Assembly: GCA_963762115.1 (NCBI GenBank)
Contig: CAVXJH010000006.1
Coordinates: 480,001 to 544,000, forward strand
Direction: 5' to 3'
Length of the DNA stretch: 64,000 bases
Origin: Candidatus Babeliales bacterium
Lineage (GTDB): Bacteria > Babelota > Babeliae > Babelales > JANWKD01
Part shown: positions 1 through 64,000 of the stretch, piece after piece
Position numbering within the stretch: the first letter of the stretch is position 1
Layout of the letters: each line of letters opens with the position of its first letter
Made by a program: the position numbers and the translations under genes
Notes under the pieces: generated by a model
What the model saw: the letters and a program-made list of their open reading frames with translations, nothing else
What the model was told of the DNA's origin: nothing
The model's database searches: none

Positions 1-2
1 TT

Positions 3-146
3 TTGGAACGCTTTAAACTTCCTCAGGATTATTTTGACACAAGAGCCCAATTATTGGCCGGAATAACCATTCCAATGGTGCAGCAAGCAGTGAGCGCTAT
101 TCTTGACACCAATAAAATGGTGACAATAAAAATTGGTCGAGTATAA
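3..146 (+). CDS. 3' end of a gene truncated by the window edge, probably an M16 (insulinase-like) peptidase C-terminus
   Basis: Open frame LERFKLPQDYFDTRAQLLAGITIPMVQQAVSAILDTNKMVTIKIGRV* resembles M16 C-termini. Confidence 0.5.
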   Translation: MERFKLPQDYFDTRAQLLAGITIPMVQQAVSAILDTNKMVTIKIGRV

Positions 147-162
147 AAAACTGTTGTTTTAA

Positions 163-190
163 TTGCTTTTTGTGTTGTTTTTTTTATAAT
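163..190 (+). promoter_or_regulatory. Putative sigma70 promoter for efp-nusB
   Basis: TTGCTT-N16-TATAAT, followed by a hairpin at ~194-226. Confidence 0.45.
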
Positions 191-272
191 TATAAGACAC
201 GGTCCTTAGTAATAAGGATCGTGCTTTATTGAAAAACAGTTGATATTTTTTTTGGTTAGAAAGGTAATACTT

Positions 273-839
273 GTGATTTCGACTTCTGATTTTAGAAAAG
301 GGTCTAAAATATTATTCCGTGGTGCACCCTATGCGGTTGTTGACTTTCAATGGGTCAAGCCAGGAAAAGGTGGGGCCTTTATTCGTACCAAAATGAAAAA
401 TATGATGACTGGCCTTGTCCATGAAGAAACGTTTAGATCTGGTGAGAAATTAGAAGAACCTGATTTGGAATATCGCGATATGCAATATCTCTATCAAGAA
501 GGTGATTTATACCACTTTTTAGATCAAGAGAGTTATGAACAGGTTTCATTCAATAAAGATCAATTATCTGATGTTGAAAACTTCTTAAAAGAGCAAGAAG
601 TATATACGGTTCTTAATTTTGACGGTAAACCGATTGCGGTAACTCCCACTCTTTTCATGGAATTAAAAGTTGTTGAAACAATGCCAGGTGTTCGTGGTGA
701 CACGGCGCAAGGTGGCGCAACAAAACCTGCAACCTTGGAAACAGGCCTTGTTGTACTAGTTCCTTTGTTTGTTAATGAAGGCGATGTTGTCAAAATTGAT
801 ACTCGTGATTCTAGTTACATTGAGCGAGTAAAGAAATAA
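273..839 (+). CDS. efp: Elongation factor P
   Basis: KPGKGGAF loop, PGVRGDTA, KPATLETG; GTG start at 273 after AGAAAGG RBS. Confidence 0.97.
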   Translation: MISTSDFRKGSKILFRGAPYAVVDFQWVKPGKGGAFIRTKMKNMMTGLVHEETFRSGEKLEEPDLEYRDMQYLYQEGDLYHFLDQESYEQVSFNKDQLSDVENFLKEQEVYTVLNFDGKPIAVTPTLFMELKVVETMPGVRGDTAQGGATKPATLETGLVVLVPLFVNEGDVVKIDTRDSSYIERVKK

Positions 840-909
840 ACCATAATTGATTTGTTAGGAGCCTTCCTTGTCTACATATTTAGGGATTGAAAATAAAGAA
901 GAAGAGGGT

Positions 910-1380
910 ATGGTGAAAGCTGATTTGTCAGATCGTTTATACACTGACTTATCAAGGCGCGAGAAGCGATCATTAATATTTCATCTTTTATATGCTGCAG
1001 AAGCTTTTGATTATCAAAGTTCTTTGGAATCAATCGTTGATAATTTTAATCGGGGTTTTGGGCTTGATATTCCTTTTGAGAGCGATGTTTTTGCTGATGC
1101 ACAAGCAATTATCGAAAATCGCGATAACTTAGACGAAGAATGTAAGCCTTTGTTGAGTAATTGGCGATTTGAGCGTATTGGTATGTGTACAAAACTTATT
1201 TTGCGCTATGCTTTGTGGGAGTTACAATCAACTGATACTAACCCAACGATCATTATTAATGAAGCTGTTGAGTTGGCAAAGTGTTTTGCCGAGAAGGATG
1301 CCTATAAATTTGTTAATGGTATTCTTGATGAAGCATTGAAAAAATTTGGTAAAACTATTCCTGAAGAAATTACTCATTAA
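910..1380 (+). CDS. nusB: Transcription antitermination factor NusB
   Basis: NWRFERIG..ILRYA, IINEAVELAKCF, FVNGILD; start may be 868. Confidence 0.95.
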   Translation: MVKADLSDRLYTDLSRREKRSLIFHLLYAAEAFDYQSSLESIVDNFNRGFGLDIPFESDVFADAQAIIENRDNLDEECKPLLSNWRFERIGMCTKLILRYALWELQSTDTNPTIIINEAVELAKCFAEKDAYKFVNGILDEALKKFGKTIPEEITH

Positions 1381-1392
1381 TTGTTGTAAATA

Positions 1393-1425
1393 AAGCCATA
1401 TTGATCAATATGGCTTATTTTTTTT
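1393..1425 (+). terminator. Intrinsic terminator after nusB
   Basis: aagccatattg/caatatggctt stem followed by a T-run. Confidence 0.75.
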
Positions 1426-1530
1426 ACCTATCTATTTAGCATTACTCTCTAGGTAAGTATTGCCTATTTTTATTTGTATTTGTTATTCTGTTTATAGAAT
1501 TATTATTTTTGTTTTACAAGGGGTAATTTT

Positions 1531-2079
1531 ATGAATTTCAAGCGAATAATAGGTATCAGTTTTTGTTGTGGTTTGGCCATGGTGCTTTATGGGTTGGCAA
1601 GGTATCAAATGGATTATGCAGATGAGCCTGTTGTTGGCGATGGTAAAGATGTCATTCATATTCTTGCTAATCAAAAAGATTTATCAACCTTAGCCGATCT
1701 TATAAAAAAAGCTGGTTTGCATCCGATTTTAGAAAAAGCTGAATCTGTTACTCTTGTTGCACCTACCAATGACGCGTTTAATCGGTTGCGTGATATGTTG
1801 GGTGAAGATGCTTACAATCGAATTATTCATGATAAAAAGCAACTACAAAAACTTTTAAGTCATCATATCATTCCTAATAAAGAATCAACTGATGAAATGA
1901 GTACTGAAGACAAAATAAATACGCTTGAAGGTACATCTATTGGAATACATACATCATCTCAAGGAACATTGCGACTTAATGGTCGAGCATCAATCATTCC
2001 GCAAAGTTCTAATATTGATGCCAGCAATGCATTTATTCATAGTATTGATGAAGTGATTATGCCTGATACGCTTGAGTGA
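1531..2079 (+). CDS. Fasciclin (FAS1) domain protein with N-terminal signal/anchor
   Basis: TLVAPTNDAF, LLSHHII and NAFIHSIDEVI FAS1 motifs. Confidence 0.9.
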   Translation: MNFKRIIGISFCCGLAMVLYGLARYQMDYADEPVVGDGKDVIHILANQKDLSTLADLIKKAGLHPILEKAESVTLVAPTNDAFNRLRDMLGEDAYNRIIHDKKQLQKLLSHHIIPNKESTDEMSTEDKINTLEGTSIGIHTSSQGTLRLNGRASIIPQSSNIDASNAFIHSIDEVIMPDTLE

Positions 2080-2939
2080 TCAGAGGCATTGTTGTTGCTT
2101 GAATTTTTTTTATTATCGAGTGAATGAGTAACTTCAAGTTTTGTTATTTGCTCAGGGCTGATGGTAAGAATTTTTTTTGCGGCGTTTAAAAAAGCGTTTT
2201 CACTGCCGGTAACATAGTAGTGAAGATTAGGTAGTATGCTACTGTTGTTGCAAGCATTTAAAATAAACTGCTGCAGTATGAGTTCATTTGCGCTGATAAG
2301 ATTAAGTGTATTATGGGTTAATCGCCTAATGATATTTTTAATAACGTCATAATGAGTTGATCCTAAAATGAGTGTATCAATTTTTGTATCTAACAAGGGT
2401 TGAATATAGCTTAAAACTAAGGTATCAAGTTCTTCACCTTGATGAGTGCCAAATTCAATAGCAGAAGCCAAAAGTGGGCAAGCTTGTTCAAAAACAGCTG
2501 CTTCGAGGTTGTGGCTAAGAATACTTTTTTTATGCTCGCCACTATTAATCGTAGCTTGTGTAGCAATAATACCTATTTTATTATTTTTAGTGCGCTGTGC
2601 CGCTTCTTGTGACACTAAATCAACGACTCCTACAATATTTTTATTTTTAAATGTTTTTTGCAAATGTTTAAGTGCAAGAGCTGTTGCGGTATGACAAGAA
2701 ATTATAATAGTTGTTACACCTTGCTCAAGTAAAAAATGTACAATACGCTCACTATATTCTTTTATTTCTGCTAATGATTTGTTGCCATAAGGCATGTTGG
2801 CAGTGTCAGCAATATACATGCATTGTGCGATGGGTAGTGAAATAAATTGCTGAAGCACCGTAAGTCCGCCAATGCCGGAATCAAAAAAGCCTATAACACT
2901 TGAAGAATCAAGTATAATTTTTTTATTTTTTATCTTCAT
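2037..2939 (-). CDS. murI: Glutamate racemase-like protein with an atypical active site
   Basis: FDSGIGGLTV, PYGNKS, CHTAT, GSTHY; ATG at 2939 with AAGGA RBS upstream. Confidence 0.88.
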   Translation of the reverse strand: MKIKNKKIILDSSSVIGFFDSGIGGLTVLQQFISLPIAQCMYIADTANMPYGNKSLAEIKEYSERIVHFLLEQGVTTIIISCHTATALALKHLQKTFKNKNIVGVVDLVSQEAAQRTKNNKIGIIATQATINSGEHKKSILSHNLEAAVFEQACPLLASAIEFGTHQGEELDTLVLSYIQPLLDTKIDTLILGSTHYDVIKNIIRRLTHNTLNLISANELILQQFILNACNNSSILPNLHYYVTGSENAFLNAAKKILTISPEQITKLEVTHSLDNKKNSSNNNASDHSSVSGIITSSIL

Positions 2940-3717
2940 GATTGTTTCTTCCTTGGAGTGCAAGACAATAGTGTTGAGTAAGATAAAAATCTTCTTCAAG
3001 AAGTTCTGCTCGGTGATATTCAATGCAATATTCTGGATTTTTATTGTTAAAAAAAGCAATATTCCCGGGTTTTGTAAAATCAAAAGCGGGTAAACATTTA
3101 GGTATTTTGGGTAGCCATTGAGCAATCAAAAAGTGATGAATGGTGTCATGATTTGGTTGCATACTGTTAATGGTCACTGAAATATTGGCAATACGATCAT
3201 GGGCTGGATAAACACGTTGAAATGTGCCAAGAACCGTTTGAACAAAATCTGAATATGAGAAAAAATGATAAAAGTTATTAATTATGTCCATAGCGGGAAA
3301 GTAACTTTCAGGATCAACGGGAGTGCCGAAGGCAAAAAAAGCATTTATTTTGTGGAGAGTGTTTTTTGTTAATAGTTGTGAAGCAAGAATACCTACATTT
3401 GAACCGTGACTATGGGCGATTATATTAATTTCATGAGTAGGTGGAAAACTTTGTATCAAATTTGCAAGTCCTTGTGCGGCATATTCTCTACTTTTGTGGT
3501 TATTTTTACCAGACCAATAATAGGTCATCACTGATGTTGTTTGTGCGTCAACAGATTTTTTTAGGCTTTCAAAAAAATCTCCACCTTGTGAATGCCAACC
3601 ATATTCACTCGACCAGGTGCCGGGAACAATGATATAGACAGTTTGTACTGTATAACAAAGTGGAGAAAAAAAGAGAATGAATAAAAGAAAAATGGTATTT
3701 TGATGCATCATTTCCAA
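2923..3717 (-). CDS. Secreted alpha/beta hydrolase (lipase-like)
   Basis: Signal peptide, VPGTW, nucleophile elbow IAHSHGSN, FGTP. Confidence 0.8.
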   Translation of the reverse strand: MEMMHQNTIFLLFILFFSPLCYTVQTVYIIVPGTWSSEYGWHSQGGDFFESLKKSVDAQTTSVMTYYWSGKNNHKSREYAAQGLANLIQSFPPTHEINIIAHSHGSNVGILASQLLTKNTLHKINAFFAFGTPVDPESYFPAMDIINNFYHFFSYSDFVQTVLGTFQRVYPAHDRIANISVTINSMQPNHDTIHHFLIAQWLPKIPKCLPAFDFTKPGNIAFFNNKNPEYCIEYHRAELLEEDFYLTQHYCLALQGRNNHEDKK

Positions 3718-3782
3718 TAATAATTATTTTAAGATAGGTATTTTAAAATAATTATATCGAAAAAAAAATATTTTAAAAAATT

Positions 3783-3995
3783 CTATTTTTTTTCAAGTTT
3801 TTTTAATGTTTCTAGCTCAAAAGTATCAGTGATTCCTTGGCTATTATTGCTATTCTTTTTTTGTCGACTTTCCCATGCAGCTTGTTCTTTTGCGAGCCTT
3901 ATAAGAAAAGGGGTTTTTTCTTTGTTTGTATGCATTGCTTGAGCATCAACGATAAGAAAAATAATTCCCATGAGAAAAATAGAATGAATTTTCAT
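3783..3995 (-). CDS. Small secreted protein
   Basis: Signal peptide ending AQA|MH; AAAGG RBS. Confidence 0.6.
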   Translation of the reverse strand: MKIHSIFLMGIIFLIVDAQAMHTNKEKTPFLIRLAKEQAAWESRQKKNSNNSQGITDTFELETLKKLEKK

Positions 3996-4086
3996 TGTTT
4001 TACCTTTAGTTTTTTATTTTATTTCAACAATTATGATTGTAATAAAAAATGAAACAAATGAAAATAGATGTAGAGAATTAGAAAAT

Positions 4087-4117
4087 AAAAAAAGGAGCAG
4101 ATTTCTCTGCTCCTTTT
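4087..4117 (-). terminator. Intrinsic terminator after ndk
   Basis: ggagcaga/tctgctcc stem flanked by A and T runs. Confidence 0.8.
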
Positions 4118-4144
4118 AAAATGCTTTATAAAAAAAGTATTTTT

Positions 4145-4555
4145 TTATGCAAGTTCTGGAAAGAACTGTTTAATTTCAATGACTGCTGTTTCAGGTGCAT
4201 CAGAACCGTGAGCAACATTAAAATCAAGTGACTTGCCATATAATTTACGAATAGTTCCTTCAGCTGCTTTTAATGGGTCAGTTGCACCCATTACATCACG
4301 CCATGCTTTAATAGCATTGTCTTTTTTCAAAACAAGAACTATTGCAGGTCCAGCAATGATGTTATTTACCAAGCCACTAAAGAATGGTTTTTCTTTGTGA
4401 ATTGAGTAAAAAGTTTCAGCTTGATCTTTTGTTAATTGTACTTTACGCATGCCAATAATTTCAAAACCGTTATCTTCAATAAAGCTAATAACTGCGCCAC
4501 TGTTTTTTTCAGCAACGGCATGAGGTTTAATAATGGCAAATGTTTTTTCTATCAT
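4145..4555 (-). CDS. ndk: Nucleoside diphosphate kinase
   Basis: EKTFAIIKP, GATDP, GTIR, N.AHGSD catalytic His. Confidence 0.97.
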   Translation of the reverse strand: MIEKTFAIIKPHAVAEKNSGAVISFIEDNGFEIIGMRKVQLTKDQAETFYSIHKEKPFFSGLVNNIIAGPAIVLVLKKDNAIKAWRDVMGATDPLKAAEGTIRKLYGKSLDFNVAHGSDAPETAVIEIKQFFPELA

Positions 4556-4557
4556 GA

Positions 4558-6420
4558 TTACCTTTCATTGCCTGATGATTGATCATTTGAACCTTTACGA
4601 GCTGCAAGCTTTTCAAGTTCAATTTGAAGCAATGATTTTGGTTTTGATCCTGGTGATTGTTGCTGAGGAGCTTGCTGTTGGTATTGTTCAGATGAACGTT
4701 TTTCTTTTTTAGGAGCTCTTTCAGTTGGCTGTGAAGGCATAGCTTCTTTTTTAGCTTTTTTCTCTTTAACGTCTTCGTCATCAGTTAATTTAAGACTTAA
4801 GCCAAGCTTGTGCTCTTCTCTGCTCACTTTAATAACTCTGAAAGAATATTTTTGTCCTACGTTCAATATTTCATTAACATTTTCAACGTTTTGTTTTGAA
4901 AGTTCAGAAATATGCACGAGGCCTTCAATACCAATTGGCAATTTAATGAATGCGCCAAAGTTAGTAATCTTTGAAACTTCGCCTTCAATGATTTTGCCTA
5001 CTGGGTATTCTTGTTCAATCATTTCCCAAGGATTTGGTTGAAGTTGTTTGATGCCCAATGAAATTCGTTTATTCGCTTCATCAATTGCTAGAACAACTGC
5101 TTCAACATCTTCACCTTTTTTATAAATATCGCTTGGATGAGTAACATGTTCTGTCCATGATAAGTCAGAAATATGTACTAAGCCATCAATACCAGGTATT
5201 AGCTGAACAAAAACACCAAAATCAGTGATATTGCTGATGCTGCCTTTGATCTTTTGACCAATCTTAAATTGTTCACCGATTGCTTGCCATGGATTTTTTT
5301 GAAGTTGTTTGATACTGAGTGACATTCTTCTATTTTCTTTATCCATAGAAACAATAAGCACTTCAATAACTTCGCCAACTTTGAAATGTTTATGTAAGTC
5401 ATGAATTCTATCGGTCCATGAAATTTCGGAAATATGAACGAGTCCTTCAACACCTTTTTGAATTTCAATAAAGAGGCCATAGTCGGTGATGCTGGAAATT
5501 TTGCCTTTGATTTTTGAACCAATGACGAAATCATCGCTAATATTTGCCCATGGATTGTCGGTTAATTGTTTCATGCCAAGTGAAATTTTTTCATTGTTAG
5601 GATCGAATGAAAGTACTTTGACAGAAATTTTGTCACCAATCTTCAACAATTCGCTTGGATGTGAAATACGTCCCCATGTCATATCGGTAATGTGAAGAAG
5701 ACCATCAACGCCGCCAATATCAATGAATGCGCCATAATTAGTGATATTCTTAACGATACCTTGAATGACTTGATCAACAGTAAGGCCATCAAGTACCTTC
5801 TTGCGGGATTCTTGGCGTTGATCATTAAGGAATTTACGGCGTGAAATGATTACATTACCACGTTTTTGGTTAATTTTTATAATGTAGGCAGTAATGGTTT
5901 GATTTACATATTGATCAAAATCATTTACGCGTTGTACGTCAACTTGTGATCCTGGAAGGAACGCAGGTACGCCGATATCAACACTAAGTCCACCGCGAAC
6001 CTTATGGGTAACAATACCTTCAACAGGTTTGTTTTCTTCAAATAGTTTGCTGATTGAATCCCAAGCACGTAATGCTTTAGCTTTTTCATATGAAAGGCTT
6101 AAGTTGCCTTCTATATTTTCAATTTCATCAAGGATGACTTCAATTTCACAATTTGGTGTTAATTTCTTAAATTCGTGTTCTGTAAACTCATAATGAGGAA
6201 TTTGGCCAAAAGATTTGTAGCCAATATCAACCAAGACGCCATCAGAATCAGCTCTTATTACTTTGCCGATAACGATTTTACCAGGTTTGAAGAGATCGAC
6301 AATGCCTTCATAGAGGGAGGCAAGTTCGTTATGTTGCTCTTGGTTTAACTGAAGCGCTTCATCAAGCGACTCCTGTTTAACATGAGCAAATTGATTACTT
6401 CGTATTATTTCTTTTGACAT
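4558..6420 (-). CDS. rpsA: 30S ribosomal protein S1
   Basis: Six S1 repeats (GAFIDIGGVDGLLHITD etc.); ATG at 6420 with AAGGAG RBS. Confidence 0.97.
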   Translation of the reverse strand: MSKEIIRSNQFAHVKQESLDEALQLNQEQHNELASLYEGIVDLFKPGKIVIGKVIRADSDGVLVDIGYKSFGQIPHYEFTEHEFKKLTPNCEIEVILDEIENIEGNLSLSYEKAKALRAWDSISKLFEENKPVEGIVTHKVRGGLSVDIGVPAFLPGSQVDVQRVNDFDQYVNQTITAYIIKINQKRGNVIISRRKFLNDQRQESRKKVLDGLTVDQVIQGIVKNITNYGAFIDIGGVDGLLHITDMTWGRISHPSELLKIGDKISVKVLSFDPNNEKISLGMKQLTDNPWANISDDFVIGSKIKGKISSITDYGLFIEIQKGVEGLVHISEISWTDRIHDLHKHFKVGEVIEVLIVSMDKENRRMSLSIKQLQKNPWQAIGEQFKIGQKIKGSISNITDFGVFVQLIPGIDGLVHISDLSWTEHVTHPSDIYKKGEDVEAVVLAIDEANKRISLGIKQLQPNPWEMIEQEYPVGKIIEGEVSKITNFGAFIKLPIGIEGLVHISELSKQNVENVNEILNVGQKYSFRVIKVSREEHKLGLSLKLTDDEDVKEKKAKKEAMPSQPTERAPKKEKRSSEQYQQQAPQQQSPGSKPKSLLQIELEKLAARKGSNDQSSGNER

Positions 6421-6593
6421 GTAAAAGATACTCCTTGGAGTAGTGTGGTTAAAGGGGTTAAACAATTCAAATATTAATTAGAAATAGGGTATCATTAAAT
6501 TGCTTAATTGGCAAATTTAACAATAGCTAACTTTGAATTATTTGCACTTTACAAGATTTATTTTTGATTGATTTATAAACACTATAAGAATAA

Positions 6594-7493
6594 TTAATTT
6601 CCCCTTTTGTCGCCAGAATTGTCATATCTTTCTAGTAATTTAATAACTTTTGTAATAAAATTTTGAAAATTTGATGGTGGTTCGTCTAATTCTCGAATTA
6701 TTTTATGGGTGTAATGCAAAGGGCCAGAGGGAATAAATTTTGCATTTCCACAATTAAAATGATCATAGGCAGGACAGAAACAAACTGGCAAGGGGATACC
6801 TTTATTGATGATAGCTCCCTTTTTTAGTAAAAATTTTAATCTTGATAGTCTTTTCTTAAAATCTTTATTTCTTTCAATAAGAGATTCGATGATATTATTT
6901 GGTAATGATATTTTTTTGCTCAATAAAAAAGATACAGGTTCAGTTGAATCGAGATATTCACAAGCATTTTTCATGAGTTGTTCAGAAGATACAATGTCGG
7001 TATATTCTATGTTTGGGCCCCAAAAAGATCTTTTTGCCGAACTTCCTTCTACTATTTTTTTGTATTCTTGATCAAAAAACTTTAAAACGGTTTTATCTTT
7101 TTCATTGAGGTATTCATGCATAAGCATAGCATGTACTATCGTGGCTTTTTCATACAATTTTAATGTTTCATCTTTATTGTTTTTAAGATTGTTGGTTGCG
7201 ATATAGAGTTGTAGTTCTAGTAAATCATGTGCAGGAAATTGTTGAATGGTTTTTGATAGAGAATATATGTCTTGGCATGAAATATGTATTTTAAAAAGTT
7301 CTAATGAAAGTTCACTTGGCAATACAACATTTTCTAATTTTTCCATTGATTCGCTGTTTTTATTTTTTGAAAAACTTTTTATACATAATTCTGTTAAGCG
7401 AAGAGGTTGTTTTAATTCATTCATCGGATAACAATTAAAATTATGGGATATCCCAAAAAGCAAAAGAAAATAAAGATGATTATTTTTTAACAT
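6594..7493 (-). CDS. Secreted hypothetical protein with a BC-box-like motif and a degenerate ankyrin-like region
   Basis: Signal peptide; RLTELCIKSF..LPSELSLEL; LKFLLKKGAIIN. Confidence 0.55.
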   Translation of the reverse strand: MLKNNHLYFLLLFGISHNFNCYPMNELKQPLRLTELCIKSFSKNKNSESMEKLENVVLPSELSLELFKIHISCQDIYSLSKTIQQFPAHDLLELQLYIATNNLKNNKDETLKLYEKATIVHAMLMHEYLNEKDKTVLKFFDQEYKKIVEGSSAKRSFWGPNIEYTDIVSSEQLMKNACEYLDSTEPVSFLLSKKISLPNNIIESLIERNKDFKKRLSRLKFLLKKGAIINKGIPLPVCFCPAYDHFNCGNAKFIPSGPLHYTHKIIRELDEPPSNFQNFITKVIKLLERYDNSGDKRGN

Positions 7494-7505
7494 AGTTATA
7501 CTTTC

Positions 7506-8678
7506 TTATTTTGAAATAGTTAGTTTTTTTAAAATTTTATTAAGAATAATGATTAATCCTCCATCGCTCATGACATTTGCTGCTGTTCCGAAACTATCCT
7601 GCAATAAATATAGTGTGTGGATGATTCCCTCCATAGCAGGATCAAATCCTAAAATAGAACGTAAGAGGGGTAATATTACAATAATACCTCCTCCTGGGAC
7701 TCCAGAAATGGCAAACATGGCCATGCAAAAATAAAAGATAAACCAAGAAAATGAGAGTAGCGATGGCAAAGATCCTGTGAAAATTAACATAGTCATTAAA
7801 GCAAACATGGGCACCGTGATAGCATCGCCCGTAAGATGAAAATTGGCCATAATTGGCACTGAAAGATCAACTAATGCATTATCATTAACATTTTTTTTAG
7901 TAACATTTAAGGTAACTGGTATAGAGGCAACACTTGACATAGTGCTAAAGGCAGTGAAGTAACTTGGTAAAGCATTTTTGAGTGCATGAAAACATTTGTT
8001 ATACGAAAAACCTGAACCAATAAAATAGAGCAAGGTTATATATAAAAATTGTAGCAATAGTATGATAACAAAAATTTTACCATATTGAGTAAAGAGGGCA
8101 GCAAATGATCCTTCATAGTGGAGTTGCAGCATAAACCCTACAACATACAGAGGGACACAGGGGATAAATATTTTTACAAGAAATTGCTCTAATAGTCTCT
8201 TGCAATAGTTAATTGATTTTTCAACGGTGCTATTGTGTAGGTAAGAAAAAAAACAACCGGTCACGAGCGCTGCGAGCATTGCATTTTGCGCGCAAAAGGG
8301 TAACGGTATGCTTAATGAAAAATATGGTTGTAATATTTTTGTGGTAGTTTCAAAATTTTGTATGGGTTCTTGGTGAAGAAACCCTAAAACTCCATTACCA
8401 ATAAGTGTGGCAAGAAAGCTTGCAAAAAGATTAGAGAGTACGATAGCTAATACTATAATGCTTAACACGAATGGAACGCTTTTTCTTTTGAAAGAAAAAA
8501 TGGCCGCAACGATAAAAATGAAAACCATAAAAGGAACAAGGGCTGCCAATAATTCTTTGAAAAGCAAACTAAAGGTATAAAAAGCTCGTATGCAAAATAA
8601 TGGTAGAATATTGCCAAAAATGATAATGCCACATGCAATTAATAATAATTGTACAGGCAAAGAAACTTTACTGTTCAT
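7506..8678 (-). CDS. DAACS family amino acid:cation symporter, probably for neutral amino acids
   Basis: AFSTMSS.ASIP, GVPGGG, DSFGTAANVMSD; multiple TM helices. Confidence 0.88.
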   Translation of the reverse strand: MNSKVSLPVQLLLIACGIIIFGNILPLFCIRAFYTFSLLFKELLAALVPFMVFIFIVAAIFSFKRKSVPFVLSIIVLAIVLSNLFASFLATLIGNGVLGFLHQEPIQNFETTTKILQPYFSLSIPLPFCAQNAMLAALVTGCFFSYLHNSTVEKSINYCKRLLEQFLVKIFIPCVPLYVVGFMLQLHYEGSFAALFTQYGKIFVIILLLQFLYITLLYFIGSGFSYNKCFHALKNALPSYFTAFSTMSSVASIPVTLNVTKKNVNDNALVDLSVPIMANFHLTGDAITVPMFALMTMLIFTGSLPSLLSFSWFIFYFCMAMFAISGVPGGGIIVILPLLRSILGFDPAMEGIIHTLYLLQDSFGTAANVMSDGGLIIILNKILKKLTISK

Positions 8679-8820
8679 AAAGATCTTTCTTTATTTAAAA
8701 TATGTATAACAAATCTTATCAGCAACAAAATTATTTGATTAAAGGTAATAATCTTCTCAAGTTGTTGATGAATGAACTTAGTATTAAAAAAATGATTGTG
8801 GGGAAAATATATATACTGCC

Positions 8821-8961
8821 TTAGGCAGTTGTAGTTGTAGTTTTTGATGTTGCTTTAGTTGTTAAAGCAAAGAATGCAGAAAAAATAGAAGTATTGATTA
8901 CTTCTTGATTGCGAAAAATCGGTAGAGAGAATTGGGCGTTATCTAGTTTAAAGCAACGCAT
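8821..8961 (-). CDS. Putative Thr-rich leader peptide (46 aa)
   Basis: AAGGAG RBS; MRCFKLDNAQFSLPIFRNQEVINTSIFSAFFALTTKATSKTTTTTA*; lies upstream of the symporter. Confidence 0.7.
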   Translation of the reverse strand: MRCFKLDNAQFSLPIFRNQEVINTSIFSAFFALTTKATSKTTTTTA

Positions 8962-9064
8962 TGCAAACTCCTTATGTTTTGCAAAAAAAATACATTTATT
9001 AAAATTATATTGTTTCTACAAAAATAAGTCAATTCTTTTTTGTTATATTTCTAAATGGAAATTA

Positions 9065-10894
9065 TTAAAGATCTGTATCCTGTTGATGTTCTTGTGCTTG
9101 TTTTTCCCATAGGCGAGCATAAAGAGCATTATTTTTGAGAAGTTCCCTGTGTGAGCCTTGCTCAACAATGGAACCATGTTCAAGGACAATGATGCTATCG
9201 GCATGGGTGACGGTTGAAAGACGATGAGCAATAATGAGCGTTGTTGATCCAGATGATATTTCTTCAAGATTTTTCTGTATTTCTTGTTCGGTTCTTGTAT
9301 CAAGAGCAGAAGTTGCTTCATCAAAAATATAAATTACGGGGTGATGAAGGAGGACCCGTGCAATTGCTACACGTTGTTTTTCACCGCCTGATAATTTTAA
9401 TCCACGTTCGCCAACCATGGTATTGAGGCCATCAGGTAATTTTTTAATAAAATTTTCTAAATGAGACAAACGAACTGCTTTTTCAACTTCTTCTTTTGTG
9501 GCAGATGGTTTGCCATAGGCAATGTTATAATATAATGAATTATTGAAAAGTACCGTATCTTGAGGAACGATACCCATAATTTTTTGGAGAGCTTCTTGTT
9601 TGATTGCACGAATATCATAATCATTAATGAGAATGCTTCCTTGGGTAATATCGTAAAATCTGAATAATAAGCGCGCAATGGTTGATTTTCCTGAACCAGT
9701 TGGTCCAACAATGGCAACGGTGTGTCCAGCGGGGACAACAAATGAGACATCTTTTAGGATAGGTCTTCTGGAATCATACCCAAAAAATACATGATTAAAG
9801 GTGATGGTGGCAGTGTCAATTTTTGGATTTAATGCGTTGGGTGCATCAGTGATTTCTGGTTTTAATTGTAATAAATTAAAAACCGCTTCCATATCAGTCA
9901 AGCCTTTACGAATTTTTCGCAATACGTAACCAAACCAACTTAAAGGGGTTACAAATTGAAGAAGGTAGCCATTTACTAAAATAAAATCACTCACATTCAT
10001 AGTGCCTTTAATGACATTGTTCCCAGTCATCCAGGTTAATGTTATTAACCCTATTCCTAGAACCACTCCTTGGCCTAGATGCACTAATTCTGTGGTAACG
10101 TGATATGCCGTTGTTGTATCTTCGCGTTCTTTAAGAATGCGATTTGTTTGATCATATTCAAATCGTTGATTGCAAAAATATTTGACTGTTTCAAAGTTGA
10201 GTAAACTATCAACAACGCGAGCTCCGGCATTGAGATTCTTCTCATTAGAAATTCTTTGTGCATTTGTTGACCATTCCATGCTAATGGAACTGAAAATTAT
10301 ATAACTGACTAAAATTGAAAAAAGAGTTAGGCCATACATTGCACCATATAAATACCATAAAATGGTGACTGCTACCAAAATTTCAGTAACAGTAGGAATG
10401 ATTGAAAGAAAAATACCTGAAAAAATATCAGGAAATCCATCTTGAGCTTTTTCAATGGCACTCGTAATTGCGCCAGTTTTTCGCTCTAGATGAAATCGTA
10501 ATGATAATACATGAAAATGATTAAATAATTTTAAACTGAGCAATCTAATGCCATGTTCCATAACCCGAAACATTACTAATTCTCTCATTTGCACCGTTAT
10601 CTGACTAAGCATCCATAAAACACCGTATGCTAAAAGAAAAAATTGGGTGACATACATTGAGTCTTTTGGTGTTTCAAAAAGAGAAATTAATTTTTTTAAA
10701 ACCAAAGGAATGCTTAAATTAAGTGCTATGCTTATAAAAATAAACAGAATAGAAATACCAATGCGCATGCGTAGGCGCCAATCTGAAATCCACAAATAAG
10801 GCAGCAATTGAAAAATAACTTTGTAGGGGCTCACTTTTTTTTTGTGATGAGCAGCTGAAGGCGCGGCGATATCCTTCTCATCTATTTTTTTCAT
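9065..10894 (-). CDS. ATM1/HMT1-type ABC half-transporter (TMD+NBD)
   Basis: LRFHLERKTG, DSLLNFETVKYF, GPTGSGKS, LSGGEKQRVAIAR, DEATSALD. Confidence 0.93.
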   Translation of the reverse strand: MKKIDEKDIAAPSAAHHKKKVSPYKVIFQLLPYLWISDWRLRMRIGISILFIFISIALNLSIPLVLKKLISLFETPKDSMYVTQFFLLAYGVLWMLSQITVQMRELVMFRVMEHGIRLLSLKLFNHFHVLSLRFHLERKTGAITSAIEKAQDGFPDIFSGIFLSIIPTVTEILVAVTILWYLYGAMYGLTLFSILVSYIIFSSISMEWSTNAQRISNEKNLNAGARVVDSLLNFETVKYFCNQRFEYDQTNRILKEREDTTTAYHVTTELVHLGQGVVLGIGLITLTWMTGNNVIKGTMNVSDFILVNGYLLQFVTPLSWFGYVLRKIRKGLTDMEAVFNLLQLKPEITDAPNALNPKIDTATITFNHVFFGYDSRRPILKDVSFVVPAGHTVAIVGPTGSGKSTIARLLFRFYDITQGSILINDYDIRAIKQEALQKIMGIVPQDTVLFNNSLYYNIAYGKPSATKEEVEKAVRLSHLENFIKKLPDGLNTMVGERGLKLSGGEKQRVAIARVLLHHPVIYIFDEATSALDTRTEQEIQKNLEEISSGSTTLIIAHRLSTVTHADSIIVLEHGSIVEQGSHRELLKNNALYARLWEKQAQEHQQDTDL

Positions 10895-10927
10895 GGCTCA
10901 TCCTATTTTTAGTAAGTTAGTATATCA

Positions 10928-11899
10928 TTATTTTTGCTTTTTTGATGAATAAATTTCAAGAGTTTTGTTTTCAAGCGCGATTGTAACGCATAAAGTTGCA
11001 AAGGTGATCTCTTTATACGCGACCGTATCAGAAAAAGCAGTAATTATTATTTCTTTGGTTGGAGAAGTAGTTTTTGTGTGTAGGCGGTTTATGAGAGTTT
11101 TATTTTTTTCAAGTGCGCGTCTCATAAAGCCGTAAGAGCGTAATAATTTTTTATCAGCCGTTCCCTGCCAATTTGGCATATAAAAATTTTTAATGGTGCA
11201 CAGTTGGCAGATTTTTTCCACACATTCAAAGGTCATTATACTTGGTTGCAAAATAATTAAATTGCGCATGTTTGTGGTGCCAAAATGTTGATTGAGCGTT
11301 GGTAGTAACGTGAATTCTATCCAAGATGGGGTCGAGATTTTTCTGCCAAGAACTCCTGGATCAATAAGGGTTATTGTTTTGTCTTTTTTTATCACGGTGA
11401 TGATGCCGCCATTGCATGGTATTTCAAGATAAGGTTGCTGGGTAAAATTGGGTTGATGTTTTAAAAATACGCTGATTAGTAATAACAAAATAAATAAAGC
11501 AGCGCTGTTTAAAAGTGTTGCCGCAATTCTCTTATAATAAAGAATTCCTAAAGCGCTGATTGGTATTATCATGAGCAATAAAGATGAAGGCTTAGCAAAG
11601 CTGATAAGCCATGAAGGACTTCCGAAGTTGATGAGCCAAAGCCATAATGCCGTTATTTTTTCAAGTACATAAATGAACCATGTATTGGGAATATACAATA
11701 GTTCTAAAAAAAAGATGTTTGCAGAAATAAAGAGAAATGCCATTAAGAATGGCAAAAAAACTAGATTGCCAATTGGTGAAGCTAGAGAAAGAGGTAATCC
11801 CCAAGCAATGAGTATTGGCATAGAAATGAGCGTTAAAAAGAGTTGTATTTGAACAAAGTTCAACAACCAATGTAAGATTGATTGAGTAGTAATTTTCAA
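10928..11899 (-). CDS. ComEC/Rec2-like protein (C-terminal part with a degenerate MBL-like domain)
   Basis: QLFLTLISMPIL..LSLASPIGNLVFLP resembles ComEC TM segments; TLIDPG; no HxHxDH motif. Confidence 0.55.
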   Translation of the reverse strand: MKITTQSILHWLLNFVQIQLFLTLISMPILIAWGLPLSLASPIGNLVFLPFLMAFLFISANIFFLELLYIPNTWFIYVLEKITALWLWLINFGSPSWLISFAKPSSLLLMIIPISALGILYYKRIAATLLNSAALFILLLLISVFLKHQPNFTQQPYLEIPCNGGIITVIKKDKTITLIDPGVLGRKISTPSWIEFTLLPTLNQHFGTTNMRNLIILQPSIMTFECVEKICQLCTIKNFYMPNWQGTADKKLLRSYGFMRRALEKNKTLINRLHTKTTSPTKEIIITAFSDTVAYKEITFATLCVTIALENKTLEIYSSKKQK

Positions 11900-11984
11900 G
11901 ATGGCTTACGAGTGAAATAATTTTTTTGAAACTTTAAATGGTATAAGTAGAGTATAGCAGTATTGTTTCTTTTTGTCTAAAACA

Positions 11985-13751
11985 CTAAAGATTATTTTCT
12001 TTTTTCTTTCTTTTTAAGCGAGAGCGTATAGGCTGTGGTAAGGCGGTAAAGAGCGCTTTGGTTTGTTCTGACGCATTAATATATTGTTCAATTTTTAATT
12101 CTCTATTGTTTTCTGTAATGCAGACGCAGCCATGAAGAAATGCAATGTGTTGTGCAGAAAGGTTGTGTAGGCTTTTTTTTAGATTTTCATTAATAATAGT
12201 ATGTTCTATGAAGCCTTGTTTATGGCGGGCTGCTAATACTTTGCTGTCCAGGGAAAATGTGACTGGAAATGAACAACCAGGTAAGATTTTTATAAGTTTT
12301 CCAGATTGAGAGTTAAGTATTATAATTTTATTTTTTCGTGTTGATTCTAGGGTTAACATTGAGCCATCGGGTGATATAAGCAAATGATCAATAGAGCACT
12401 TTTTTATGGGTATGATTTTATAGAGCTTTCGTTTTTTTATGTTCCAAAAACAAAGTTCATGAAGCATTTTTTTCGTTTTATTACTTTTTCTTTTTGAAAG
12501 GGAATAGAGTCTTTTTTTATCAGGAGATAAACATAAACTGGTAATCTCTCGCCGTTTAGTATGTTCTGAAGTAAAGAAATATTTTTTTACTTTGTCTTTA
12601 GTAACATTATATGTATGTATTCCTTTTCCTTGAAGAGCGAGATAAAATATTTTATTGTCTTGATCATAGGCAAATGCATGCAATTTAGTAGTGAATAATG
12701 GCATTTGTCCGTGTATAAAGGTGATTTGCTTTTTTTCATCATCATGGAGTGAATACATTTTTATATCGTTTGTCCCTATTAAAAAAAGTAAATTTTCTGA
12801 AGGTGCGTATCTGATGGATGATGTGGAAGAATGTTTTGTTTGTGTTGATCCTAAGAGAGCACTTGTCTCTAAATCGTATGCGTGTAATGATTGATTTGCA
12901 AAAAGACAAAATAATCTTTTTGTTGTTGGGCACATCCAAGAGCTATATAAATAATGATGCGTGCCAACGGGTATATCTCTTATAGCTTTATCATGCCAAA
13001 ATTTGATTGTGGAGCTGTTTGTAGGTGATTTAAATAATAAGTTATCTTGACCTGACCAATAATACCAATAATGATCGTTTTTTTCTTCCATTCTATGAAG
13101 AGTGCATTTTTGATCGAGTGTTTTCAGGAAAGATTCTATTTTAGGCGAATAAGCTATAAGTTTATTACCCAAATAGACTGAGAGATGTTGTGTATTGCAA
13201 GTATCAAGTAATGCCAATGCAGATATGATTTTATTTTTTTGTACAAGCCGTATTGTTTTTTCTGCTATATGTTCTAAACATGTTTCAAAAAGTAAGGGGA
13301 ATGCAAGAAAATCGGCTGTTTGTAATAATTCGGAAAACGTGTATGTAGATCGTTTGCTTTCTTTAAAAAATTCTTTTAGCTGACATTTTTGATGATCTTC
13401 GTTTTGTTCATTTTTTGTTATGGCTAATAATAAAGCTATTTTTTCAGCTGTTTTGAATTGTTTTTTTGAAATGTGTGATGTCGATAGACTGAGAGCAGAA
13501 TCTTGATCAAAGCTATATTGATTATGTAAAGTGCCTATATATTGAAGTTGCGGGAGATTCCATTGTGATGAATATATAATTTCTTCCTGATCATTTTCGA
13601 GATTTACCGTAATTGGCAAAATATTGTTTGCATCGCTAGAATCATCATGAATAAAATTTAATGTTTTTTGAACTGATTCCATTGCATGAGAAGATCGTGT
13701 TAATAAAAATAAGAAGAAGGCATAAAAAAGATGTCTTTTTGTTCGAATCAT
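11985..13751 (-). CDS. Secreted BTB/Skp1-like + WD40-like beta-propeller protein, paralog 1
   Basis: Signal peptide SHA|ME; ELLQTADFLAFPLLFETC; LCLSPDKK, FWNI, ISPDG blades. Confidence 0.75.
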   Translation of the reverse strand: MIRTKRHLFYAFFLFLLTRSSHAMESVQKTLNFIHDDSSDANNILPITVNLENDQEEIIYSSQWNLPQLQYIGTLHNQYSFDQDSALSLSTSHISKKQFKTAEKIALLLAITKNEQNEDHQKCQLKEFFKESKRSTYTFSELLQTADFLAFPLLFETCLEHIAEKTIRLVQKNKIISALALLDTCNTQHLSVYLGNKLIAYSPKIESFLKTLDQKCTLHRMEEKNDHYWYYWSGQDNLLFKSPTNSSTIKFWHDKAIRDIPVGTHHYLYSSWMCPTTKRLFCLFANQSLHAYDLETSALLGSTQTKHSSTSSIRYAPSENLLFLIGTNDIKMYSLHDDEKKQITFIHGQMPLFTTKLHAFAYDQDNKIFYLALQGKGIHTYNVTKDKVKKYFFTSEHTKRREITSLCLSPDKKRLYSLSKRKSNKTKKMLHELCFWNIKKRKLYKIIPIKKCSIDHLLISPDGSMLTLESTRKNKIIILNSQSGKLIKILPGCSFPVTFSLDSKVLAARHKQGFIEHTIINENLKKSLHNLSAQHIAFLHGCVCITENNRELKIEQYINASEQTKALFTALPQPIRSRLKRKKKENNL

Positions 13752-13752
13752 T

Positions 13753-15498
13753 TTAATGTTGCCTATTTTTACCTATTAAATATGATCGTATCGATGCGGG
13801 CAATTCATCAAATAATGTACGAGTTTTTTCCGATATATTAATACATTTTTTAAATATATCACCATTTTTGTTTTCTAATATGCGAGCACAAGCATACACT
13901 AATGCAAGGTGAGGTGCTGGAAAATTATGTAAATGCTTTTTAAGACTTTCATCAGTTAGAACATGTTCTATAACGCCCTTTGCGCATCGTGTAGCTAAGG
14001 TTTTGCCATCTTGAGAAAAGGCAACAGGGTAAAAGCCTTGTTTAAATATTTTTATCATATGGCCAGATTGAGCATCAAATAAAGTAACCGGTTTTTTTTG
14101 GTCACATGCTAAAGAGAGCAATGTTCCATCAGGTGATAGAAGTAATTGATACGTATGGTTAGGTTGATAATTTTTTAAAGAAATTACTTTGGTTGGTGTA
14201 CCTTTTTCTATATTCCAAAAACGAAGTACTCCAACAGTGCATGAGTCGTTGTTATTTTTTTTTGAAAGTGAGAAAAGCGTTTTCTTGTCTTTTGATAAGC
14301 ATAAAGCCGTAAAATTGATGCTTTTGCATGAAAAGAATTGTTTTAAAGCACCATTTTCAATAGTGTATTGAAGAATTCCATTGTCTTTAAGCGCGAGATA
14401 AAAGATGAGATTATCTTCATCAAAGGCAAAACCATTGATCTCGTTAGTTGTTGTTAATGCATAGTGGTTTGAATGGATTAGTTTGCCTTCGTTAAGATGA
14501 TAACTGTAGATCACCTTGTTCTGTATAAAACATAAAATATTTTTTGATGGAGAATAGGAGAGTGATTTTGTTCCCGGTGTTGCATTTTTGCCAGCCAAAA
14601 ACGTTCCAGTTTTTAGGTCATAAAGTTGAATGGCGCCCTCAAATAAACAAAATAATTTATTTGACATAGGGCAAATATAAGACGCTTTCAGTGGAGTCCT
14701 GCTTACGGTGGAAATGGTATGCATGGTATGATCATGCCAAAAACTTATGTTTTCATGATCGAGTGATCTCAATACTAAAGAATTTGATCTATAGGGAAGA
14801 AGAAAAGAGTTTTCTCTTGGATGAAGTACCTGTTCCTGGGTTAAAGCAATAAGTAGACGACGGATTTCTGGGGAGCAATGTAATATTTGATTTCCAAGGT
14901 ATGTTAAAACATGATGATTGTCTATGTTTTCAAGTAATAAAAGTGCTTTTTGAAGCTTATTTTTTTTTATAAGATTTTTTATAGTTTGGGTTATTCTTTC
15001 TAAGCACAATTCAAAAAGCAATGGACAATCAAGAAAATCGCTGCTCTTTAAAAGATCTACAAAAATATTTATTTGTTTATTTGTTTTTTGAAGACATTCT
15101 TTTAATTGATTCTTTTGTTCTTCGCTTTGTTTTTCTTTATTTTCTTGTTCTAAACTTGCCAAGAGCATTGTTACTTTTTCAATTGTTTTTAACTGTTTTT
15201 TTGAAATGTGTGATTCTTGCAGACTCAAAGGAGCGTCAGGTTCAAACTCATATTGACTGCGCAGGTTGCCGACATAACCAAGTTGTGAGAGATTCCATTG
15301 CGATGAATAGACAATTTCCTGACGATTATTTTCGAGATTTATGGTAATGGGAATGGCTGTATCATCATGCACCAGAGCAGGCATTTTTCGATTGGATTTT
15401 TTTGTTAATTCCATTGCATGAGAATTTTGTAGTGCTAAAAATAAGAAGAGGGTAGAAAAAAGATACATTTTTGTTGTAATCATATTAATGTTTTTCAT
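13753..15498 (-). CDS. Secreted BTB/Skp1-like + WD40-like protein, paralog 2
   Basis: SHA|ME; DLLKSSDFLDCPLLFELC; LSPDG and FSQDG blades. Confidence 0.75.
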   Translation of the reverse strand: MKNINMITTKMYLFSTLFLFLALQNSHAMELTKKSNRKMPALVHDDTAIPITINLENNRQEIVYSSQWNLSQLGYVGNLRSQYEFEPDAPLSLQESHISKKQLKTIEKVTMLLASLEQENKEKQSEEQKNQLKECLQKTNKQINIFVDLLKSSDFLDCPLLFELCLERITQTIKNLIKKNKLQKALLLLENIDNHHVLTYLGNQILHCSPEIRRLLIALTQEQVLHPRENSFLLPYRSNSLVLRSLDHENISFWHDHTMHTISTVSRTPLKASYICPMSNKLFCLFEGAIQLYDLKTGTFLAGKNATPGTKSLSYSPSKNILCFIQNKVIYSYHLNEGKLIHSNHYALTTTNEINGFAFDEDNLIFYLALKDNGILQYTIENGALKQFFSCKSINFTALCLSKDKKTLFSLSKKNNNDSCTVGVLRFWNIEKGTPTKVISLKNYQPNHTYQLLLSPDGTLLSLACDQKKPVTLFDAQSGHMIKIFKQGFYPVAFSQDGKTLATRCAKGVIEHVLTDESLKKHLHNFPAPHLALVYACARILENKNGDIFKKCINISEKTRTLFDELPASIRSYLIGKNRQH

Positions 15499-15715
15499 TT
15501 TTATTATTTGTAGCTACCTTCTTGTCGGAATTGGTTTATTTTTGTTATACCAGATTTGATTTCCTCTGGTAATTCATCAAAGAGCCTTTGGCTTTTTTCT
15601 GATAATTCAATTGGTTGATTGTTGAGTGCTCTTTGTGCGCAATAATCAAGTACGGCAATATGTTCTGTCGGAAGTCTGTGTAGTTTTTTATAGAGTTCTT
15701 CGTTGTAGAGATTGT
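15482..15715. repeat. Near-identical direct repeat of ~17221-17454 (period 1739 bp)
   Basis: The gene junction and the 3' ends of paralogs 3 and 4 align with only scattered mismatches. Confidence 0.9.
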
Positions 15716-17237
15716 TTAATATAACGCCGCCGAATCCTTTTGCCGCTAATGTTTTTCCATCTGGTGCAAAATCAATATAATATTGCGAGTTATTCAAAAA
15801 AATTTTTATACAATAGCCATCTTGCGTATCAATCAATTGTATGGGGCTAGGATTTGCAAAAGATACTGCCAACATGGTGCCATCAGGCGATAATCTTAAA
15901 TGCCTTATTGGAGGGGGCATTCCATGGTATTGAATAGCTGGGTTGCATTCTATTGTTTTAAAAATTGTTTTTTTATCGATATTCCAAAAAGATATTTGTG
16001 CCTGTTCATTGCCGGAAAATAATGTTTTTCTGTCTTTTGAAAGGCAAAGTGATGTAGTCGCAAAGTTACTAAGAAATGTTTTTGATAGGCGAGGTTTATC
16101 AATTTCTAATATATCAATGCTTCCTACACAGCCTAAAAAGAGACAATTTTTTTTTGGATCGGCCGCTACTGCTCGTATATTTTTAGTATGAGTATATTCT
16201 TCCAAGATAGCAGTTAATTCTTCAGAATTTTCAGTGGTTTCATTTGGAAGATTCCATATTGAAATTTTATTTTCACCAAATATACATAAGGCTTTTTTTT
16301 CAGGTATATGCAATAAATGAGGAATTACTCTTGTTGTTTTAATGATATTCTTATGACATGGGAATTTTTCATTACAATCAAAGGTCCAAAGTAAACTATA
16401 AGGATACTGACAATAATGTATTTTGTTTTCATCGGAGAAAATTATTGATACTATTGATGTCTGAGAAGGTGTTATTTGGTATGAATCTGTATCATTAAGT
16501 AGAAGTTTTACTAGTCCTGTATTTTGAATGCAGGCTAATGATTTTCCTTCTGGAGAATAACATAATGATATTGTTTCGCCTCTAAGTTCAATTTTTTTAA
16601 ATGTGTCAGAAATGCAAGCAAGTAGTTGCTTTAAATGACGAGAATTATTTAAAAAATGATTGCCAATGGCCATTGAAAGCTCAGGAACTGTTATGCTTTC
16701 TAATAATGCTACAGCTTGGTCACTTTTATCATCTAATGATAATGATTTTGCGCGTTGATAAAGTTGATGTGCGCATGCATCAAGCAAGGGTGAGCAACTA
16801 AGAAAGTTTGCACCATTCATCAGTTCAATAGTTGCATGATCAGATTGTTTGGCATGGGTCAAACATTTTTTAAGCTGGTTTTTTTGTTTTTTTACTTGTT
16901 TTTTCGGATCTTCTTGCTCCAAAATTGCAAGAAGCATTGCTGATTTTTCAATGGTTTTTAATTGTTTTTTTGAAATTTGTGATTCTTGTAGATTCAAAGG
17001 AGCACCAGGTTCAAATTCATATTGATTATACAAGGTGCCGACATAATCAAGTTGTGAGAGATTCCATTGCGATGAATATACAATTTCTTCGCGATCATTT
17101 TCGAGATTTACCGTAATTGGCAAGAAGCCATCGTCTTGTTCTTTTTCTTCCATTGCATGAGATTGTTGAATTACTGAAAATAAGAAGAGAGCAGAAAAAA
17201 GATATATTTTTGTTGTAATGATATTAATGTTTTTCAT
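15504..17237 (-). CDS. Secreted BTB/Skp1-like + WD40-like protein, paralog 3
   Basis: SHA|ME; ELMNGANFLSCSPLLDAC; SFWNI, LSPDG. Confidence 0.75.
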   Translation of the reverse strand: MKNINIITTKIYLFSALFLFSVIQQSHAMEEKEQDDGFLPITVNLENDREEIVYSSQWNLSQLDYVGTLYNQYEFEPGAPLNLQESQISKKQLKTIEKSAMLLAILEQEDPKKQVKKQKNQLKKCLTHAKQSDHATIELMNGANFLSCSPLLDACAHQLYQRAKSLSLDDKSDQAVALLESITVPELSMAIGNHFLNNSRHLKQLLACISDTFKKIELRGETISLCYSPEGKSLACIQNTGLVKLLLNDTDSYQITPSQTSIVSIIFSDENKIHYCQYPYSLLWTFDCNEKFPCHKNIIKTTRVIPHLLHIPEKKALCIFGENKISIWNLPNETTENSEELTAILEEYTHTKNIRAVAADPKKNCLFLGCVGSIDILEIDKPRLSKTFLSNFATTSLCLSKDRKTLFSGNEQAQISFWNIDKKTIFKTIECNPAIQYHGMPPPIRHLRLSPDGTMLAVSFANPSPIQLIDTQDGYCIKIFLNNSQYYIDFAPDGKTLAAKGFGGVILNNLYNEELYKKLHRLPTEHIAVLDYCAQRALNNQPIELSEKSQRLFDELPEEIKSGITKINQFRQEGSYK

Positions 17238-17242
17238 TTTTA

Positions 17243-19000
17243 TTATTTGTAGCTACCTTCTTGTCGAAATTGGTTTATTTTTGTTATACCAGATTTGATT
17301 TCCTCTGGTAATTCATCAAAGAGCCTTTGGCTTTTTTCTGATAATTCAATTGATTGATTATTGAGTGCTTTTTGTGCGCAATAATCAAGTACGGCAATGT
17401 GCTCTGCCGGAAGTCTGTGTAGTTTTTTATAGAGTTCTTCGTTGTAGAGATTGTTGAATAGAATTGTGTTGCAAAGCCCCTGAGTTGCTAATGTTTTTCC
17501 ACTTGGTGAAAAATCAATGCAATCTTTTGCGTAGTTCCAAAAAATTTTTATACAATAACCATCTTGGGTATCAAACAATTGTATCGGGCTAGGATTTGCA
17601 AAAGATACTGCCAACATGGTGCCATCGGGCGATAATTTTAATTGTGTTATTCGAGGGGGCATTCCATAGTATGGGATGACTTGTTTACAGTCTATTTTAT
17701 TGAAGGTGATTTGGTCATCAATATTCCAAAAAGATATTTGTGCCCGATTATTGCCAGAAAATAATGTTTTTCTATCTTTTGAAAGGCAAAGAGCAGTAAT
17801 CACAGAATGACTAAGAAATACTTTTTCAATATGAGGGTCATCAATTTTTAATACATCAATGCTTCCTGCGCAGCCTAAAAATAAACAATTTCTTTTTGGG
17901 TCTGCCACCACTGCATTAATGTTTTTAGTATGAGTATATTCTTCCAAGATAGCAGTTAATTCATCAGAATTTTCAGCGGTTTCATTTAGAAGATTCCATA
18001 TTGAAATTTTATTTTCGCCAAATATGCATACAGCTTTTTTTTCAGGTATATGCAATAAATTATGAGGTATGCGTGATGTTTTTATTGTATTGCCGCTGCA
18101 AATAGATTTTTTATCACAATCAATGGTCCGTAAAAGACGATGAGGATATTGACAATAATGTATAACATTCTCATCAGAAAAAATCATTGATAAAGAGCGA
18201 GATATTGGCTTTTTTATTAAATCGGTAAGCGTAGTATCTTCTAAAACTGTTATTTGTATACCATTGGTGTTGCAAGTGCATGCTAATGATTCTCCCTTTG
18301 GGGGATAACATAATGATATTATTTCGCCTCCAAGTTCAATTTTTTTAGATGTATCAGAAATGCAGACAAGCAATTGTTTTAAATGGCGAGAATGATCTAA
18401 AAAATGATTTCCTACGCCTACTGAAAGTTCAGAAACGGTTATATTTTCTAATAATGCAATAGCCTGGTCACTTTTATCTTCTAATGATAATGATTTTGCA
18501 CGTTGATAAACTTGATGTGCGCATGCATCAAGCAAGAGAGGGCAACTGAAGAAATTTGCATCATTCATAAGTTCAATATACGTTTGCTCAGATTGTTTGG
18601 CATCGGTCAAATATTTTTTAAGCTGTTTTTTTTGTTTTTTTGGACCTTCTTGCTCCAGGCTAGCAAGAAGCATTGCTGATTCTTCAATGGTTTGTAACTG
18701 TTGTTTTGAAATTTGAGATTCTTGCAAAGTAATGGCAGAGTTTTGATCAAAAGTATATTGATCATGTAAGATGCCAACATAACGAAGTTGTGGAAGACTC
18801 CATGGTGATGAGTAGACAACTTCTTGACGATCATTTTCTAGATTTACGGTAATGGGAATGGCAGTATCATCATGCACAAGGTTAGGCATTTTTCGATTGG
18901 ATTTTTTTGTTAATTCCATTGCATGAGAATTTTGTAGCGCTGAGAATAAGAAGAGAGCAGAAAAAAGATATATTTTTGTTATCATGGATGATGCTTTCAT
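17243..19000 (-). CDS. Secreted BTB/Skp1-like + WD40-like protein, paralog 4
   Basis: SHA|ME; ELMNDANFFSCPLLLDAC; C-terminus near-identical to paralog 3. Confidence 0.75.
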   Translation of the reverse strand: MKASSMITKIYLFSALFLFSALQNSHAMELTKKSNRKMPNLVHDDTAIPITVNLENDRQEVVYSSPWSLPQLRYVGILHDQYTFDQNSAITLQESQISKQQLQTIEESAMLLASLEQEGPKKQKKQLKKYLTDAKQSEQTYIELMNDANFFSCPLLLDACAHQVYQRAKSLSLEDKSDQAIALLENITVSELSVGVGNHFLDHSRHLKQLLVCISDTSKKIELGGEIISLCYPPKGESLACTCNTNGIQITVLEDTTLTDLIKKPISRSLSMIFSDENVIHYCQYPHRLLRTIDCDKKSICSGNTIKTSRIPHNLLHIPEKKAVCIFGENKISIWNLLNETAENSDELTAILEEYTHTKNINAVVADPKRNCLFLGCAGSIDVLKIDDPHIEKVFLSHSVITALCLSKDRKTLFSGNNRAQISFWNIDDQITFNKIDCKQVIPYYGMPPRITQLKLSPDGTMLAVSFANPSPIQLFDTQDGYCIKIFWNYAKDCIDFSPSGKTLATQGLCNTILFNNLYNEELYKKLHRLPAEHIAVLDYCAQKALNNQSIELSEKSQRLFDELPEEIKSGITKINQFRQEGSYK

Positions 19001-19136
19001 TACAAAGATGTTTTTATTGGCTTTATGCTCTCAGATTTTTATGAAAAGTCAATTTTATATTTGTATGTTTGCAGTTGTTTTAGCAGCTTGTTACGCTATT
19101 GAAAATATTTTTTTGCTTATCTTTTGGAGAGTAGCT

Positions 19137-20999
19137 ATGAATAATGTACAAGCATTTTTAGAACACAGTGCTTATAATATGCGTGTTTCAACATTAAAAA
19201 TGACAACGCAAGCTGGATCAGGTCATCCAACATCTGCATTGTCAGCTGCAGATTTAGTTGCAGCACTTTTTTTTTATGCCATGCATTTTGATCCTCAAAA
19301 TCCACAGAATCCTAATAATGATCGTTTTATTCTTTCAAAAGGTCATGCATCACCTATTTTATATGCCGTATGGAAAGAATTGGGTGTTTTATCTGAACAA
19401 GATTTGATGACGTATCGTCAGTTTGATTCTTGTCTTGAAGGGCATCCGACGCCACATTTTACACGTTCTGAAGCAGCAACCGGTTCATTGGGTCAAGGTC
19501 TTTCAATTGGTGTTGGCATGGCTTTGAGTGCGCGCATTGATCAACGCGACTTTTATACGTATGTCATGCTTGGTGATAGTGAAGTTGCTGAAGGTTCAAT
19601 TTGGGAAGCGGCGGAATTAGCATCATTTTATAAGTTGGATCATCTTATTGCTATTTTGGATTGTAATCGACTTGGGCAAACAACCGAAACGATGGAAGGT
19701 CATGATGTAGGCATTTTTGTTGAACGTTTTGCTGCTTTTGGTTGGCATACTTTGGTGGTTAATGGGCATGATATACATGATATAGTTATTGCGTTCGATG
19801 AAGCAAAAAAGATGTGCGATAAGCCAATTATTATTATTGCAAAAACGCTCAAAGGGTTTGGTGTTGAAAAGGCTGAAAATAAAAATGGTTTTCATGGTAA
19901 AGCATTTAGTAAAGAAGAACTTCCTTTAATTTTGCAAAATATGCAAGAACGGTTTTCTGATGCAGCCAAAAAAACTAATTATGCGTGGGAACCACAATTG
20001 CCAATACAAAAAAACAAAAAAAATGATGGAAAAGAAGGCTTAAAATTTAATATTCCGACGTTTGAGTCGGATAAAAAAATTTCAACGCGAAAAGCATATG
20101 GTTTAGCATTAGCAGAACTTGGCGCATGTATGGCAGAAGTAGTAAGTCTTGATGCTGAAGTTAAGAATTCGACGTATGCTGAATTCTTTGCCGAAAAATT
20201 TCCTGATCGATTTATACAATCATTTATAGCTGAGCAAAATATGATTGGCATGGCTGTAGGATTGGCTGCACGAGGAAAAGTTCCTTTTGCTTCAACATTT
20301 GCTGTTTTTTTTACACGAGCATTTGATCAAATTCGTATGGCAGCAATTGGTCGTGCACCATTGCGACTTGTTGGTTCGCATGCAGGTGTTTCAATTGGCC
20401 AAGATGGCCCATCGCAGATGGGGTTGGAAGATATTGCTATGATGCGCACTATTCCTCATTCAGTTGTTTTGTATCCTTGCGATGCGGTGAGCACCGTTAA
20501 ATTAGTTGAGCTTATGGCAAATCGTTCAACGGGAATTTCCTATTTGCGCACAACACGTGCAGAAACGCCACAACTTTATGATGCCAATGAAATATTTGAA
20601 ATTGGTGGCTGCAAAATTCTTAAACAAAGTGATCATGATGTTGCTTGTATTATAGCAGCGGGTATCACGCTATTTGAAGCGCTCAAAGCGTATGAACAAT
20701 TACAAAAAGAGGGTATCGCTATTGCTATTATTGATCTGTATTCCATAAAACCATTAGATAGTGAAACACTTTTGAGCGTTGCGCAAAAAGCGGGAAAAAA
20801 TATCATTACGGTGGAAGATCATTATCGTGAGGGTGGATTAGGCGAGGCGGTTGTGTATGCTCTACACAATCAAGATGTACAAATTAAGTGTTTGGCTGTT
20901 GATAAGCTTCCTCGCTCTGGAAAGCCTGAAGAGTTACTTGCTTATGAAGGTATTGATGCTGCTGCAATTATTAAATCAGTTCAGAAGTTTTTAAAGTAA
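19137..20999 (+). CDS. tkt: Transketolase
   Basis: GSGHPTS, DRFILSKGHA, TGSLGQG, GDSE..EG.IWEA, IAEQNM, GQDGPSQ; ATG at 19137 after GGAG. Confidence 0.95.
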   Translation: MNNVQAFLEHSAYNMRVSTLKMTTQAGSGHPTSALSAADLVAALFFYAMHFDPQNPQNPNNDRFILSKGHASPILYAVWKELGVLSEQDLMTYRQFDSCLEGHPTPHFTRSEAATGSLGQGLSIGVGMALSARIDQRDFYTYVMLGDSEVAEGSIWEAAELASFYKLDHLIAILDCNRLGQTTETMEGHDVGIFVERFAAFGWHTLVVNGHDIHDIVIAFDEAKKMCDKPIIIIAKTLKGFGVEKAENKNGFHGKAFSKEELPLILQNMQERFSDAAKKTNYAWEPQLPIQKNKKNDGKEGLKFNIPTFESDKKISTRKAYGLALAELGACMAEVVSLDAEVKNSTYAEFFAEKFPDRFIQSFIAEQNMIGMAVGLAARGKVPFASTFAVFFTRAFDQIRMAAIGRAPLRLVGSHAGVSIGQDGPSQMGLEDIAMMRTIPHSVVLYPCDAVSTVKLVELMANRSTGISYLRTTRAETPQLYDANEIFEIGGCKILKQSDHDVACIIAAGITLFEALKAYEQLQKEGIAIAIIDLYSIKPLDSETLLSVAQKAGKNIITVEDHYREGGLGEAVVYALHNQDVQIKCLAVDKLPRSGKPEELLAYEGIDAAAIIKSVQKFLK

Positions 21000-21189
21000 T
21001 ACATTGTTTAAATTGATATTTTATTTTGATTGTCATACATATTGAGTATTAAATAAAAAACTTGTGCGAAGTGGCATATGTTGCCCCTCTACTATAAAGC
21101 ACTTTTTTGTGTTATATTGAAAGTGTTTTATAGTATATTATGTTCAAAAAAATCAATGATAGAAATTATTTTTTTGAATAAGAGGTTGT

Positions 21190-24100
21190 ATGCATAATCG
21201 TTTCTCGTCAATTTTTTCATGGTCTTTTCTGAGTGTTTTTCTAGTAGCGCTTTCTCTTTTTTCTGATGTCTTTTGTATGTCTGGTGAGTTGAGCAAAGAG
21301 CGTCAAGAATGGCTTATCAAAACATCTCAACAGGCTCCTGAATATATAAAAATTATGAATCAAGGAGTTGAGGAGTCAGCTCAAATTGTAGCAGAGGCTT
21401 TGATTACTAGTCAAAAACCAAAAAAAAAGATAGATGAACTAAATGGTTTTTCTGTTAAAGCTGCCGTGCAAATTGCTTCAACGGTACAGTTAATGTCTCA
21501 AGATAATTCTGCAAAATTTGATTTTCGATGGCATCAAAAAAAGAGCGGACCCATAGCTACCATCGCCTTATTGAATGATCCTAAATTGCAAGGAGTTCTT
21601 CAAAAAAATTATCCTGGAAAAAAATTAAATGCTTTAAAGAAGAAATATAAAAAAAATGAAAAGGTGCCAGTTTGTGCTCGATGGCAGCCTATGCAATTAC
21701 CTAAAGATATTTCTGAAAAAGATTTTTGGAATCCTTCACAAGAATTTGGTGAGCAAGAAGATTTTGATTGTTCTTTGCGAAGATTGGGTATCGAAGCATG
21801 CACAGAAGATCCAGAAGCCATTAAAAAACAAAATGAAAAGTATGCTAAAAAAGAAGAAAATTTAAAGCCTTTAAAAGAAGCTGCTCTTGTATGGGAGAGA
21901 CAAGATGATAAAAGTGATGATGGCAAGAAGGTAAAACTTCAAGTAAATGATAAAGATGAGTCTGAGCAAAAAGCATGGCAGCAATTTTCATATAGTTTTA
22001 TGAGGGTTCTTCATCGTCACAATCAAGCTTTAGTTAACGCAGCTTTTTATGAGCGAAAAGAAGATGTGTCGAATATGCTTCATAGTTTATATCAAGCACA
22101 GGCTATAAAAAATGCTTTATTTGCTTTGCCAAACTATCATGAAGCTAAAGATAAGCAATCAAAAATATATTCCAATATAGTGCATCCTGGATTGTCCGAA
22201 GATTTATACACCGTGCATAGTTTTTTGGCAGATAAAAAAGAGGCTCAATTAGTTGTTGAGAGGCCATTGTCAAAAAAAGAGTGGATTGTTTTTGGGTGTA
22301 AGTTGGGCAAAGCTGTTTTAAATAATCCTTCAACAATAAAAGCATTATTAAAGCAAGATTCTTTGCATGAAGTGTTAGATAGTGAGGTAATGAAACGCTA
22401 TGTTGCAGGCTCACGGATACATACGTTTTTGGAGAAAAGTGGTAAGTGGGTAGATTTTTTTGACAATCATACTCGTTTAAAAGCTATGATTACCCCATTT
22501 GGTAGATATTTTATTAGGCCAACGCTAAAAGGGATTCTTTCTTTTACAAAGCATCGATTAGAAAGTAAAAAAGAAGAAAATAAACACACAATTCCTGTTT
22601 TGCAAAATACCTTAGATGCTTATGTGCTGGCTTTAAAGGATGAATATCAAAGAGCAAAAAAGATGATTGGCAATGATTCTGAAAATGTTCTTGTAGATGA
22701 ATATATGCAATTGCTTTTTAAGCAAGCCCAATTGCATTGTAAACAACATCAAATTATTCCATTCCCAAAAGAAGAAGTAGAAGAATTAAAAAAAAGTGTT
22801 ACATGGTTTGCTTCTGACGAGTTATTAAAAATGTTATCAGAAGAAGAAAAAAAGGAGCAAAGAGACTTTCTTGATTGTATTAATTTTTGGTTGCAATTTT
22901 ATGATGAAAAGATAAAACAATCTGGGTCATTAGGTGTTGTTTCTTTAGACGGTGCCACCAAAGAATATAATAAAAGTAAAAAAGATTTATTGGCTATAAG
23001 TTGTCAGATGCCGGTCATTGACAAGCCTATTAAAAAATCTCGTTGGAAGTTGCCTGTACCTGATGATTTATCGGTAGTTAAAGAAGTTGAAAAATTAGAG
23101 CAAAAAGCACAAAAGGATCAGGCAGAAGTTAGGCAAAAAAAACAAAAAGCAGTAGGGCAAAAATATTTTTCTTTACAACAATCTAAGGCATATCATACCC
23201 CAGAAGATTTTTTGGTTCCTAATAATCATATTGATCAAGAATTACGGGCATTTATTAAAGAACATTCAGATCAATATCGTTCTTTTTTTGATACTCATCA
23301 TCAATTATTAACTTTATTAAAGATTTCAACAGAAACATTTTTGAATATTTTTATAAAAGCTACATTAAATAAAGAATCTGAAGCAATTAGATTGCATAGA
23401 GATAATCTAGGGGATCAACTTGTAGAGCTGTTGCTTGAACAAAGACATATAGAAGAAGAACAAGAAAATTTAGAAAAAAAACGTGCCCATTTTTTTAATA
23501 GTTATTTTGCAAAAGGGGCACGACAAGCAAGAAGCTTCTTTAATTATTTCTATTCATTTATAAAAGATCACTATATACAGTGGCGTTTGAAGAAAACTAC
23601 TGTTACAAAAGATAGCATTAATAATAATTTGAAAGTGCTTAGAGCAGAAATTAAAAAGTTGAAGGGGACTCAAGAGTATATGGCATTTGATCAAATGTAC
23701 CGTTCAAGAATACATCAGCCATATATTACCGATCCACTTTTAGAGAAAAAAATAAAAACGTTAGTACGAGTTATAGACCCATTGTTTGAATATGCATTAT
23801 CTCCTGAAAAGCGATCGAAGAAACAATCATTAGATGAATTTATTGCCAAAAGGCAGCATAGAAAGCCTTTTTTAGTTAAATCACTTCCAATATATGATGA
23901 TGTGGCTCATGTGGCGGTGCCAAGACAAGGAGGAGCTGAATGTGCAATCCATGCTTTATTGAATGGGTTTGCATTATGTGAAAATGATATTAATTTTACT
24001 GAAAAACATTTAGGTGAATGTAGATTATTAGTGAAAAAAATTCGGCTTGCTTCAAAGATAAAATTGAAATTGCTAAAGAAAAATAAAAAAGGTTTTTCCA

Positions 24101-25008
24101 AAGATGGAAAAGTAGTTTTGCCTCTTGATGATGAATTAGCTATTGATCAAATAGTGTATCAAATACGCGATGATGATCCTCGTTTGAAAAAATATACTAG
24201 TGATTGGCTTGAGCCAGTGGAAACTACAAGATTGAATCGGTTGCTATTAGAAAGATTGCATTTACAAAAAAATGAAGTTGTTTTTATTACGGATTTATCA
24301 TGTTATTTAGATGGTGGAAAAACTATAAATCTTCAAGAAGCACGTAAGATTAGAAATATTCAAGCCGCTTTACAAGGTCATGGAAATTATAAATGTTCGA
24401 TTCAACTTAATAATTTTGTAAGTCATGAACGAACCTGTGGTGATAATGGTCATTATGTAACGCTTTATATCGAAAAAAATGGTTTAGAGATTATCTATAA
24501 AATGGCAAATTCATATCCTGAAATTTCATCGGAACAAATTTTTAATAATTTTATGAAGGTTATTCATACGCTTGATTTTCAAAATGTTGTAAAAGAAGAA
24601 AACGAAGAAAAAGTAGCGGATTTGTTAAGTCGTTTAGATTTTAAAAAAGTATTTATTGATAAAAGATTAAATCAAAATACAGCTCAAGCAAGTAAAAATG
24701 GTATTGAACAAAATAAGCGAAATATATGTTCAAAGAATGATCTTGGAGATGATTCATTGGTTGATTGGATCTTAGAGGGCGTGCGAAATAGTATTCTTTT
24801 AACTAAAGGAAAAGCTTTGTGGACGAATTCAGGGTTCAAGGATACAAGAGCAATACTATTAGATACTCTTGATGCACTTGAGTCTGCTCAAAGTAAGGTT
24901 GTAAAAGTTTATAAGGACTCATCAGAAGTTCCGCAGATGGTTATCTTAACTAATGAGCAAAAAGAATTTATAGCCGAAGTAAGACGTGCTTTTGCAATGG
25001 AAAATTAA
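21190..25008 (+). CDS. Large secreted protein (1272 aa) with coiled-coil regions and a C-terminal papain-fold/Josephin-like peptidase domain
   Basis: Signal peptide; QGGAECAIHALLN (Cys918), GHYVTLYI (His1088), MANS (Asn1107). Confidence 0.6.
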   Translation: MHNRFSSIFSWSFLSVFLVALSLFSDVFCMSGELSKERQEWLIKTSQQAPEYIKIMNQGVEESAQIVAEALITSQKPKKKIDELNGFSVKAAVQIASTVQLMSQDNSAKFDFRWHQKKSGPIATIALLNDPKLQGVLQKNYPGKKLNALKKKYKKNEKVPVCARWQPMQLPKDISEKDFWNPSQEFGEQEDFDCSLRRLGIEACTEDPEAIKKQNEKYAKKEENLKPLKEAALVWERQDDKSDDGKKVKLQVNDKDESEQKAWQQFSYSFMRVLHRHNQALVNAAFYERKEDVSNMLHSLYQAQAIKNALFALPNYHEAKDKQSKIYSNIVHPGLSEDLYTVHSFLADKKEAQLVVERPLSKKEWIVFGCKLGKAVLNNPSTIKALLKQDSLHEVLDSEVMKRYVAGSRIHTFLEKSGKWVDFFDNHTRLKAMITPFGRYFIRPTLKGILSFTKHRLESKKEENKHTIPVLQNTLDAYVLALKDEYQRAKKMIGNDSENVLVDEYMQLLFKQAQLHCKQHQIIPFPKEEVEELKKSVTWFASDELLKMLSEEEKKEQRDFLDCINFWLQFYDEKIKQSGSLGVVSLDGATKEYNKSKKDLLAISCQMPVIDKPIKKSRWKLPVPDDLSVVKEVEKLEQKAQKDQAEVRQKKQKAVGQKYFSLQQSKAYHTPEDFLVPNNHIDQELRAFIKEHSDQYRSFFDTHHQLLTLLKISTETFLNIFIKATLNKESEAIRLHRDNLGDQLVELLLEQRHIEEEQENLEKKRAHFFNSYFAKGARQARSFFNYFYSFIKDHYIQWRLKKTTVTKDSINNNLKVLRAEIKKLKGTQEYMAFDQMYRSRIHQPYITDPLLEKKIKTLVRVIDPLFEYALSPEKRSKKQSLDEFIAKRQHRKPFLVKSLPIYDDVAHVAVPRQGGAECAIHALLNGFALCENDINFTEKHLGECRLLVKKIRLASKIKLKLLKKNKKGFSKDGKVVLPLDDELAIDQIVYQIRDDDPRLKKYTSDWLEPVETTRLNRLLLERLHLQKNEVVFITDLSCYLDGGKTINLQEARKIRNIQAALQGHGNYKCSIQLNNFVSHERTCGDNGHYVTLYIEKNGLEIIYKMANSYPEISSEQIFNNFMKVIHTLDFQNVVKEENEEKVADLLSRLDFKKVFIDKRLNQNTAQASKNGIEQNKRNICSKNDLGDDSLVDWILEGVRNSILLTKGKALWTNSGFKDTRAILLDTLDALESAQSKVVKVYKDSSEVPQMVILTNEQKEFIAEVRRAFAMEN

Positions 25009-25012
25009 TTAT

Positions 25013-25924
25013 TCATTTTGTTTTAACAAAAAGTAATTGTGGCTTCTCATCAATATCATTATCATGCCAATTTTTGATTGTATGTAACATGTCAGGTAGA
25101 CATTTTAAAAACTTGTGAAAAAGAAAATCAATGTGCATTAATCCTTTTCCATCTAATTTAATCTCAATTTGCCGAACTTTTGTGCAATGATCAGGAAAGC
25201 AGCGTCCTGAAAAAAAGGTGAGCGGTTTGAGCATTTTATGTTTCTTGCGCCAATAATGAAATCCTTGCGGATCCAATACTTGAATGCTATCAGAACGAGA
25301 ATAGAATGAATAAATCGTGGTAAATAAATCATCATGGGCATAGCAGGCTGTTTGCTCTTGAATTGGGCATGCCAGTAAAATAAGTTCATCAATGCAAAGT
25401 TTGTTATTATAATCTTTAATTTTTGCCATATTAAGAGCAACATTGCCGCCATGACTGTGCGTTATAATTCTGATAGAGGGTTTTTGGTGGTACGTTTCTT
25501 CATATTCTTTTATAAGAATTTGTATCGCTTGATACAATTCTCGCGCAGCTTTAATACGTGCTTTAAAATTTAATTTCCCTGACCAGCCAAAAAAATAAAA
25601 GGTTTCGAATGAAAATAGGTCTGGTGCATGCGTGTGTAATAATTCAGCAATAGAGCGGAGATGATATTTTTTTTCAAATTTTTTTGCAGGATTAAGGCCT
25701 GGCAAACAATAAAAGAAGTTATGAAAAAAGTATTTTGAAAAAAAGGCTCTTGTGCCATGAACCCAAATGGTTATTGAAGGGGGTGCTTGAGGAACACTGC
25801 ATGCGTCATGTGTTTTTTGTCGGTCATTGAGATGGAGATACGAGCACTTTTCAAGATTAAGAGAACGGCAACTAGCCACCACAATAAAAAAAAGAAGAAT
25901 GAAATAATAGTGATTCCTGTTCAT
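25013..25924 (-). CDS. Alpha/beta hydrolase, probable lipoprotein
   Basis: VVASC lipobox-like, WVHGT, ITHSHGGN; related to 2923-3717. Confidence 0.8.
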   Translation of the reverse strand: MNRNHYYFILLFFIVVASCRSLNLEKCSYLHLNDRQKTHDACSVPQAPPSITIWVHGTRAFFSKYFFHNFFYCLPGLNPAKKFEKKYHLRSIAELLHTHAPDLFSFETFYFFGWSGKLNFKARIKAARELYQAIQILIKEYEETYHQKPSIRIITHSHGGNVALNMAKIKDYNNKLCIDELILLACPIQEQTACYAHDDLFTTIYSFYSRSDSIQVLDPQGFHYWRKKHKMLKPLTFFSGRCFPDHCTKVRQIEIKLDGKGLMHIDFLFHKFLKCLPDMLHTIKNWHDNDIDEKPQLLFVKTK

Positions 25925-25998
25925 GTCTTTTTCTATTTTTATTTTATACTTATGAATGTATAACAAAAATAGAAAAAATTGAGACGATTGTCGAATGG

Positions 25999-26268
25999 TT
26001 ATTTTGGCTTTATTGCTTTTCGCGCAAAAGCTTTTGTTTGTTCATTTCTTTGGGTTGTGCAGTGCTTGCAATCTTTTTTGCAGCGTAGTGGGTGAATATG
26101 AGAATAATCATCATACAAGTTAGCTATGTACACTTGAGAATAGCGTTCTGGAGATCCTGTAATGGGTAAATCTTGTTCATTCATGAGTGTCATATAACTC
26201 ATGGCTCGTATTTTGGTTGTACAAAAAGCTACAAGACATATACACAATGCATTAACTATTATATTCAT
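25999..26268 (-). CDS. Small secreted protein with a Cys cluster
   Basis: Signal peptide IRA|MS; H..RC...C..C; overlaps the upstream stop. Confidence 0.6.
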   Translation of the reverse strand: MNIIVNALCICLVAFCTTKIRAMSYMTLMNEQDLPITGSPERYSQVYIANLYDDYSHIHPLRCKKDCKHCTTQRNEQTKAFARKAIKPK

Positions 26269-26690
26269 TTGATTGCCTTTTCTATGCTAACTTTTGCTGT
26301 TGATATTCCTGGTGCAATCACAATATTGAGTGCTTCATGCTTAATAAAAAAGCTATAGAATTGTTCATTGGGGATTGTTATATCCAAGGTGTTGGCATAC
26401 GAGTGTTTGAGCACATCAACAACTTTTACTTTGGATGGTTGCCCGGGTTGTCTAAAGCCACCAACTGCCTGTTTATCAAACCAATAAAATTCGGGTATTT
26501 CTATTTTTTGCTCAGAATTAGCGTTAATGAGTAAGCCAAAGCTGCCGGCATTTGCTTGGGTGTTGACATAGCAATTAATGATAACAGGGACGTTCATATT
26601 GTTTGTTATGGTAAGAATTGGCGGTAATGCATAGGCATTATTGCAGATAAGTGCTAGCACAGTAATGGTCATTATTTTTTTTATATTCAT
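26265..26690 (-). CDS. Secreted hypothetical protein
   Basis: Signal peptide AYA|L; ITNN..VP motif; AAGGG RBS. Confidence 0.7.
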   Translation of the reverse strand: MNIKKIMTITVLALICNNAYALPPILTITNNMNVPVIINCYVNTQANAGSFGLLINANSEQKIEIPEFYWFDKQAVGGFRQPGQPSKVKVVDVLKHSYANTLDITIPNEQFYSFFIKHEALNIVIAPGISTAKVSIEKAIK

Positions 26691-26939
26691 TTTTTTCCCT
26701 TTAATACTTATTTAATAAAGGTTTCTTTTGTAAAAATCATATCTTTCTTGTGTTATAAGTGTAGCACTATCATTTAAATAAAATCAATAATTGAAATAAA
26801 AAGCAAATAAAAACAATAAAAATCTGTTGGCGAGAGAAGGTTTATTGAAAAATGCACATAGAATGTTTGATGAATTTGTGGTATACTATTGATGAATAAT
26901 AAATACATTTAAATATTACTATTTTTGCTTGCGTGTCTT

Positions 26940-27383
26940 ATGAATTATCTTTCTCTTATCTGGCTTTTATTAGCGTTTATTTTTCTTATCTTTGAACTGG
27001 GTCACCCTAGTTTGTTTTTGTATCTTTCTTTTTTTTGTGGATCGCTATTAGCATTTTGCGCATCATTTTTATCGTATTCTTTGTTTCACCAATTGATGTT
27101 TATGGTGATGGGTACTGCTATTTCTTTGATTATATTGGGTTATTTTTTGCGAAGAACAAAGCAATTAAATCTTAATAATGAACCAAAAACAAATATGTAC
27201 GCTCTACAAGGAAAGCGTGGGTATGTATTAAAGGAAATTACTCTAATAAGCATGGGTGAGGTAAAAATTGGAGCAGAGCGTTGGTCAGCACGATCGCTCC
27301 ATCAAGACGTTATTTCTGTAGGAGCATTAGTTGAAGTCGTGCAGGTAAGCGGCTGCCATTGCGTGGTAAAAATAATAAAATAA
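26940..27383 (+). CDS. NfeD family membrane protein
   Basis: Three TM helices plus OB-fold GEVKIGAERWSARS; precedes an SPFH gene. Confidence 0.85.
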   Translation: MNYLSLIWLLLAFIFLIFELGHPSLFLYLSFFCGSLLAFCASFLSYSLFHQLMFMVMGTAISLIILGYFLRRTKQLNLNNEPKTNMYALQGKRGYVLKEITLISMGEVKIGAERWSARSLHQDVISVGALVEVVQVSGCHCVVKIIK

Positions 27384-27406
27384 CTCTATTTTGTTGAAAG
27401 GTTTGT

Positions 27407-28393
27407 ATGGTTTTAGAACTAAGTATGGCGTTGGTTTTCGCGCTTATTTTTTTAGTTGTTGTATTGTTAAAATCGGTTTATTTAGTTAAACAAGCAGAAA
27501 CAGTCATTATTGAACGTTTTGGCCGGTATGATCGAACATTAACGGCGGGTATTCATTTGGTTATTCCTTTTATGGAAGCCCCTCGTATGGTGCATTGGAC
27601 CTATGTGAGTTCAGAAGGTGATGGAAAACGTTATTATCGTTTTACTAAATCAACCAATCGTATTGATTTGCGTGAAGCTGTTTATGATTTTCCCAAGCAA
27701 AATGTTATCACCAAGGATAATGTGACTATGGAAATTAATGCTTTGCTGTATTATCAAATTACTGATCCTAAAGCAGCAGTCTATGAAGTGGCAAATCTTT
27801 CTGAAGCAATAGAAAAGTTAACACAAACGACTTTGCGCAATGTTATTGGTGCAATGGATCTGGATGCGTCGTTGGTTTCTCGTGATTTAATTAATGAAAA
27901 ATTACGGCTTATTTTAGATGAAGCAACTGATAAATGGGGCGTAAAAATAAACAGAGTTGAATTGCAAGAAGTTAATCCGCCGCATGATATTCGTATTGCA
28001 ATGGAAAAACAAATGCGTGCTGAGCGTGATCGAAGAGCAATTATTTTAGAATTTGAAGGTAAAAAACGGGCTGCTATTTTGGATGCAGAAGGCGAGCGTG
28101 AAGCAGATATTTTACGAGCTGAAGGACAATCGCAATCAAACATCATAACAGCTCAAGGTGAAGCCGAAGCTCGTTTGAAAATTGCACAGTCTGAAGCAAC
28201 AGCGATTGCTATGATTCAAGCATCAGTGCCAAATGGTGATCCATTACCTTATATGGTTGCAATGCATTATATTAAAGCGTTGCCTGAAATGACCAAAGGT
28301 AAAGATAACAAAATGATCGTTGTTCCTTATGAAGCAACATCATTGGTTGGTAGTCTTGCGACGGTAAAAAAGATTTTTGAGTCAGCGCAATAA
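27407..28393 (+). CDS. SPFH/stomatin-like (QmcA-like) protein
   Basis: IIERFGRY, VITKDNV, QTTLRNVIG, WGVKINRVE, MEKQMRAER. Confidence 0.93.
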   Translation: MVLELSMALVFALIFLVVVLLKSVYLVKQAETVIIERFGRYDRTLTAGIHLVIPFMEAPRMVHWTYVSSEGDGKRYYRFTKSTNRIDLREAVYDFPKQNVITKDNVTMEINALLYYQITDPKAAVYEVANLSEAIEKLTQTTLRNVIGAMDLDASLVSRDLINEKLRLILDEATDKWGVKINRVELQEVNPPHDIRIAMEKQMRAERDRRAIILEFEGKKRAAILDAEGEREADILRAEGQSQSNIITAQGEAEARLKIAQSEATAIAMIQASVPNGDPLPYMVAMHYIKALPEMTKGKDNKMIVVPYEATSLVGSLATVKKIFESAQ

Positions 28394-28532
28394 CTATTTT
28401 TTGGTGCAACAGGGACAACAGCCCTTTGTGCATTTTTCTTTTATAGTTGTTTTACAATTGTTGCAGTTACATGAATGATTTTTTTCTTTATTATTTTTAG
28501 AGAACATAATCTTTTTCCTTAAGTAAAAAACT

Positions 28533-28562
28533 AGAGAGGATAGAAGTAATTCTATCCTCTCT
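28533..28562. terminator. Bidirectional terminator-like hairpin
   Basis: Perfect 13-bp stem agagaggatagaa/ttctatcctctct between convergent genes. Confidence 0.75.
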
Positions 28563-28570
28563 TTTCTTAT

Positions 28571-28789
28571 TTATTTCTTTTCCCAGGTGTTGCCTTTGCT
28601 CTTCCAGTCACCTTGTTCTTGTTCTTTGTTCAAAGATTCTGGTTTTGCATGTTTGCCAGCTTTACCGTGTTCAACTTTTGAACCATGTTCAGCTTTATTA
28701 TGACCTGTTTGACCGTGTTTTGTATGCTCTGCTTTGCCATGTTTTGCGTGATCAGCTTGTTGGCCTTGTTTTTTGTTTTCTTTTGACAT
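28571..28789 (-). CDS. Small His/Lys/Gly-rich repetitive protein
   Basis: AAAGGAG RBS; HxK/HGK repeats. Confidence 0.8.
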   Translation of the reverse strand: MSKENKKQGQQADHAKHGKAEHTKHGQTGHNKAEHGSKVEHGKAGKHAKPESLNKEQEQGDWKSKGNTWEKK

Positions 28790-28919
28790 GATGAAACTCC
28801 TTTATATGGGTTTTATTTTTAAGCCTGTTCTTTATTGAGAACCTACTTATCCTACACATGTTTCAGGATACAATAATTTCAAATAGAAAATCAATGATTA
28901 ATTTTAACACTCCCTGTTT

Positions 28920-29066
28920 TCAGCTGTTTTTCGTGTGATTATTACTCATTGTCAATAAGGCTTTGTTTGAATTGTTTTTTGGAGCAAAACTTTGTTCCCA
29001 TAAAGGTTCAATAATGGCCATAAGGCATAAGAGTGTGCTTTTTAAAATCACTTTAAGTATGTTCAT
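28920..29066 (-). CDS. Putative small protein (48 aa)
   Basis: GGGGAG RBS; MNILKVILKSTLLCLMAIIEPLWEQSFAPK...; below the ORF-track length cutoff. Confidence 0.4.
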   Translation of the reverse strand: MNILKVILKSTLLCLMAIIEPLWEQSFAPKNNSNKALLTMSNNHTKNS

Positions 29067-29151
29067 ATTTTATCTCCCCGATAAAAAAGCTTTTTGTATC
29101 TGGTTTAGGCTCATGAAAAAACTTTTTGATGTGGTCATGATGATGGAAAAA

Positions 29152-29319
29152 TTAAAGAATGATGGCAGCTGTAATAAAGGGAAAGGGGATTCTTAAGTTT
29201 GCAATAAAAAAAGGAGATTTTGTTGTTTGAATCGCTGAAAAAATTGATGAGTTAAAAATAGTGTAAAGACAATGCATGATTATAGGTAATCTGTGCAACC
29301 AGAGATGCATGCGTTTCAT
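29152..29319 (-). CDS. Putative small protein (55 aa)
   Basis: AAGGAG RBS before ATG at 29319; hydrophobic C-terminus. Confidence 0.4.
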   Translation of the reverse strand: MKRMHLWLHRLPIIMHCLYTIFNSSIFSAIQTTKSPFFIANLRIPFPFITAAIIL

Positions 29320-29395
29320 AGGGAACTCCTTTAATAAAGATATACTATTCGCTTGATAGTGTAATGACAGGATTACTATGAATGCAAGAATTTGA

Positions 29396-31288
29396 TTATA
29401 TTTTGATAGAAGTATTTGTTTGCAGTGATTCCCATTCTTGCATACATAAAGCAAGTTGTTCTTGGTGTTTTTTTAACGTTTTTTCAGTTTCAATATAGGC
29501 GGGTGTGCCATAGATTAGATGAGTAAAACTTTCTTGCGTTTGGGCAATTTTTTCTTCAGATTGTTCGATTCTGCGCTCTAAAGATCGCATTTTCTTGTTA
29601 CGCTCAAAGCTCTCTTTGGTGACAGGTTCACTGTTAATAAGGGGAGTTTGGGCATCTTTTTTTGCAATTTTTTCTTGTTGTTCTTTTTTAATGAGGTTTT
29701 TATGATACAAATACGTTTCATAATTACCTTCATATTTAAAAGCGCCATGAGGTGTTAATTCAATAATTTGTGTTGCAAGTTGATTAATAAAATCATGATC
29801 ATGAGATACGAAAAAGACGGTTCCTGGATATTCTTTTAACGCTTTTAATAAGACTTCTTTTGAGGGTATATCAAGATGGTTGGTTGGTTCATCAAGGAGT
29901 AAGAAGTTTGCATTTTGTAAAAGAACTTTAATCATACCAACTTTATTTTTTTCTCCGCCACTTAAAACTTTAACTTTTTTATCAACATCATCATTGGAAA
30001 AAAGGAAGGAGCCTAAAAAATTACGGATTATTTGTGTCGAGGCGTTTTGACCAGAAGATTCAATATTTTCAAGAATTGATCGATTTAAATCAAGAGCAGC
30101 TGCTTGTTCTTGCTCAAATATTGCGGTTTTAACTTTGTAGCCAAATGAAATTGAACCTTGTTGTAAGGGATATTTACCCGTTATAAGATTAAATAAGGTG
30201 GTTTTACCAACACCATTTGCTGCGACAAGTGCAACTTTACTGCCACGCTCGATGTGTAAATCGATGTTTTTGAAAATCGATTTTTTATCGAAGGTAAATG
30301 ATAGAGACTTTGCTTCAAGGACAACTGCGCCTGATGGTTGTAAGGGTGGGAATTTAAAATGAATGTTTTTGGGCGAAGGTGGTAAGGTGATACGCTCAAT
30401 TTTATCAAGAGCTTTCATCATACTTTGCGCCATCCGGGCTTTGCTTGCCTTGGCACGAAAACGATCAATTGTTTCTTGTTTTGATTTAATTTCTTTTTGT
30501 TGCTGATTAAATGCTTGCTCTAATACTGCTGCATCACGCTCTTTTTGCTCTTCATAATCTGAATAGTTGCCGGTATACATTTTTGCGTTGCCAAGTTCAA
30601 GTTCAAAAATATTGGTGCAAAGTTGATTCAAAAAATAGCGTTCATGGCAAACAAGGAGAAAGCCAAAAGGTGCTTTTTTGAGAAATTGTAAAAACCAATC
30701 TTTAGCAACAATATCAAGATGGTTTGTTGGTTCATCAAAAAGATAGAAATCTGCTTTTTGTAATAAGAGTTTGGCAAGAACAATACGCATTTTCCATCCA
30801 ACGCTCAAATTGGCAACTGGTTGATCAAATTTTTCTTGGGGGAATCCAAGTCCCATAAGCATTTCTTTTGTTTCTGATAAGGCTTTTGCAGGGTTATAGT
30901 CTGCTAAAATCGTTTGAAGCTCCGCATAGGCCTCAAGATAAAAACTATTATCAGGATTTTCATCCAATTGTTTTTCTATAAGGGCAGTTTTTTCTAGTAA
31001 AGCGTGCAACTCAGTAAAGGCAGTAAAAGTCTCTTCAACAATTGTCTTTTCAGATGCAAGTACAACTTCTTGTGGTAAATAGGCCACTTTTTTGTTTTTT
31101 GCAATAGAAATTGCGGGGCAACTCGCAGGATTAACGATTGCCTGTGCAATAAGAGCGAGCAGGGTTGATTTTCCTGCGCCATTGCGACCAACCAAGCCAA
31201 TACGTTGGTTTTGATTGATTGTACAGGACATGCCGGCATAAAGGCTTCGTGCGCCAAAATTGAGAGAGAGATTGTTAATTGTAATCAT
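29396..31288 (-). CDS. ABC-F family ATPase
   Basis: Two NBDs (GRNGAGKST, ANGVGKTT), DEPTNHLD twice, GNY linker, no TM helices, C-terminal coiled coil. Confidence 0.95.
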   Translation of the reverse strand: MITINNLSLNFGARSLYAGMSCTINQNQRIGLVGRNGAGKSTLLALIAQAIVNPASCPAISIAKNKKVAYLPQEVVLASEKTIVEETFTAFTELHALLEKTALIEKQLDENPDNSFYLEAYAELQTILADYNPAKALSETKEMLMGLGFPQEKFDQPVANLSVGWKMRIVLAKLLLQKADFYLFDEPTNHLDIVAKDWFLQFLKKAPFGFLLVCHERYFLNQLCTNIFELELGNAKMYTGNYSDYEEQKERDAAVLEQAFNQQQKEIKSKQETIDRFRAKASKARMAQSMMKALDKIERITLPPSPKNIHFKFPPLQPSGAVVLEAKSLSFTFDKKSIFKNIDLHIERGSKVALVAANGVGKTTLFNLITGKYPLQQGSISFGYKVKTAIFEQEQAAALDLNRSILENIESSGQNASTQIIRNFLGSFLFSNDDVDKKVKVLSGGEKNKVGMIKVLLQNANFLLLDEPTNHLDIPSKEVLLKALKEYPGTVFFVSHDHDFINQLATQIIELTPHGAFKYEGNYETYLYHKNLIKKEQQEKIAKKDAQTPLINSEPVTKESFERNKKMRSLERRIEQSEEKIAQTQESFTHLIYGTPAYIETEKTLKKHQEQLALCMQEWESLQTNTSIKI

Positions 31289-31398
31289 AATACCAATAAG
31301 AGTTGTATTTTTTAATTAAAAAAAAGAAATATTTAATCTGCTGTATAATTATATCATTTTTACGCATTAAGCACATCTTTTTAGATTTTCTGGATGTA

Positions 31399-31746
31399 TT
31401 ATATAATTTCTACTGATTCATCTTTTAAAAAGCGTATTTCTTTTTTGCCTTTTTCTAGATATAAGCATTTTCTTTTCTGATGAGCGATTAGATAGGCAAT
31501 AGCGCTATATTTTTTGTTTGATTTTTTATCCGTTATTTTTAGGGCGGCAATATCAATATTTTTATTGTCTTCAATTATAATTGTTTCCCAGCAAATTTTT
31601 TGAGGGCCGGAAAACCCAGGGTCAGTTCTTTGGTAATAAAGAGTGATGGGTGATCCGCTGTTATTATTGATAACTATTTGTTGATAACGTACACTATACA
31701 GTGATAATGGTAAACAGAGTAGCATGGTAATAATCGGCGTTTTCAT
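31399..31746 (-). CDS. Secreted hypothetical protein
   Basis: AAGGAG RBS, signal peptide, INNNS.SP motif. Confidence 0.65.
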   Translation of the reverse strand: MKTPIITMLLCLPLSLYSVRYQQIVINNNSGSPITLYYQRTDPGFSGPQKICWETIIIEDNKNIDIAALKITDKKSNKKYSAIAYLIAHQKRKCLYLEKGKKEIRFLKDESVEII

Positions 31747-31774
31747 GAGGCTCCTTTTTTTAGGGTTTTTTGAT

Positions 31775-32284
31775 ATGAAGTATACTAAAATTTCATTTTT
31801 GTTGTTTGTTTTTGTGAATGTTTCTCAAGCAATGGATACATCTCCCCTTTGGGAATCAGTGAGGAAAGATGCGCTTTCATGTGCACAAAATGCCTATAAT
31901 GACTTACAAAGTAACTATAGAAAAGATCGCACTTTAGCGGCTAATCAGCTTTTATTACAAATATGTAGTGCAAACTATATAGATGGGATTTCTCCCTTGA
32001 ATGATGTTCTTCCCTTGATACGTCAAGAAGCTTTATTTGGCATTAGATTTTTAGCCAATGATCAGCAAAAAGAAATTTTGATTGATGTTATGCGTAAAGC
32101 TCAAATGCCTATTAAAAAAAATACCATGCATTATTGTCTGAGGACGTTAGAATGTTTTTTTACTGATGAAACAGATAATTATGAAAAATTTAAGGAAAAA
32201 AGCACTTTTAAGGTAGCAAAGCTTCTTTTATTATCTAATATAGAAAAATTTACTACTGCTCAAAATGCTCAATTATTTCCCTAA
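31775..32284 (+). CDS. Secreted hypothetical protein
   Basis: Signal peptide SQA|MD. Confidence 0.65.
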   Translation: MKYTKISFLLFVFVNVSQAMDTSPLWESVRKDALSCAQNAYNDLQSNYRKDRTLAANQLLLQICSANYIDGISPLNDVLPLIRQEALFGIRFLANDQQKEILIDVMRKAQMPIKKNTMHYCLRTLECFFTDETDNYEKFKEKSTFKVAKLLLLSNIEKFTTAQNAQLFP

Positions 32285-32289
32285 TTTTT

Positions 32290-34410
32290 TTAATTAATTT
32301 TTTCTTGAGCTTTTTTAATGTGATTATTCATTTCTTTTACAACGATATTGGTTGGCAGAGGTGATGTTTCCAATCCATAATCCCATTTCCATTCTTTTGG
32401 ATCGCGAGGTTCTTCAAGGCGAGAAATTCTATTAAACCATACGCCATCATGTGTTTTTGCAAATTCATTAATGAGATTAAAATCGTCTTTTTTTTGGAAT
32501 TTAGAAAAGAGAAGAACGGGCATATGATAGGCAAAAATATGTTGCCGTTGCAGCCATTCATAATGACGATAAAAATCATTATTGAAGGTTGCAAGTATAA
32601 TTGGATCTTGCGGCGAGCTTAAACCTGCTAGTATGCCAAGATAAAACCAGGAATGGGGTAAATGTATGTTATAAGCAGCAAGTAAGGCATGCGGAAATTC
32701 TTGATTAAAATAGTGTTTTATTTTTTTGCCAACGAGGAATGCCTCGTGTTTTAAAAAGACAAAATAATCATCAAATTTTTGAGCATCTAATAAATAGCGT
32801 ATTCTATCCTCAAAAGAGAGTGATAAAAGGCAGAGCATATTCCGTGATTGAGCATAACGTTGCCATGTATAGTCTGAAAAATCCATAGTATTGGTATATT
32901 GTCCGCTTTGTGTTTGAGCATGATACATTTCAAAATCTAAAAAAATACCATCAATAGTTACTTGATGATTACTATTTTGCCAGGCAGATTTAAAATTTGT
33001 ATAGACATCTAAGAGTTCTTTTTGCCAAAAATGCTCAAAATCAAAGGGTGATGGGATTTTTGAGTATTCAGTGCCATAAACATCACGTACTGGATGTGCC
33101 ACTTTTGCCGTTGCATAATTACTGGTAATGTCTGTTCCAATAAAAATATGGGGAGTTGCCGTTGCATTATCTCTTTTGTGTGCGGCTGAAAAGGCTTTAT
33201 TAAAGCGATCGATTGAATCTAAAAATGTATTTTTTTTATCTTTCATTAAGGCATTTTCGCTCAAATACCATTCGGGGTTTAACTCAAACCAAAGAAGATT
33301 AATGCCAGATGCAAATAAGTTTTCAACGGCTTGTTTTTCTTTTTCAAAGTAAGGTTCCAGGCCTCCCCATCCACACCAAATATCATTAGTATTAATCCAT
33401 GCATATTTATTTTTATGAGTTGCATTATTGCGTTGTATACTCAAGGTATTCTTTAACGTTATTTCATGTTTTTGCGTAAAAACAGCGGGTAGTGTTAAAT
33501 TCTTGTGAGTATCTTGTGGCAATGCGTGCATGCTGGTTGCTTGATATATTTCAGCGATGAGGCTGTGTACTTGCGATAAAAGTATAGTGCGCAAAGAATA
33601 ATCAATAGGATTATAAACAAAACTCTCTTTGATATCGGCAAAAGTAAGTAACCCTGTTTTAGTAATAAAGAATTGATTGTTGGTAAGGGTATTTTTTATA
33701 TAAAGGCCAAGTGGATATGTTTTAAGGAGAGCATTTTCTGCAAATGATGGAACTGTTTTAAGGATTGTCGTTTTTTGAGTTGGATCTTTGATTTCAAGAT
33801 TGGTGGAAGGTAGTTCTTTTTTTTCTCGTGTGTGCAGAAGTGCCGTATTATAAGAACTACTTTTCATGTTGTCCGGTTGAAGTAGTTCGTATAAAAAAAT
33901 ACTCATTGCAGGTTTAATGGTTGATTCATTCGATGGTTGAGTTATTTGAAAAACTCTACATAATTCTTCGAGTAACAAAGCATTTAAGGCATTGTTTGCT
34001 ATGCCAACATCGGGCAACAAGAGAGTAATTACCTTGTTGCGCTCTTGTGATATCGTGGTGGCAATAGTTAAAATTCTTTGTAAAACAGGGTGTGTTATTG
34101 CTGTTTTTTGTAATCGTGCTTCTAGATAATTTTTTAAAAATGATCCATCAATGGTGATAAAAATGGTGTCAGCTGCTGTTATATCATCTTTTGTTACCGT
34201 ATAAAATTCTTTAAAAAGAGTAGTAAAACCTACTGATCGTGCAAAGACAAAAATTGAGTTGAAAATGTATTCATTATTGAAACCGGTATCGATAAATAAT
34301 AACTTTTTTTCAGTCATGCAATTTTCTTGGATTGGTGTTGGCAATTGAGAAAATAATTGATTGAATGATACTAAAAACAAGATAACCCAGAATGCATTAT
34401 TTTTATACAC
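32290..34410 (-). CDS. Secreted protein with a possible glycoside hydrolase-like C-terminal domain
   Basis: Signal peptide; GINLLWF and IDGIFLDFEMY resemble TIM-barrel GH motifs; function uncertain. Confidence 0.5.
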   Translation of the reverse strand: MYKNNAFWVILFLVSFNQLFSQLPTPIQENCMTEKKLLFIDTGFNNEYIFNSIFVFARSVGFTTLFKEFYTVTKDDITAADTIFITIDGSFLKNYLEARLQKTAITHPVLQRILTIATTISQERNKVITLLLPDVGIANNALNALLLEELCRVFQITQPSNESTIKPAMSIFLYELLQPDNMKSSSYNTALLHTREKKELPSTNLEIKDPTQKTTILKTVPSFAENALLKTYPLGLYIKNTLTNNQFFITKTGLLTFADIKESFVYNPIDYSLRTILLSQVHSLIAEIYQATSMHALPQDTHKNLTLPAVFTQKHEITLKNTLSIQRNNATHKNKYAWINTNDIWCGWGGLEPYFEKEKQAVENLFASGINLLWFELNPEWYLSENALMKDKKNTFLDSIDRFNKAFSAAHKRDNATATPHIFIGTDITSNYATAKVAHPVRDVYGTEYSKIPSPFDFEHFWQKELLDVYTNFKSAWQNSNHQVTIDGIFLDFEMYHAQTQSGQYTNTMDFSDYTWQRYAQSRNMLCLLSLSFEDRIRYLLDAQKFDDYFVFLKHEAFLVGKKIKHYFNQEFPHALLAAYNIHLPHSWFYLGILAGLSSPQDPIILATFNNDFYRHYEWLQRQHIFAYHMPVLLFSKFQKKDDFNLINEFAKTHDGVWFNRISRLEEPRDPKEWKWDYGLETSPLPTNIVVKEMNNHIKKAQEKIN

Positions 34411-34645
34411 AGGCTTCCCTAACCGTATAAAATGGTACTGATAGATAATTCTAGGTTAATAATACAAAATTTAATTTTCTAATTGCAATAAATTGATAAA
34501 ATAAAGTGAAATTTTTATCACGGCCTGTAAGTTTCAGTCAAATAAAGAGTTATCTTTTAGTTTTGCATGAATTTTTCTAAGGCGATGGTAATGCAATCTT
34601 TTTCATGATTGTTAAGCAAGCCAATCAATTTTTTGAAATATGGTA

Positions 34646-34836
34646 ACGCGAACTCGACGAAGCAAAATAGATTTCTACAAGCAAAATTAACAATTTTAAC
34701 AGAACGTCATCATGAGGAACGAAGTTCCGTAGTGATCCAGTCAATAAAATGGAAAAACCTTATACCTGGATTCCTACGCACTCAAGGAGCGCTCAGAATG
34801 ACACATCAGAATTATCTTTTCTTGTCGAACTCACGT
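34646..34836. mobile_element. MITE with IS982-like ends and a 7-bp target site duplication
   Basis: TIRs acgcgaactcgac / acgtgagttcgac (10/13 match); tatggta at 34639-34645 and 34837-34843. Confidence 0.75.
34706..34802. repeat. RPE/REP-like bipartite palindrome, copy 1
   Basis: gtcat..gaggaacgaag..gatccag / ctggat..cgctcagaatgac. Confidence 0.75.
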
Positions 34837-34850
34837 TATGGTAGTATGTG

Positions 34851-35222
34851 TTACTTTTGTTCAAGCGGCCATAATTCCTCTAAATGGGCAAGCAATTGTT
34901 CCACAATTTGTTCTTCTTGTTCTTTTGATAATGGTGAACGCACCATATACGAGACGAATTGTTGGAGACTTGCGAGTGCTGCAAACAGTTGTGTTTTAAC
35001 ATGAGGCATATTATAACGGTCAATAAAAATACTAACCACAGAGGTTAATATACCCATGCCAGACACAATAAGCATTGCGTCTCGTTCATTATCACCGAGT
35101 TGTGGTGGTTTTTCTTGTTGATCTGGTTGATCTGATTGATTTCTATAGTTTGTTCGAGGTGCACCAATCATAGTTTCTGTTTGGACAAAAAGTAGTGCAA
35201 TAAAGAGAAATAAGTATTTCAT
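34851..35222 (-). CDS. Hypothetical exported/membrane protein
   Basis: AAGGAG RBS, signal peptide, one internal TM helix. Confidence 0.7.
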   Translation of the reverse strand: MKYLFLFIALLFVQTETMIGAPRTNYRNQSDQPDQQEKPPQLGDNERDAMLIVSGMGILTSVVSIFIDRYNMPHVKTQLFAALASLQQFVSYMVRSPLSKEQEEQIVEQLLAHLEELWPLEQK

Positions 35223-35304
35223 AAAAAAATCTCCTTAACATCTTGTTTTTTGTAATCCTAAAAATTGGGTTACCAAGAAGTCAAGGAGATTGAAAAAAAT
35301 GTAC

Positions 35305-36615
35305 TTATTCTGGTGTTATCAAGATTGGTTCAGGAAGTGAATCGTGAAAAATTAATACTTGCAAAATTCGCTTATGACTTGCTTTTTGAATTTGAAAATA
35401 ATAATGCTTGTATAAGATTCGTTCACCTTTGTTGGGAAGATGTTGTAACTGTTCTGTTAAAAAACCACCCAAGGTGACGGCGTCCTCAATAGCAAAGGTG
35501 ATATCAAGGAGCTCGGCCAAGCTTTCCAAGTCAACCGATGCATCAACAATCCATCCACCTTCTTGCAAAGGAATAATTTTTTCAGTTACTTCTTCATACT
35601 CATCGCTAATTTCACCAACAATTTCTTCAAGAACATCTTCAAGGCTTACAAGGCCAGTTATGCTGCCATATTCATTAATAACAATAGCAATATGCATGCG
35701 TTGTTGTCTGAATTTTCTGAGTAGTTGGTTTATTTTCATGCTTTCAGGAACAAATAAAATCGGCCTGACCAGATCATGTAATGATTTATGATTATCATGA
35801 GAAAGAAGTGCAAAAATATCTTTTTGATATAACATACCAATAATATTTTCCGATGTTTCTTCAAACACGGGCAAGCGTGAAAATTGATACTTAGAGAACA
35901 TTGCTAGGGCATCACTAATTGATGCTGTTGCATTGATCATAATAATATCAACGGCCGGTACCATAATTTCACGAACTTGTTTGCTACCAAAATTAAAAAT
36001 GCTTTGGAGCATTTCAGTTTTTTCAGTTTCTATGAGACCTTTTTTGTTAATATAATCAATAAGAAATCTAATTTCTCGTTCAGAAGTAACTCCTTCAGTT
36101 GAATCTGGCGAACCACCAACTAAAGTGACAAAAAAGTTAGAAATATGAATCAAAAGAGTTACAAAAGGATATAATACAAAATAGGTAATGTTAGTAATCC
36201 ATAACACCGATTTAAACAATTTTTCACCATGTGCTTTTGCAACATTTTTTGGTACAACTTCACCAACAAGAAGAATGAGAAAAGTACCAATACCAATACC
36301 CAGAGAGAATCCTAAACTTGTTGATAGGTTCATTGAAGCAAAGACTCTTTCCATAATATTGGTAATCAAAGCTGCAGCCGTTACATTAACCAAACTATTT
36401 GCTATCAAGATTGTTATTAATACTTGATGTGGATTATTTTCTAGGGTATCTAACAATACTTTATAGCCAGTCGTTCCTGTTGCAATTTCCTTCAATTTGA
36501 ACAAACGTAAAGCGGTAACGCTTGTTTCAAGAAATGAAAAAAGAGCACAACCCAGGAGTGAAACAATAAAAAGTGCTAATTCTCCATACAACAAGCTAAA
36601 TTGATCTGGTCCCAT
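35305..36615 (-). CDS. HlyC/CorC (CNNM) family protein: DUF21 + CBS pair + CorC_HlyC
   Basis: FSFLET, GEVVPK, SRLPV, EYGSITGLVSLEDVLEEIVGEI.DE, TLGG. Confidence 0.93.
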   Translation of the reverse strand: MGPDQFSLLYGELALFIVSLLGCALFSFLETSVTALRLFKLKEIATGTTGYKVLLDTLENNPHQVLITILIANSLVNVTAAALITNIMERVFASMNLSTSLGFSLGIGIGTFLILLVGEVVPKNVAKAHGEKLFKSVLWITNITYFVLYPFVTLLIHISNFFVTLVGGSPDSTEGVTSEREIRFLIDYINKKGLIETEKTEMLQSIFNFGSKQVREIMVPAVDIIMINATASISDALAMFSKYQFSRLPVFEETSENIIGMLYQKDIFALLSHDNHKSLHDLVRPILFVPESMKINQLLRKFRQQRMHIAIVINEYGSITGLVSLEDVLEEIVGEISDEYEEVTEKIIPLQEGGWIVDASVDLESLAELLDITFAIEDAVTLGGFLTEQLQHLPNKGERILYKHYYFQIQKASHKRILQVLIFHDSLPEPILITPE

Positions 36616-36655
36616 TGTTTCTTAGGTATCCTTTTTTTAGAGTGTAAACAAAAAA

Positions 36656-38662
36656 CTACTCAATTGAGTCATTAGCAATCGTATCAAATTCTTTGTCAAA
36701 AAACGATTCTAATTTTTTACTGCGCGAAGGATGTCGTAATTTCCTCAATGCTTTGACTTCAATTTGTCGAATACGTTCTCTGGTAACAGAAAAATCTTTA
36801 CCAACTTCCTCTAAAGTGTGTTCAGATGCAACATCGATGCCGAATCGCATTTTTAAGACTTTTTCTTCACGGGGAGTTAATGTTTTGAGCACTTCTCGTA
36901 CGCGTTCTTTCAAATCGTTACTGCTTACCGTATCGGCTGGAGAGAATTCATCTTCATTTTCAATAAAGTCTTTAATGAAAGCATCTTCACTATCACCAAC
37001 GGGTGTTTCGAGTGAAATAGGTTCTTTGGAGATCTTGATAATATTTTTGATCTTTTTTTCATCAATATTAAGTTCTTTAGCCAGTTCTGCATGAGATGGT
37101 TCTCTGCCATGTTCTTGGATAAAGGTTCGTTTGATTTTGTTGATTTTATTAAGCGTTTCAACCATATGCACCGGTACACGAATGGTACGAGATTGATCAG
37201 CGATTGCACGCGTTATTGCTTGGCGAATCCACCATGTTGCATAGGTTGAAAATTTATAACCACGCTCAAATTCAAATTTTTCTACTGCTTTTAAAAGACC
37301 GAAATTACCTTCCTGAATCAAATCAAGGAAATGTAACCCGCGGTTGATATATTTTTTTGCAATATTAACCACAAGGCGAAGATTTGCATTAGCAAGATCA
37401 TCTTTTGCTCGCTTATCTTTTGTTTGGCCATGTTTTAATTGGGCATAAAATTTAAAAATTGCTGGTTGTGGAAGGCCCATTTCGCCTTCGATTTTTCTAA
37501 TGGCTTTTTGAGCACCACGAATGTTTCTATCGCATTCTTCAATATCAAGTGGATCGGCTTGTTTTGCCTGTTGCAAGAAGGCAATTTTGTCTTCATTCTC
37601 TTTGATAATTGCAAGTTTTTCTTGAATTTTAGAAACAGCTTTTTCAATTCTGTTACCCAATTTTTTGATAAGCTTGTTAGCAATTTTTATTGATTGGATG
37701 GTTTCAGCAATTACTTTTTTATTTTGCTTAACCTTATCAAGCATTTCTTTTTTCTTTGCTTCAGAATCAAGATTGCCGCGATAGGTTCTATAAATTTTTT
37801 CTTCGTTGCTGACGAGATCTTTAATAGTATTGATAGTGCCAAGTAAGGCGTCTTTTTCTTCTTGAACTTTAGGTAAATTTTCCTGATCAAACTCAGAAAA
37901 TTGAATGAGGTCTTTTAAGGGCAAAGTGCCTTTTTGTACACGTTCACCGATAGAGACGAACTCTTTATGAATAAAAGGAAATTGCGAAATCGCATCGATA
38001 GACTCTCGTTTACCGGTTGCTATTTGTTCAGCAATAATCGATTCAGTCTTCTTGTTCAAAAGAGGGATCTTACCAATATCGCGTAGATAACATTTGACGC
38101 CATCAGCAATTTGAGCAGAGCTTGCCGCTTCACGAATAGCTGAGGTGCGATCTTCATCGCTTTCAGCATCTTCGCCTTCTTCTTCGATTAATTCTTCATC
38201 GGTATCAATATCTAATGAATTTTCAAGTTTCTCTTTAAGATTTTTACCTTTTAGTGGCTCATCATCTTTTTCAAAGCCGTCAATGTCAGGTGAATTGGTT
38301 TCAAGTTCTTCTTGCATAAGCATTTCAATGTGCTCTTTATCCAAAACACGCATTAAGTTATTGGTTTCAGTATCACTTAATTGAAATTTGTGACTGAACT
38401 CCATAACTTCTTCATAGGTGAGAAAGCCTGTTTTTTTGCCTTTTGCAATGAGCGGCTCTACGAGACCTTTTTTGAATTCAAATTTAGTCCCTTGATCGCC
38501 ATTTGTTTGAACTAATTCGTTATCGAGATCAGCAAGATTCCCCGCCGGAGTTTTTTTAAGTGCAGATGTTTTTTTTGATGTTACTGCTTTCTTAGCAGGT
38601 TCTTCACTTTTTAATGGACTTTTTTTAGGTGTTAATTCTTTTTTTTCAGCTTTTTTGCTCAT
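36656..38662 (-). CDS. rpoD: RNA polymerase primary sigma factor
   Basis: [48 protein letters not shown]. Confidence 0.98.
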
Positions 38663-40455
38663 GGCATACCCCTAGTTAATTTTTGTTTCAGCAATTGGAA
38701 ATCGGATAACAATTTTTTTACCGTGTGTTCATTACCTTCTTTGTGTGCTTTTGCTATTTGTAGTTTAAGGGTATTTACCTTTGATTTCCATTGATTTTTT
38801 GTAAATTGATGGAAAAGTTGATCAAAGCTTTTTACGCCATCATAGGTTTGATACATAAACAATATCTTGCTGGTAATATCTTTTTCTGGCATTGTCAGCA
38901 TTTCAAAAAAATCAGCAAAATCAAAAGCAGGATTCTCACCCTTTTTTTCAAACAACGTTTTCAAAATCTCTTTTAAGGGATTACTGAACGATTCAATAAT
39001 CTCAGTATCAAAATTTGGTTGCAATACTTCTATGTTATTTATTATAACAGAAAATAATTTTTTTTCCAAATCTGATATTGTTTTCAGGTCGATTGGCGCT
39101 ATTTTGAGAGGTTGTGGTGTTGATGCTTGAGCTGTGTGGGGCAGTATTTTTGGTCCTTCAGGTTGTTTTGACAATCGCGACAGTTCTGCCTTCAATGAGG
39201 CAAAGGGTATCGCAAATGATTTTGCTGCAGTTTGTAATAAAAAATCTTGTTTTAATGGTTCTTCAAGATTGGCAACCAATAAAAGTAGGTTTTTTGTTAG
39301 TTGGACTTTTTCATGCAATGTTTTGGCATAAAAATCGGTACCTAAATGCGCAATAAAGAACATGAAAATATCTTCAGCTTGCGGCAATAAATCGGTAATG
39401 CTGCCTCCGTTTTGTAAAAATGATGCAGGGTCATCAGCGGCAGGTAGGCGAATTACCTTAAGATCAAGATTAACTTGCCAGGCGAGTTCAGTCAGGCGCA
39501 ACATTGCTTTTTGACCTGCATTATCACCATCAAAAAGAACATATAATGATTGGCAATAGCGTGATAATGTTTTTAAGTGTTCAAGATTGCAGGCGGTGCC
39601 TAAGGTTGCTATCGAATTAAGAAAACCATGTTGAACCATAGCAATACAATCCATGTACCCTTCAACCAAAAAGGCGGTATTTGTTTGTTGAATATTTTTT
39701 TTTGCCACATCAAAGCCAAAAAGGAGAGAGCCTTTAGAAAAATAAGGGTTTTCTTTTGAGTTATAATATTTTGGACGAGTATCATGTTCTTTAAATACTC
39801 TGCCGCCAAAGCCGCAGTGATGTCCCAAATGATCTTTTATAGGAAAAATAATACGATCTTCAAGGGGTGAAAATACGGTTGATTTGGTAACGCCGACGAT
39901 ATTAGCAGCAATTAAATCATCGAGTAAATAGTTGTGAGTCTTAACAAAATCCAGTAACGATTTCAGTGCATATTGTCCGCTTGGGAAAAAACCAAGCATA
40001 AAAGTATTAATGACATTTTTCTCAATACCACGTTGAGCTAAATAAGCAATAATCGCTGGTGAACGTAATAACTGTTGATGGCACCAGTTTGCAACATGTG
40101 CGCAAAGATCCCAATACTGTTTTTTTTCGTCAGGAGCTTGATAGGCCTTTTTTGTGCGATCTTTGCTTTGCAGTTCTTCTGGTATGGCAAGCGAGAACCG
40201 CTCAACAAGATATTCAACGGCTTCTAAGGGGCTGCAGTTTTCAACTTTTTCAATAAAGGCAATGGCGTCACCGCCAACATTACAACCAAAACAATAAAAA
40301 ATATTTTTGTTAGGGCTAACGGTGAATGAAGCGGTTTTTTCTGAATGAAAAGGGCAGCATCCTTTCCAATAATGTCCGGCTTGTTTAAGCGTTGTATAAG
40401 CGCCAATAATATCGAGAATGGCAACATTGTTTTTTACAAATTTAAAGAGACTCAT
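38659..40455 (-). CDS. dnaG: DNA primase
   Basis: CPFH..KT.SF..CFGC zinc ribbon, FGGR, KYYNS, VEGYMD, FDGD.AG Toprim. Confidence 0.98.
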
Positions 40456-50184: not shown

Positions 50185-50553
50185 TTAGTGATTTTGCCGG
50201 ATGGTGTTAACTATTTGTGTTGTTACTCTTTTAATTTCTTGAAAAGAAAATCGGTGTACAAGAAGATTGGTTGCGCAGCCACCAGCAAGAGCAATTAGGG
50301 TTGTTAGTAGATTTGTTCCAGGAGTGTTTTTCTTATGATGGCTAAAATTATAAACAATGACGGCAGCAACCAAAGTGCCACTGATAAATCCGGCAGTACT
50401 TTTTAATGCAGTCGTTTTCCAAGATTCTCGGGTAGTTTTTTGATCTATTTCTTCGTCAATACAGGTTAACTGCAGCGGTGCAGAAGTAGCCAAGAGTAAG
50501 AAAAATATAAAAAAGAGAGATTTTCTTCTATAAAACACAGTGTAACCTTCCAT
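50185..50553 (-). CDS. Hypothetical membrane protein
   Basis: Signal-like N-terminus plus two hydrophobic helices. Confidence 0.6.
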   Translation of the reverse strand: MEGYTVFYRRKSLFFIFFLLLATSAPLQLTCIDEEIDQKTTRESWKTTALKSTAGFISGTLVAAVIVYNFSHHKKNTPGTNLLTTLIALAGGCATNLLVHRFSFQEIKRVTTQIVNTIRQNH

Positions 50554-50742
50554 TACTGAGTGTATAAGTAGTTAGGAGTATAGCATAAAATTAAAAATAT
50601 TAATATTGTAAAAAATACTAATATTGTTAATTTTAAATAAGTATGCAATAATTTATTAGTAATTTATCTTCTTGCTTATTACGTAACTTTTAGCATTATT
50701 TCTATTATAATATTGTTTTAATTTTTCAGGATTATCTTTTTC

Positions 50743-52053
50743 ATGAATTCTTTATCTAAATTGTTGAGTTGGTTATTTTCCTTATTAATTGTCTGTCCGC
50801 TTTATTCTATGGAGAATAATCCAGGACAGTTGCCATTGGCATCGATATATTTGCTGCTTAATACGGCAGATCCTGGGGAAAACTACAAAATTTTTGATGC
50901 AGATGAGCATTATGTTGTATTTGATTCATTTATTGGCATCTTGCTTGGCAAGAAGAAAACGGCCAACAATGCTCTTTTTATTTCATATGGATTAAGTGCT
51001 TGCTTAAAAAAGGAATATGAAAAGTCTATTAACTATTTTAAGTCATTAGATATTAAAGATCCTCTTGAGCAAGTGGCTATTCAGCCTGTTGAAACATCAA
51101 CCTTTCATATTGCTGGTAGAAAAAGAAATGAACTTATCATTGAAAAGAAACTATTACCATTTACGGCTATTACTGAAACAAGTGGTGGTTTGGTGAGTAG
51201 AACAAATACAATGAAAACGGTTTTTTTGAAAAATTCAAATGATGAAGCCTTATCTCATTCAATACCTATTACAAATGATACTTATGAGGCGTATGTTTTA
51301 GGCAGAAATTCTAACCTTGGCATCGAAAAAGAATGTATTGATCGATTTAAAATTCTTTTGGCGCTTGCTCAGGGTTGGCAATGGCATGATACAAAAAAGG
51401 GTCTTTATTGTTTAATTCAAAATGGGAATGATGCATTTTTGCCAATTAACCAATTTGAACATGTTGATAATCCTTTTGTTCAAGAAAATAAAAATGATAC
51501 TAATGAATGGATTGAATCACTTGATGATATTTTTCCTATGCAGCATAACTATCGCTATGCGTATTATTTTAATGCTCATGGTTCGCCTGATGGTTCAGAA
51601 GCTGGTGAATTGCATTATGTACTCAGCATGCCGGAAACAAAGATCAGTGAGTTTTTTGCTTATCTTAACAGGCAACCGAATCTTGATCTTGTTATTATTG
51701 AATCATGTTTTGTCGATGGTGAAAAAGTATTAAATCTTGTTCGGCAATATCAACAAATAGATACTTTCAATTTTGCGATTCTTTCTGCAACAAGCAAAAC
51801 AGCGGAAGCTGTTTCATCACCGTCAATAGAGTTACAGCGATATTATCCGCAATGGTTAAAAATATTTGATTGTAATGAAAAGATGCTAACATGCGATACA
51901 TCACTTCGTGTGCGCATTGGAAAGTGTCATAAAAAAATTATTGAGAATCCGCAAGGAATTTCAGCAATGCAATTGTTCAGTAAAAAAAATAAACAGTTGG
52001 GGCATAAACAGAAACCGTTACTTCTTTTGTCAGGATCTTCTCAGCAAATATAA
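50743..52053 (+). CDS. Secreted protein with a caspase/CHAT-like (clan CD) His-Cys dyad
   Basis: LYS|ME; YYFNAHGS (His279) and LVIIESCF (Cys322). Confidence 0.6.
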   Translation: MNSLSKLLSWLFSLLIVCPLYSMENNPGQLPLASIYLLLNTADPGENYKIFDADEHYVVFDSFIGILLGKKKTANNALFISYGLSACLKKEYEKSINYFKSLDIKDPLEQVAIQPVETSTFHIAGRKRNELIIEKKLLPFTAITETSGGLVSRTNTMKTVFLKNSNDEALSHSIPITNDTYEAYVLGRNSNLGIEKECIDRFKILLALAQGWQWHDTKKGLYCLIQNGNDAFLPINQFEHVDNPFVQENKNDTNEWIESLDDIFPMQHNYRYAYYFNAHGSPDGSEAGELHYVLSMPETKISEFFAYLNRQPNLDLVIIESCFVDGEKVLNLVRQYQQIDTFNFAILSATSKTAEAVSSPSIELQRYYPQWLKIFDCNEKMLTCDTSLRVRIGKCHKKIIENPQGISAMQLFSKKNKQLGHKQKPLLLLSGSSQQI

Positions 52054-52176
52054 TATGGTAATTTTGATTAGAAATTTAAAAAAAATGAGAGCGCAGTAAG
52101 CTTGTGTTGTTTATGAAAAAATAGTAGCATTCTCAGGAAATCATTATTTTAATTAAAAATAAAGGAGACTTGATAC

Positions 52177-52716
52177 ATGAAATTTAAATTATTTCATATT
52201 TTTTCTTTGGCATTATGCGCTGTTTCTTATGCATATTCAATGGAGAATTTCGAAGAATTAACTGATCCAGAAAAACTTGTTTCTGAAATTAACCAAGTGC
52301 TCAATGCGGGTGGAACAACACAAAGAAATTATGGTTGTTGCGGCGAAAAAAATTTGAAAATCGCCGCGGCTCTTTATGCTCGTTATTATATTATTGGTCA
52401 ACAAGATGCTGCTTGTTGTTATGATACTGGAACGAAAGATTGTCTAAAAAGATGGGTACAAAAACAACCTTTTCATAGCTTTATAAATCGTCATATTCCT
52501 CCTACAGAACTTAATCAAATTTTTCAAGAACAATGTGCATGGGTTGAACAACAAACAGAAAAAAATGATATACAGCATTCACTGGGTTGGGTAGGACGCT
52601 TTAGTTGGGATTCTTTTGGGGATACACCTAGAGCAATAAAAATTCCAAAAGAACAGTGGAAAGAAAAACGTACAGCAGCTTTAGTAGAATTAAAAAGAGA
52701 ATTTACTAAAGAATAA
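52177..52716 (+). CDS. Secreted hypothetical protein
   Basis: AAGGAG RBS; AYS|ME; two CC pairs. Confidence 0.75.
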   Translation: MKFKLFHIFSLALCAVSYAYSMENFEELTDPEKLVSEINQVLNAGGTTQRNYGCCGEKNLKIAAALYARYYIIGQQDAACCYDTGTKDCLKRWVQKQPFHSFINRHIPPTELNQIFQEQCAWVEQQTEKNDIQHSLGWVGRFSWDSFGDTPRAIKIPKEQWKEKRTAALVELKREFTKE

Positions 52717-52743
52717 AAATATATAAAATACGTTGATTTTTTT

Positions 52744-52769
52744 GAGGGGATTTAATTCCCCTCTTTTTT
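52744..52769 (+). terminator. Intrinsic terminator
   Basis: gagggga/tcccctc stem plus T-run. Confidence 0.75.
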
Positions 52770-52802
52770 ATTCATGTAGCGTATGCGCATATAAGCGATA
52801 TA

Positions 52803-53537
52803 TCAACAAAACAATCTTAAATAGTCTTGCTGTGTTTCTTTTACCATCCTGGCAATTAATTCAATAAAATCTTGATCATTCACATGAGCTTTTTCTAATG
52901 CTTTTAAATAATCAGAGCGAAGGATTGGGGGAATAATGGTAATGGTGTAGCCGGCTTGCAAAAGAGCTAAATTCATCAGTAATCGTGCAACGCGGCCATT
53001 GCCATCAACAAAGGGATGTATAAAAACAAATTTTTTATGAACAAGGGCTGCAAATTCAACAGGATGAACGTTATTGCGAAGCTCATCAAGCTCATTAATG
53101 AGATCGTGCATGAGATTCGGAATTTCTTCCGGTGACGGTAATGCAAATTTTGAACCGGTTAAAAATACTTTTACTTTTCGATAGGTTCCGGCATTGTGCT
53201 CATCGATTCTGAAATAAAAGAGATGGTGTAATTTTTTGATAATTTCTTCAGTAATATCTTTGGTTTGAATGTTTTGTAGTAAGCAATCATAGGCATTAGA
53301 ATGTCCTACTGCTTCAAAGTGATCTTGTAATCGTTTTCCGCCAATAGTTATTCCTTCTTCTAGGACAACTTTTGTTTCAGTTTCGGTTAACGAATTGCCT
53401 TCAAGAGCATTGCTGGTGTAGGTAAGACCTATGCGATAATATTCTTTTATTTGTTGAAGGGTGAATGAATCAAATAATTTATTTTGATTATTGATTATAT
53501 TTTTTAAAGTATCAATTTGATTAAGGAGATTATTCAT
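52803..53537 (-). CDS. Fic domain protein, class II (N-terminal inhibitory helix)
   Basis: HPFVDGNGRVAR catalytic motif; SNALEGN inhibitory motif. Confidence 0.93.
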   Translation of the reverse strand: MNNLLNQIDTLKNIINNQNKLFDSFTLQQIKEYYRIGLTYTSNALEGNSLTETETKVVLEEGITIGGKRLQDHFEAVGHSNAYDCLLQNIQTKDITEEIIKKLHHLFYFRIDEHNAGTYRKVKVFLTGSKFALPSPEEIPNLMHDLINELDELRNNVHPVEFAALVHKKFVFIHPFVDGNGRVARLLMNLALLQAGYTITIIPPILRSDYLKALEKAHVNDQDFIELIARMVKETQQDYLRLFC

Positions 53538-53619
53538 ATGAAACCATTTTGTGATTAATGAAATTTGATATAAAGTGTGAATTTGATGCATATAATAAAC
53601 AATTTTGAAAGTAATTAAA

Positions 53620-53819
53620 ATAATCAGAATTGTCATTGCGAGGAGCATTGCGACGCGGCAACCCAGCTTATAAAATTCTATTTATTTCTTCATATAAAAT
53701 GGATTAAAAAATATTTATTAATTCAATAATTTTTAGCTTTTTTAAGGGTTTCATTTATTAGAACATTATAATCTGGGTTCCCACGGCACAACGTGCCTCG
53801 GAATGACAATTCTGATTAT
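53620..53819. repeat. RPE/REP-like bipartite palindrome, copy 3, with perfect 18-bp outer inverted repeats
   Basis: ataatcagaattgtcatt / aatgacaattctgattat; gcgaggagc..cgacgcggcaacccag and ctgggttcccacg..ctcggaatgaca. Confidence 0.8.
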
Positions 53820-53862
53820 ATTGTTTCTCTCGATATCAATAATACTGCATACAGAGTTACAA

Positions 53863-55170
53863 TTACTTTGTACTTTGAATTTTTTTATTAGTATAAGCAT
53901 ACATGCAAAGGCCAAAAGCAAGAATACAACTAAAAATGGCGAATGCTGTTATGCCATTAAGATAAAAGTTACGAATACAAGAAATAACAAAAAGCATGCA
54001 GCTGCCTAGTGCAGCATAAACAATCCATGGTTGAATGATGGTGTTATTATTCTTTTTATTATAAACAAGGAGACCGATAATACTTAACAAATAAGCAATT
54101 GAGCAACCAAGAACACTTATTTGTTGTAAAACTACAACAGTGCCTTGCGTGATGGCCAAATAAAAGAGGCAAAATAATGCTTCAATCAAAACGCATAATG
54201 TTGGAATGTAATGTGTGTTCAATTTTTGTAAATAATTGGCAAAAAAGGTGTGGTTGTTTTTTGCCAATGCATATAAGTTCCAATGATTGCTCAATAAAAT
54301 GCCATAACTGCCGCCCAGTGATGCACAAGCCAAAGCGATGTAAAGAAGAGAGATCAAATGAGTTGTAAGTGCTGGGTTGTTTGGCGCTAAAACTTGAAAG
54401 AGTGCTGGAAATATACCCATGAAATCTGTTTGTTGGAGTAAATTTTCACCTGCGGTAATAAAAAAGAGAAACTGATAAATAATGGTTACGGTGACGACGA
54501 TGGCATAAGAAATAAAAAGCACTCGCGGACCATTTACTTTTGCATTTTCTAAAGAACCACTTAATGAGCAACAGGCTTCAAATCCTGCAAAGGCAAAAAG
54601 CACTAAAGGAATGGTGGTAGGAATACCACTTAACAATAATGTTGAGTTTGCTATTGACCAATGCGAATAAAGATATAAGCAACTGCATATGGCAAAGAGG
54701 ATGGGTGTTATTTTAAAAACAATAAATGCATACATAATATTTTTGCCAGCTTTCATGTGCCACAGATTAAGCAAGGTGAATAGGCAAATAATAATCCCAT
54801 CAAGAACAAAAGGACTTAGGGTGATTGATGGTAATAATGAAATAAAAAGTGTTGAAAAAATATGGATGAGGAGTGCCGCAGAGGCAAGTTTCCCGGTAAA
54901 ATATGCCCATGCGCTAAAAAAACCTGAGAGTGGATTTATTGTTTGGGTTGCATAAGCATAAAATCCGCCGTCGGGAAAATAATGGAGTAATCGTGCCATA
55001 GATAGTATGAGAGGCAATAAGATTATGGCAACAATAAAATAACTTAAAAATCCAAAAAATCCTGACAATTTTGCCAGTGAAATTGTATTAACAAAAATAC
55101 CAGCACCAAACATAACATTTAAATTTATGAGAATTGCAGACCAAAAAGAGAGTTTGTGATGGTGTGACAT
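53863..55170 (-). CDS. APC family amino acid permease
   Basis: MFGAGIF, GGFYAY, FAFAGFE; about 12 TM helices. Confidence 0.9.
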   Translation of the reverse strand: MSHHHKLSFWSAILINLNVMFGAGIFVNTISLAKLSGFFGFLSYFIVAIILLPLILSMARLLHYFPDGGFYAYATQTINPLSGFFSAWAYFTGKLASAALLIHIFSTLFISLLPSITLSPFVLDGIIICLFTLLNLWHMKAGKNIMYAFIVFKITPILFAICSCLYLYSHWSIANSTLLLSGIPTTIPLVLFAFAGFEACCSLSGSLENAKVNGPRVLFISYAIVVTVTIIYQFLFFITAGENLLQQTDFMGIFPALFQVLAPNNPALTTHLISLLYIALACASLGGSYGILLSNHWNLYALAKNNHTFFANYLQKLNTHYIPTLCVLIEALFCLFYLAITQGTVVVLQQISVLGCSIAYLLSIIGLLVYNKKNNNTIIQPWIVYAALGSCMLFVISCIRNFYLNGITAFAIFSCILAFGLCMYAYTNKKIQSTK

Positions 55171-55207
55171 AATCTTTGTGCCTTAAGTTATCTATTTTTT
55201 GTGTGAT

Positions 55208-55951
55208 TTATGCATGCCATGCAAGGTAGAGTGCAATTGATCCTGCGATAGCAGCATTTAAACTTTCAACATTTCCTGGCATTTCTAACGTGAGTTTGTG
55301 GTCACATTGTTGTAAAATATCTTCAGGAATTCCGTGCGCTTCATTGCCTATAACAAATAGTGTATCAGAAAAATCAATTTCACTCGATTTTTTCCCCTCT
55401 TGTACTACTAAAGCGCACAAGGATAATCTTTTTTTCATGGTCAATAGTTCTTGCCAAGAAAGTTGAAAAATAGTAACCAATCCGATGCTGCCCGCGCAAG
55501 CTTGTATAACTTTTGGATGCCACGGATCAACACCTTCAACAAAAACCACTGTTTTTTTCCCCATGGCTGCGCAGGTTCTGATTAACGTGCCAGCATTTCC
55601 GGGGTCACTTAGCTGATAAAGAACGATTCCTTCTGAAAGCGTAGTGTTATCTGGTTGTGGTGGTATTGAAAAAACACCAAGTATGCCGCTTGGTGCGTGA
55701 CTGAGACTTATTTTTTTCATCACCTCATCAGAGACTTCAGTGATATATTCATCAGCACATAATGAAACTGCTTTTGGCAGCATGGTGTATGTTGCGTAAA
55801 GCATGATTGGTTTTATGCCAGATTCTAAAAGTGTTGAACAAACACGAGTTCCTTCGGCAATAAAGCGATTTTGTTCGTATCTGTTTTTTGCTTTTTCTAA
55901 AGCGGCAACGGCTTTAATCTCAGGATTTTGCAGTGAAATAATTTTTTTCAT
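55208..55951 (-). CDS. TrmH/SpoU family RNA 2'-O-methyltransferase
   Basis: DPGNAGTLIRT, IGNEAHG, ESLNAAIA. Confidence 0.93.
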   Translation of the reverse strand: MKKIISLQNPEIKAVAALEKAKNRYEQNRFIAEGTRVCSTLLESGIKPIMLYATYTMLPKAVSLCADEYITEVSDEVMKKISLSHAPSGILGVFSIPPQPDNTTLSEGIVLYQLSDPGNAGTLIRTCAAMGKKTVVFVEGVDPWHPKVIQACAGSIGLVTIFQLSWQELLTMKKRLSLCALVVQEGKKSSEIDFSDTLFVIGNEAHGIPEDILQQCDHKLTLEMPGNVESLNAAIAGSIALYLAWHA

Positions 55952-55957
55952 TATGAG

Positions 55958-56167
55958 TTAATTACCGAAATGTAAATTATCTTGACGACGCATATCATCT
56001 TTACCTGGTGTTCGAGGTAGTTGTGCATTTTTTTGTCTGTTATTAGCTTGTTCTTTTTTTTCGCTGGTGAATGGTGATTTTTTCGGTTCTTTGTTTTCTT
56101 GGTTCATAGCATTAAGTGTATGGTTTGCCAAAAATAAACCTAAACAAAATAATAGTGTTTTATTCAT
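55958..56167 (-). CDS. Small secreted disordered protein
   Basis: GGGGAG RBS; LNA|MN. Confidence 0.65.
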   Translation of the reverse strand: MNKTLLFCLGLFLANHTLNAMNQENKEPKKSPFTSEKKEQANNRQKNAQLPRTPGKDDMRRQDNLHFGN

Positions 56168-56227
56168 AGGATCTCCCCTTTGATTGTTTCTTTATATGAG
56201 ATTAACTATAGCAAAAAATTGTCTTTT

Positions 56228-57358
56228 TTATAGCTCATCTAATAAAATTTTCATTCTATAATTTGTCATTAATGTAATCATAAAATGGAGATTATGTATT
56301 GTGGCAAGAGAATAACCCGTTAGCTCATGAGCTTTATAAAGATGATGTAAATAAGCGAGCGAATGATTTTTGCATACAAAACAAGTACAATTTGGGTCAA
56401 TAGGGCCAAAATTGTTTTTATTAGCGCTATGGGTGATTTTTAAATTTCCTTGAGAAGTGAATAATAAACCATGACGAGCGCAGCGCGTTGGATGTGAGCT
56501 ATCAAAGGTATCAATACCCAGCGTCACGGCTTGATCTAAAGAAAGAAGATCGCCAATGCCCAGTAAATGATTTGGTTTCTCTTCAGGTAATAATGGCATA
56601 AGAGTTTTAAGCATAATGATCATTTCATCACGATTTTTACCCAAGCTGCCGCCAATTGCATGACCATCAAAAGGTAAAGTTGCCAAATATTCACAACTTT
56701 TTTTGCGCAACTCAGGATCAATGCCACCATGAATGACAGAATACATTGCCTGTTTGTTAGGGTTTTTTAAGTGATGTTCAAGAGAGCGTTTTTCCCAACG
56801 ATGGGTGCGATCTAATGATTTTTTTAACACTTGTTGATCAATATGATAGGGTGGCAATTCATCAAGAGGAATAATAATATCAGCACCAAGATCTTTTTGT
56901 GCATCAATTGATGATTCAGGGGTGAGCAATAAGGGGCTGCCATCACGGTATGAACGGAATAAAACGCCATCTTCAGAAATTTTTAGCACAGAGCCATCTT
57001 GTTTCTTGCTGCCACGACTTTTTAATTCATCATGCACGGTGCCATAGGCCAAACTAAACACTTGGAAACCGCCAGAATCGGTGATAATGGGTGATTTTCG
57101 TTGCATAAAAGTATGCAGTCCGCCGGCATCTTTAATTATTTTAGTGCCCGGTTGAACCATTAAATGATAGGTATTACAAAACATGAGCTGTAATCCAAGT
57201 TGATCAATCATAGTGCTATCAAGGGCTTTAAGGCTGGCATTGGTGCCAACAGCAACAAAATTTGGTGTGTCTATAATGCCATGGGGCGTGTGAATTCTAC
57301 CCACACGGGCGCGAGATTTTTTTGATTGATGTATGAGTTCAAAGTTAAAATAATTCAT
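56228..57358 (-). CDS. tgt: tRNA-guanine transglycosylase, Chlamydia-type
   Basis: CNTYHL, TDSGGFQ, HLLGIG, C.C..C..H zinc site; IHGG, GGSLG and DSS.PT variants. Confidence 0.96.
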   Translation of the reverse strand: MNYFNFELIHQSKKSRARVGRIHTPHGIIDTPNFVAVGTNASLKALDSTMIDQLGLQLMFCNTYHLMVQPGTKIIKDAGGLHTFMQRKSPIITDSGGFQVFSLAYGTVHDELKSRGSKKQDGSVLKISEDGVLFRSYRDGSPLLLTPESSIDAQKDLGADIIIPLDELPPYHIDQQVLKKSLDRTHRWEKRSLEHHLKNPNKQAMYSVIHGGIDPELRKKSCEYLATLPFDGHAIGGSLGKNRDEMIIMLKTLMPLLPEEKPNHLLGIGDLLSLDQAVTLGIDTFDSSHPTRCARHGLLFTSQGNLKITHSANKNNFGPIDPNCTCFVCKNHSLAYLHHLYKAHELTGYSLATIHNLHFMITLMTNYRMKILLDEL

Positions 57359-58029
57359 GAAGGTAAAGCCTGCGTTGAAGAAATAATTTTTTTAGAAAAC
57401 CACAAAAAAGGTGTTGCCATACTCAAAACGACTATTTTAATCAAATAGCTCAGAACAATAATATGAAAAATATGTTCAACTGAGCCATAAAGACCCAAAA
57501 AGCTAAAAAGAATAGTATCAAGTAATTGGCAAATTGCTACCGAACAGAAATTGCGCAGCAACAGCAAATGAGGAATACGCTGTTGCAAAAAAGCATAAAG
57601 TGCTGTTTCAAGGTGTTGTACAATAATATACGTAGTGAAAGAAGCAAGCATAATGCGGGGAATAATACCAAATATCGCCGTATAATGTTCATGGGTCATG
57701 TCATAGATGCTTGGGGTATAGAGCAGGTGAAATTGAGAAAGAATGGTGCATGTCATGCCGGCACCAAAACTTAACCAAATTGCCTTTTTAGTTATAGATC
57801 TGCCGAAGTATTCTTGCAAGAGATTGAGCCCTAGGCTGGCGCCTATGCTTAAACTATCAGTTGCGGTAACATGCAAGCCAAAAAGCACGATCTGTTTTGA
57901 AACAAAGATGTTTGCCAAGATGCAGATGAGGCATATAAAGCTTATAAGCGCTTCTTTGCCTAGGCGTAGTGCACCCAAAGCGGTAATGGCGATAAAACAG
58001 GTTTGTAATAAAAAAATTTGTTCATTCAT
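57355..58029 (-). CDS. yhhQ: Queuosine precursor transporter (YhhQ/VUT family)
   Basis: ANIFVSKQI, QEYFG, PRIMLAS, RN..S..Q.LDT..F; translationally coupled to tgt. Confidence 0.88.
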   Translation of the reverse strand: MNEQIFLLQTCFIAITALGALRLGKEALISFICLICILANIFVSKQIVLFGLHVTATDSLSIGASLGLNLLQEYFGRSITKKAIWLSFGAGMTCTILSQFHLLYTPSIYDMTHEHYTAIFGIIPRIMLASFTTYIIVQHLETALYAFLQQRIPHLLLLRNFCSVAICQLLDTILFSFLGLYGSVEHIFHIIVLSYLIKIVVLSMATPFLWFSKKIISSTQALPS

Positions 58030-58104
58030 AGTAATAAAAAATTGGTAATAAAAACTATATTCTTATTACTATTATAAACTATGCCCTTAAAATCGCTAGT
58101 TTTT

Positions 58105-59322
58105 TTAACTTAATGCATACCAGAGCTGCGTGAGTCTTTGGTGAAGTCCCTGCAACGCTTTTTGCAAATCCTCTCTTTGTTCAGGGGTTTCTTTTTTTTG
58201 TTCCCTTGTGGGTTCTTCTGTCTGTTGGGGGACAGGTTGATTTTTTTCACGTTCTTTTCTTGTTTTTTCTAGTTTTTCTTTTTCTTCTCTTATGCGAGCT
58301 TGCGATTTTAATCGTTCGGCTTCTCGTTGCTCTTGTTCAAGTTTTTGTTGTTGTTTTTGTTGTTCCTCAAACTTTTTTCCGATGGATGTTGTTGTTTTTG
58401 AGGGGAGTATTTTTTTTTCTGGGGCTTGTTCTTGGGATTCTTTTGTTTCCCATTTTTTACTATACTCTAATCCTAAATCTCTATATTTTTTGGCTAATTG
58501 TTTATCGATTGGATAAGCTTCTGAAGCGATATTTTGAATTAAGTTAAGAGTTTTTGTTAAAATTGGCTTATCAATAATAGTAAATACTTCAATCGCTTTA
58601 AGTAATCTATTTAATAACTCTATCTTTTTTTCCATATCATTTGTTTCATAAGCTTCATTAAGTGTTTTGTTTAACCACTTTTTTTGTTTTTTTGTAGTAA
58701 TTTGTTTACTTAATGTATCTCTTTGCGTTTTGTCTTTATAATCAAAATTGGTAAAAAATTCATTGGCCAGATTGAGCACGTTGTGTGCTTCATCCAATAA
58801 ATCGTTATCAAGATATTGGTTAGTGATGTTGTATATTACATCTAAAAATTTTTTTTTTATTTCATCAGAAGGCGTGTATTGCGTTAAGCTTATGAGTACG
58901 CTGATCAAAGTTCCTATTTTTTCTTCATATGTTTGTGATTCGTTAATACCGTTAAGTATTTCATTTAACTTTTTTTCTATTTCTTCAGGAGGAATTGTTT
59001 CAATTTTAACCGAGCCAAAGGTGTCATATTGTTGTCTTTTTTGTTCATCACTTAATGTTTCATAAGCGTCCGTAATTTCTTTGAATTTTTCTACGGCTTC
59101 TTCAGGATTGTCACCTTTGTATGTATCAGGATGCCATTGCCGTGCTAATCTGTAATATGCTTTTTTTATTTCTGCAGTTGTTGCATTTTTATTAACGTTT
59201 AAGGTTTTATAATATCCTTTGCTATCATTTGCTTCAAATTCTTTTTCTTCCATGCCAATAAGGCTAACATGTTGTGTTAATAACAAAAAAATAAGATAAA
59301 AAAATGATATTTCTGATTTCAT
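58105..59322 (-). CDS. Secreted J-domain protein (HPD intact)
   Basis: [44 protein letters not shown]. Confidence 0.88.
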
Positions 59323-59429
59323 GCCAAGCTCCTTTATTAGAATTTTTTTGATTATAATCAAGGAGTCTAAAGAATAGCAACCCTTCGCGTTTATTACGTA
59401 ATTTTATGAAATTAAGCAATAAGGGATAT

Positions 59430-59471
59430 AAAAAAAAGAGTATCGAATGTACTTAGTATTCGATACTCTTT
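59430..59471 (-). terminator. Intrinsic terminator
   Basis: aaagagtatcgaat/attcgatactcttt stem with a T-run on the minus strand. Confidence 0.75.
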
Positions 59472-59499
59472 AAATATTGAATTTTAATAGGAATAACTA

Positions 59500-59721
59500 T
59501 TATTTTTCTTTTATGAGATCGTTCGCATTGGGTTTATTTACTATTGGCTTACTTGGATAATGTGAGCCATTTCTTGCGTGGTAGCCGAACATTTTTTCAG
59601 CGTCTTTTTCAAATTTTCTCGCTATGTAGTAATTATTATTAATTTTATTTTCCCCTTTTTCCATTGCCATACAATTTCCAATTGAGAAAATAATAGCTGC
59701 AGCATATAGATATTTTTGCAT
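59500..59721 (-). CDS. Small secreted protein
   Basis: Signal peptide CMA|ME. Confidence 0.65.
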   Translation of the reverse strand: MQKYLYAAAIIFSIGNCMAMEKGENKINNNYYIARKFEKDAEKMFGYHARNGSHYPSKPIVNKPNANDLIKEK

Positions 59722-59814
59722 GAAAATTCCCTATAAAGATACGTCTAGAAACAAATAAATTATTTTTTAGTTATTATAAATAATATTGTTAAAATTGCTA
59801 TTTTTTTATTTCTC

Positions 59815-59956
59815 TTATTTGAGGAGGGGATATTTTTTAAATCCGATGAGGCGGCATTCAGGTTGTGGTGTGATCTTGAAAGTATCATGTACTAATTGTT
59901 GCATTGTTTTTGCGACTGCAATAATATCAGCGCTCGTTGCTTGATTAGCAATAATA
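59815..59956 (-). pseudogene. Duplicated 3' fragment of murB
   Basis: Near copy of 61522-~61669, encoding ATSADIIAVAKTMQQLVHDTFKITPQPECRLIGFKKYPLLK*. Confidence 0.9.
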
Positions 59957-60090
59957 CATAGTAATAAAAAACTTTGCTCTTATTACTATTATAAACTATG
60001 CCCTTAAAATCGCTTGTTATTCTTAGGTCAATGCATACCAGAGCAGGGTAAGTCTTTGGTGCAGTTCTTGCAACGCTTTTTGCAAATGTT
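59957..60090. repeat. Direct repeat of ~58027-58170 (yhhQ start, upstream region and J-gene 3' end)
   Basis: catagtaataaaaaa and tcttattactattataaactatgcccttaaaatcgct occur in both places. Confidence 0.88.

Positions 60091-64000: not shown

Follow-up and report, generated by a model that had tools for sequence, protein, structure and literature searches.

Attenuators of the thrL type (the Thr leader of Rfam) consist of an upstream open reading frame (uORF) that has its own Shine-Dalgarno (SD) sequence, contains cognate codons in runs, and precedes genes serving that amino acid, an arrangement shared by the leader described here. In the classical form, the uORF is followed by an intrinsic terminator and a competing antiterminator. 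Listeria Rli60 is described as a classical amino-acid leader-peptide attenuator (PMC5864092). Actinobacterial poly-Cys leaders are reported to have features also seen in our leader, namely a codon run near the stop codon, no conserved terminator, and a polypyrimidine spacer (PMC1262725), and to occur, as here, at several loci per genome (PMC1262725; bioRxiv 10.1101/834739). A role for Rho in these Cys leaders was proposed in 2005 and rated weak in the same source, which also reports that codon swaps in the ilvB leader of S. coelicolor were without effect (PMC1262725). The poly-Cys small ORFs are described as leaderless, and the one tested, a mycobacterial leader of similar appearance, is reported to occlude the downstream ribosome-binding site (RBS) by pairing with its SD rather than to act by termination (bioRxiv 10.1101/834739). 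In tnaC, speFL, and cruR, a ribosome at or near the end of the uORF shields a Rho site, as we propose below for the present locus, and the stall is described as depending on the nascent peptide together with a ligand (PMC12360218).

The locus lies in a window of 64,000 nucleotides, the whole stretch of DNA analyzed, from a Candidatus Babeliales genome, and all of its features are on the minus strand. A gene for a 390-aa SDF/SLC1-family amino acid:cation symporter (7506..8678; PF00375), predicted to import neutral amino acids (Thr/Ser), is separated by a 142-nt spacer without a canonical intrinsic terminator (8679..8820) from a leader ORF of 46 codons (8821..8961) that is rich in C and poor in G (34 C, 13 G). 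The SD of the leader, AAGGAG (8968..8973), lies 6 nt before its ATG. The 46-aa peptide ends in ...TTKATSKTTTTTA directly before the stop codon, with 8 of its 9 Thr residues within the final 13 codons (8824..8862); these eight, all ACA or ACT, are the putative sensing codons. The UAA stop forms the loop of a 6-bp hairpin, ACTGCC-TAA-GGCAGT (8815..8829), and next to it lies a pyrimidine-rich, G-poor tract (8751..8814) that may contribute to a Rho loading site. The original prediction had described the ORF and its SD, the Thr-rich end, the hairpin around the stop codon, and a pyrimidine-rich stretch with 142 nt to the transporter start, and all of these were found at the positions given. A sigma-70-like promoter, TTGACT-17-TATAAT (9004..9032; 11 of 12 consensus matches), falls outside the coordinates of that prediction and was absent from it. 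Because this near-consensus promoter, with a predicted transcription start near 8997, stands only 33 nt past the stop codon that ends the ABC transporter gene upstream, the leader is probably carried on a separate transcript. A 299-aa hypothetical gene (6594..7493) starts 12 nt 3' of the transporter and is probably co-transcribed; a Pfam scan of its product gave no match.

The Thr tract is not explained by chance. When 8679-9064 was shuffled 5,000 times with its dinucleotides preserved, a count of 8 Thr in 13 codons never arose (the best shuffle had 7, once), and the leader ORF was the only one with this density among the 5,502 intergenic small ORFs of the genome. It also ranked first for C-terminal codon runs among the genome's 334 SD-led small ORFs. 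The exclusive use of ACA and ACT was rejected as a family trait, as these codons account for 29 of 41 Thr codons in nine Thr leaders versus 65% genome-wide. Another Thr-rich ORF, at C3:204283, has no hairpin and precedes a thioredoxin reductase-like gene; it was left out of the counts.

The transporter passes the gathering score of PF00375 and has a fold of the GltPh/ASCT type. In alignments, its segment D361-S-F-G364-T falls opposite DMART/DMGRT of aspartate carriers, DRLRT of EAAT1, and DRSCT of ASCT2, which places Gly364 at the position of GltPh R397, an Arg in EAAT1 and GltTk and a Cys in ASCT2. The claim that Gly stands in place of the dicarboxylate-binding Arg was therefore right. Of 41 Babelota homologs, 40 had a motif that could be read, and none of these has Arg at this position. 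Replacement of that Arg in GltPh (R397C) is reported to abolish Asp transport and to confer Ser/Ala transport (PMC5750217). The SLC1/SDF carriers of the SstT/ASCT type share the fold and likewise lack the TM8 Arg for the second carboxylate, but the present transporter carries Gly where they have Cys/Thr, and HLTGD replaces their TM7 NMDGT motif. Assignment to the SstT Ser/Thr transporter was rejected, with a score of 50 bits against NCBIfam NF010151, far under its cut-off of 308. On sequence grounds, the protein is predicted to import Thr or other neutral amino acids.

The gene neighborhoods of transporter orthologs provide evidence for threonine that is independent of the leader. Matches to the transporter were present in 46 of 261 genomes of the phylum, a few of them weak, and loci from 43 Babelota genomes were compared. 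In five genomes (G057, G031, G047, G011, and G214), thrS is the next gene downstream of the transporter; one gene intervenes in G257, and the two are divergent in G246. These seven thrS-linked transporters occupy scattered branches of a FastTree tree of 41 proteins, a distribution that fits an old transporter-thrS association; deep support in this tree is weak, and the order of events was not taken from it. Leader codons and thrS linkage are two independent lines that point to Thr as the likely substrate of an uncharacterized SLC1 subfamily. In the source genome, which is 95% complete, neither homoserine dehydrogenase nor thrC was found over the cut-off; the sole thrC-like match fell below it and is presumably closer to a cysteine synthase. 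Babelota are auxotrophic parasites of protists, and amino-acid pathways in Babelota/Dependentiae are described as incomplete and dependent on uptake (PMC4776705). A metagenome scan yielded one locus, which had no upstream DNA.

The leader itself is conserved but patchily distributed. A Thr-rich uORF with a terminal hairpin precedes the transporter in 5 of 43 genomes (the source genome, G057, G214, G257, and G147), and thrS is directly preceded by a Thr-rich leader in 9 of 89 upstream regions (G001, G003, G149, G033, G159, and G160, and more weakly G250, G022, and G012); the 89 comprise 72 regions from the rule-based survey described below, 16 additional ones, and G159. The other 38 of the 43 transporter genomes and 80 of the 89 thrS loci have none. 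A search for the pattern in 261 phylum genomes, made without regard to position, returned 15 matches, six with a perfect ACTGCC-TAA-N(0-1)-GGCAGT hairpin; the other nine were judged not to be leaders. All six perfect hairpins, which span two families, end Thr-rich ORFs in ...TTA before the stop, five upstream of thrS and one at the transporter of the source genome. These six leaders share the block ACTGCCTAA(N)GGCAGTA without change, and the remainder diverges; in the alignment of the six peptides (24-46 aa), the invariant columns are limited to M1, one Thr, and the final Ala. Conservation at the peptide level was accordingly rejected outside the tail, and an apparent CFKL likeness to the leader peptide of G033 did not align. 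The thrS gene of the source genome has no leader and is preceded by a canonical terminator; in its congener G001, the leader is on thrS, and the transporter was not found there with the query used. Taken together, the Thr leader is real and conserved.

Two of the transporter loci show rearrangements. In G147, an inserted inverted-repeat element (L045:720-1000) separates the Thr leader from the transporter, and a similar copy of the element lies downstream of the transporter gene. In G257 (L040), a short ORF that starts like thrS (MKEKDLSV...) lies about 390-340 nt upstream of the transporter, 5' of the leader, and is perhaps a relic of a thrS operon rearrangement.

Several RNA features bear on how such a leader could act. 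In a set of 41 leaders that was picked by eye, includes many related genomes, and underlies the hairpin, terminator, folding, and composition counts given here, 19 have the stop codon in a hairpin loop, compared with 4 of 1,291 ordinary genes; in the source genome, four of the five SD-led small ORFs with this feature are leaders. A canonical terminator occurs in 4 of the 41 leaders and is absent from the leader at the present locus. Under a stricter terminator rule, its 6-bp stop hairpin fails, and no alternative stem is predicted at the locus, in line with the earlier statement that no classical terminator/antiterminator pair is obvious. The spacers between leader and gene, 52-276 nt long, are pyrimidine-rich (37.9 vs. 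29.9 per 60 nt, with the background taken from the source genome alone), and so are the leader ORFs; in both, C outnumbers G. In the tract after the Thr leader, C exceeds G by 9 in 60 nt, at the 95th-98th percentile of the genome's intergenic windows. From mid-ORF onward into the spacer, there are 7-12 C and 1-5 G per 40 nt, and by composition C exceeds G over about 200 nt of leader ORF and spacer; the spacer itself is more U-rich than C-rich, and C about equals G in its last 72 nt. Both rho and nusG are encoded in the genome. An Rfam search of 8500-9200 found no leader or riboswitch family, with two chance matches (E = 0.44 and 4.1), and a T-box riboswitch was rejected, as RF00230 had no match in the genome.

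These features suggest a mechanism in which the leader very probably senses charged tRNA(Thr), since relatives have homologous leaders before thrS, the transporter and thrS are neighbors in several genomes, and the terminal codons change with the downstream gene. With less assurance, though still somewhat on the favorable side, we propose that the leader gates Rho-dependent premature termination before the importer gene. When Thr is plentiful, the ribosome would finish and leave the leader, exposing the stretch with excess C (the ORF and the first 60-70 nt of the spacer), on which Rho could load and end transcription ahead of the transporter gene or soon after its start. When Thr is short, the ribosome would stall at the last Thr codons, hold the stop hairpin open, split the Rho loading site, and block Rho, so that the importer would be made. 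The stop hairpin would serve as a pause or timing element rather than as a terminator. The placement of cognate codons against the stop makes sense if the stalled ribosome is a shield, as in tnaC and speFL (PMC12360218), and from this together with the RNA features above we infer Rho termination gated by charged tRNA. Counting against this reading, a stalled ribosome would shield only the beginning of the spacer, most orthologs have no leader, the mycobacterial poly-Cys leader is reported to act on translation (bioRxiv 10.1101/834739), and codon swaps in the S. coelicolor ilvB leader are reported to have made no difference (PMC1262725). Of the attenuation originally predicted, described as translational or Rho-dependent, the sensing of Thr was supported, the translational switch at the RBS found no support in folding, and the Rho route is favored as a putative mechanism.

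Other readings of the same leader differ mainly in the step that follows stalling. The hairpin and the U-rich bases after it might act as a weak intrinsic terminator, assisted by NusA/NusG and blocked by the ribosome stalled for Thr-tRNA without any antiterminator; the invariance of the hairpin across the six Thr leaders, U-runs within about 14 nt of the hairpin in many leaders, and the leaders that do pass the terminator rule are in line with this. However, the 6 bp at this locus are followed by AUAUAUAUUUU, unlike the canonical terminator that the genome places before thrS. From general coupling geometry, moreover, the hairpin appears too near the stop for an intrinsic terminator relieved by starvation, as polymerase would pass it before the ribosome reached the last Thr codons, inverting the logic. 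We consider this reading unlikely. Leaders of genus g21 carry a long terminator-like hairpin with the stop codon within its 5' arm, which also speaks for intrinsic termination; these longer hairpins may follow the same logic by way of intrinsic termination. A post-transcriptional response to Thr-tRNA, through release of the RBS, re-initiation, or mRNA decay, has a reported precedent in the mycobacterial poly-Cys small ORFs (10.1101/834739), and the transporter RBS is weak and lies within a local hairpin in the predicted fold. Against it, the predicted energy for opening the RBS window is 7.7 kcal/mol in the free RNA and 8.1 kcal/mol with a stalled ribosome, the mean change over the 41 hand-picked leaders is 0.06 (above 1 kcal/mol in four), and spacer length varies from 52 to 276 nt. 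Folding thus predicts no freeing of the SD by stalling, a switch of the Ms5788A type was rejected, and post-transcriptional control is in our judgment about as improbable as a weak terminator.

Two further readings question the Thr-tRNA signal or the function itself. The nascent peptide could arrest the ribosome at the stop codon upon binding free Thr, as in TnaC or SpeFL; the length of the leader (46 aa), the conserved stop-codon context, and a hydrophobic middle segment in many leaders are compatible with this. Yet the six peptides share three invariant columns and no conserved exit-tunnel motif, the codons at the end differ according to the cognate amino acid, and such an arrest would induce the importer and thrS at high Thr, so that we regard it as very improbable. 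The leader could also be a relic of an ancestral leader-transporter-thrS operon, no longer regulatory here or never so. Its absence from most orthologs and the repeat that parts it from the gene in G147 agree with a relic, but its promoter, SD, open frame, and perfect hairpin are all intact and its Thr run is the longest of the set, and we give this reading only a small chance.

Charged-tRNA sensing coupled to Rho, the reading we prefer, would extend to leaders with other codons. The source genome carries a Met-codon leader before genes for a SAM hydrolase, a cupin, and an EamA transporter, a Tyr-codon leader before two DIT1/PvcA genes, an Ile-codon leader before a hypothetical gene and ileS, a leader ending in ...IITA before a brnQ-family gene, and a Phe-codon leader before a hypothetical gene. 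We applied a fixed rule for picking uORFs, with misses counted, which selected uORFs in 11 of 15 SAM-hydrolase, 24 of 45 brnQ, 8 of 72 thrS, 9 of 44 transporter, and 4 of 30 ileS regions. Over the final 12 codons of these uORFs, Thr made up 33 of 204 codons before the transporter and thrS versus 21 of 468 elsewhere, and Met made up 39 of 132 codons in the SAM-hydrolase uORFs against 23 of 540 in the others. Val and Ile were mildly raised in brnQ uORFs, and ileS uORFs showed a weak Ile enrichment (p = 0.055), all p-values for codon enrichment being overstated because related genomes are not independent. In several genomes, brnQ lies just upstream of ileS, paralleling the transporter-thrS pair. 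No Phe or Tyr leaders were found before pheS or tyrS in five genomes each. We put at slightly below even the chance that Babelota run a phylum-wide set of modular sensors, in which terminal codons retuned to Thr, Met, Ile/Val, or Tyr control Rho-gated importers, synthetases, and scavenging enzymes. Their shared build would be an SD-led uORF with cognate codons against the stop, the stop in a small hairpin, and a pyrimidine spacer; if this is true, leader codons would reveal what orphan transporters carry.

Individual leaders of this kind show further features. Met leaders before SAM hydrolase (G000:C3:276883-276785, L089; L142-L155) end in ...MA before the stop. SD-led uORFs of 35-60 codons are widespread before brnQ-family genes (G000:C3:24166-24017, L070; L056-L085, L092-L108), with ends enriched in Ile, Val, Ala, Cys, and Met; in the brnQ leader of G004 (L056), a frameshift has apparently produced two ORFs that overlap. 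A Tyr-rich leader with a 12-bp stop hairpin (G000:C3:291409-291561, L090) precedes two tandem DIT1/PvcA (PF05141) genes, whose products both have N-terminal hydrophobic segments; the DIT1/PvcA family uses Tyr. A Phe-rich leader (G000:C3:286326-286174, L051) precedes a 457-aa gene without a Pfam match, whose divergent neighbors we take to be an aminotransferase-like gene and an ABC transporter cluster. Between an Ile-rich leader (G000:C3:225316-225459, L050) and ileS lies a 305-aa hypothetical gene, and in G001 an Ile leader is directly on ileS.

Transporter orthologs elsewhere in the phylum have other upstream surroundings. The ortholog in G007 follows a different leader (L007:1205-1430; G007:C1 about 32790-33015) composed of two multi-stem repeats in tandem, between which there are apparent compensatory changes (CUAC/GUAG vs. 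CUGC/GCAG; fold z = -2.6), and then a long terminator-like hairpin. It had no riboswitch match in Rfam, and its pattern was matched exactly only in G007 among 261 genomes, with three two-mismatch matches; it is a candidate tandem riboswitch, possibly sensing an amino acid. Many orthologs of family f19 are arranged head to head with the gene of a conserved membrane protein (L016:1-1398, minus strand; similar in L004, L017, L018, L022, L026-L030, and L036), and the 466-aa part of this protein that was scanned had no Pfam match. In G243 (L032), the transporter follows what we take to be a 5S rRNA gene and a terminator.

We found no report in the open literature of attenuation in Babelota/Dependentiae, and no mention of attenuation or threonine in the portion of PMC4776705 covered. 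Nor was a report of Thr leaders before an SDF transporter found in the open literature, though earlier comparative predictions may exist beyond it. The kind of device is already known; in the same open literature, this architecture and its reuse across Babelota were not found, and terminator-less Rho control gated by charged tRNA with swappable codons was not found as a demonstrated mechanism. The leader points to a way in which intracellular parasites with tiny genomes, in which no T-box was found and amino-acid synthesis is lacking, could gauge host supply, and it offers a simple test case for the 2005 idea that cognate-codon leaders without terminators act via Rho.

By the tests applied, the leader belongs to none of the thrL, T-box, SD-occlusion, or arrest-peptide groups. 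Unlike the thrL type, it has no terminator/antiterminator pair and no Rfam match, its cognate codons reach the stop, the stop lies in a hairpin loop, the ORF is long (24-46 codons), and the genes that it precedes, an importer gene and thrS, belong to auxotrophs. In contrast to the poly-Cys small ORFs, the uORF is SD-led, no pairing with the SD is predicted, and one architecture serves several amino acids. Whereas tnaC, speFL, and cruR rely on a peptide and its ligand, the peptide here is not conserved, stalling would follow from a shortage of charged tRNA, and Rho is the presumed effector. The leader thus probably resembles tnaC in geometry, with a ribosome near the stop shielding a Rho site, and thrL in signal, which is read through cognate codons.

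Follow-up and report, generated by a model that had tools for sequence, protein, structure and literature searches.

Four minus-strand, co-oriented genes in a 64-kb window of a Candidatus Babeliales genome (the window being the whole stretch of DNA analyzed) encode proteins that are, on balance, probably exported effectors acting as single-chain SCF-type adaptors. The proposed mechanism would comprise (i) Sec export followed by release through a type II system; (ii) docking of a Skp1-derived domain and the helices behind it onto a host cullin N-terminus, with Cul1 the likeliest candidate; and (iii) presentation of host proteins for ubiquitylation by a WD40 propeller. One chain would do the work of Skp1 and the F-box protein together, as family members lack the F-box-binding tail of Skp1 and often carry an F-box-H1-like helix in cis, and each copy may reach different targets, since the top face of the propeller is the more variable one. 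A Sec signal by itself leads no further than the periplasm; the same genome encodes two secretins and two T2SS/T4P ATPases. The named relatives of its RpsA are largely Babeliales/Dependentiae/TM6, which are described as strict intracellular parasites of protists (PMC12172432). A broader scenario, in which Babelota took a eukaryotic Skp1 and joined it in cis with an F-box-like helix as well as with WD40 or LRR repeats, giving rise to phylum-wide, horizontally traded, exported single-chain SCF adaptors, is a real possibility that falls a little short of probable.

Gene array and shared architecture

The four open reading frames are separated by gaps of 1, 5, and 5 bases (Table 1), with g4 as the first gene of the probable operon; scans for promoters (32 vs 34.6) and terminators (5 vs 3.7) remain at chance level. 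The g2-g4 products share 32-43% identity with g1, a paralogy far above chance. The initial annotation described a four-gene array, each member with a signal peptide, a conserved N-terminal domain, a propeller, and a helical tail, and this organization is borne out in all four reading frames. The alignment discloses in every protein (i) a basic-then-hydrophobic N-terminus closing in SHA-ME, with the signal peptides called from the sequence pattern alone; (ii) the annotated motif [ED]L...[AS][DN]F[LF]....L...C at the end of the N-domain; and (iii) the likewise annotated LPxxI[KR]S at the C-terminal end.

Table 1. Coordinates in the window of the array genes and of the domains of g3
Feature	Position	Strand	Description
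g4	17243-19000	-	585 aa; signal peptide, Skp1-like domain, helical box, WD40 propeller, C-terminal helices
g3	15504-17237	-	577 aa; architecture as g4; structure-modelled copy
g2	13753-15498	-	581 aa; architecture as g4
g1	11985-13751	-	588 aa; architecture as g4
g3 Sec-type signal peptide, residues 1-28	17154-17237	-	Met-Glu next; called by pattern
g3 Skp1/BTB-fold domain, residues 38-168	16734-17126	-	model without N-terminal BTB dimerisation extension
g3 post-Skp1-core helices, residues 172-209	16611-16724	-	degenerate F-box-H1/3-box-like helix PELSMAIGNHF
g3 WD40 propeller, residues 213-509	15711-16601	-	seven blades
g3 C-terminal four-helix region	15522-15701	-	ends LPEEIKS

WD40/propeller Pfam models match all four proteins (best E values 1e-9 to 5e-15, mostly under the curated cut-offs), and the g3 propeller is modelled with seven four-stranded blades, with 28 strands in the DSSP line, matching WD40 structures with Z scores of 30-33. 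The propeller type of g1 is that of a lone copy at the syntenic site in genome G177. The suggestion that the propellers diversify toward different substrates holds in part: among close copies, differences occupy 30 of 57 positions on the top face vs 21 of 69 in the bottom loops (Fisher p 0.017, with a manual assignment of the faces, the top being the presumed target face), whereas positive selection on the propeller was not found, with pN exceeding pS in none of the 20 face-by-pair cells. The proposed comparison of dN/dS by domain gives values below 1 throughout, except for some signal peptides and one short box comparison.

Behind the N-domain, an F-box-like LPxE pattern, picked after the sequences had been seen, occurs in 8 of 43 family rows, where shuffles average 0.29 and reach at most 3; none of the window rows match it. 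Pfam F-box searches of 10 hand-picked family tails return one weak match (E 0.087) confined to helix 1, and PF00646 and PF12937 match none of the four window segments, PF12937 having no match anywhere in the genome of the array; a three-helix F-box is not recognized in the window proteins. At the opposite end, the LPxxI[KR]S tail is found in that genome solely on Skp1-like/WD40 paralogs. A SOCS/PRANC-box assignment of this tail finds no support, with Pfam matches in none of three 70-residue pieces, a search in which short diverged boxes can escape detection, and no usable Atlas match.

Fold and Skp1 ancestry of the N-terminal domain

The AlphaFold model of the g3 N-domain, built like the complexes below from an alignment in which canonical Skp1-like rows abound, reaches a pLDDT of 93.4 and displays the three-strand sheet and helical core of the BTB fold. 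Its closest structure is Skp1 (1ldk_D; Z 11.3, rmsd 2.7, 118 aligned residues), followed at a short distance by Elongin C and one POZ domain; the first 46 rows consist entirely of Skp1, Elongin C, and BTB-fold entries (Z 6.6-11.3), the three groups differing in Z by at most about 2. The annotated BTB/POZ-Skp1-Elongin C fold is thus supported by the prediction; the Foldseek comparison against the PDB gives no match at E ≤ 0.001, with its top ranks filled by Skp1.

Sequence profiles resolve the ancestry further. A 70-row family profile retrieves from the PDB Skp1 at E 2.5e-23 and Elongin C at 8e-11, with the best BTB at 0.088, and a profile of 15 domains from the genome of the array yields 149 library matches, of which 135 match Skp1_POZ, 109 Skp1, and 13 BTB. 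A 24-row profile from other Babelota genomes recovers all four window proteins with domain E values between 6e-10 and 3e-6, the best reversed decoy lying at 0.068, and the window subfamily aligns with the canonical subfamily with an HH probability of 96% (E 3.5e-9). At the level of sequence, the N-domain descends from Skp1 and not from Cul3-type BTBs. This homology is detectable via the wider Babelota family, not from the window sequences by themselves: Pfam gives a Skp1 or BTB match for none of the four N-domains, and an 8-row profile searched against PDB sequences at E up to 10 returns neither. An Atlas search with g4 residues 45-200 places Skp1 clusters at 0.88, below the 0.9 mark, and so provides a lead only.

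Of 251 Babelota genomes, 80 carry the family, the genome of the array with some 16-20 copies, and Pfam Skp1_POZ scores above cut-off in 44 of the 251 vs none of 14 controls. Within this phylum-wide family the window array forms a strongly diverged branch, with a very long stem (2.07) in a quick tree from which neither donor nor order of events is read, as 56 of its 97 inner branches are open. Searching a word index with all four full-length proteins gives nine matches, namely two of the query proteins, a single fragmentary relative, and six WD40 proteins of generic type. Many family copies join the Skp1-like domain to WD40 or LRR repeats, and the genome of the array also encodes a stand-alone, propeller-free Skp1-like protein (C3:33816-34391). 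The family keeps the cullin-binding half of Skp1 and lacks the F-box-binding C-terminal helices (PF01466), which match none of the four window proteins and none of the 251 Babelota genomes, the control of the latter scan being silent; the model does match 109 of the 149 library proteins. The window four have lost the IPLPN motif; the Asn/Asp-Phe/Tyr pair of the Skp1 ANYL motif is retained in all eight subfamily members, and Gln72 is invariant.

Predicted cullin docking and competing readings

The g3 complex with the N-terminus of a diatom Cul1 is predicted in the canonical pose with a score of 0.66, compared to 0.25 for the best of three controls, and passes a mark that 116 of 157 solved pairs and 2 of 215 mismatched ones attain, although resemblance to solved SCF complexes may account for this pass, given the canonical rows in the alignment. 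The runs share at least 76% of contacts, with partner pLDDT of at least 79. The modelled cullin is a stand-in from an unrelated host whose class rests on source names and PDB comparison, and by overall scores it lies nearer Cul4A/Cul3 than human Cul1. The predicted contacts map to the four regions that touch the cullin in KLHL3-Cul3, as described in section 12 of PMC3616122, sit on the cullin helix bearing Tyr48/Tyr52/Tyr56/Thr60, and involve g3 residues 183-186. Conservation at the 21 predicted interface positions is not raised in the subfamily (0.35 vs 0.40 for the remaining domain).

The initial annotation had envisaged Cul3-type BTB adaptors, of which the fold and a cullin docking above controls, here on Cul1, are retained, whereas the Skp1 derivation of the domain makes Cul1 a more likely scaffold than Cul3. 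That the diverged branch switched scaffold and serves Cul3 or another cullin is improbable, even though the BTB/3-box regions of KEAP1 and SPOP align across the domain and the following helices (Z 9.7 and 9.5), the closest viral folds to the whole model are giant-virus BTB/WD40 proteins, and a near-invariant Phe, in most cases with an acidic residue after it, falls within the predicted interface, in the alpha3/beta4 loop where Cul3 adaptors carry their phi-x-E motif (PMC3616122). In all four proteins this loop reads QY[EST]F[ED], with the acid directly after Phe, and the strict phi-x-E spacing is missing. The model also shows no apparent N-terminal dimerisation extension, its first residue aligning with about residue 29-31 of BTB-zinc-finger domains; between signal peptide and domain lie only some 9-20 residues, and the full model assigns low confidence to the first of these. 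Cullin-adaptor interfaces are moreover described in PMC4403949 as analogous, not interchangeable.

A family that began as Skp1 mimics could also have lost cullin binding in the window branch, which would now act as a scaffold or bind another Skp1 partner; the long stem, the loss of IPLPN, window N-domains that alone find no Skp1 sequence match, and the unelevated interface conservation agree with such a loss, which is nevertheless unlikely in view of the retained ANYL-equivalent pair and Gln72, a domain dN/dS of 0.26-0.33 in close pairs, and a Cul1 complex that beats its controls. The docking model fits equally well decoys that bind cullin and block host SCF, or shield propeller cargo, without driving ubiquitylation, and the stand-alone Skp1-like protein suits such a role, but a decoy has no need of a variable propeller with a more divergent top face (p 0.017), nor of the frequent fusions to WD40 or LRR repeats, and this reading is distinctly improbable. 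Confinement to the periplasm or bacterial surface, with no part in host ubiquitylation, is the least credible reading, despite a Sec-type signal being the sole visible export signal: a Skp1-derived domain is not known to have a bacterial partner, and a search of 201 Babelota genomes yields no cullin match, its control likewise being silent. Signal peptides are also reported as common on presumed host-directed repeat proteins of the phylum (PMC4378268, PMC6561590).

Related systems and significance

The single-chain SCF-type reading invites comparison with eukaryotic SCF assemblies (Skp1 with beta-TrCP or Cdc4), with which the array shares the Skp1-fold domain, an ANYL-type motif, and the predicted cullin pose, the full model matching beta-TrCP and Cdc4 beyond the propeller alone. 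Unlike SCF, which uses two polypeptides, the array proteins comprise one with a bacterial signal peptide, lack the F-box-binding tail of Skp1, show at most a recognizable first F-box helix, and add a C-terminal helical region without match. The one-chain arrangement of BTB fold, box helices, and propeller resembles KLHL3, KEAP1, SPOP, and the giant-virus BTB/POZ-WD40 proteins (mimivirus R739, R786), from which the array differs by the apparent absence of a long-form dimerisation extension, by the lack of strict phi-x-E, by Skp1 ancestry, and by a bacterial export signal.

Among bacteria, the PEX1 BTB-LRR family of Protochlamydia, for which hijacking of host ligases has been proposed (Domman et al. 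2014, PMC4209131), is likewise a tandemly expanded family of BTB-fold and repeat proteins in a protist-infecting bacterium; the same source reports Pfam BTB and LRR domains, with type III signals in the families tested, and states that no prokaryotes other than Parachlamydiaceae were known to have a BTB domain, whereas the array belongs to another phylum and displays a Skp1-derived domain, Sec signals, and mostly WD40 fusions. Legionella AnkB and Ralstonia GALA redirect host SCF ligases, as predicted for the array, but bind host Skp1 via an F-box (PMC4209131), whereas the array proteins would take the place of Skp1.

The bacterial cullin hijackers described in the literature consulted engage host Skp1 through F-boxes or, in environmental chlamydiae, use BTB domains, and no description of bacterial Skp1 fusions was found in the literature searched. 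If the proposed reading is true, hijacking would take place at the level of Skp1, one step upstream of bacterial F-box effectors and by a new entry route into SCF, and bacteria would have re-invented on Cul1 the one-chain design of Cul3 adaptors. The proteins would then provide a natural minimal Cul1-recruiting module, relevant to the design of targeted degradation. The family is testable in yeast or amoebae without culturing the source organism, and the reading would give a testable function to a large share of the unexplained secretome across a parasitic phylum.

Array architecture and ancestry of the N-terminal domain

The array comprises four genes (g1-g4) separated by gaps of 1-5 bases. 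The initial annotation had read from the sequence a signal peptide, a conserved N-domain ending in [ED]L...[AS][DN]F[LF]....L...C, a propeller and an LPxxI[KR]S tail in each ORF; every one of these motifs is found in 4/4 proteins by alignment, and Pfam likewise matches WD40-type propellers in all four. The first 200 residues match nothing credible in Pfam.

Coordinates of the array and other features (window positions unless a locus, L, is named, or a contig, C, of the window's genome, G000)
Feature	Position	Strand	Observation
g1	11985-13751	minus	588 aa
g2	13753-15498	minus	581 aa
g3	15504-17237	minus	577 aa
g4	17243-19000	minus	585 aa
Flank, one side			323-aa membrane-protein gene
Flank, other side			Divergently read transketolase
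ORF	50743-52053		Signal peptide ending small residue-Met-Glu
Adjacent ORFs	58105-59361, 60023-61489		Same signal-peptide end; J-domain-like stretches (WHPD/WHSD); common end LQxLHQRLTxLWYAL; possible exported Hsp70 co-chaperone mimics, judged from sequence
ORFs	44308-45952, 6594-7493		Signal peptide; ankyrin-like or unassigned domains; two with C-terminal CTLQ
1,272-aa protein	21190-25008		Signal peptide, no Pfam match; GGAECAIHAL...GHYVTL near the C-terminus, reminiscent by eye only of a cysteine-protease fold
LRR proteins	L008:1547-4557 (C3), L009:1393-5589 (C5)		Tandem arrays; weaker Skp1-like domains, leucine-rich repeats, C-terminal hydrophobic segments
Multi-domain proteins	L005:1475-6254, L010:1466-4021, L127:5618-12680		Two or three tandem Skp1/BTB-like domains, then propeller-like region
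Split arrangement	L007:2496-4164, L011:3000-3380		Near the end of C6, Skp1-like ORF adjoins WD40 ORF like a split gene; N-terminal part recurs shortened at the end of C3; candidate pseudogene or assembly effect
Stand-alone protein	L006:1820-2392		191 aa; signal peptide plus Skp1-like domain, Pfam Skp1_POZ over cut-off; candidate cullin decoy
Giant-virus MAG contigs	L128:2436-4475, L131:699-2792		Compact cullin-1-like proteins; N-terminal region 33-37% identical to cellular cullins
Tandem array	C6:349268-361607		About 12 signal-peptide genes, common start MKK..I.LAFIFVGMANAMQ

The N-domain had been assigned to the BTB/Skp1/Elongin C fold, with Cul3-type BTB adaptors as the parallel. The fold stands in the predicted model of g3 residues 38-219 (pLDDT 93.4), whose best structural match is Skp1 (Z 11.3, rmsd 2.7, 118 residues), followed by ASK1 (Z 10.7), Elongin C (10.5), yeast Skp1 (10.2), Nac1 POZ (10.0) and KEAP1 BTB/3-box (9.7). 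Such modelling decides the fold but barely the subfamily, for which sequence comparison points to Skp1. Against the PDB, a 70-row family profile gives E-values of 2.5e-23 to 1e-13 for Skp1, 8e-11 to 9e-6 for Elongin C and 0.088 for the best BTB, which argues against a Cul3-type BTB origin. A profile built solely from 15 domains of the window's genome retrieves 2,836 library proteins at E <= 0.001; among the 149 scanned with Pfam from the best 150, 135 match Skp1_POZ, 109 Skp1 and 13 BTB. The F-box-binding tail of Skp1 is detected in 0/251 Babelota genomes, where the positive control is also silent, though the same model works on library proteins. The window proteins belong to the Skp1/BTB fold superfamily, by Skp1 descent, and lie outside the Skp1, F-box and Cul3-BTB families as those are defined.

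A four-N-domain profile detects four paralogs outside the array among 1,896 ORFs of the same genome (E 1e-6 to 6e-5); an iterated profile reaches 20 of its ORFs at E < 0.001, and two others give 16 matches and 18 ORFs. Pfam matches Skp1_POZ in 5/14 paralog pieces at E <= 0.004 (three over cut-off), BTB in 2/14 (both below cut-off), and neither in the four window pieces. In the phylum sample the family is patchy by family, with matches in 44/201 genomes using one profile and 80/251 using another; Skp1_POZ exceeds the Pfam cut-off in 44/251 Babelota genomes versus 0/14 control genomes. Most extracted members comprise a signal-peptide-like start followed by WD40 or LRR repeats, some carrying tandem Skp1-like domains, two or three per protein. 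A PDB search from the window N-domains by themselves yields neither Skp1 nor BTB. A 24-row profile from other genomes recovers all four (domain E 6e-10 to 3e-6; best reversed decoy 0.068), profile-profile comparison joins their subfamily to the family (probability 96%, E 3.5e-9, 90 columns), and a quick tree groups them in one clade whose stem is 2.07 changes per site long. Judged by these comparisons, they are true but much diverged family members.

Predicted cullin docking and the helix after the Skp1 core

The complex model pairs g3 residues 38-219 (70-row alignment) with residues 1-270 of the diatom protein P0084 (73-row alignment), a cullin 1 by its source's naming. It scores 0.66 versus 0.25 for the best of three controls, with contact agreement between runs of at least 76% and partner pLDDT of at least 79; the score mark it passes is met by 116/157 solved complexes and 2/215 mismatched pairs, counts only roughly valid for custom alignments. 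The predicted contacts comprise (i) g3 residues 68-76, 79-87, 144-147 and 183-186, and (ii) Tyr48, Tyr52, Tyr56, Thr60 and residues 119-130 of the cullin, corresponding to the four contact regions and cullin helix H2 described for KLHL3-Cul3 in the available text of PMC3616122. Because solved SCF structures exist and Skp1-like rows abound in the alignment, this pass is read as likeness to SCF rather than a demonstration of binding by g3. The Asn/Asp-Phe/Tyr pair is retained in 8/8 subfamily members and Gln72 is invariant; mean conservation is lower at the 21 interface positions (0.35) than at the others (0.40), which include the buried core. Over its whole length P0084 finds Cul4A and Cul3 in the PDB at better scores than human Cul1, and the scaffold assignment is therefore soft. 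Cullin binding of some kind by the array proteins is quite probable; that they work like a one-chain SCF adaptor is the likeliest reading, favoured by a little.

Dereplication kept 50 of the 70 family rows, of which 7 lack a usable tail, leaving 43. An L[PS]x[EDH]-hydrophobic pattern, picked after viewing the rows, follows the domain in 8/43 (mean 0.29, maximum 3 over 2,000 shuffles), and we take it to resemble the first F-box helix. None of the window proteins fit this pattern; their helix lines up with the pattern helix (g3 PELSMAIGNHF versus LPVELSVLIGHHM and LPRELSVLLGSKI). The Pfam F-box model gives one weak match (E 0.087) among 10 hand-picked family tails and 0/4 among window tails. An F-box reading of this helix is suggestive, and a 3-box-like reading fits as well.

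Propeller variation and history of the copies

In the full g3 model (pLDDT 86), the propeller has seven blades (Z up to 33) and four helices follow at the C-terminus. Among the PDB matches of this model are beta-TrCP and Cdc4, aligned over 424-464 columns, and giant-virus BTB/WD40 proteins are its best viral matches. The suggested diversification of the propellers holds in part. With faces allotted by hand from DSSP, 30/57 top-face positions vary among g3, g4 and a relative from another genus (G195), versus 21/69 in bottom loops (Fisher p 0.017), the direction being the same in 5/5 pairs; by face, however, pN never exceeds pS. For the three closest pairs, the Skp1-like domain gives dN/dS values of 0.26-0.33 and the propeller 0.39-0.45; between the g1/g2 and g3/g4 types these two regions are 47-59% and 21-27% identical, respectively.

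A genome of the same genus holds a single copy at the syntenic site with the same neighbours, which makes local growth of the array probable. G195 carries one g2-like and one g3-like copy at a different site, and dS between g3 and its counterpart is 0.20-0.66 across domains (propeller 0.20) versus 1.68 for transketolase, which, with this one core gene as yardstick, points to recent transfer between genera. The array copies are mosaics of shared segments, including (i) the linker after the signal peptide in g2 and g4 (nucleotide identity up to 0.92), (ii) the N-terminal half of the Skp1-like domain in g2 and g3 (0.81-0.86), and (iii) the C-terminus in g3 and g4 (0.94-0.99).

Host setting and proposed export

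The genome comprises 1.53 Mb in 7 contigs; among the 80 RpsA matches listed, those specifically named are for the most part Ca. Babeliales, Dependentiae or TM6; many bear just the label uncultured bacterium, and some are labelled differently. Protists are the hosts of all cultured Babelota, according to the available text of PMC12172432. The two secretins and two T2SS/T4P ATPases encoded match the TM6 core type II components in the available part of PMC4776705, and we infer delivery of the array proteins into the host.

In their available text, F-box and WD40 proteins are mentioned for PMC4378268 and PMC4776705, with other ubiquitin-related proteins in the former; across these two, PMC6561590 and PMC12172432, the same portions lack "BTB", and "Skp1" appears in them a single time, within the title of a reference. 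None of the terms sought occurs in nine supplements of PMC4378268 or in two of PMC4776705; other supplements may bear on novelty. BTB-LRR expansions are described for Protochlamydia in the accessible part of PMC4209131. No description of bacterial Skp1-domain fusions was found in the literature searched, which covers few subscription papers; database annotations of family members may exist, because Pfam already detects Skp1_POZ in some Babelota genomes.

A signal-peptide pattern ending in small residue-Met-Glu fits 130/909 ORFs of at least 200 aa in the window's genome (mean 5, maximum 9 in 20 shuffles). In 224 signal-like ORFs a Met follows the hydrophobic stretch; the residue after this Met is Glu in 77 of them (34% versus 4.5% background) and E/N/Q/D in 122. 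If cleaved before Met, the mature Met-Glu end would presumably resemble a eukaryotic NatB-type N-terminus, and may thereby avoid host N-degron decay and mark effectors. In other Babelota genomes, several family members (L126, L124, L014, L033, L023) display hydrophobic or CaaX-like tails, and paralogs in the window's genome end in CLVS and CAIS, which we assume to be CaaX-like; such tails could anchor family members to host membranes.

Follow-up and report, generated by a model that had tools for sequence, protein, structure and literature searches.

We propose, with a probability of roughly 0.55, that residues ~900-1135 of a 1272-residue protein encoded in the window (the whole 64,000-nucleotide stretch of Candidatus Babeliales DNA that was analyzed) constitute a likely circularly permuted CE-type enzyme, which is predicted to be secreted and to cut ubiquitin or ubiquitin-like (Ub/Ubl) tags off the proteins of a protist host. 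The fold assignment is a prediction based on a structural model. The product is likely a secreted ubiquitin/SUMO/NEDD8 isopeptidase, with both the activity and the export predicted. The original prediction had put forward a ubiquitin/Ubl-protease role for this protein, and sequence comparison makes such a role likely.

Domain organization and catalytic residues

The open reading frame occupies positions 21190..25008 of the forward strand, on which all features of the protein described below also lie. Its neighbors are a transketolase gene upstream (18984..20999, forward strand) and a convergent gene for a PGAP1-like alpha/beta hydrolase (25013..25966, reverse strand), both of which are also the neighbors in genomes G001 and G004. 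In line with the export proposed earlier, a hydropathy heuristic predicts a signal-peptide-like N-terminus (residues ~1-29, 21190..21276), the sole strongly hydrophobic stretch of the protein. The following charged region (residues 30-880, 21277..23829) is, by sequence comparison, in part common to orthologues and is missing from most family members; an Atlas search of the N-terminal region returned no match. The model and profiles define a Cys half (residues 905-964, 23902..24081) that consists of a strand, Q913, the C918 helix and then a long helix. The His half (residues 1000-1135, 24187..24594) corresponds in profile and fold matches to the N-terminal two-thirds of CE-clan domains. Downstream of the Asn strand, the model contains nothing but helices, and the C-terminal region (residues 1140-1272, 24607..25005) is kept in the close orthologue group.

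The three catalytic motifs begin at residues 912, 1087 and 1103. The oxyanion residue Q913 (23926-23928) precedes the catalytic residue C918 (23941-23943) by five residues, and a further 170 residues separate C918 from the catalytic residue H1088, which is followed by the aromatic 'gatekeeper' Y1089 (24451..24456). N1107 (24508..24510) is the third triad residue, for which most relatives have Asp. The original prediction had named Cys918 (codon 23941), His1088 and Asn1107, exactly as found here, where the codons of the latter two start at 24451 and 24508. The motif exceeds what chance would give, in that a loose Gln-Cys motif pattern matches a single one of the 1787 open frames of the genome, the window ORF itself.

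The window protein shares an invariant Gln, Cys and His with the three relatives closest to it (26-50% identity). Across three full-length orthologues, residues 901-1200 are best conserved (25-30 identical residues per 100, versus 3-22 per 100 upstream). In family alignments of 88 rows, the Cys and the His are present in every row and the Gln in 87; the third triad residue is Asp in 81 rows and Asn in 6, and the residue after the His is W in 75, Y in 12 and F in 1. This alignment bears out the earlier reading of a papain-type triad of Cys, His and Asn, together with an oxyanion Gln and an aromatic after the His. Thus, the Cys918-His1088-Asn1107 triad with oxyanion Q913 is conserved, and catalysis by these residues is predicted. 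W1006 (24205..24207) aligns with the CE-clan lid Trp in the Ulp1-profile alignment, and would be equivalent to Ulp1 W448 (numbering of PMC9603560); the lid-Trp column holds Trp in 48/88 rows and a gap in 16/88. Judging from the alignment, W1006 and Y1089 may match the two aromatics of the Gly-Gly tunnel (W448 and W515 in Ulp1). An aromatic after the His is a mark of DUBs and Gly-Gly-cleaving Ubl proteases, according to PMC7391069.

Resemblance of the two halves to CE-clan proteases

For the His half, the domain was cut at residue 1000, a cut that was picked after the CE matches were known and that favors CE proteins by design. The resulting model (pLDDT 85) was compared with 48,161 chains in a fold search, in which ranks 1-17 and 27 of the best 50 rows are CE-clan proteins; a repeat search again gave CE-clan proteins at ranks 1-16. 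OtDUB is the top match (Z 6.3, rmsd 4.2, 107 aligned), and NopD scores similarly (Z 6.2, rmsd 4.0, 116 aligned), all fold Z-scores being below 8, a range labeled by the tool itself as 'possibly a common arrangement'. Each of the ten top rows is a DUB or a SUMO protease. The Ulp1 row spans residues 444-559, beginning just ahead of W448 and ending short of C580.

Sequence profiles also connect both halves to this clan. Among PDB sequences, the His-half profile matches CidB (E 2.4e-5) and RickCE (E 5.4e-4), followed by SENP1 and NopD short of significance. Pfam Peptidase_C48 matches 6 of the 88 His halves (E<=0.05) and 3 of the 88 Cys halves (E<=0.1). In hhalign, the His half aligns with columns 5-106 of a canonical giant-virus Ulp1 profile (P 90.3, E 1.5e-6), and the matched 95-96 columns take in the Trp helix ~80 residues ahead of the His. 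The Cys half aligns with columns 136-163 of that profile (P 45.6, E 2.1e-4), and the two alignments made for this half together span P 46-62% and E 2e-4 to 8e-5. With 39 rows, the His half scores 40.8 (shuffled maximum 17.7 in 40 shuffles, reversed 12.1) and the Cys half 25.6 (shuffled maximum 16.1 in 40 shuffles, reversed 6.5), in a comparison that was run against a CE-clan (Ulp1) profile alone, virus records having yielded no Josephin sequence (0 of 16 and 0 of 18). The CE match of the Cys half is weaker than that of the His half because the short Cys profile has no PDB match. Against three canonical eukaryote-like Ulp1 proteins, the half profiles scored no better than decoys, a canonical Ulp1 profile run on the window protein's own genome did not place this protein among its best 14 rows, and the window protein alone had no significant match in Pfam or among PDB sequences.

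The order of the halves distinguishes the family from the CE clan, in which the His precedes the Cys (PMC7391069). The whole-domain profile matches CidB (E 9.2e-5) and SENP8 (E 0.097) as two stretches in reverse order. Peptidase_C48 matches of family members fall at profile positions 93-133 (His) and 151-206 (Cys), and two members (L008 and L129) score above the curated C48 cut-off. The canonical Ulp1 profile matches both segments in 7 of 90 members, all seven of which are Cys-first. Among 108 ORFs with any half, 90 have both, and the Cys comes before the His in all 90; because this is not the CE-clan order, we class the family as a permuted relative rather than a canonical member. Since the two halves match CE-clan proteases in swapped order, we read the domain as a probable circular permutant of a CE-type catalytic core, with the Gln-Cys helix shifted to its front. 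Linear profiles see only half of such a domain, which would account for the failure of annotation to pick up the family.

The family and the CE clan (Ulp1/SENP/NEDP1, as well as the bacterial effectors OtDUB, NopD, XopD, LupA, CidB, RickCE, SdeA and SseL) have in common the order of the Trp helix, the strands and the His-aromatic strand, as well as the Asp/Asn-Ser strand and the helix that follows it, and the Gln-x-Cys helix of the family matches the C-terminal segment of CE-clan domains. Unlike the CE clan, the family has a variable insert between the halves, and the window protein has Asn as the third residue and a Sec-type signal-like N-terminus; its identity to CE-clan proteins is 10-16%, without a Pfam C48 match. 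The closest sequence profile found is that of giant-virus Ulp1-like proteases (L254-L259, above the Pfam C48 cut-off). Its Trp, His, Asp, Gln and Cys each line up with those of the family, although the viral proteases keep the canonical His-Asp-Gln-Cys order. In the permutations of NlpC/P60, PPPDE and bacterial OTU proteins, the catalytic-Cys helix, with or without the preceding strand, likewise changes domain end; those described in the available part of PMC10318531 run from Cys-first to Cys-last, and none places the Cys helix ahead of a CE-type core.

Josephins and other candidate assignments

The original prediction compared the triad to that of Josephins, and this comparison is only partly borne out: the whole-domain fold search puts Josephins first, but weakly, and the profile evidence does not support Josephin as the family. 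Three bacterial Josephins, PcJOS, BpJOS and PaJOS, occupy ranks 1-3 of the whole-domain fold search (Z 6.0-6.3, rmsd 3.9-5.2 A, 137-151 aligned) with sequential rows that span model residues 10-247, and ATXN3L (Z 4.8) and JOSD2 (Z 4.4) also appear in the list. The best CE row, NopD, scores Z 5.2 on model residues 119-243 alone, and it and other papain-like rows lie ~1 below the Josephins; because the aligner is sequential, CE proteins get no credit for the displaced Cys helix. The significant profile matches, by contrast, are to CE-clan proteins, with the halves swapped. The model and Foldseek check that had been suggested gave a divided answer, in that neither model had a Foldseek match at E<=0.001, whereas the other fold search put Josephins first for the whole domain and CE proteins first for the His half. 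A worry over the 170-aa Cys-His spacing was not decisive, given that the family spans 111-348 residues and PcJOS (C162/H284) has 122 (10.1101/2024.07.24.604956).

A divergent Josephin-type DUB or ubiquitin clippase of ordinary papain order, whose CE likeness reflects convergence on a shared His/Asp hairpin, would explain these whole-domain ranks. The family shares with bacterial Josephins the Cys-His-Asp/Asn order, the Gln-x4-Cys spacing, the aromatic after the His and the setting in intracellular bacteria, where Josephins are found (10.1101/2024.07.24.604956); identity is nonetheless 9-13% at rmsd 3.9-5.2 A, and the His-Asp spacing is mostly 19-20 versus 16 in PcJOS. Three members give weak PF02099 matches (E 5e-5, 1.7e-4 and 0.004, all under the cut-off), and a Josephin cluster scores 0.83 in an Atlas feature search, under its lead threshold. 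We nevertheless regard this origin as unlikely because significant profile matches are to the CE clan for both halves in complementary segments, the 17 best His-half fold matches are CE-clan proteins and NopD reaches its score despite an aligner that ignores the displaced helix. Eukaryotic Josephins have further strands after the Asn/Asp strand, whereas the model has helices only. Pfam Josephin gave no match to the window protein at E<=1, and none of the 261 genomes exceeds its cut-off (best member 22.8 bits versus 26), which bacterial Josephins may miss too. Josephins were absent from the 50 listed His-half fold rows, from the PDB-sequence matches (E<=10) of three larger profiles and from the Pfam matches counted for 29 and for 88 members, although such absence from lists does not exclude the family. 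A further argument against Josephins from short tails, with 26 of 87 members ending <=52 residues past the His, was set aside, since PcJOS as crystallized stops 40 residues past its own His.

A permuted CE-type core could also serve another activity, as a YopJ-like acetyltransferase or as a protease for the ATG8 lipid link or for a host or bacterial preprotein. The His-half fold list includes Lem17 (Z 4.7-5.5), RavZ, AvrA (Z 4.6), HopZ1a and PopP2 as well as the viral processing proteases I7L, pS273R and adenain; in Foldseek, no protease scores better than RavZ (E 0.013), one member matches Acetyltransf_14 (E 0.006), and lpg1949 is an acetyltransferase although it keeps the aromatic motif (PMC7391069). 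However, the ten top fold rows contain DUBs and SUMO proteases exclusively, an Asp/Asn third residue and the oxyanion Gln are each kept in 87/88 rows, and the significant sequence matches, CidB and RickCE, are DUBs, so that we judge a different activity to be about as unlikely as a Josephin origin, if not slightly more so. Less probable still is an independent papain-like family equally far from Josephins, UCH and the CE clan, in which the half matches would represent motifs of all Gly-Gly-cleaving proteases. The low Z-scores, the empty Foldseek result, the decoy-level scores against the three canonical Ulp1 proteins and scattered weak C12, C86, C48 and C5 matches among members are consistent with such a family. 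The Peptidase_C12 (UCH) match, found in one orthologue (1/29 members; E 1.1e-4), stays below the cut-off (22.5 bits versus 27), and YUH1 matches the whole-domain profile in the Cys segment only (E 0.24). The length of the His-half match, which includes the Trp helix, and the hold of a single clan on ranks 1-17 argue instead for the permuted CE-type reading.

Predicted function and distribution in Babelota

As a permuted CE-type isopeptidase, the protein would leave the bacterium by Sec export via its N-terminal signal and then be delivered to the host side. W1006 and Y1089 would flank the Gly-Gly tail of the modifier as it threads through, like W448 and W515 of Ulp1, and C918, with H1088 and N1107 activating it, would attack the isopeptide bond, the oxyanion being held by Q913. 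Substrate choice or location may be set by the insert that separates the halves and by the N-terminal region of 880 residues. Such an activity could prevent ubiquitin-like marks from persisting on the bacterium or its vacuole. A Sec signal by itself does not bring a protein into the host cytosol.

The domain profile matches 150 of the 261 Babelota genomes, and the earlier description of the protein as an orphan applies only within databases of named families (Pfam and PDB). A signal-like N-terminus is predicted by the hydropathy heuristic for 69 of 80 members, versus 384 of 768 control frames. Babelota are intracellular protist parasites whose secreted proteins are mostly unnamed, and 44% of Chromulinavorax proteins have signal sequences (PMC6561590). 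We tentatively suggest, at somewhat less than even odds, that Babelota possess a phylum-wide, lineage-expanded set of secreted Cys-first CE-type Ub/Ubl proteases, in which the CE permutation was reversed or a relative of the unpermuted ancestor survives. A quick tree of the 88 His halves is mostly unresolved, and Asn-type members do not cluster clearly in it (5 changes; 45 of 500 shuffles equally low). The range beyond the phylum was probed by one pattern scan (20 loci) and word searches; one subgroup pattern confirmed no relative on viral contigs, and plasmid and viral searches using one canonical Ulp1 found nothing. A literature search found no account of the family, although the supplementary data of PMC10318531 and the Josephin preprint could name members.

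The current classification of bacterial DUBs separates families with papain order from the permuted CE clan (PMC13720258). A CE-type core that follows papain order would fit neither class and bears on the origin of the CE permutation, a link left open in PMC7391069; if true, it would connect the Ulp1/SENP clan to papain-order DUBs, Josephins among them, as a missing link, and would be a candidate core effector of a parasite phylum. With this assignment, a family found in over half of Babelota genomes acquires a catalytic mechanism that can be tested. New DUB families have given useful linkage-specific reagents, and the compact members of this family, at 260-400 aa, ease biochemistry.

Protein, catalytic residues and family

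The 1272-residue protein encoded at 21190-25008 (+) carries Q913, C918, H1088 and N1107 exactly where the original prediction had placed them when it read the protein as an exported orphan with a Josephin/ataxin-3-like triad. Its sole strongly hydrophobic stretch is the N-terminus, which is signal-peptide-like by a hydropathy heuristic. Residues 30-880 are charged, are shared in part with close orthologues and match nothing that was searched; a localising or scaffolding role for them is a guess. In single-sequence searches, the protein has a significant match in neither Pfam nor PDB sequences. It is nevertheless no orphan, given that direct searches find two shorter proteins besides P0003 (48-51%) and an orthologue from the same genus (43%), and profile matches extend across the phylum. 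The relatives in two other genomes, G001 and G004, have a transketolase on one side and, on the other, an alpha/beta hydrolase in convergent orientation, as does the window gene. A 3-row family profile matches 51 of 261 phylum genomes (E ≤ 0.01). A 19-row profile, whose seeds were drawn from the same 261 genomes and whose matches were inspected in part, matches 150 (E ≤ 0.001). These include 109 of the 189 genomes of good quality and come from 19 of 21 families.

Among the fetched loci, 108 distinct ORFs match at least one of the two domain halves (Cys half, residues 905-964; His half, residues 1000-1135), with 90 matching both, nine the Cys half only and nine the His half only. None of the 90 two-half ORFs has the His-first order. 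Their triad is Cys-His-Asp in 81 and Cys-His-Asn in eight, the third residue of the remaining one was not located, and the Cys-His spacing ranges from 111 to 348 residues (median 150). Sixteen database homologues contain no Pfam domain and are named 'hypothetical protein' at most. By a crude test, a signal-like N-terminus is found in 69 of 80 members with a complete 5' end versus 384 of 768 control frames. The genome itself (1.53 Mb, 7 contigs, 31-37% G+C) encodes one paralogue of 574 residues (L036/L037; contig C7, about 51135-52859, +) that has a signal-like N-terminus, a Cys-His-Asp triad with 330-residue spacing and an orthologue in G001 (L091).

The syntenic relative in G004 (L005:3521-7073, -) is split over two overlapping frames of 496 and 695 residues, by a frameshift or by an error in the assembly, and the downstream piece holds the entire protease domain. 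A 1920-residue protein (L126:756-6515, -) has tandem protease domains, the second of which has lost the Cys from its Cys motif, and the ORF at L023:601-3135 (+) has another Gln-Cys motif, also intact, 113 residues beyond the first His. Duplication is the usual path to circular permutation, and these tandem members show that duplications occur in the family; they do not give the direction of permutation.

Swapped halves and the CE clan

The 19-row profile aligns with CidB (E 9.2e-5) and SENP8 (E 0.097) in two separate segments, and the one that comes first in the query comes second in the target. For this reason, 88 rows were divided into Cys and His halves at residue 1000, a split point that was set after the CE matches were seen and that favours CE proteins. 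Against the PDB, the His-half profile finds CidB at E 2.4e-5 and RickCE at E 5.4e-4, the latter score including 6 bits of composition bias; SENP1 and NopD follow at sub-significant levels, and the short Cys-half profile finds no match. Pfam Peptidase_C48 matches six of 88 His halves and three of 88 Cys halves, at profile positions 93-133 and 151-206 (72 sequences scanned). In the fold search with the His-half model (pLDDT 85.4), CE-clan proteins occupy ranks 1-17 of 48,161 and 27 of the top 50 (ranks 1-16 on repetition), with a best Z of 6.3; every fold-search Z is below 8. The list includes AnkD, HopZ1a and PopP2, which we take to be CE-clan members. The Ulp1 row spans 444-559, from just before W448 to before C580. 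The other clan labels follow PMC13720258 and PMC10318531, and PMC9603560 assigns Ulp1 W448, H514, W515, D531 and C580 to the Gly-Gly tunnel and triad.

The halves were also compared by hhalign with a profile of six canonical giant-virus Ulp1-like proteins, all above the Pfam C48 cut-off; the comparison covered this CE profile alone. The His half falls on columns 5-106 (P 90.3, E 1.5e-6), where its Trp, His and Asp line up with those of the profile; the Cys half covers columns 136-163 (P 45.6, E 2.1e-4), where Gln and Cys do the same. The 39-row scores for the His and Cys halves are 40.8 and 25.6. Shuffling the columns 40 times gives maxima of 17.7 and 16.1, reversing them gives 12.1 and 6.5, and the unsplit family profile scores lower than the halves do (P 57 and 19). 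Thus, the two halves complement each other along a single CE profile, with their order swapped.

The CE-clan link rests on the family profile rather than on the window sequence alone. The viral Ulp1 profile fails to single out the window protein itself and matches with both segments just seven of 90 members, all Cys-first. The half profiles score three eukaryote-like Ulp1 proteins at decoy level. Trp at the W1006 position occurs in 48 of 88 rows, with a gap in 16, a count biased because the Trp pattern helped to place the region starts. Across the 261 phylum genomes, canonical His-first Ulp1 matches are confined to L127, L128 and L130 (in G113 and G216), which sit in long low-complexity ORFs that by eye resemble eukaryotic mobile elements and are probably binning contamination.

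Whole-domain fold and competing assignments

Is the domain a Josephin? The AlphaFold2 model of residues 884-1140 (pLDDT 82.8, pTM 0.80) gives a divided answer. Foldseek returns no match at E ≤ 0.001, and VIA-align ranks three Josephins first, PcJOS (Z 6.3, rmsd 4.6, 151 aligned), BpJOS (Z 6.1, rmsd 3.9, 137) and PaJOS (Z 6.0, rmsd 5.2, 151), followed by NopD (Z 5.2, rmsd 3.6, 113) and then mostly papain-like proteases. This ranking of a predicted model supports a papain-type triad arrangement, and its top three rows are the best evidence for the Josephin assignment, which also has the Josephin residue order in its favour. The sub-cut-off matches of the Pfam Josephin model to three members, and of C12 to one, likewise speak against the CE reading. 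However, the Pfam Josephin threshold is missed, and the half-wise matches are to the CE clan. Furthermore, the CE-clan rows NopD, OtDUB, LupA and RickCE begin at model residue 116-121, just before W1006, a late start that is expected when a sequential aligner faces a permuted relative.

From the observed triad residues, their conservation and order and the half-wise matches, we propose, at a probability of roughly 0.55, that the domain is a circularly permuted CE-type ubiquitin or ubiquitin-like protease of a widespread Babelota family. It would work most like the CE-clan proteases but lacks the order that defines their clan; it has the order of Josephins but falls short of their Pfam threshold. 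The observation behind the original prediction is confirmed and its interpretation stands in part; a divergent Josephin is an unlikely reading. A CE-type fold with another activity is marginally less probable still. An independent papain-like family is the least probable. No account of the family was found in the library of papers that was searched, and phylum terms have no occurrence in the searched text of PMC10318531, PMC13720258 and PMC10643670.

Against BFVD, the whole domain has weak fold matches (E 0.002-0.03) to A0A3G5ADB8 (over 254 columns), A0A3G4ZWX5 and A0A1V0SFN0, large proteins of Hyperionvirus, Edafosvirus and Hokovirus that are possible viral relatives. A different papain-like protein in G033 (L153:808-1809, +) has a signal-like N-terminus, a weak Josephin-model match, a Cys box judged by eye to be USP-like and a His...Asp-Ser strand pair.

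Putative action and neighbouring genes

Described Babelota (Dependentiae) are intracellular parasites of protists, according to PMC12172432 and PMC6561590. The predicted signal suggests that the window protein would be exported by Sec, and it may reach host proteins via some route. The Gly-Gly tail of a substrate would then thread between W1006 and Y1089 for attack by C918. The modifier may be any of several, since bacterial CE enzymes act on ubiquitin, SUMO, NEDD8 or ATG8, or acetylate (PMC13720258). In both clans, deubiquitinases and those Ubl proteases that cleave at Gly-Gly conserve an aromatic residue after the His, but in lpg1949 it did not guarantee deubiquitinase activity (PMC7391069).

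Ubiquitin-like domains are encoded in 13 of 261 phylum genomes (L131-L145). The four that were read (L131-L134) belong to proteins whose N-termini are signal-like, and none of the four ends in the canonical LRGG; L131 has about 80% identity to giant-virus ubiquitin. Upstream of the transketolase lie four tandem genes for proteins of 577-588 residues with WD40/beta-propeller matches (11985-19000, -); the N-terminus is signal-like in the one whose full sequence was read. An NfeD and SPFH/Band 7 gene pair (26925-28393, +) is kept near the locus in G001.
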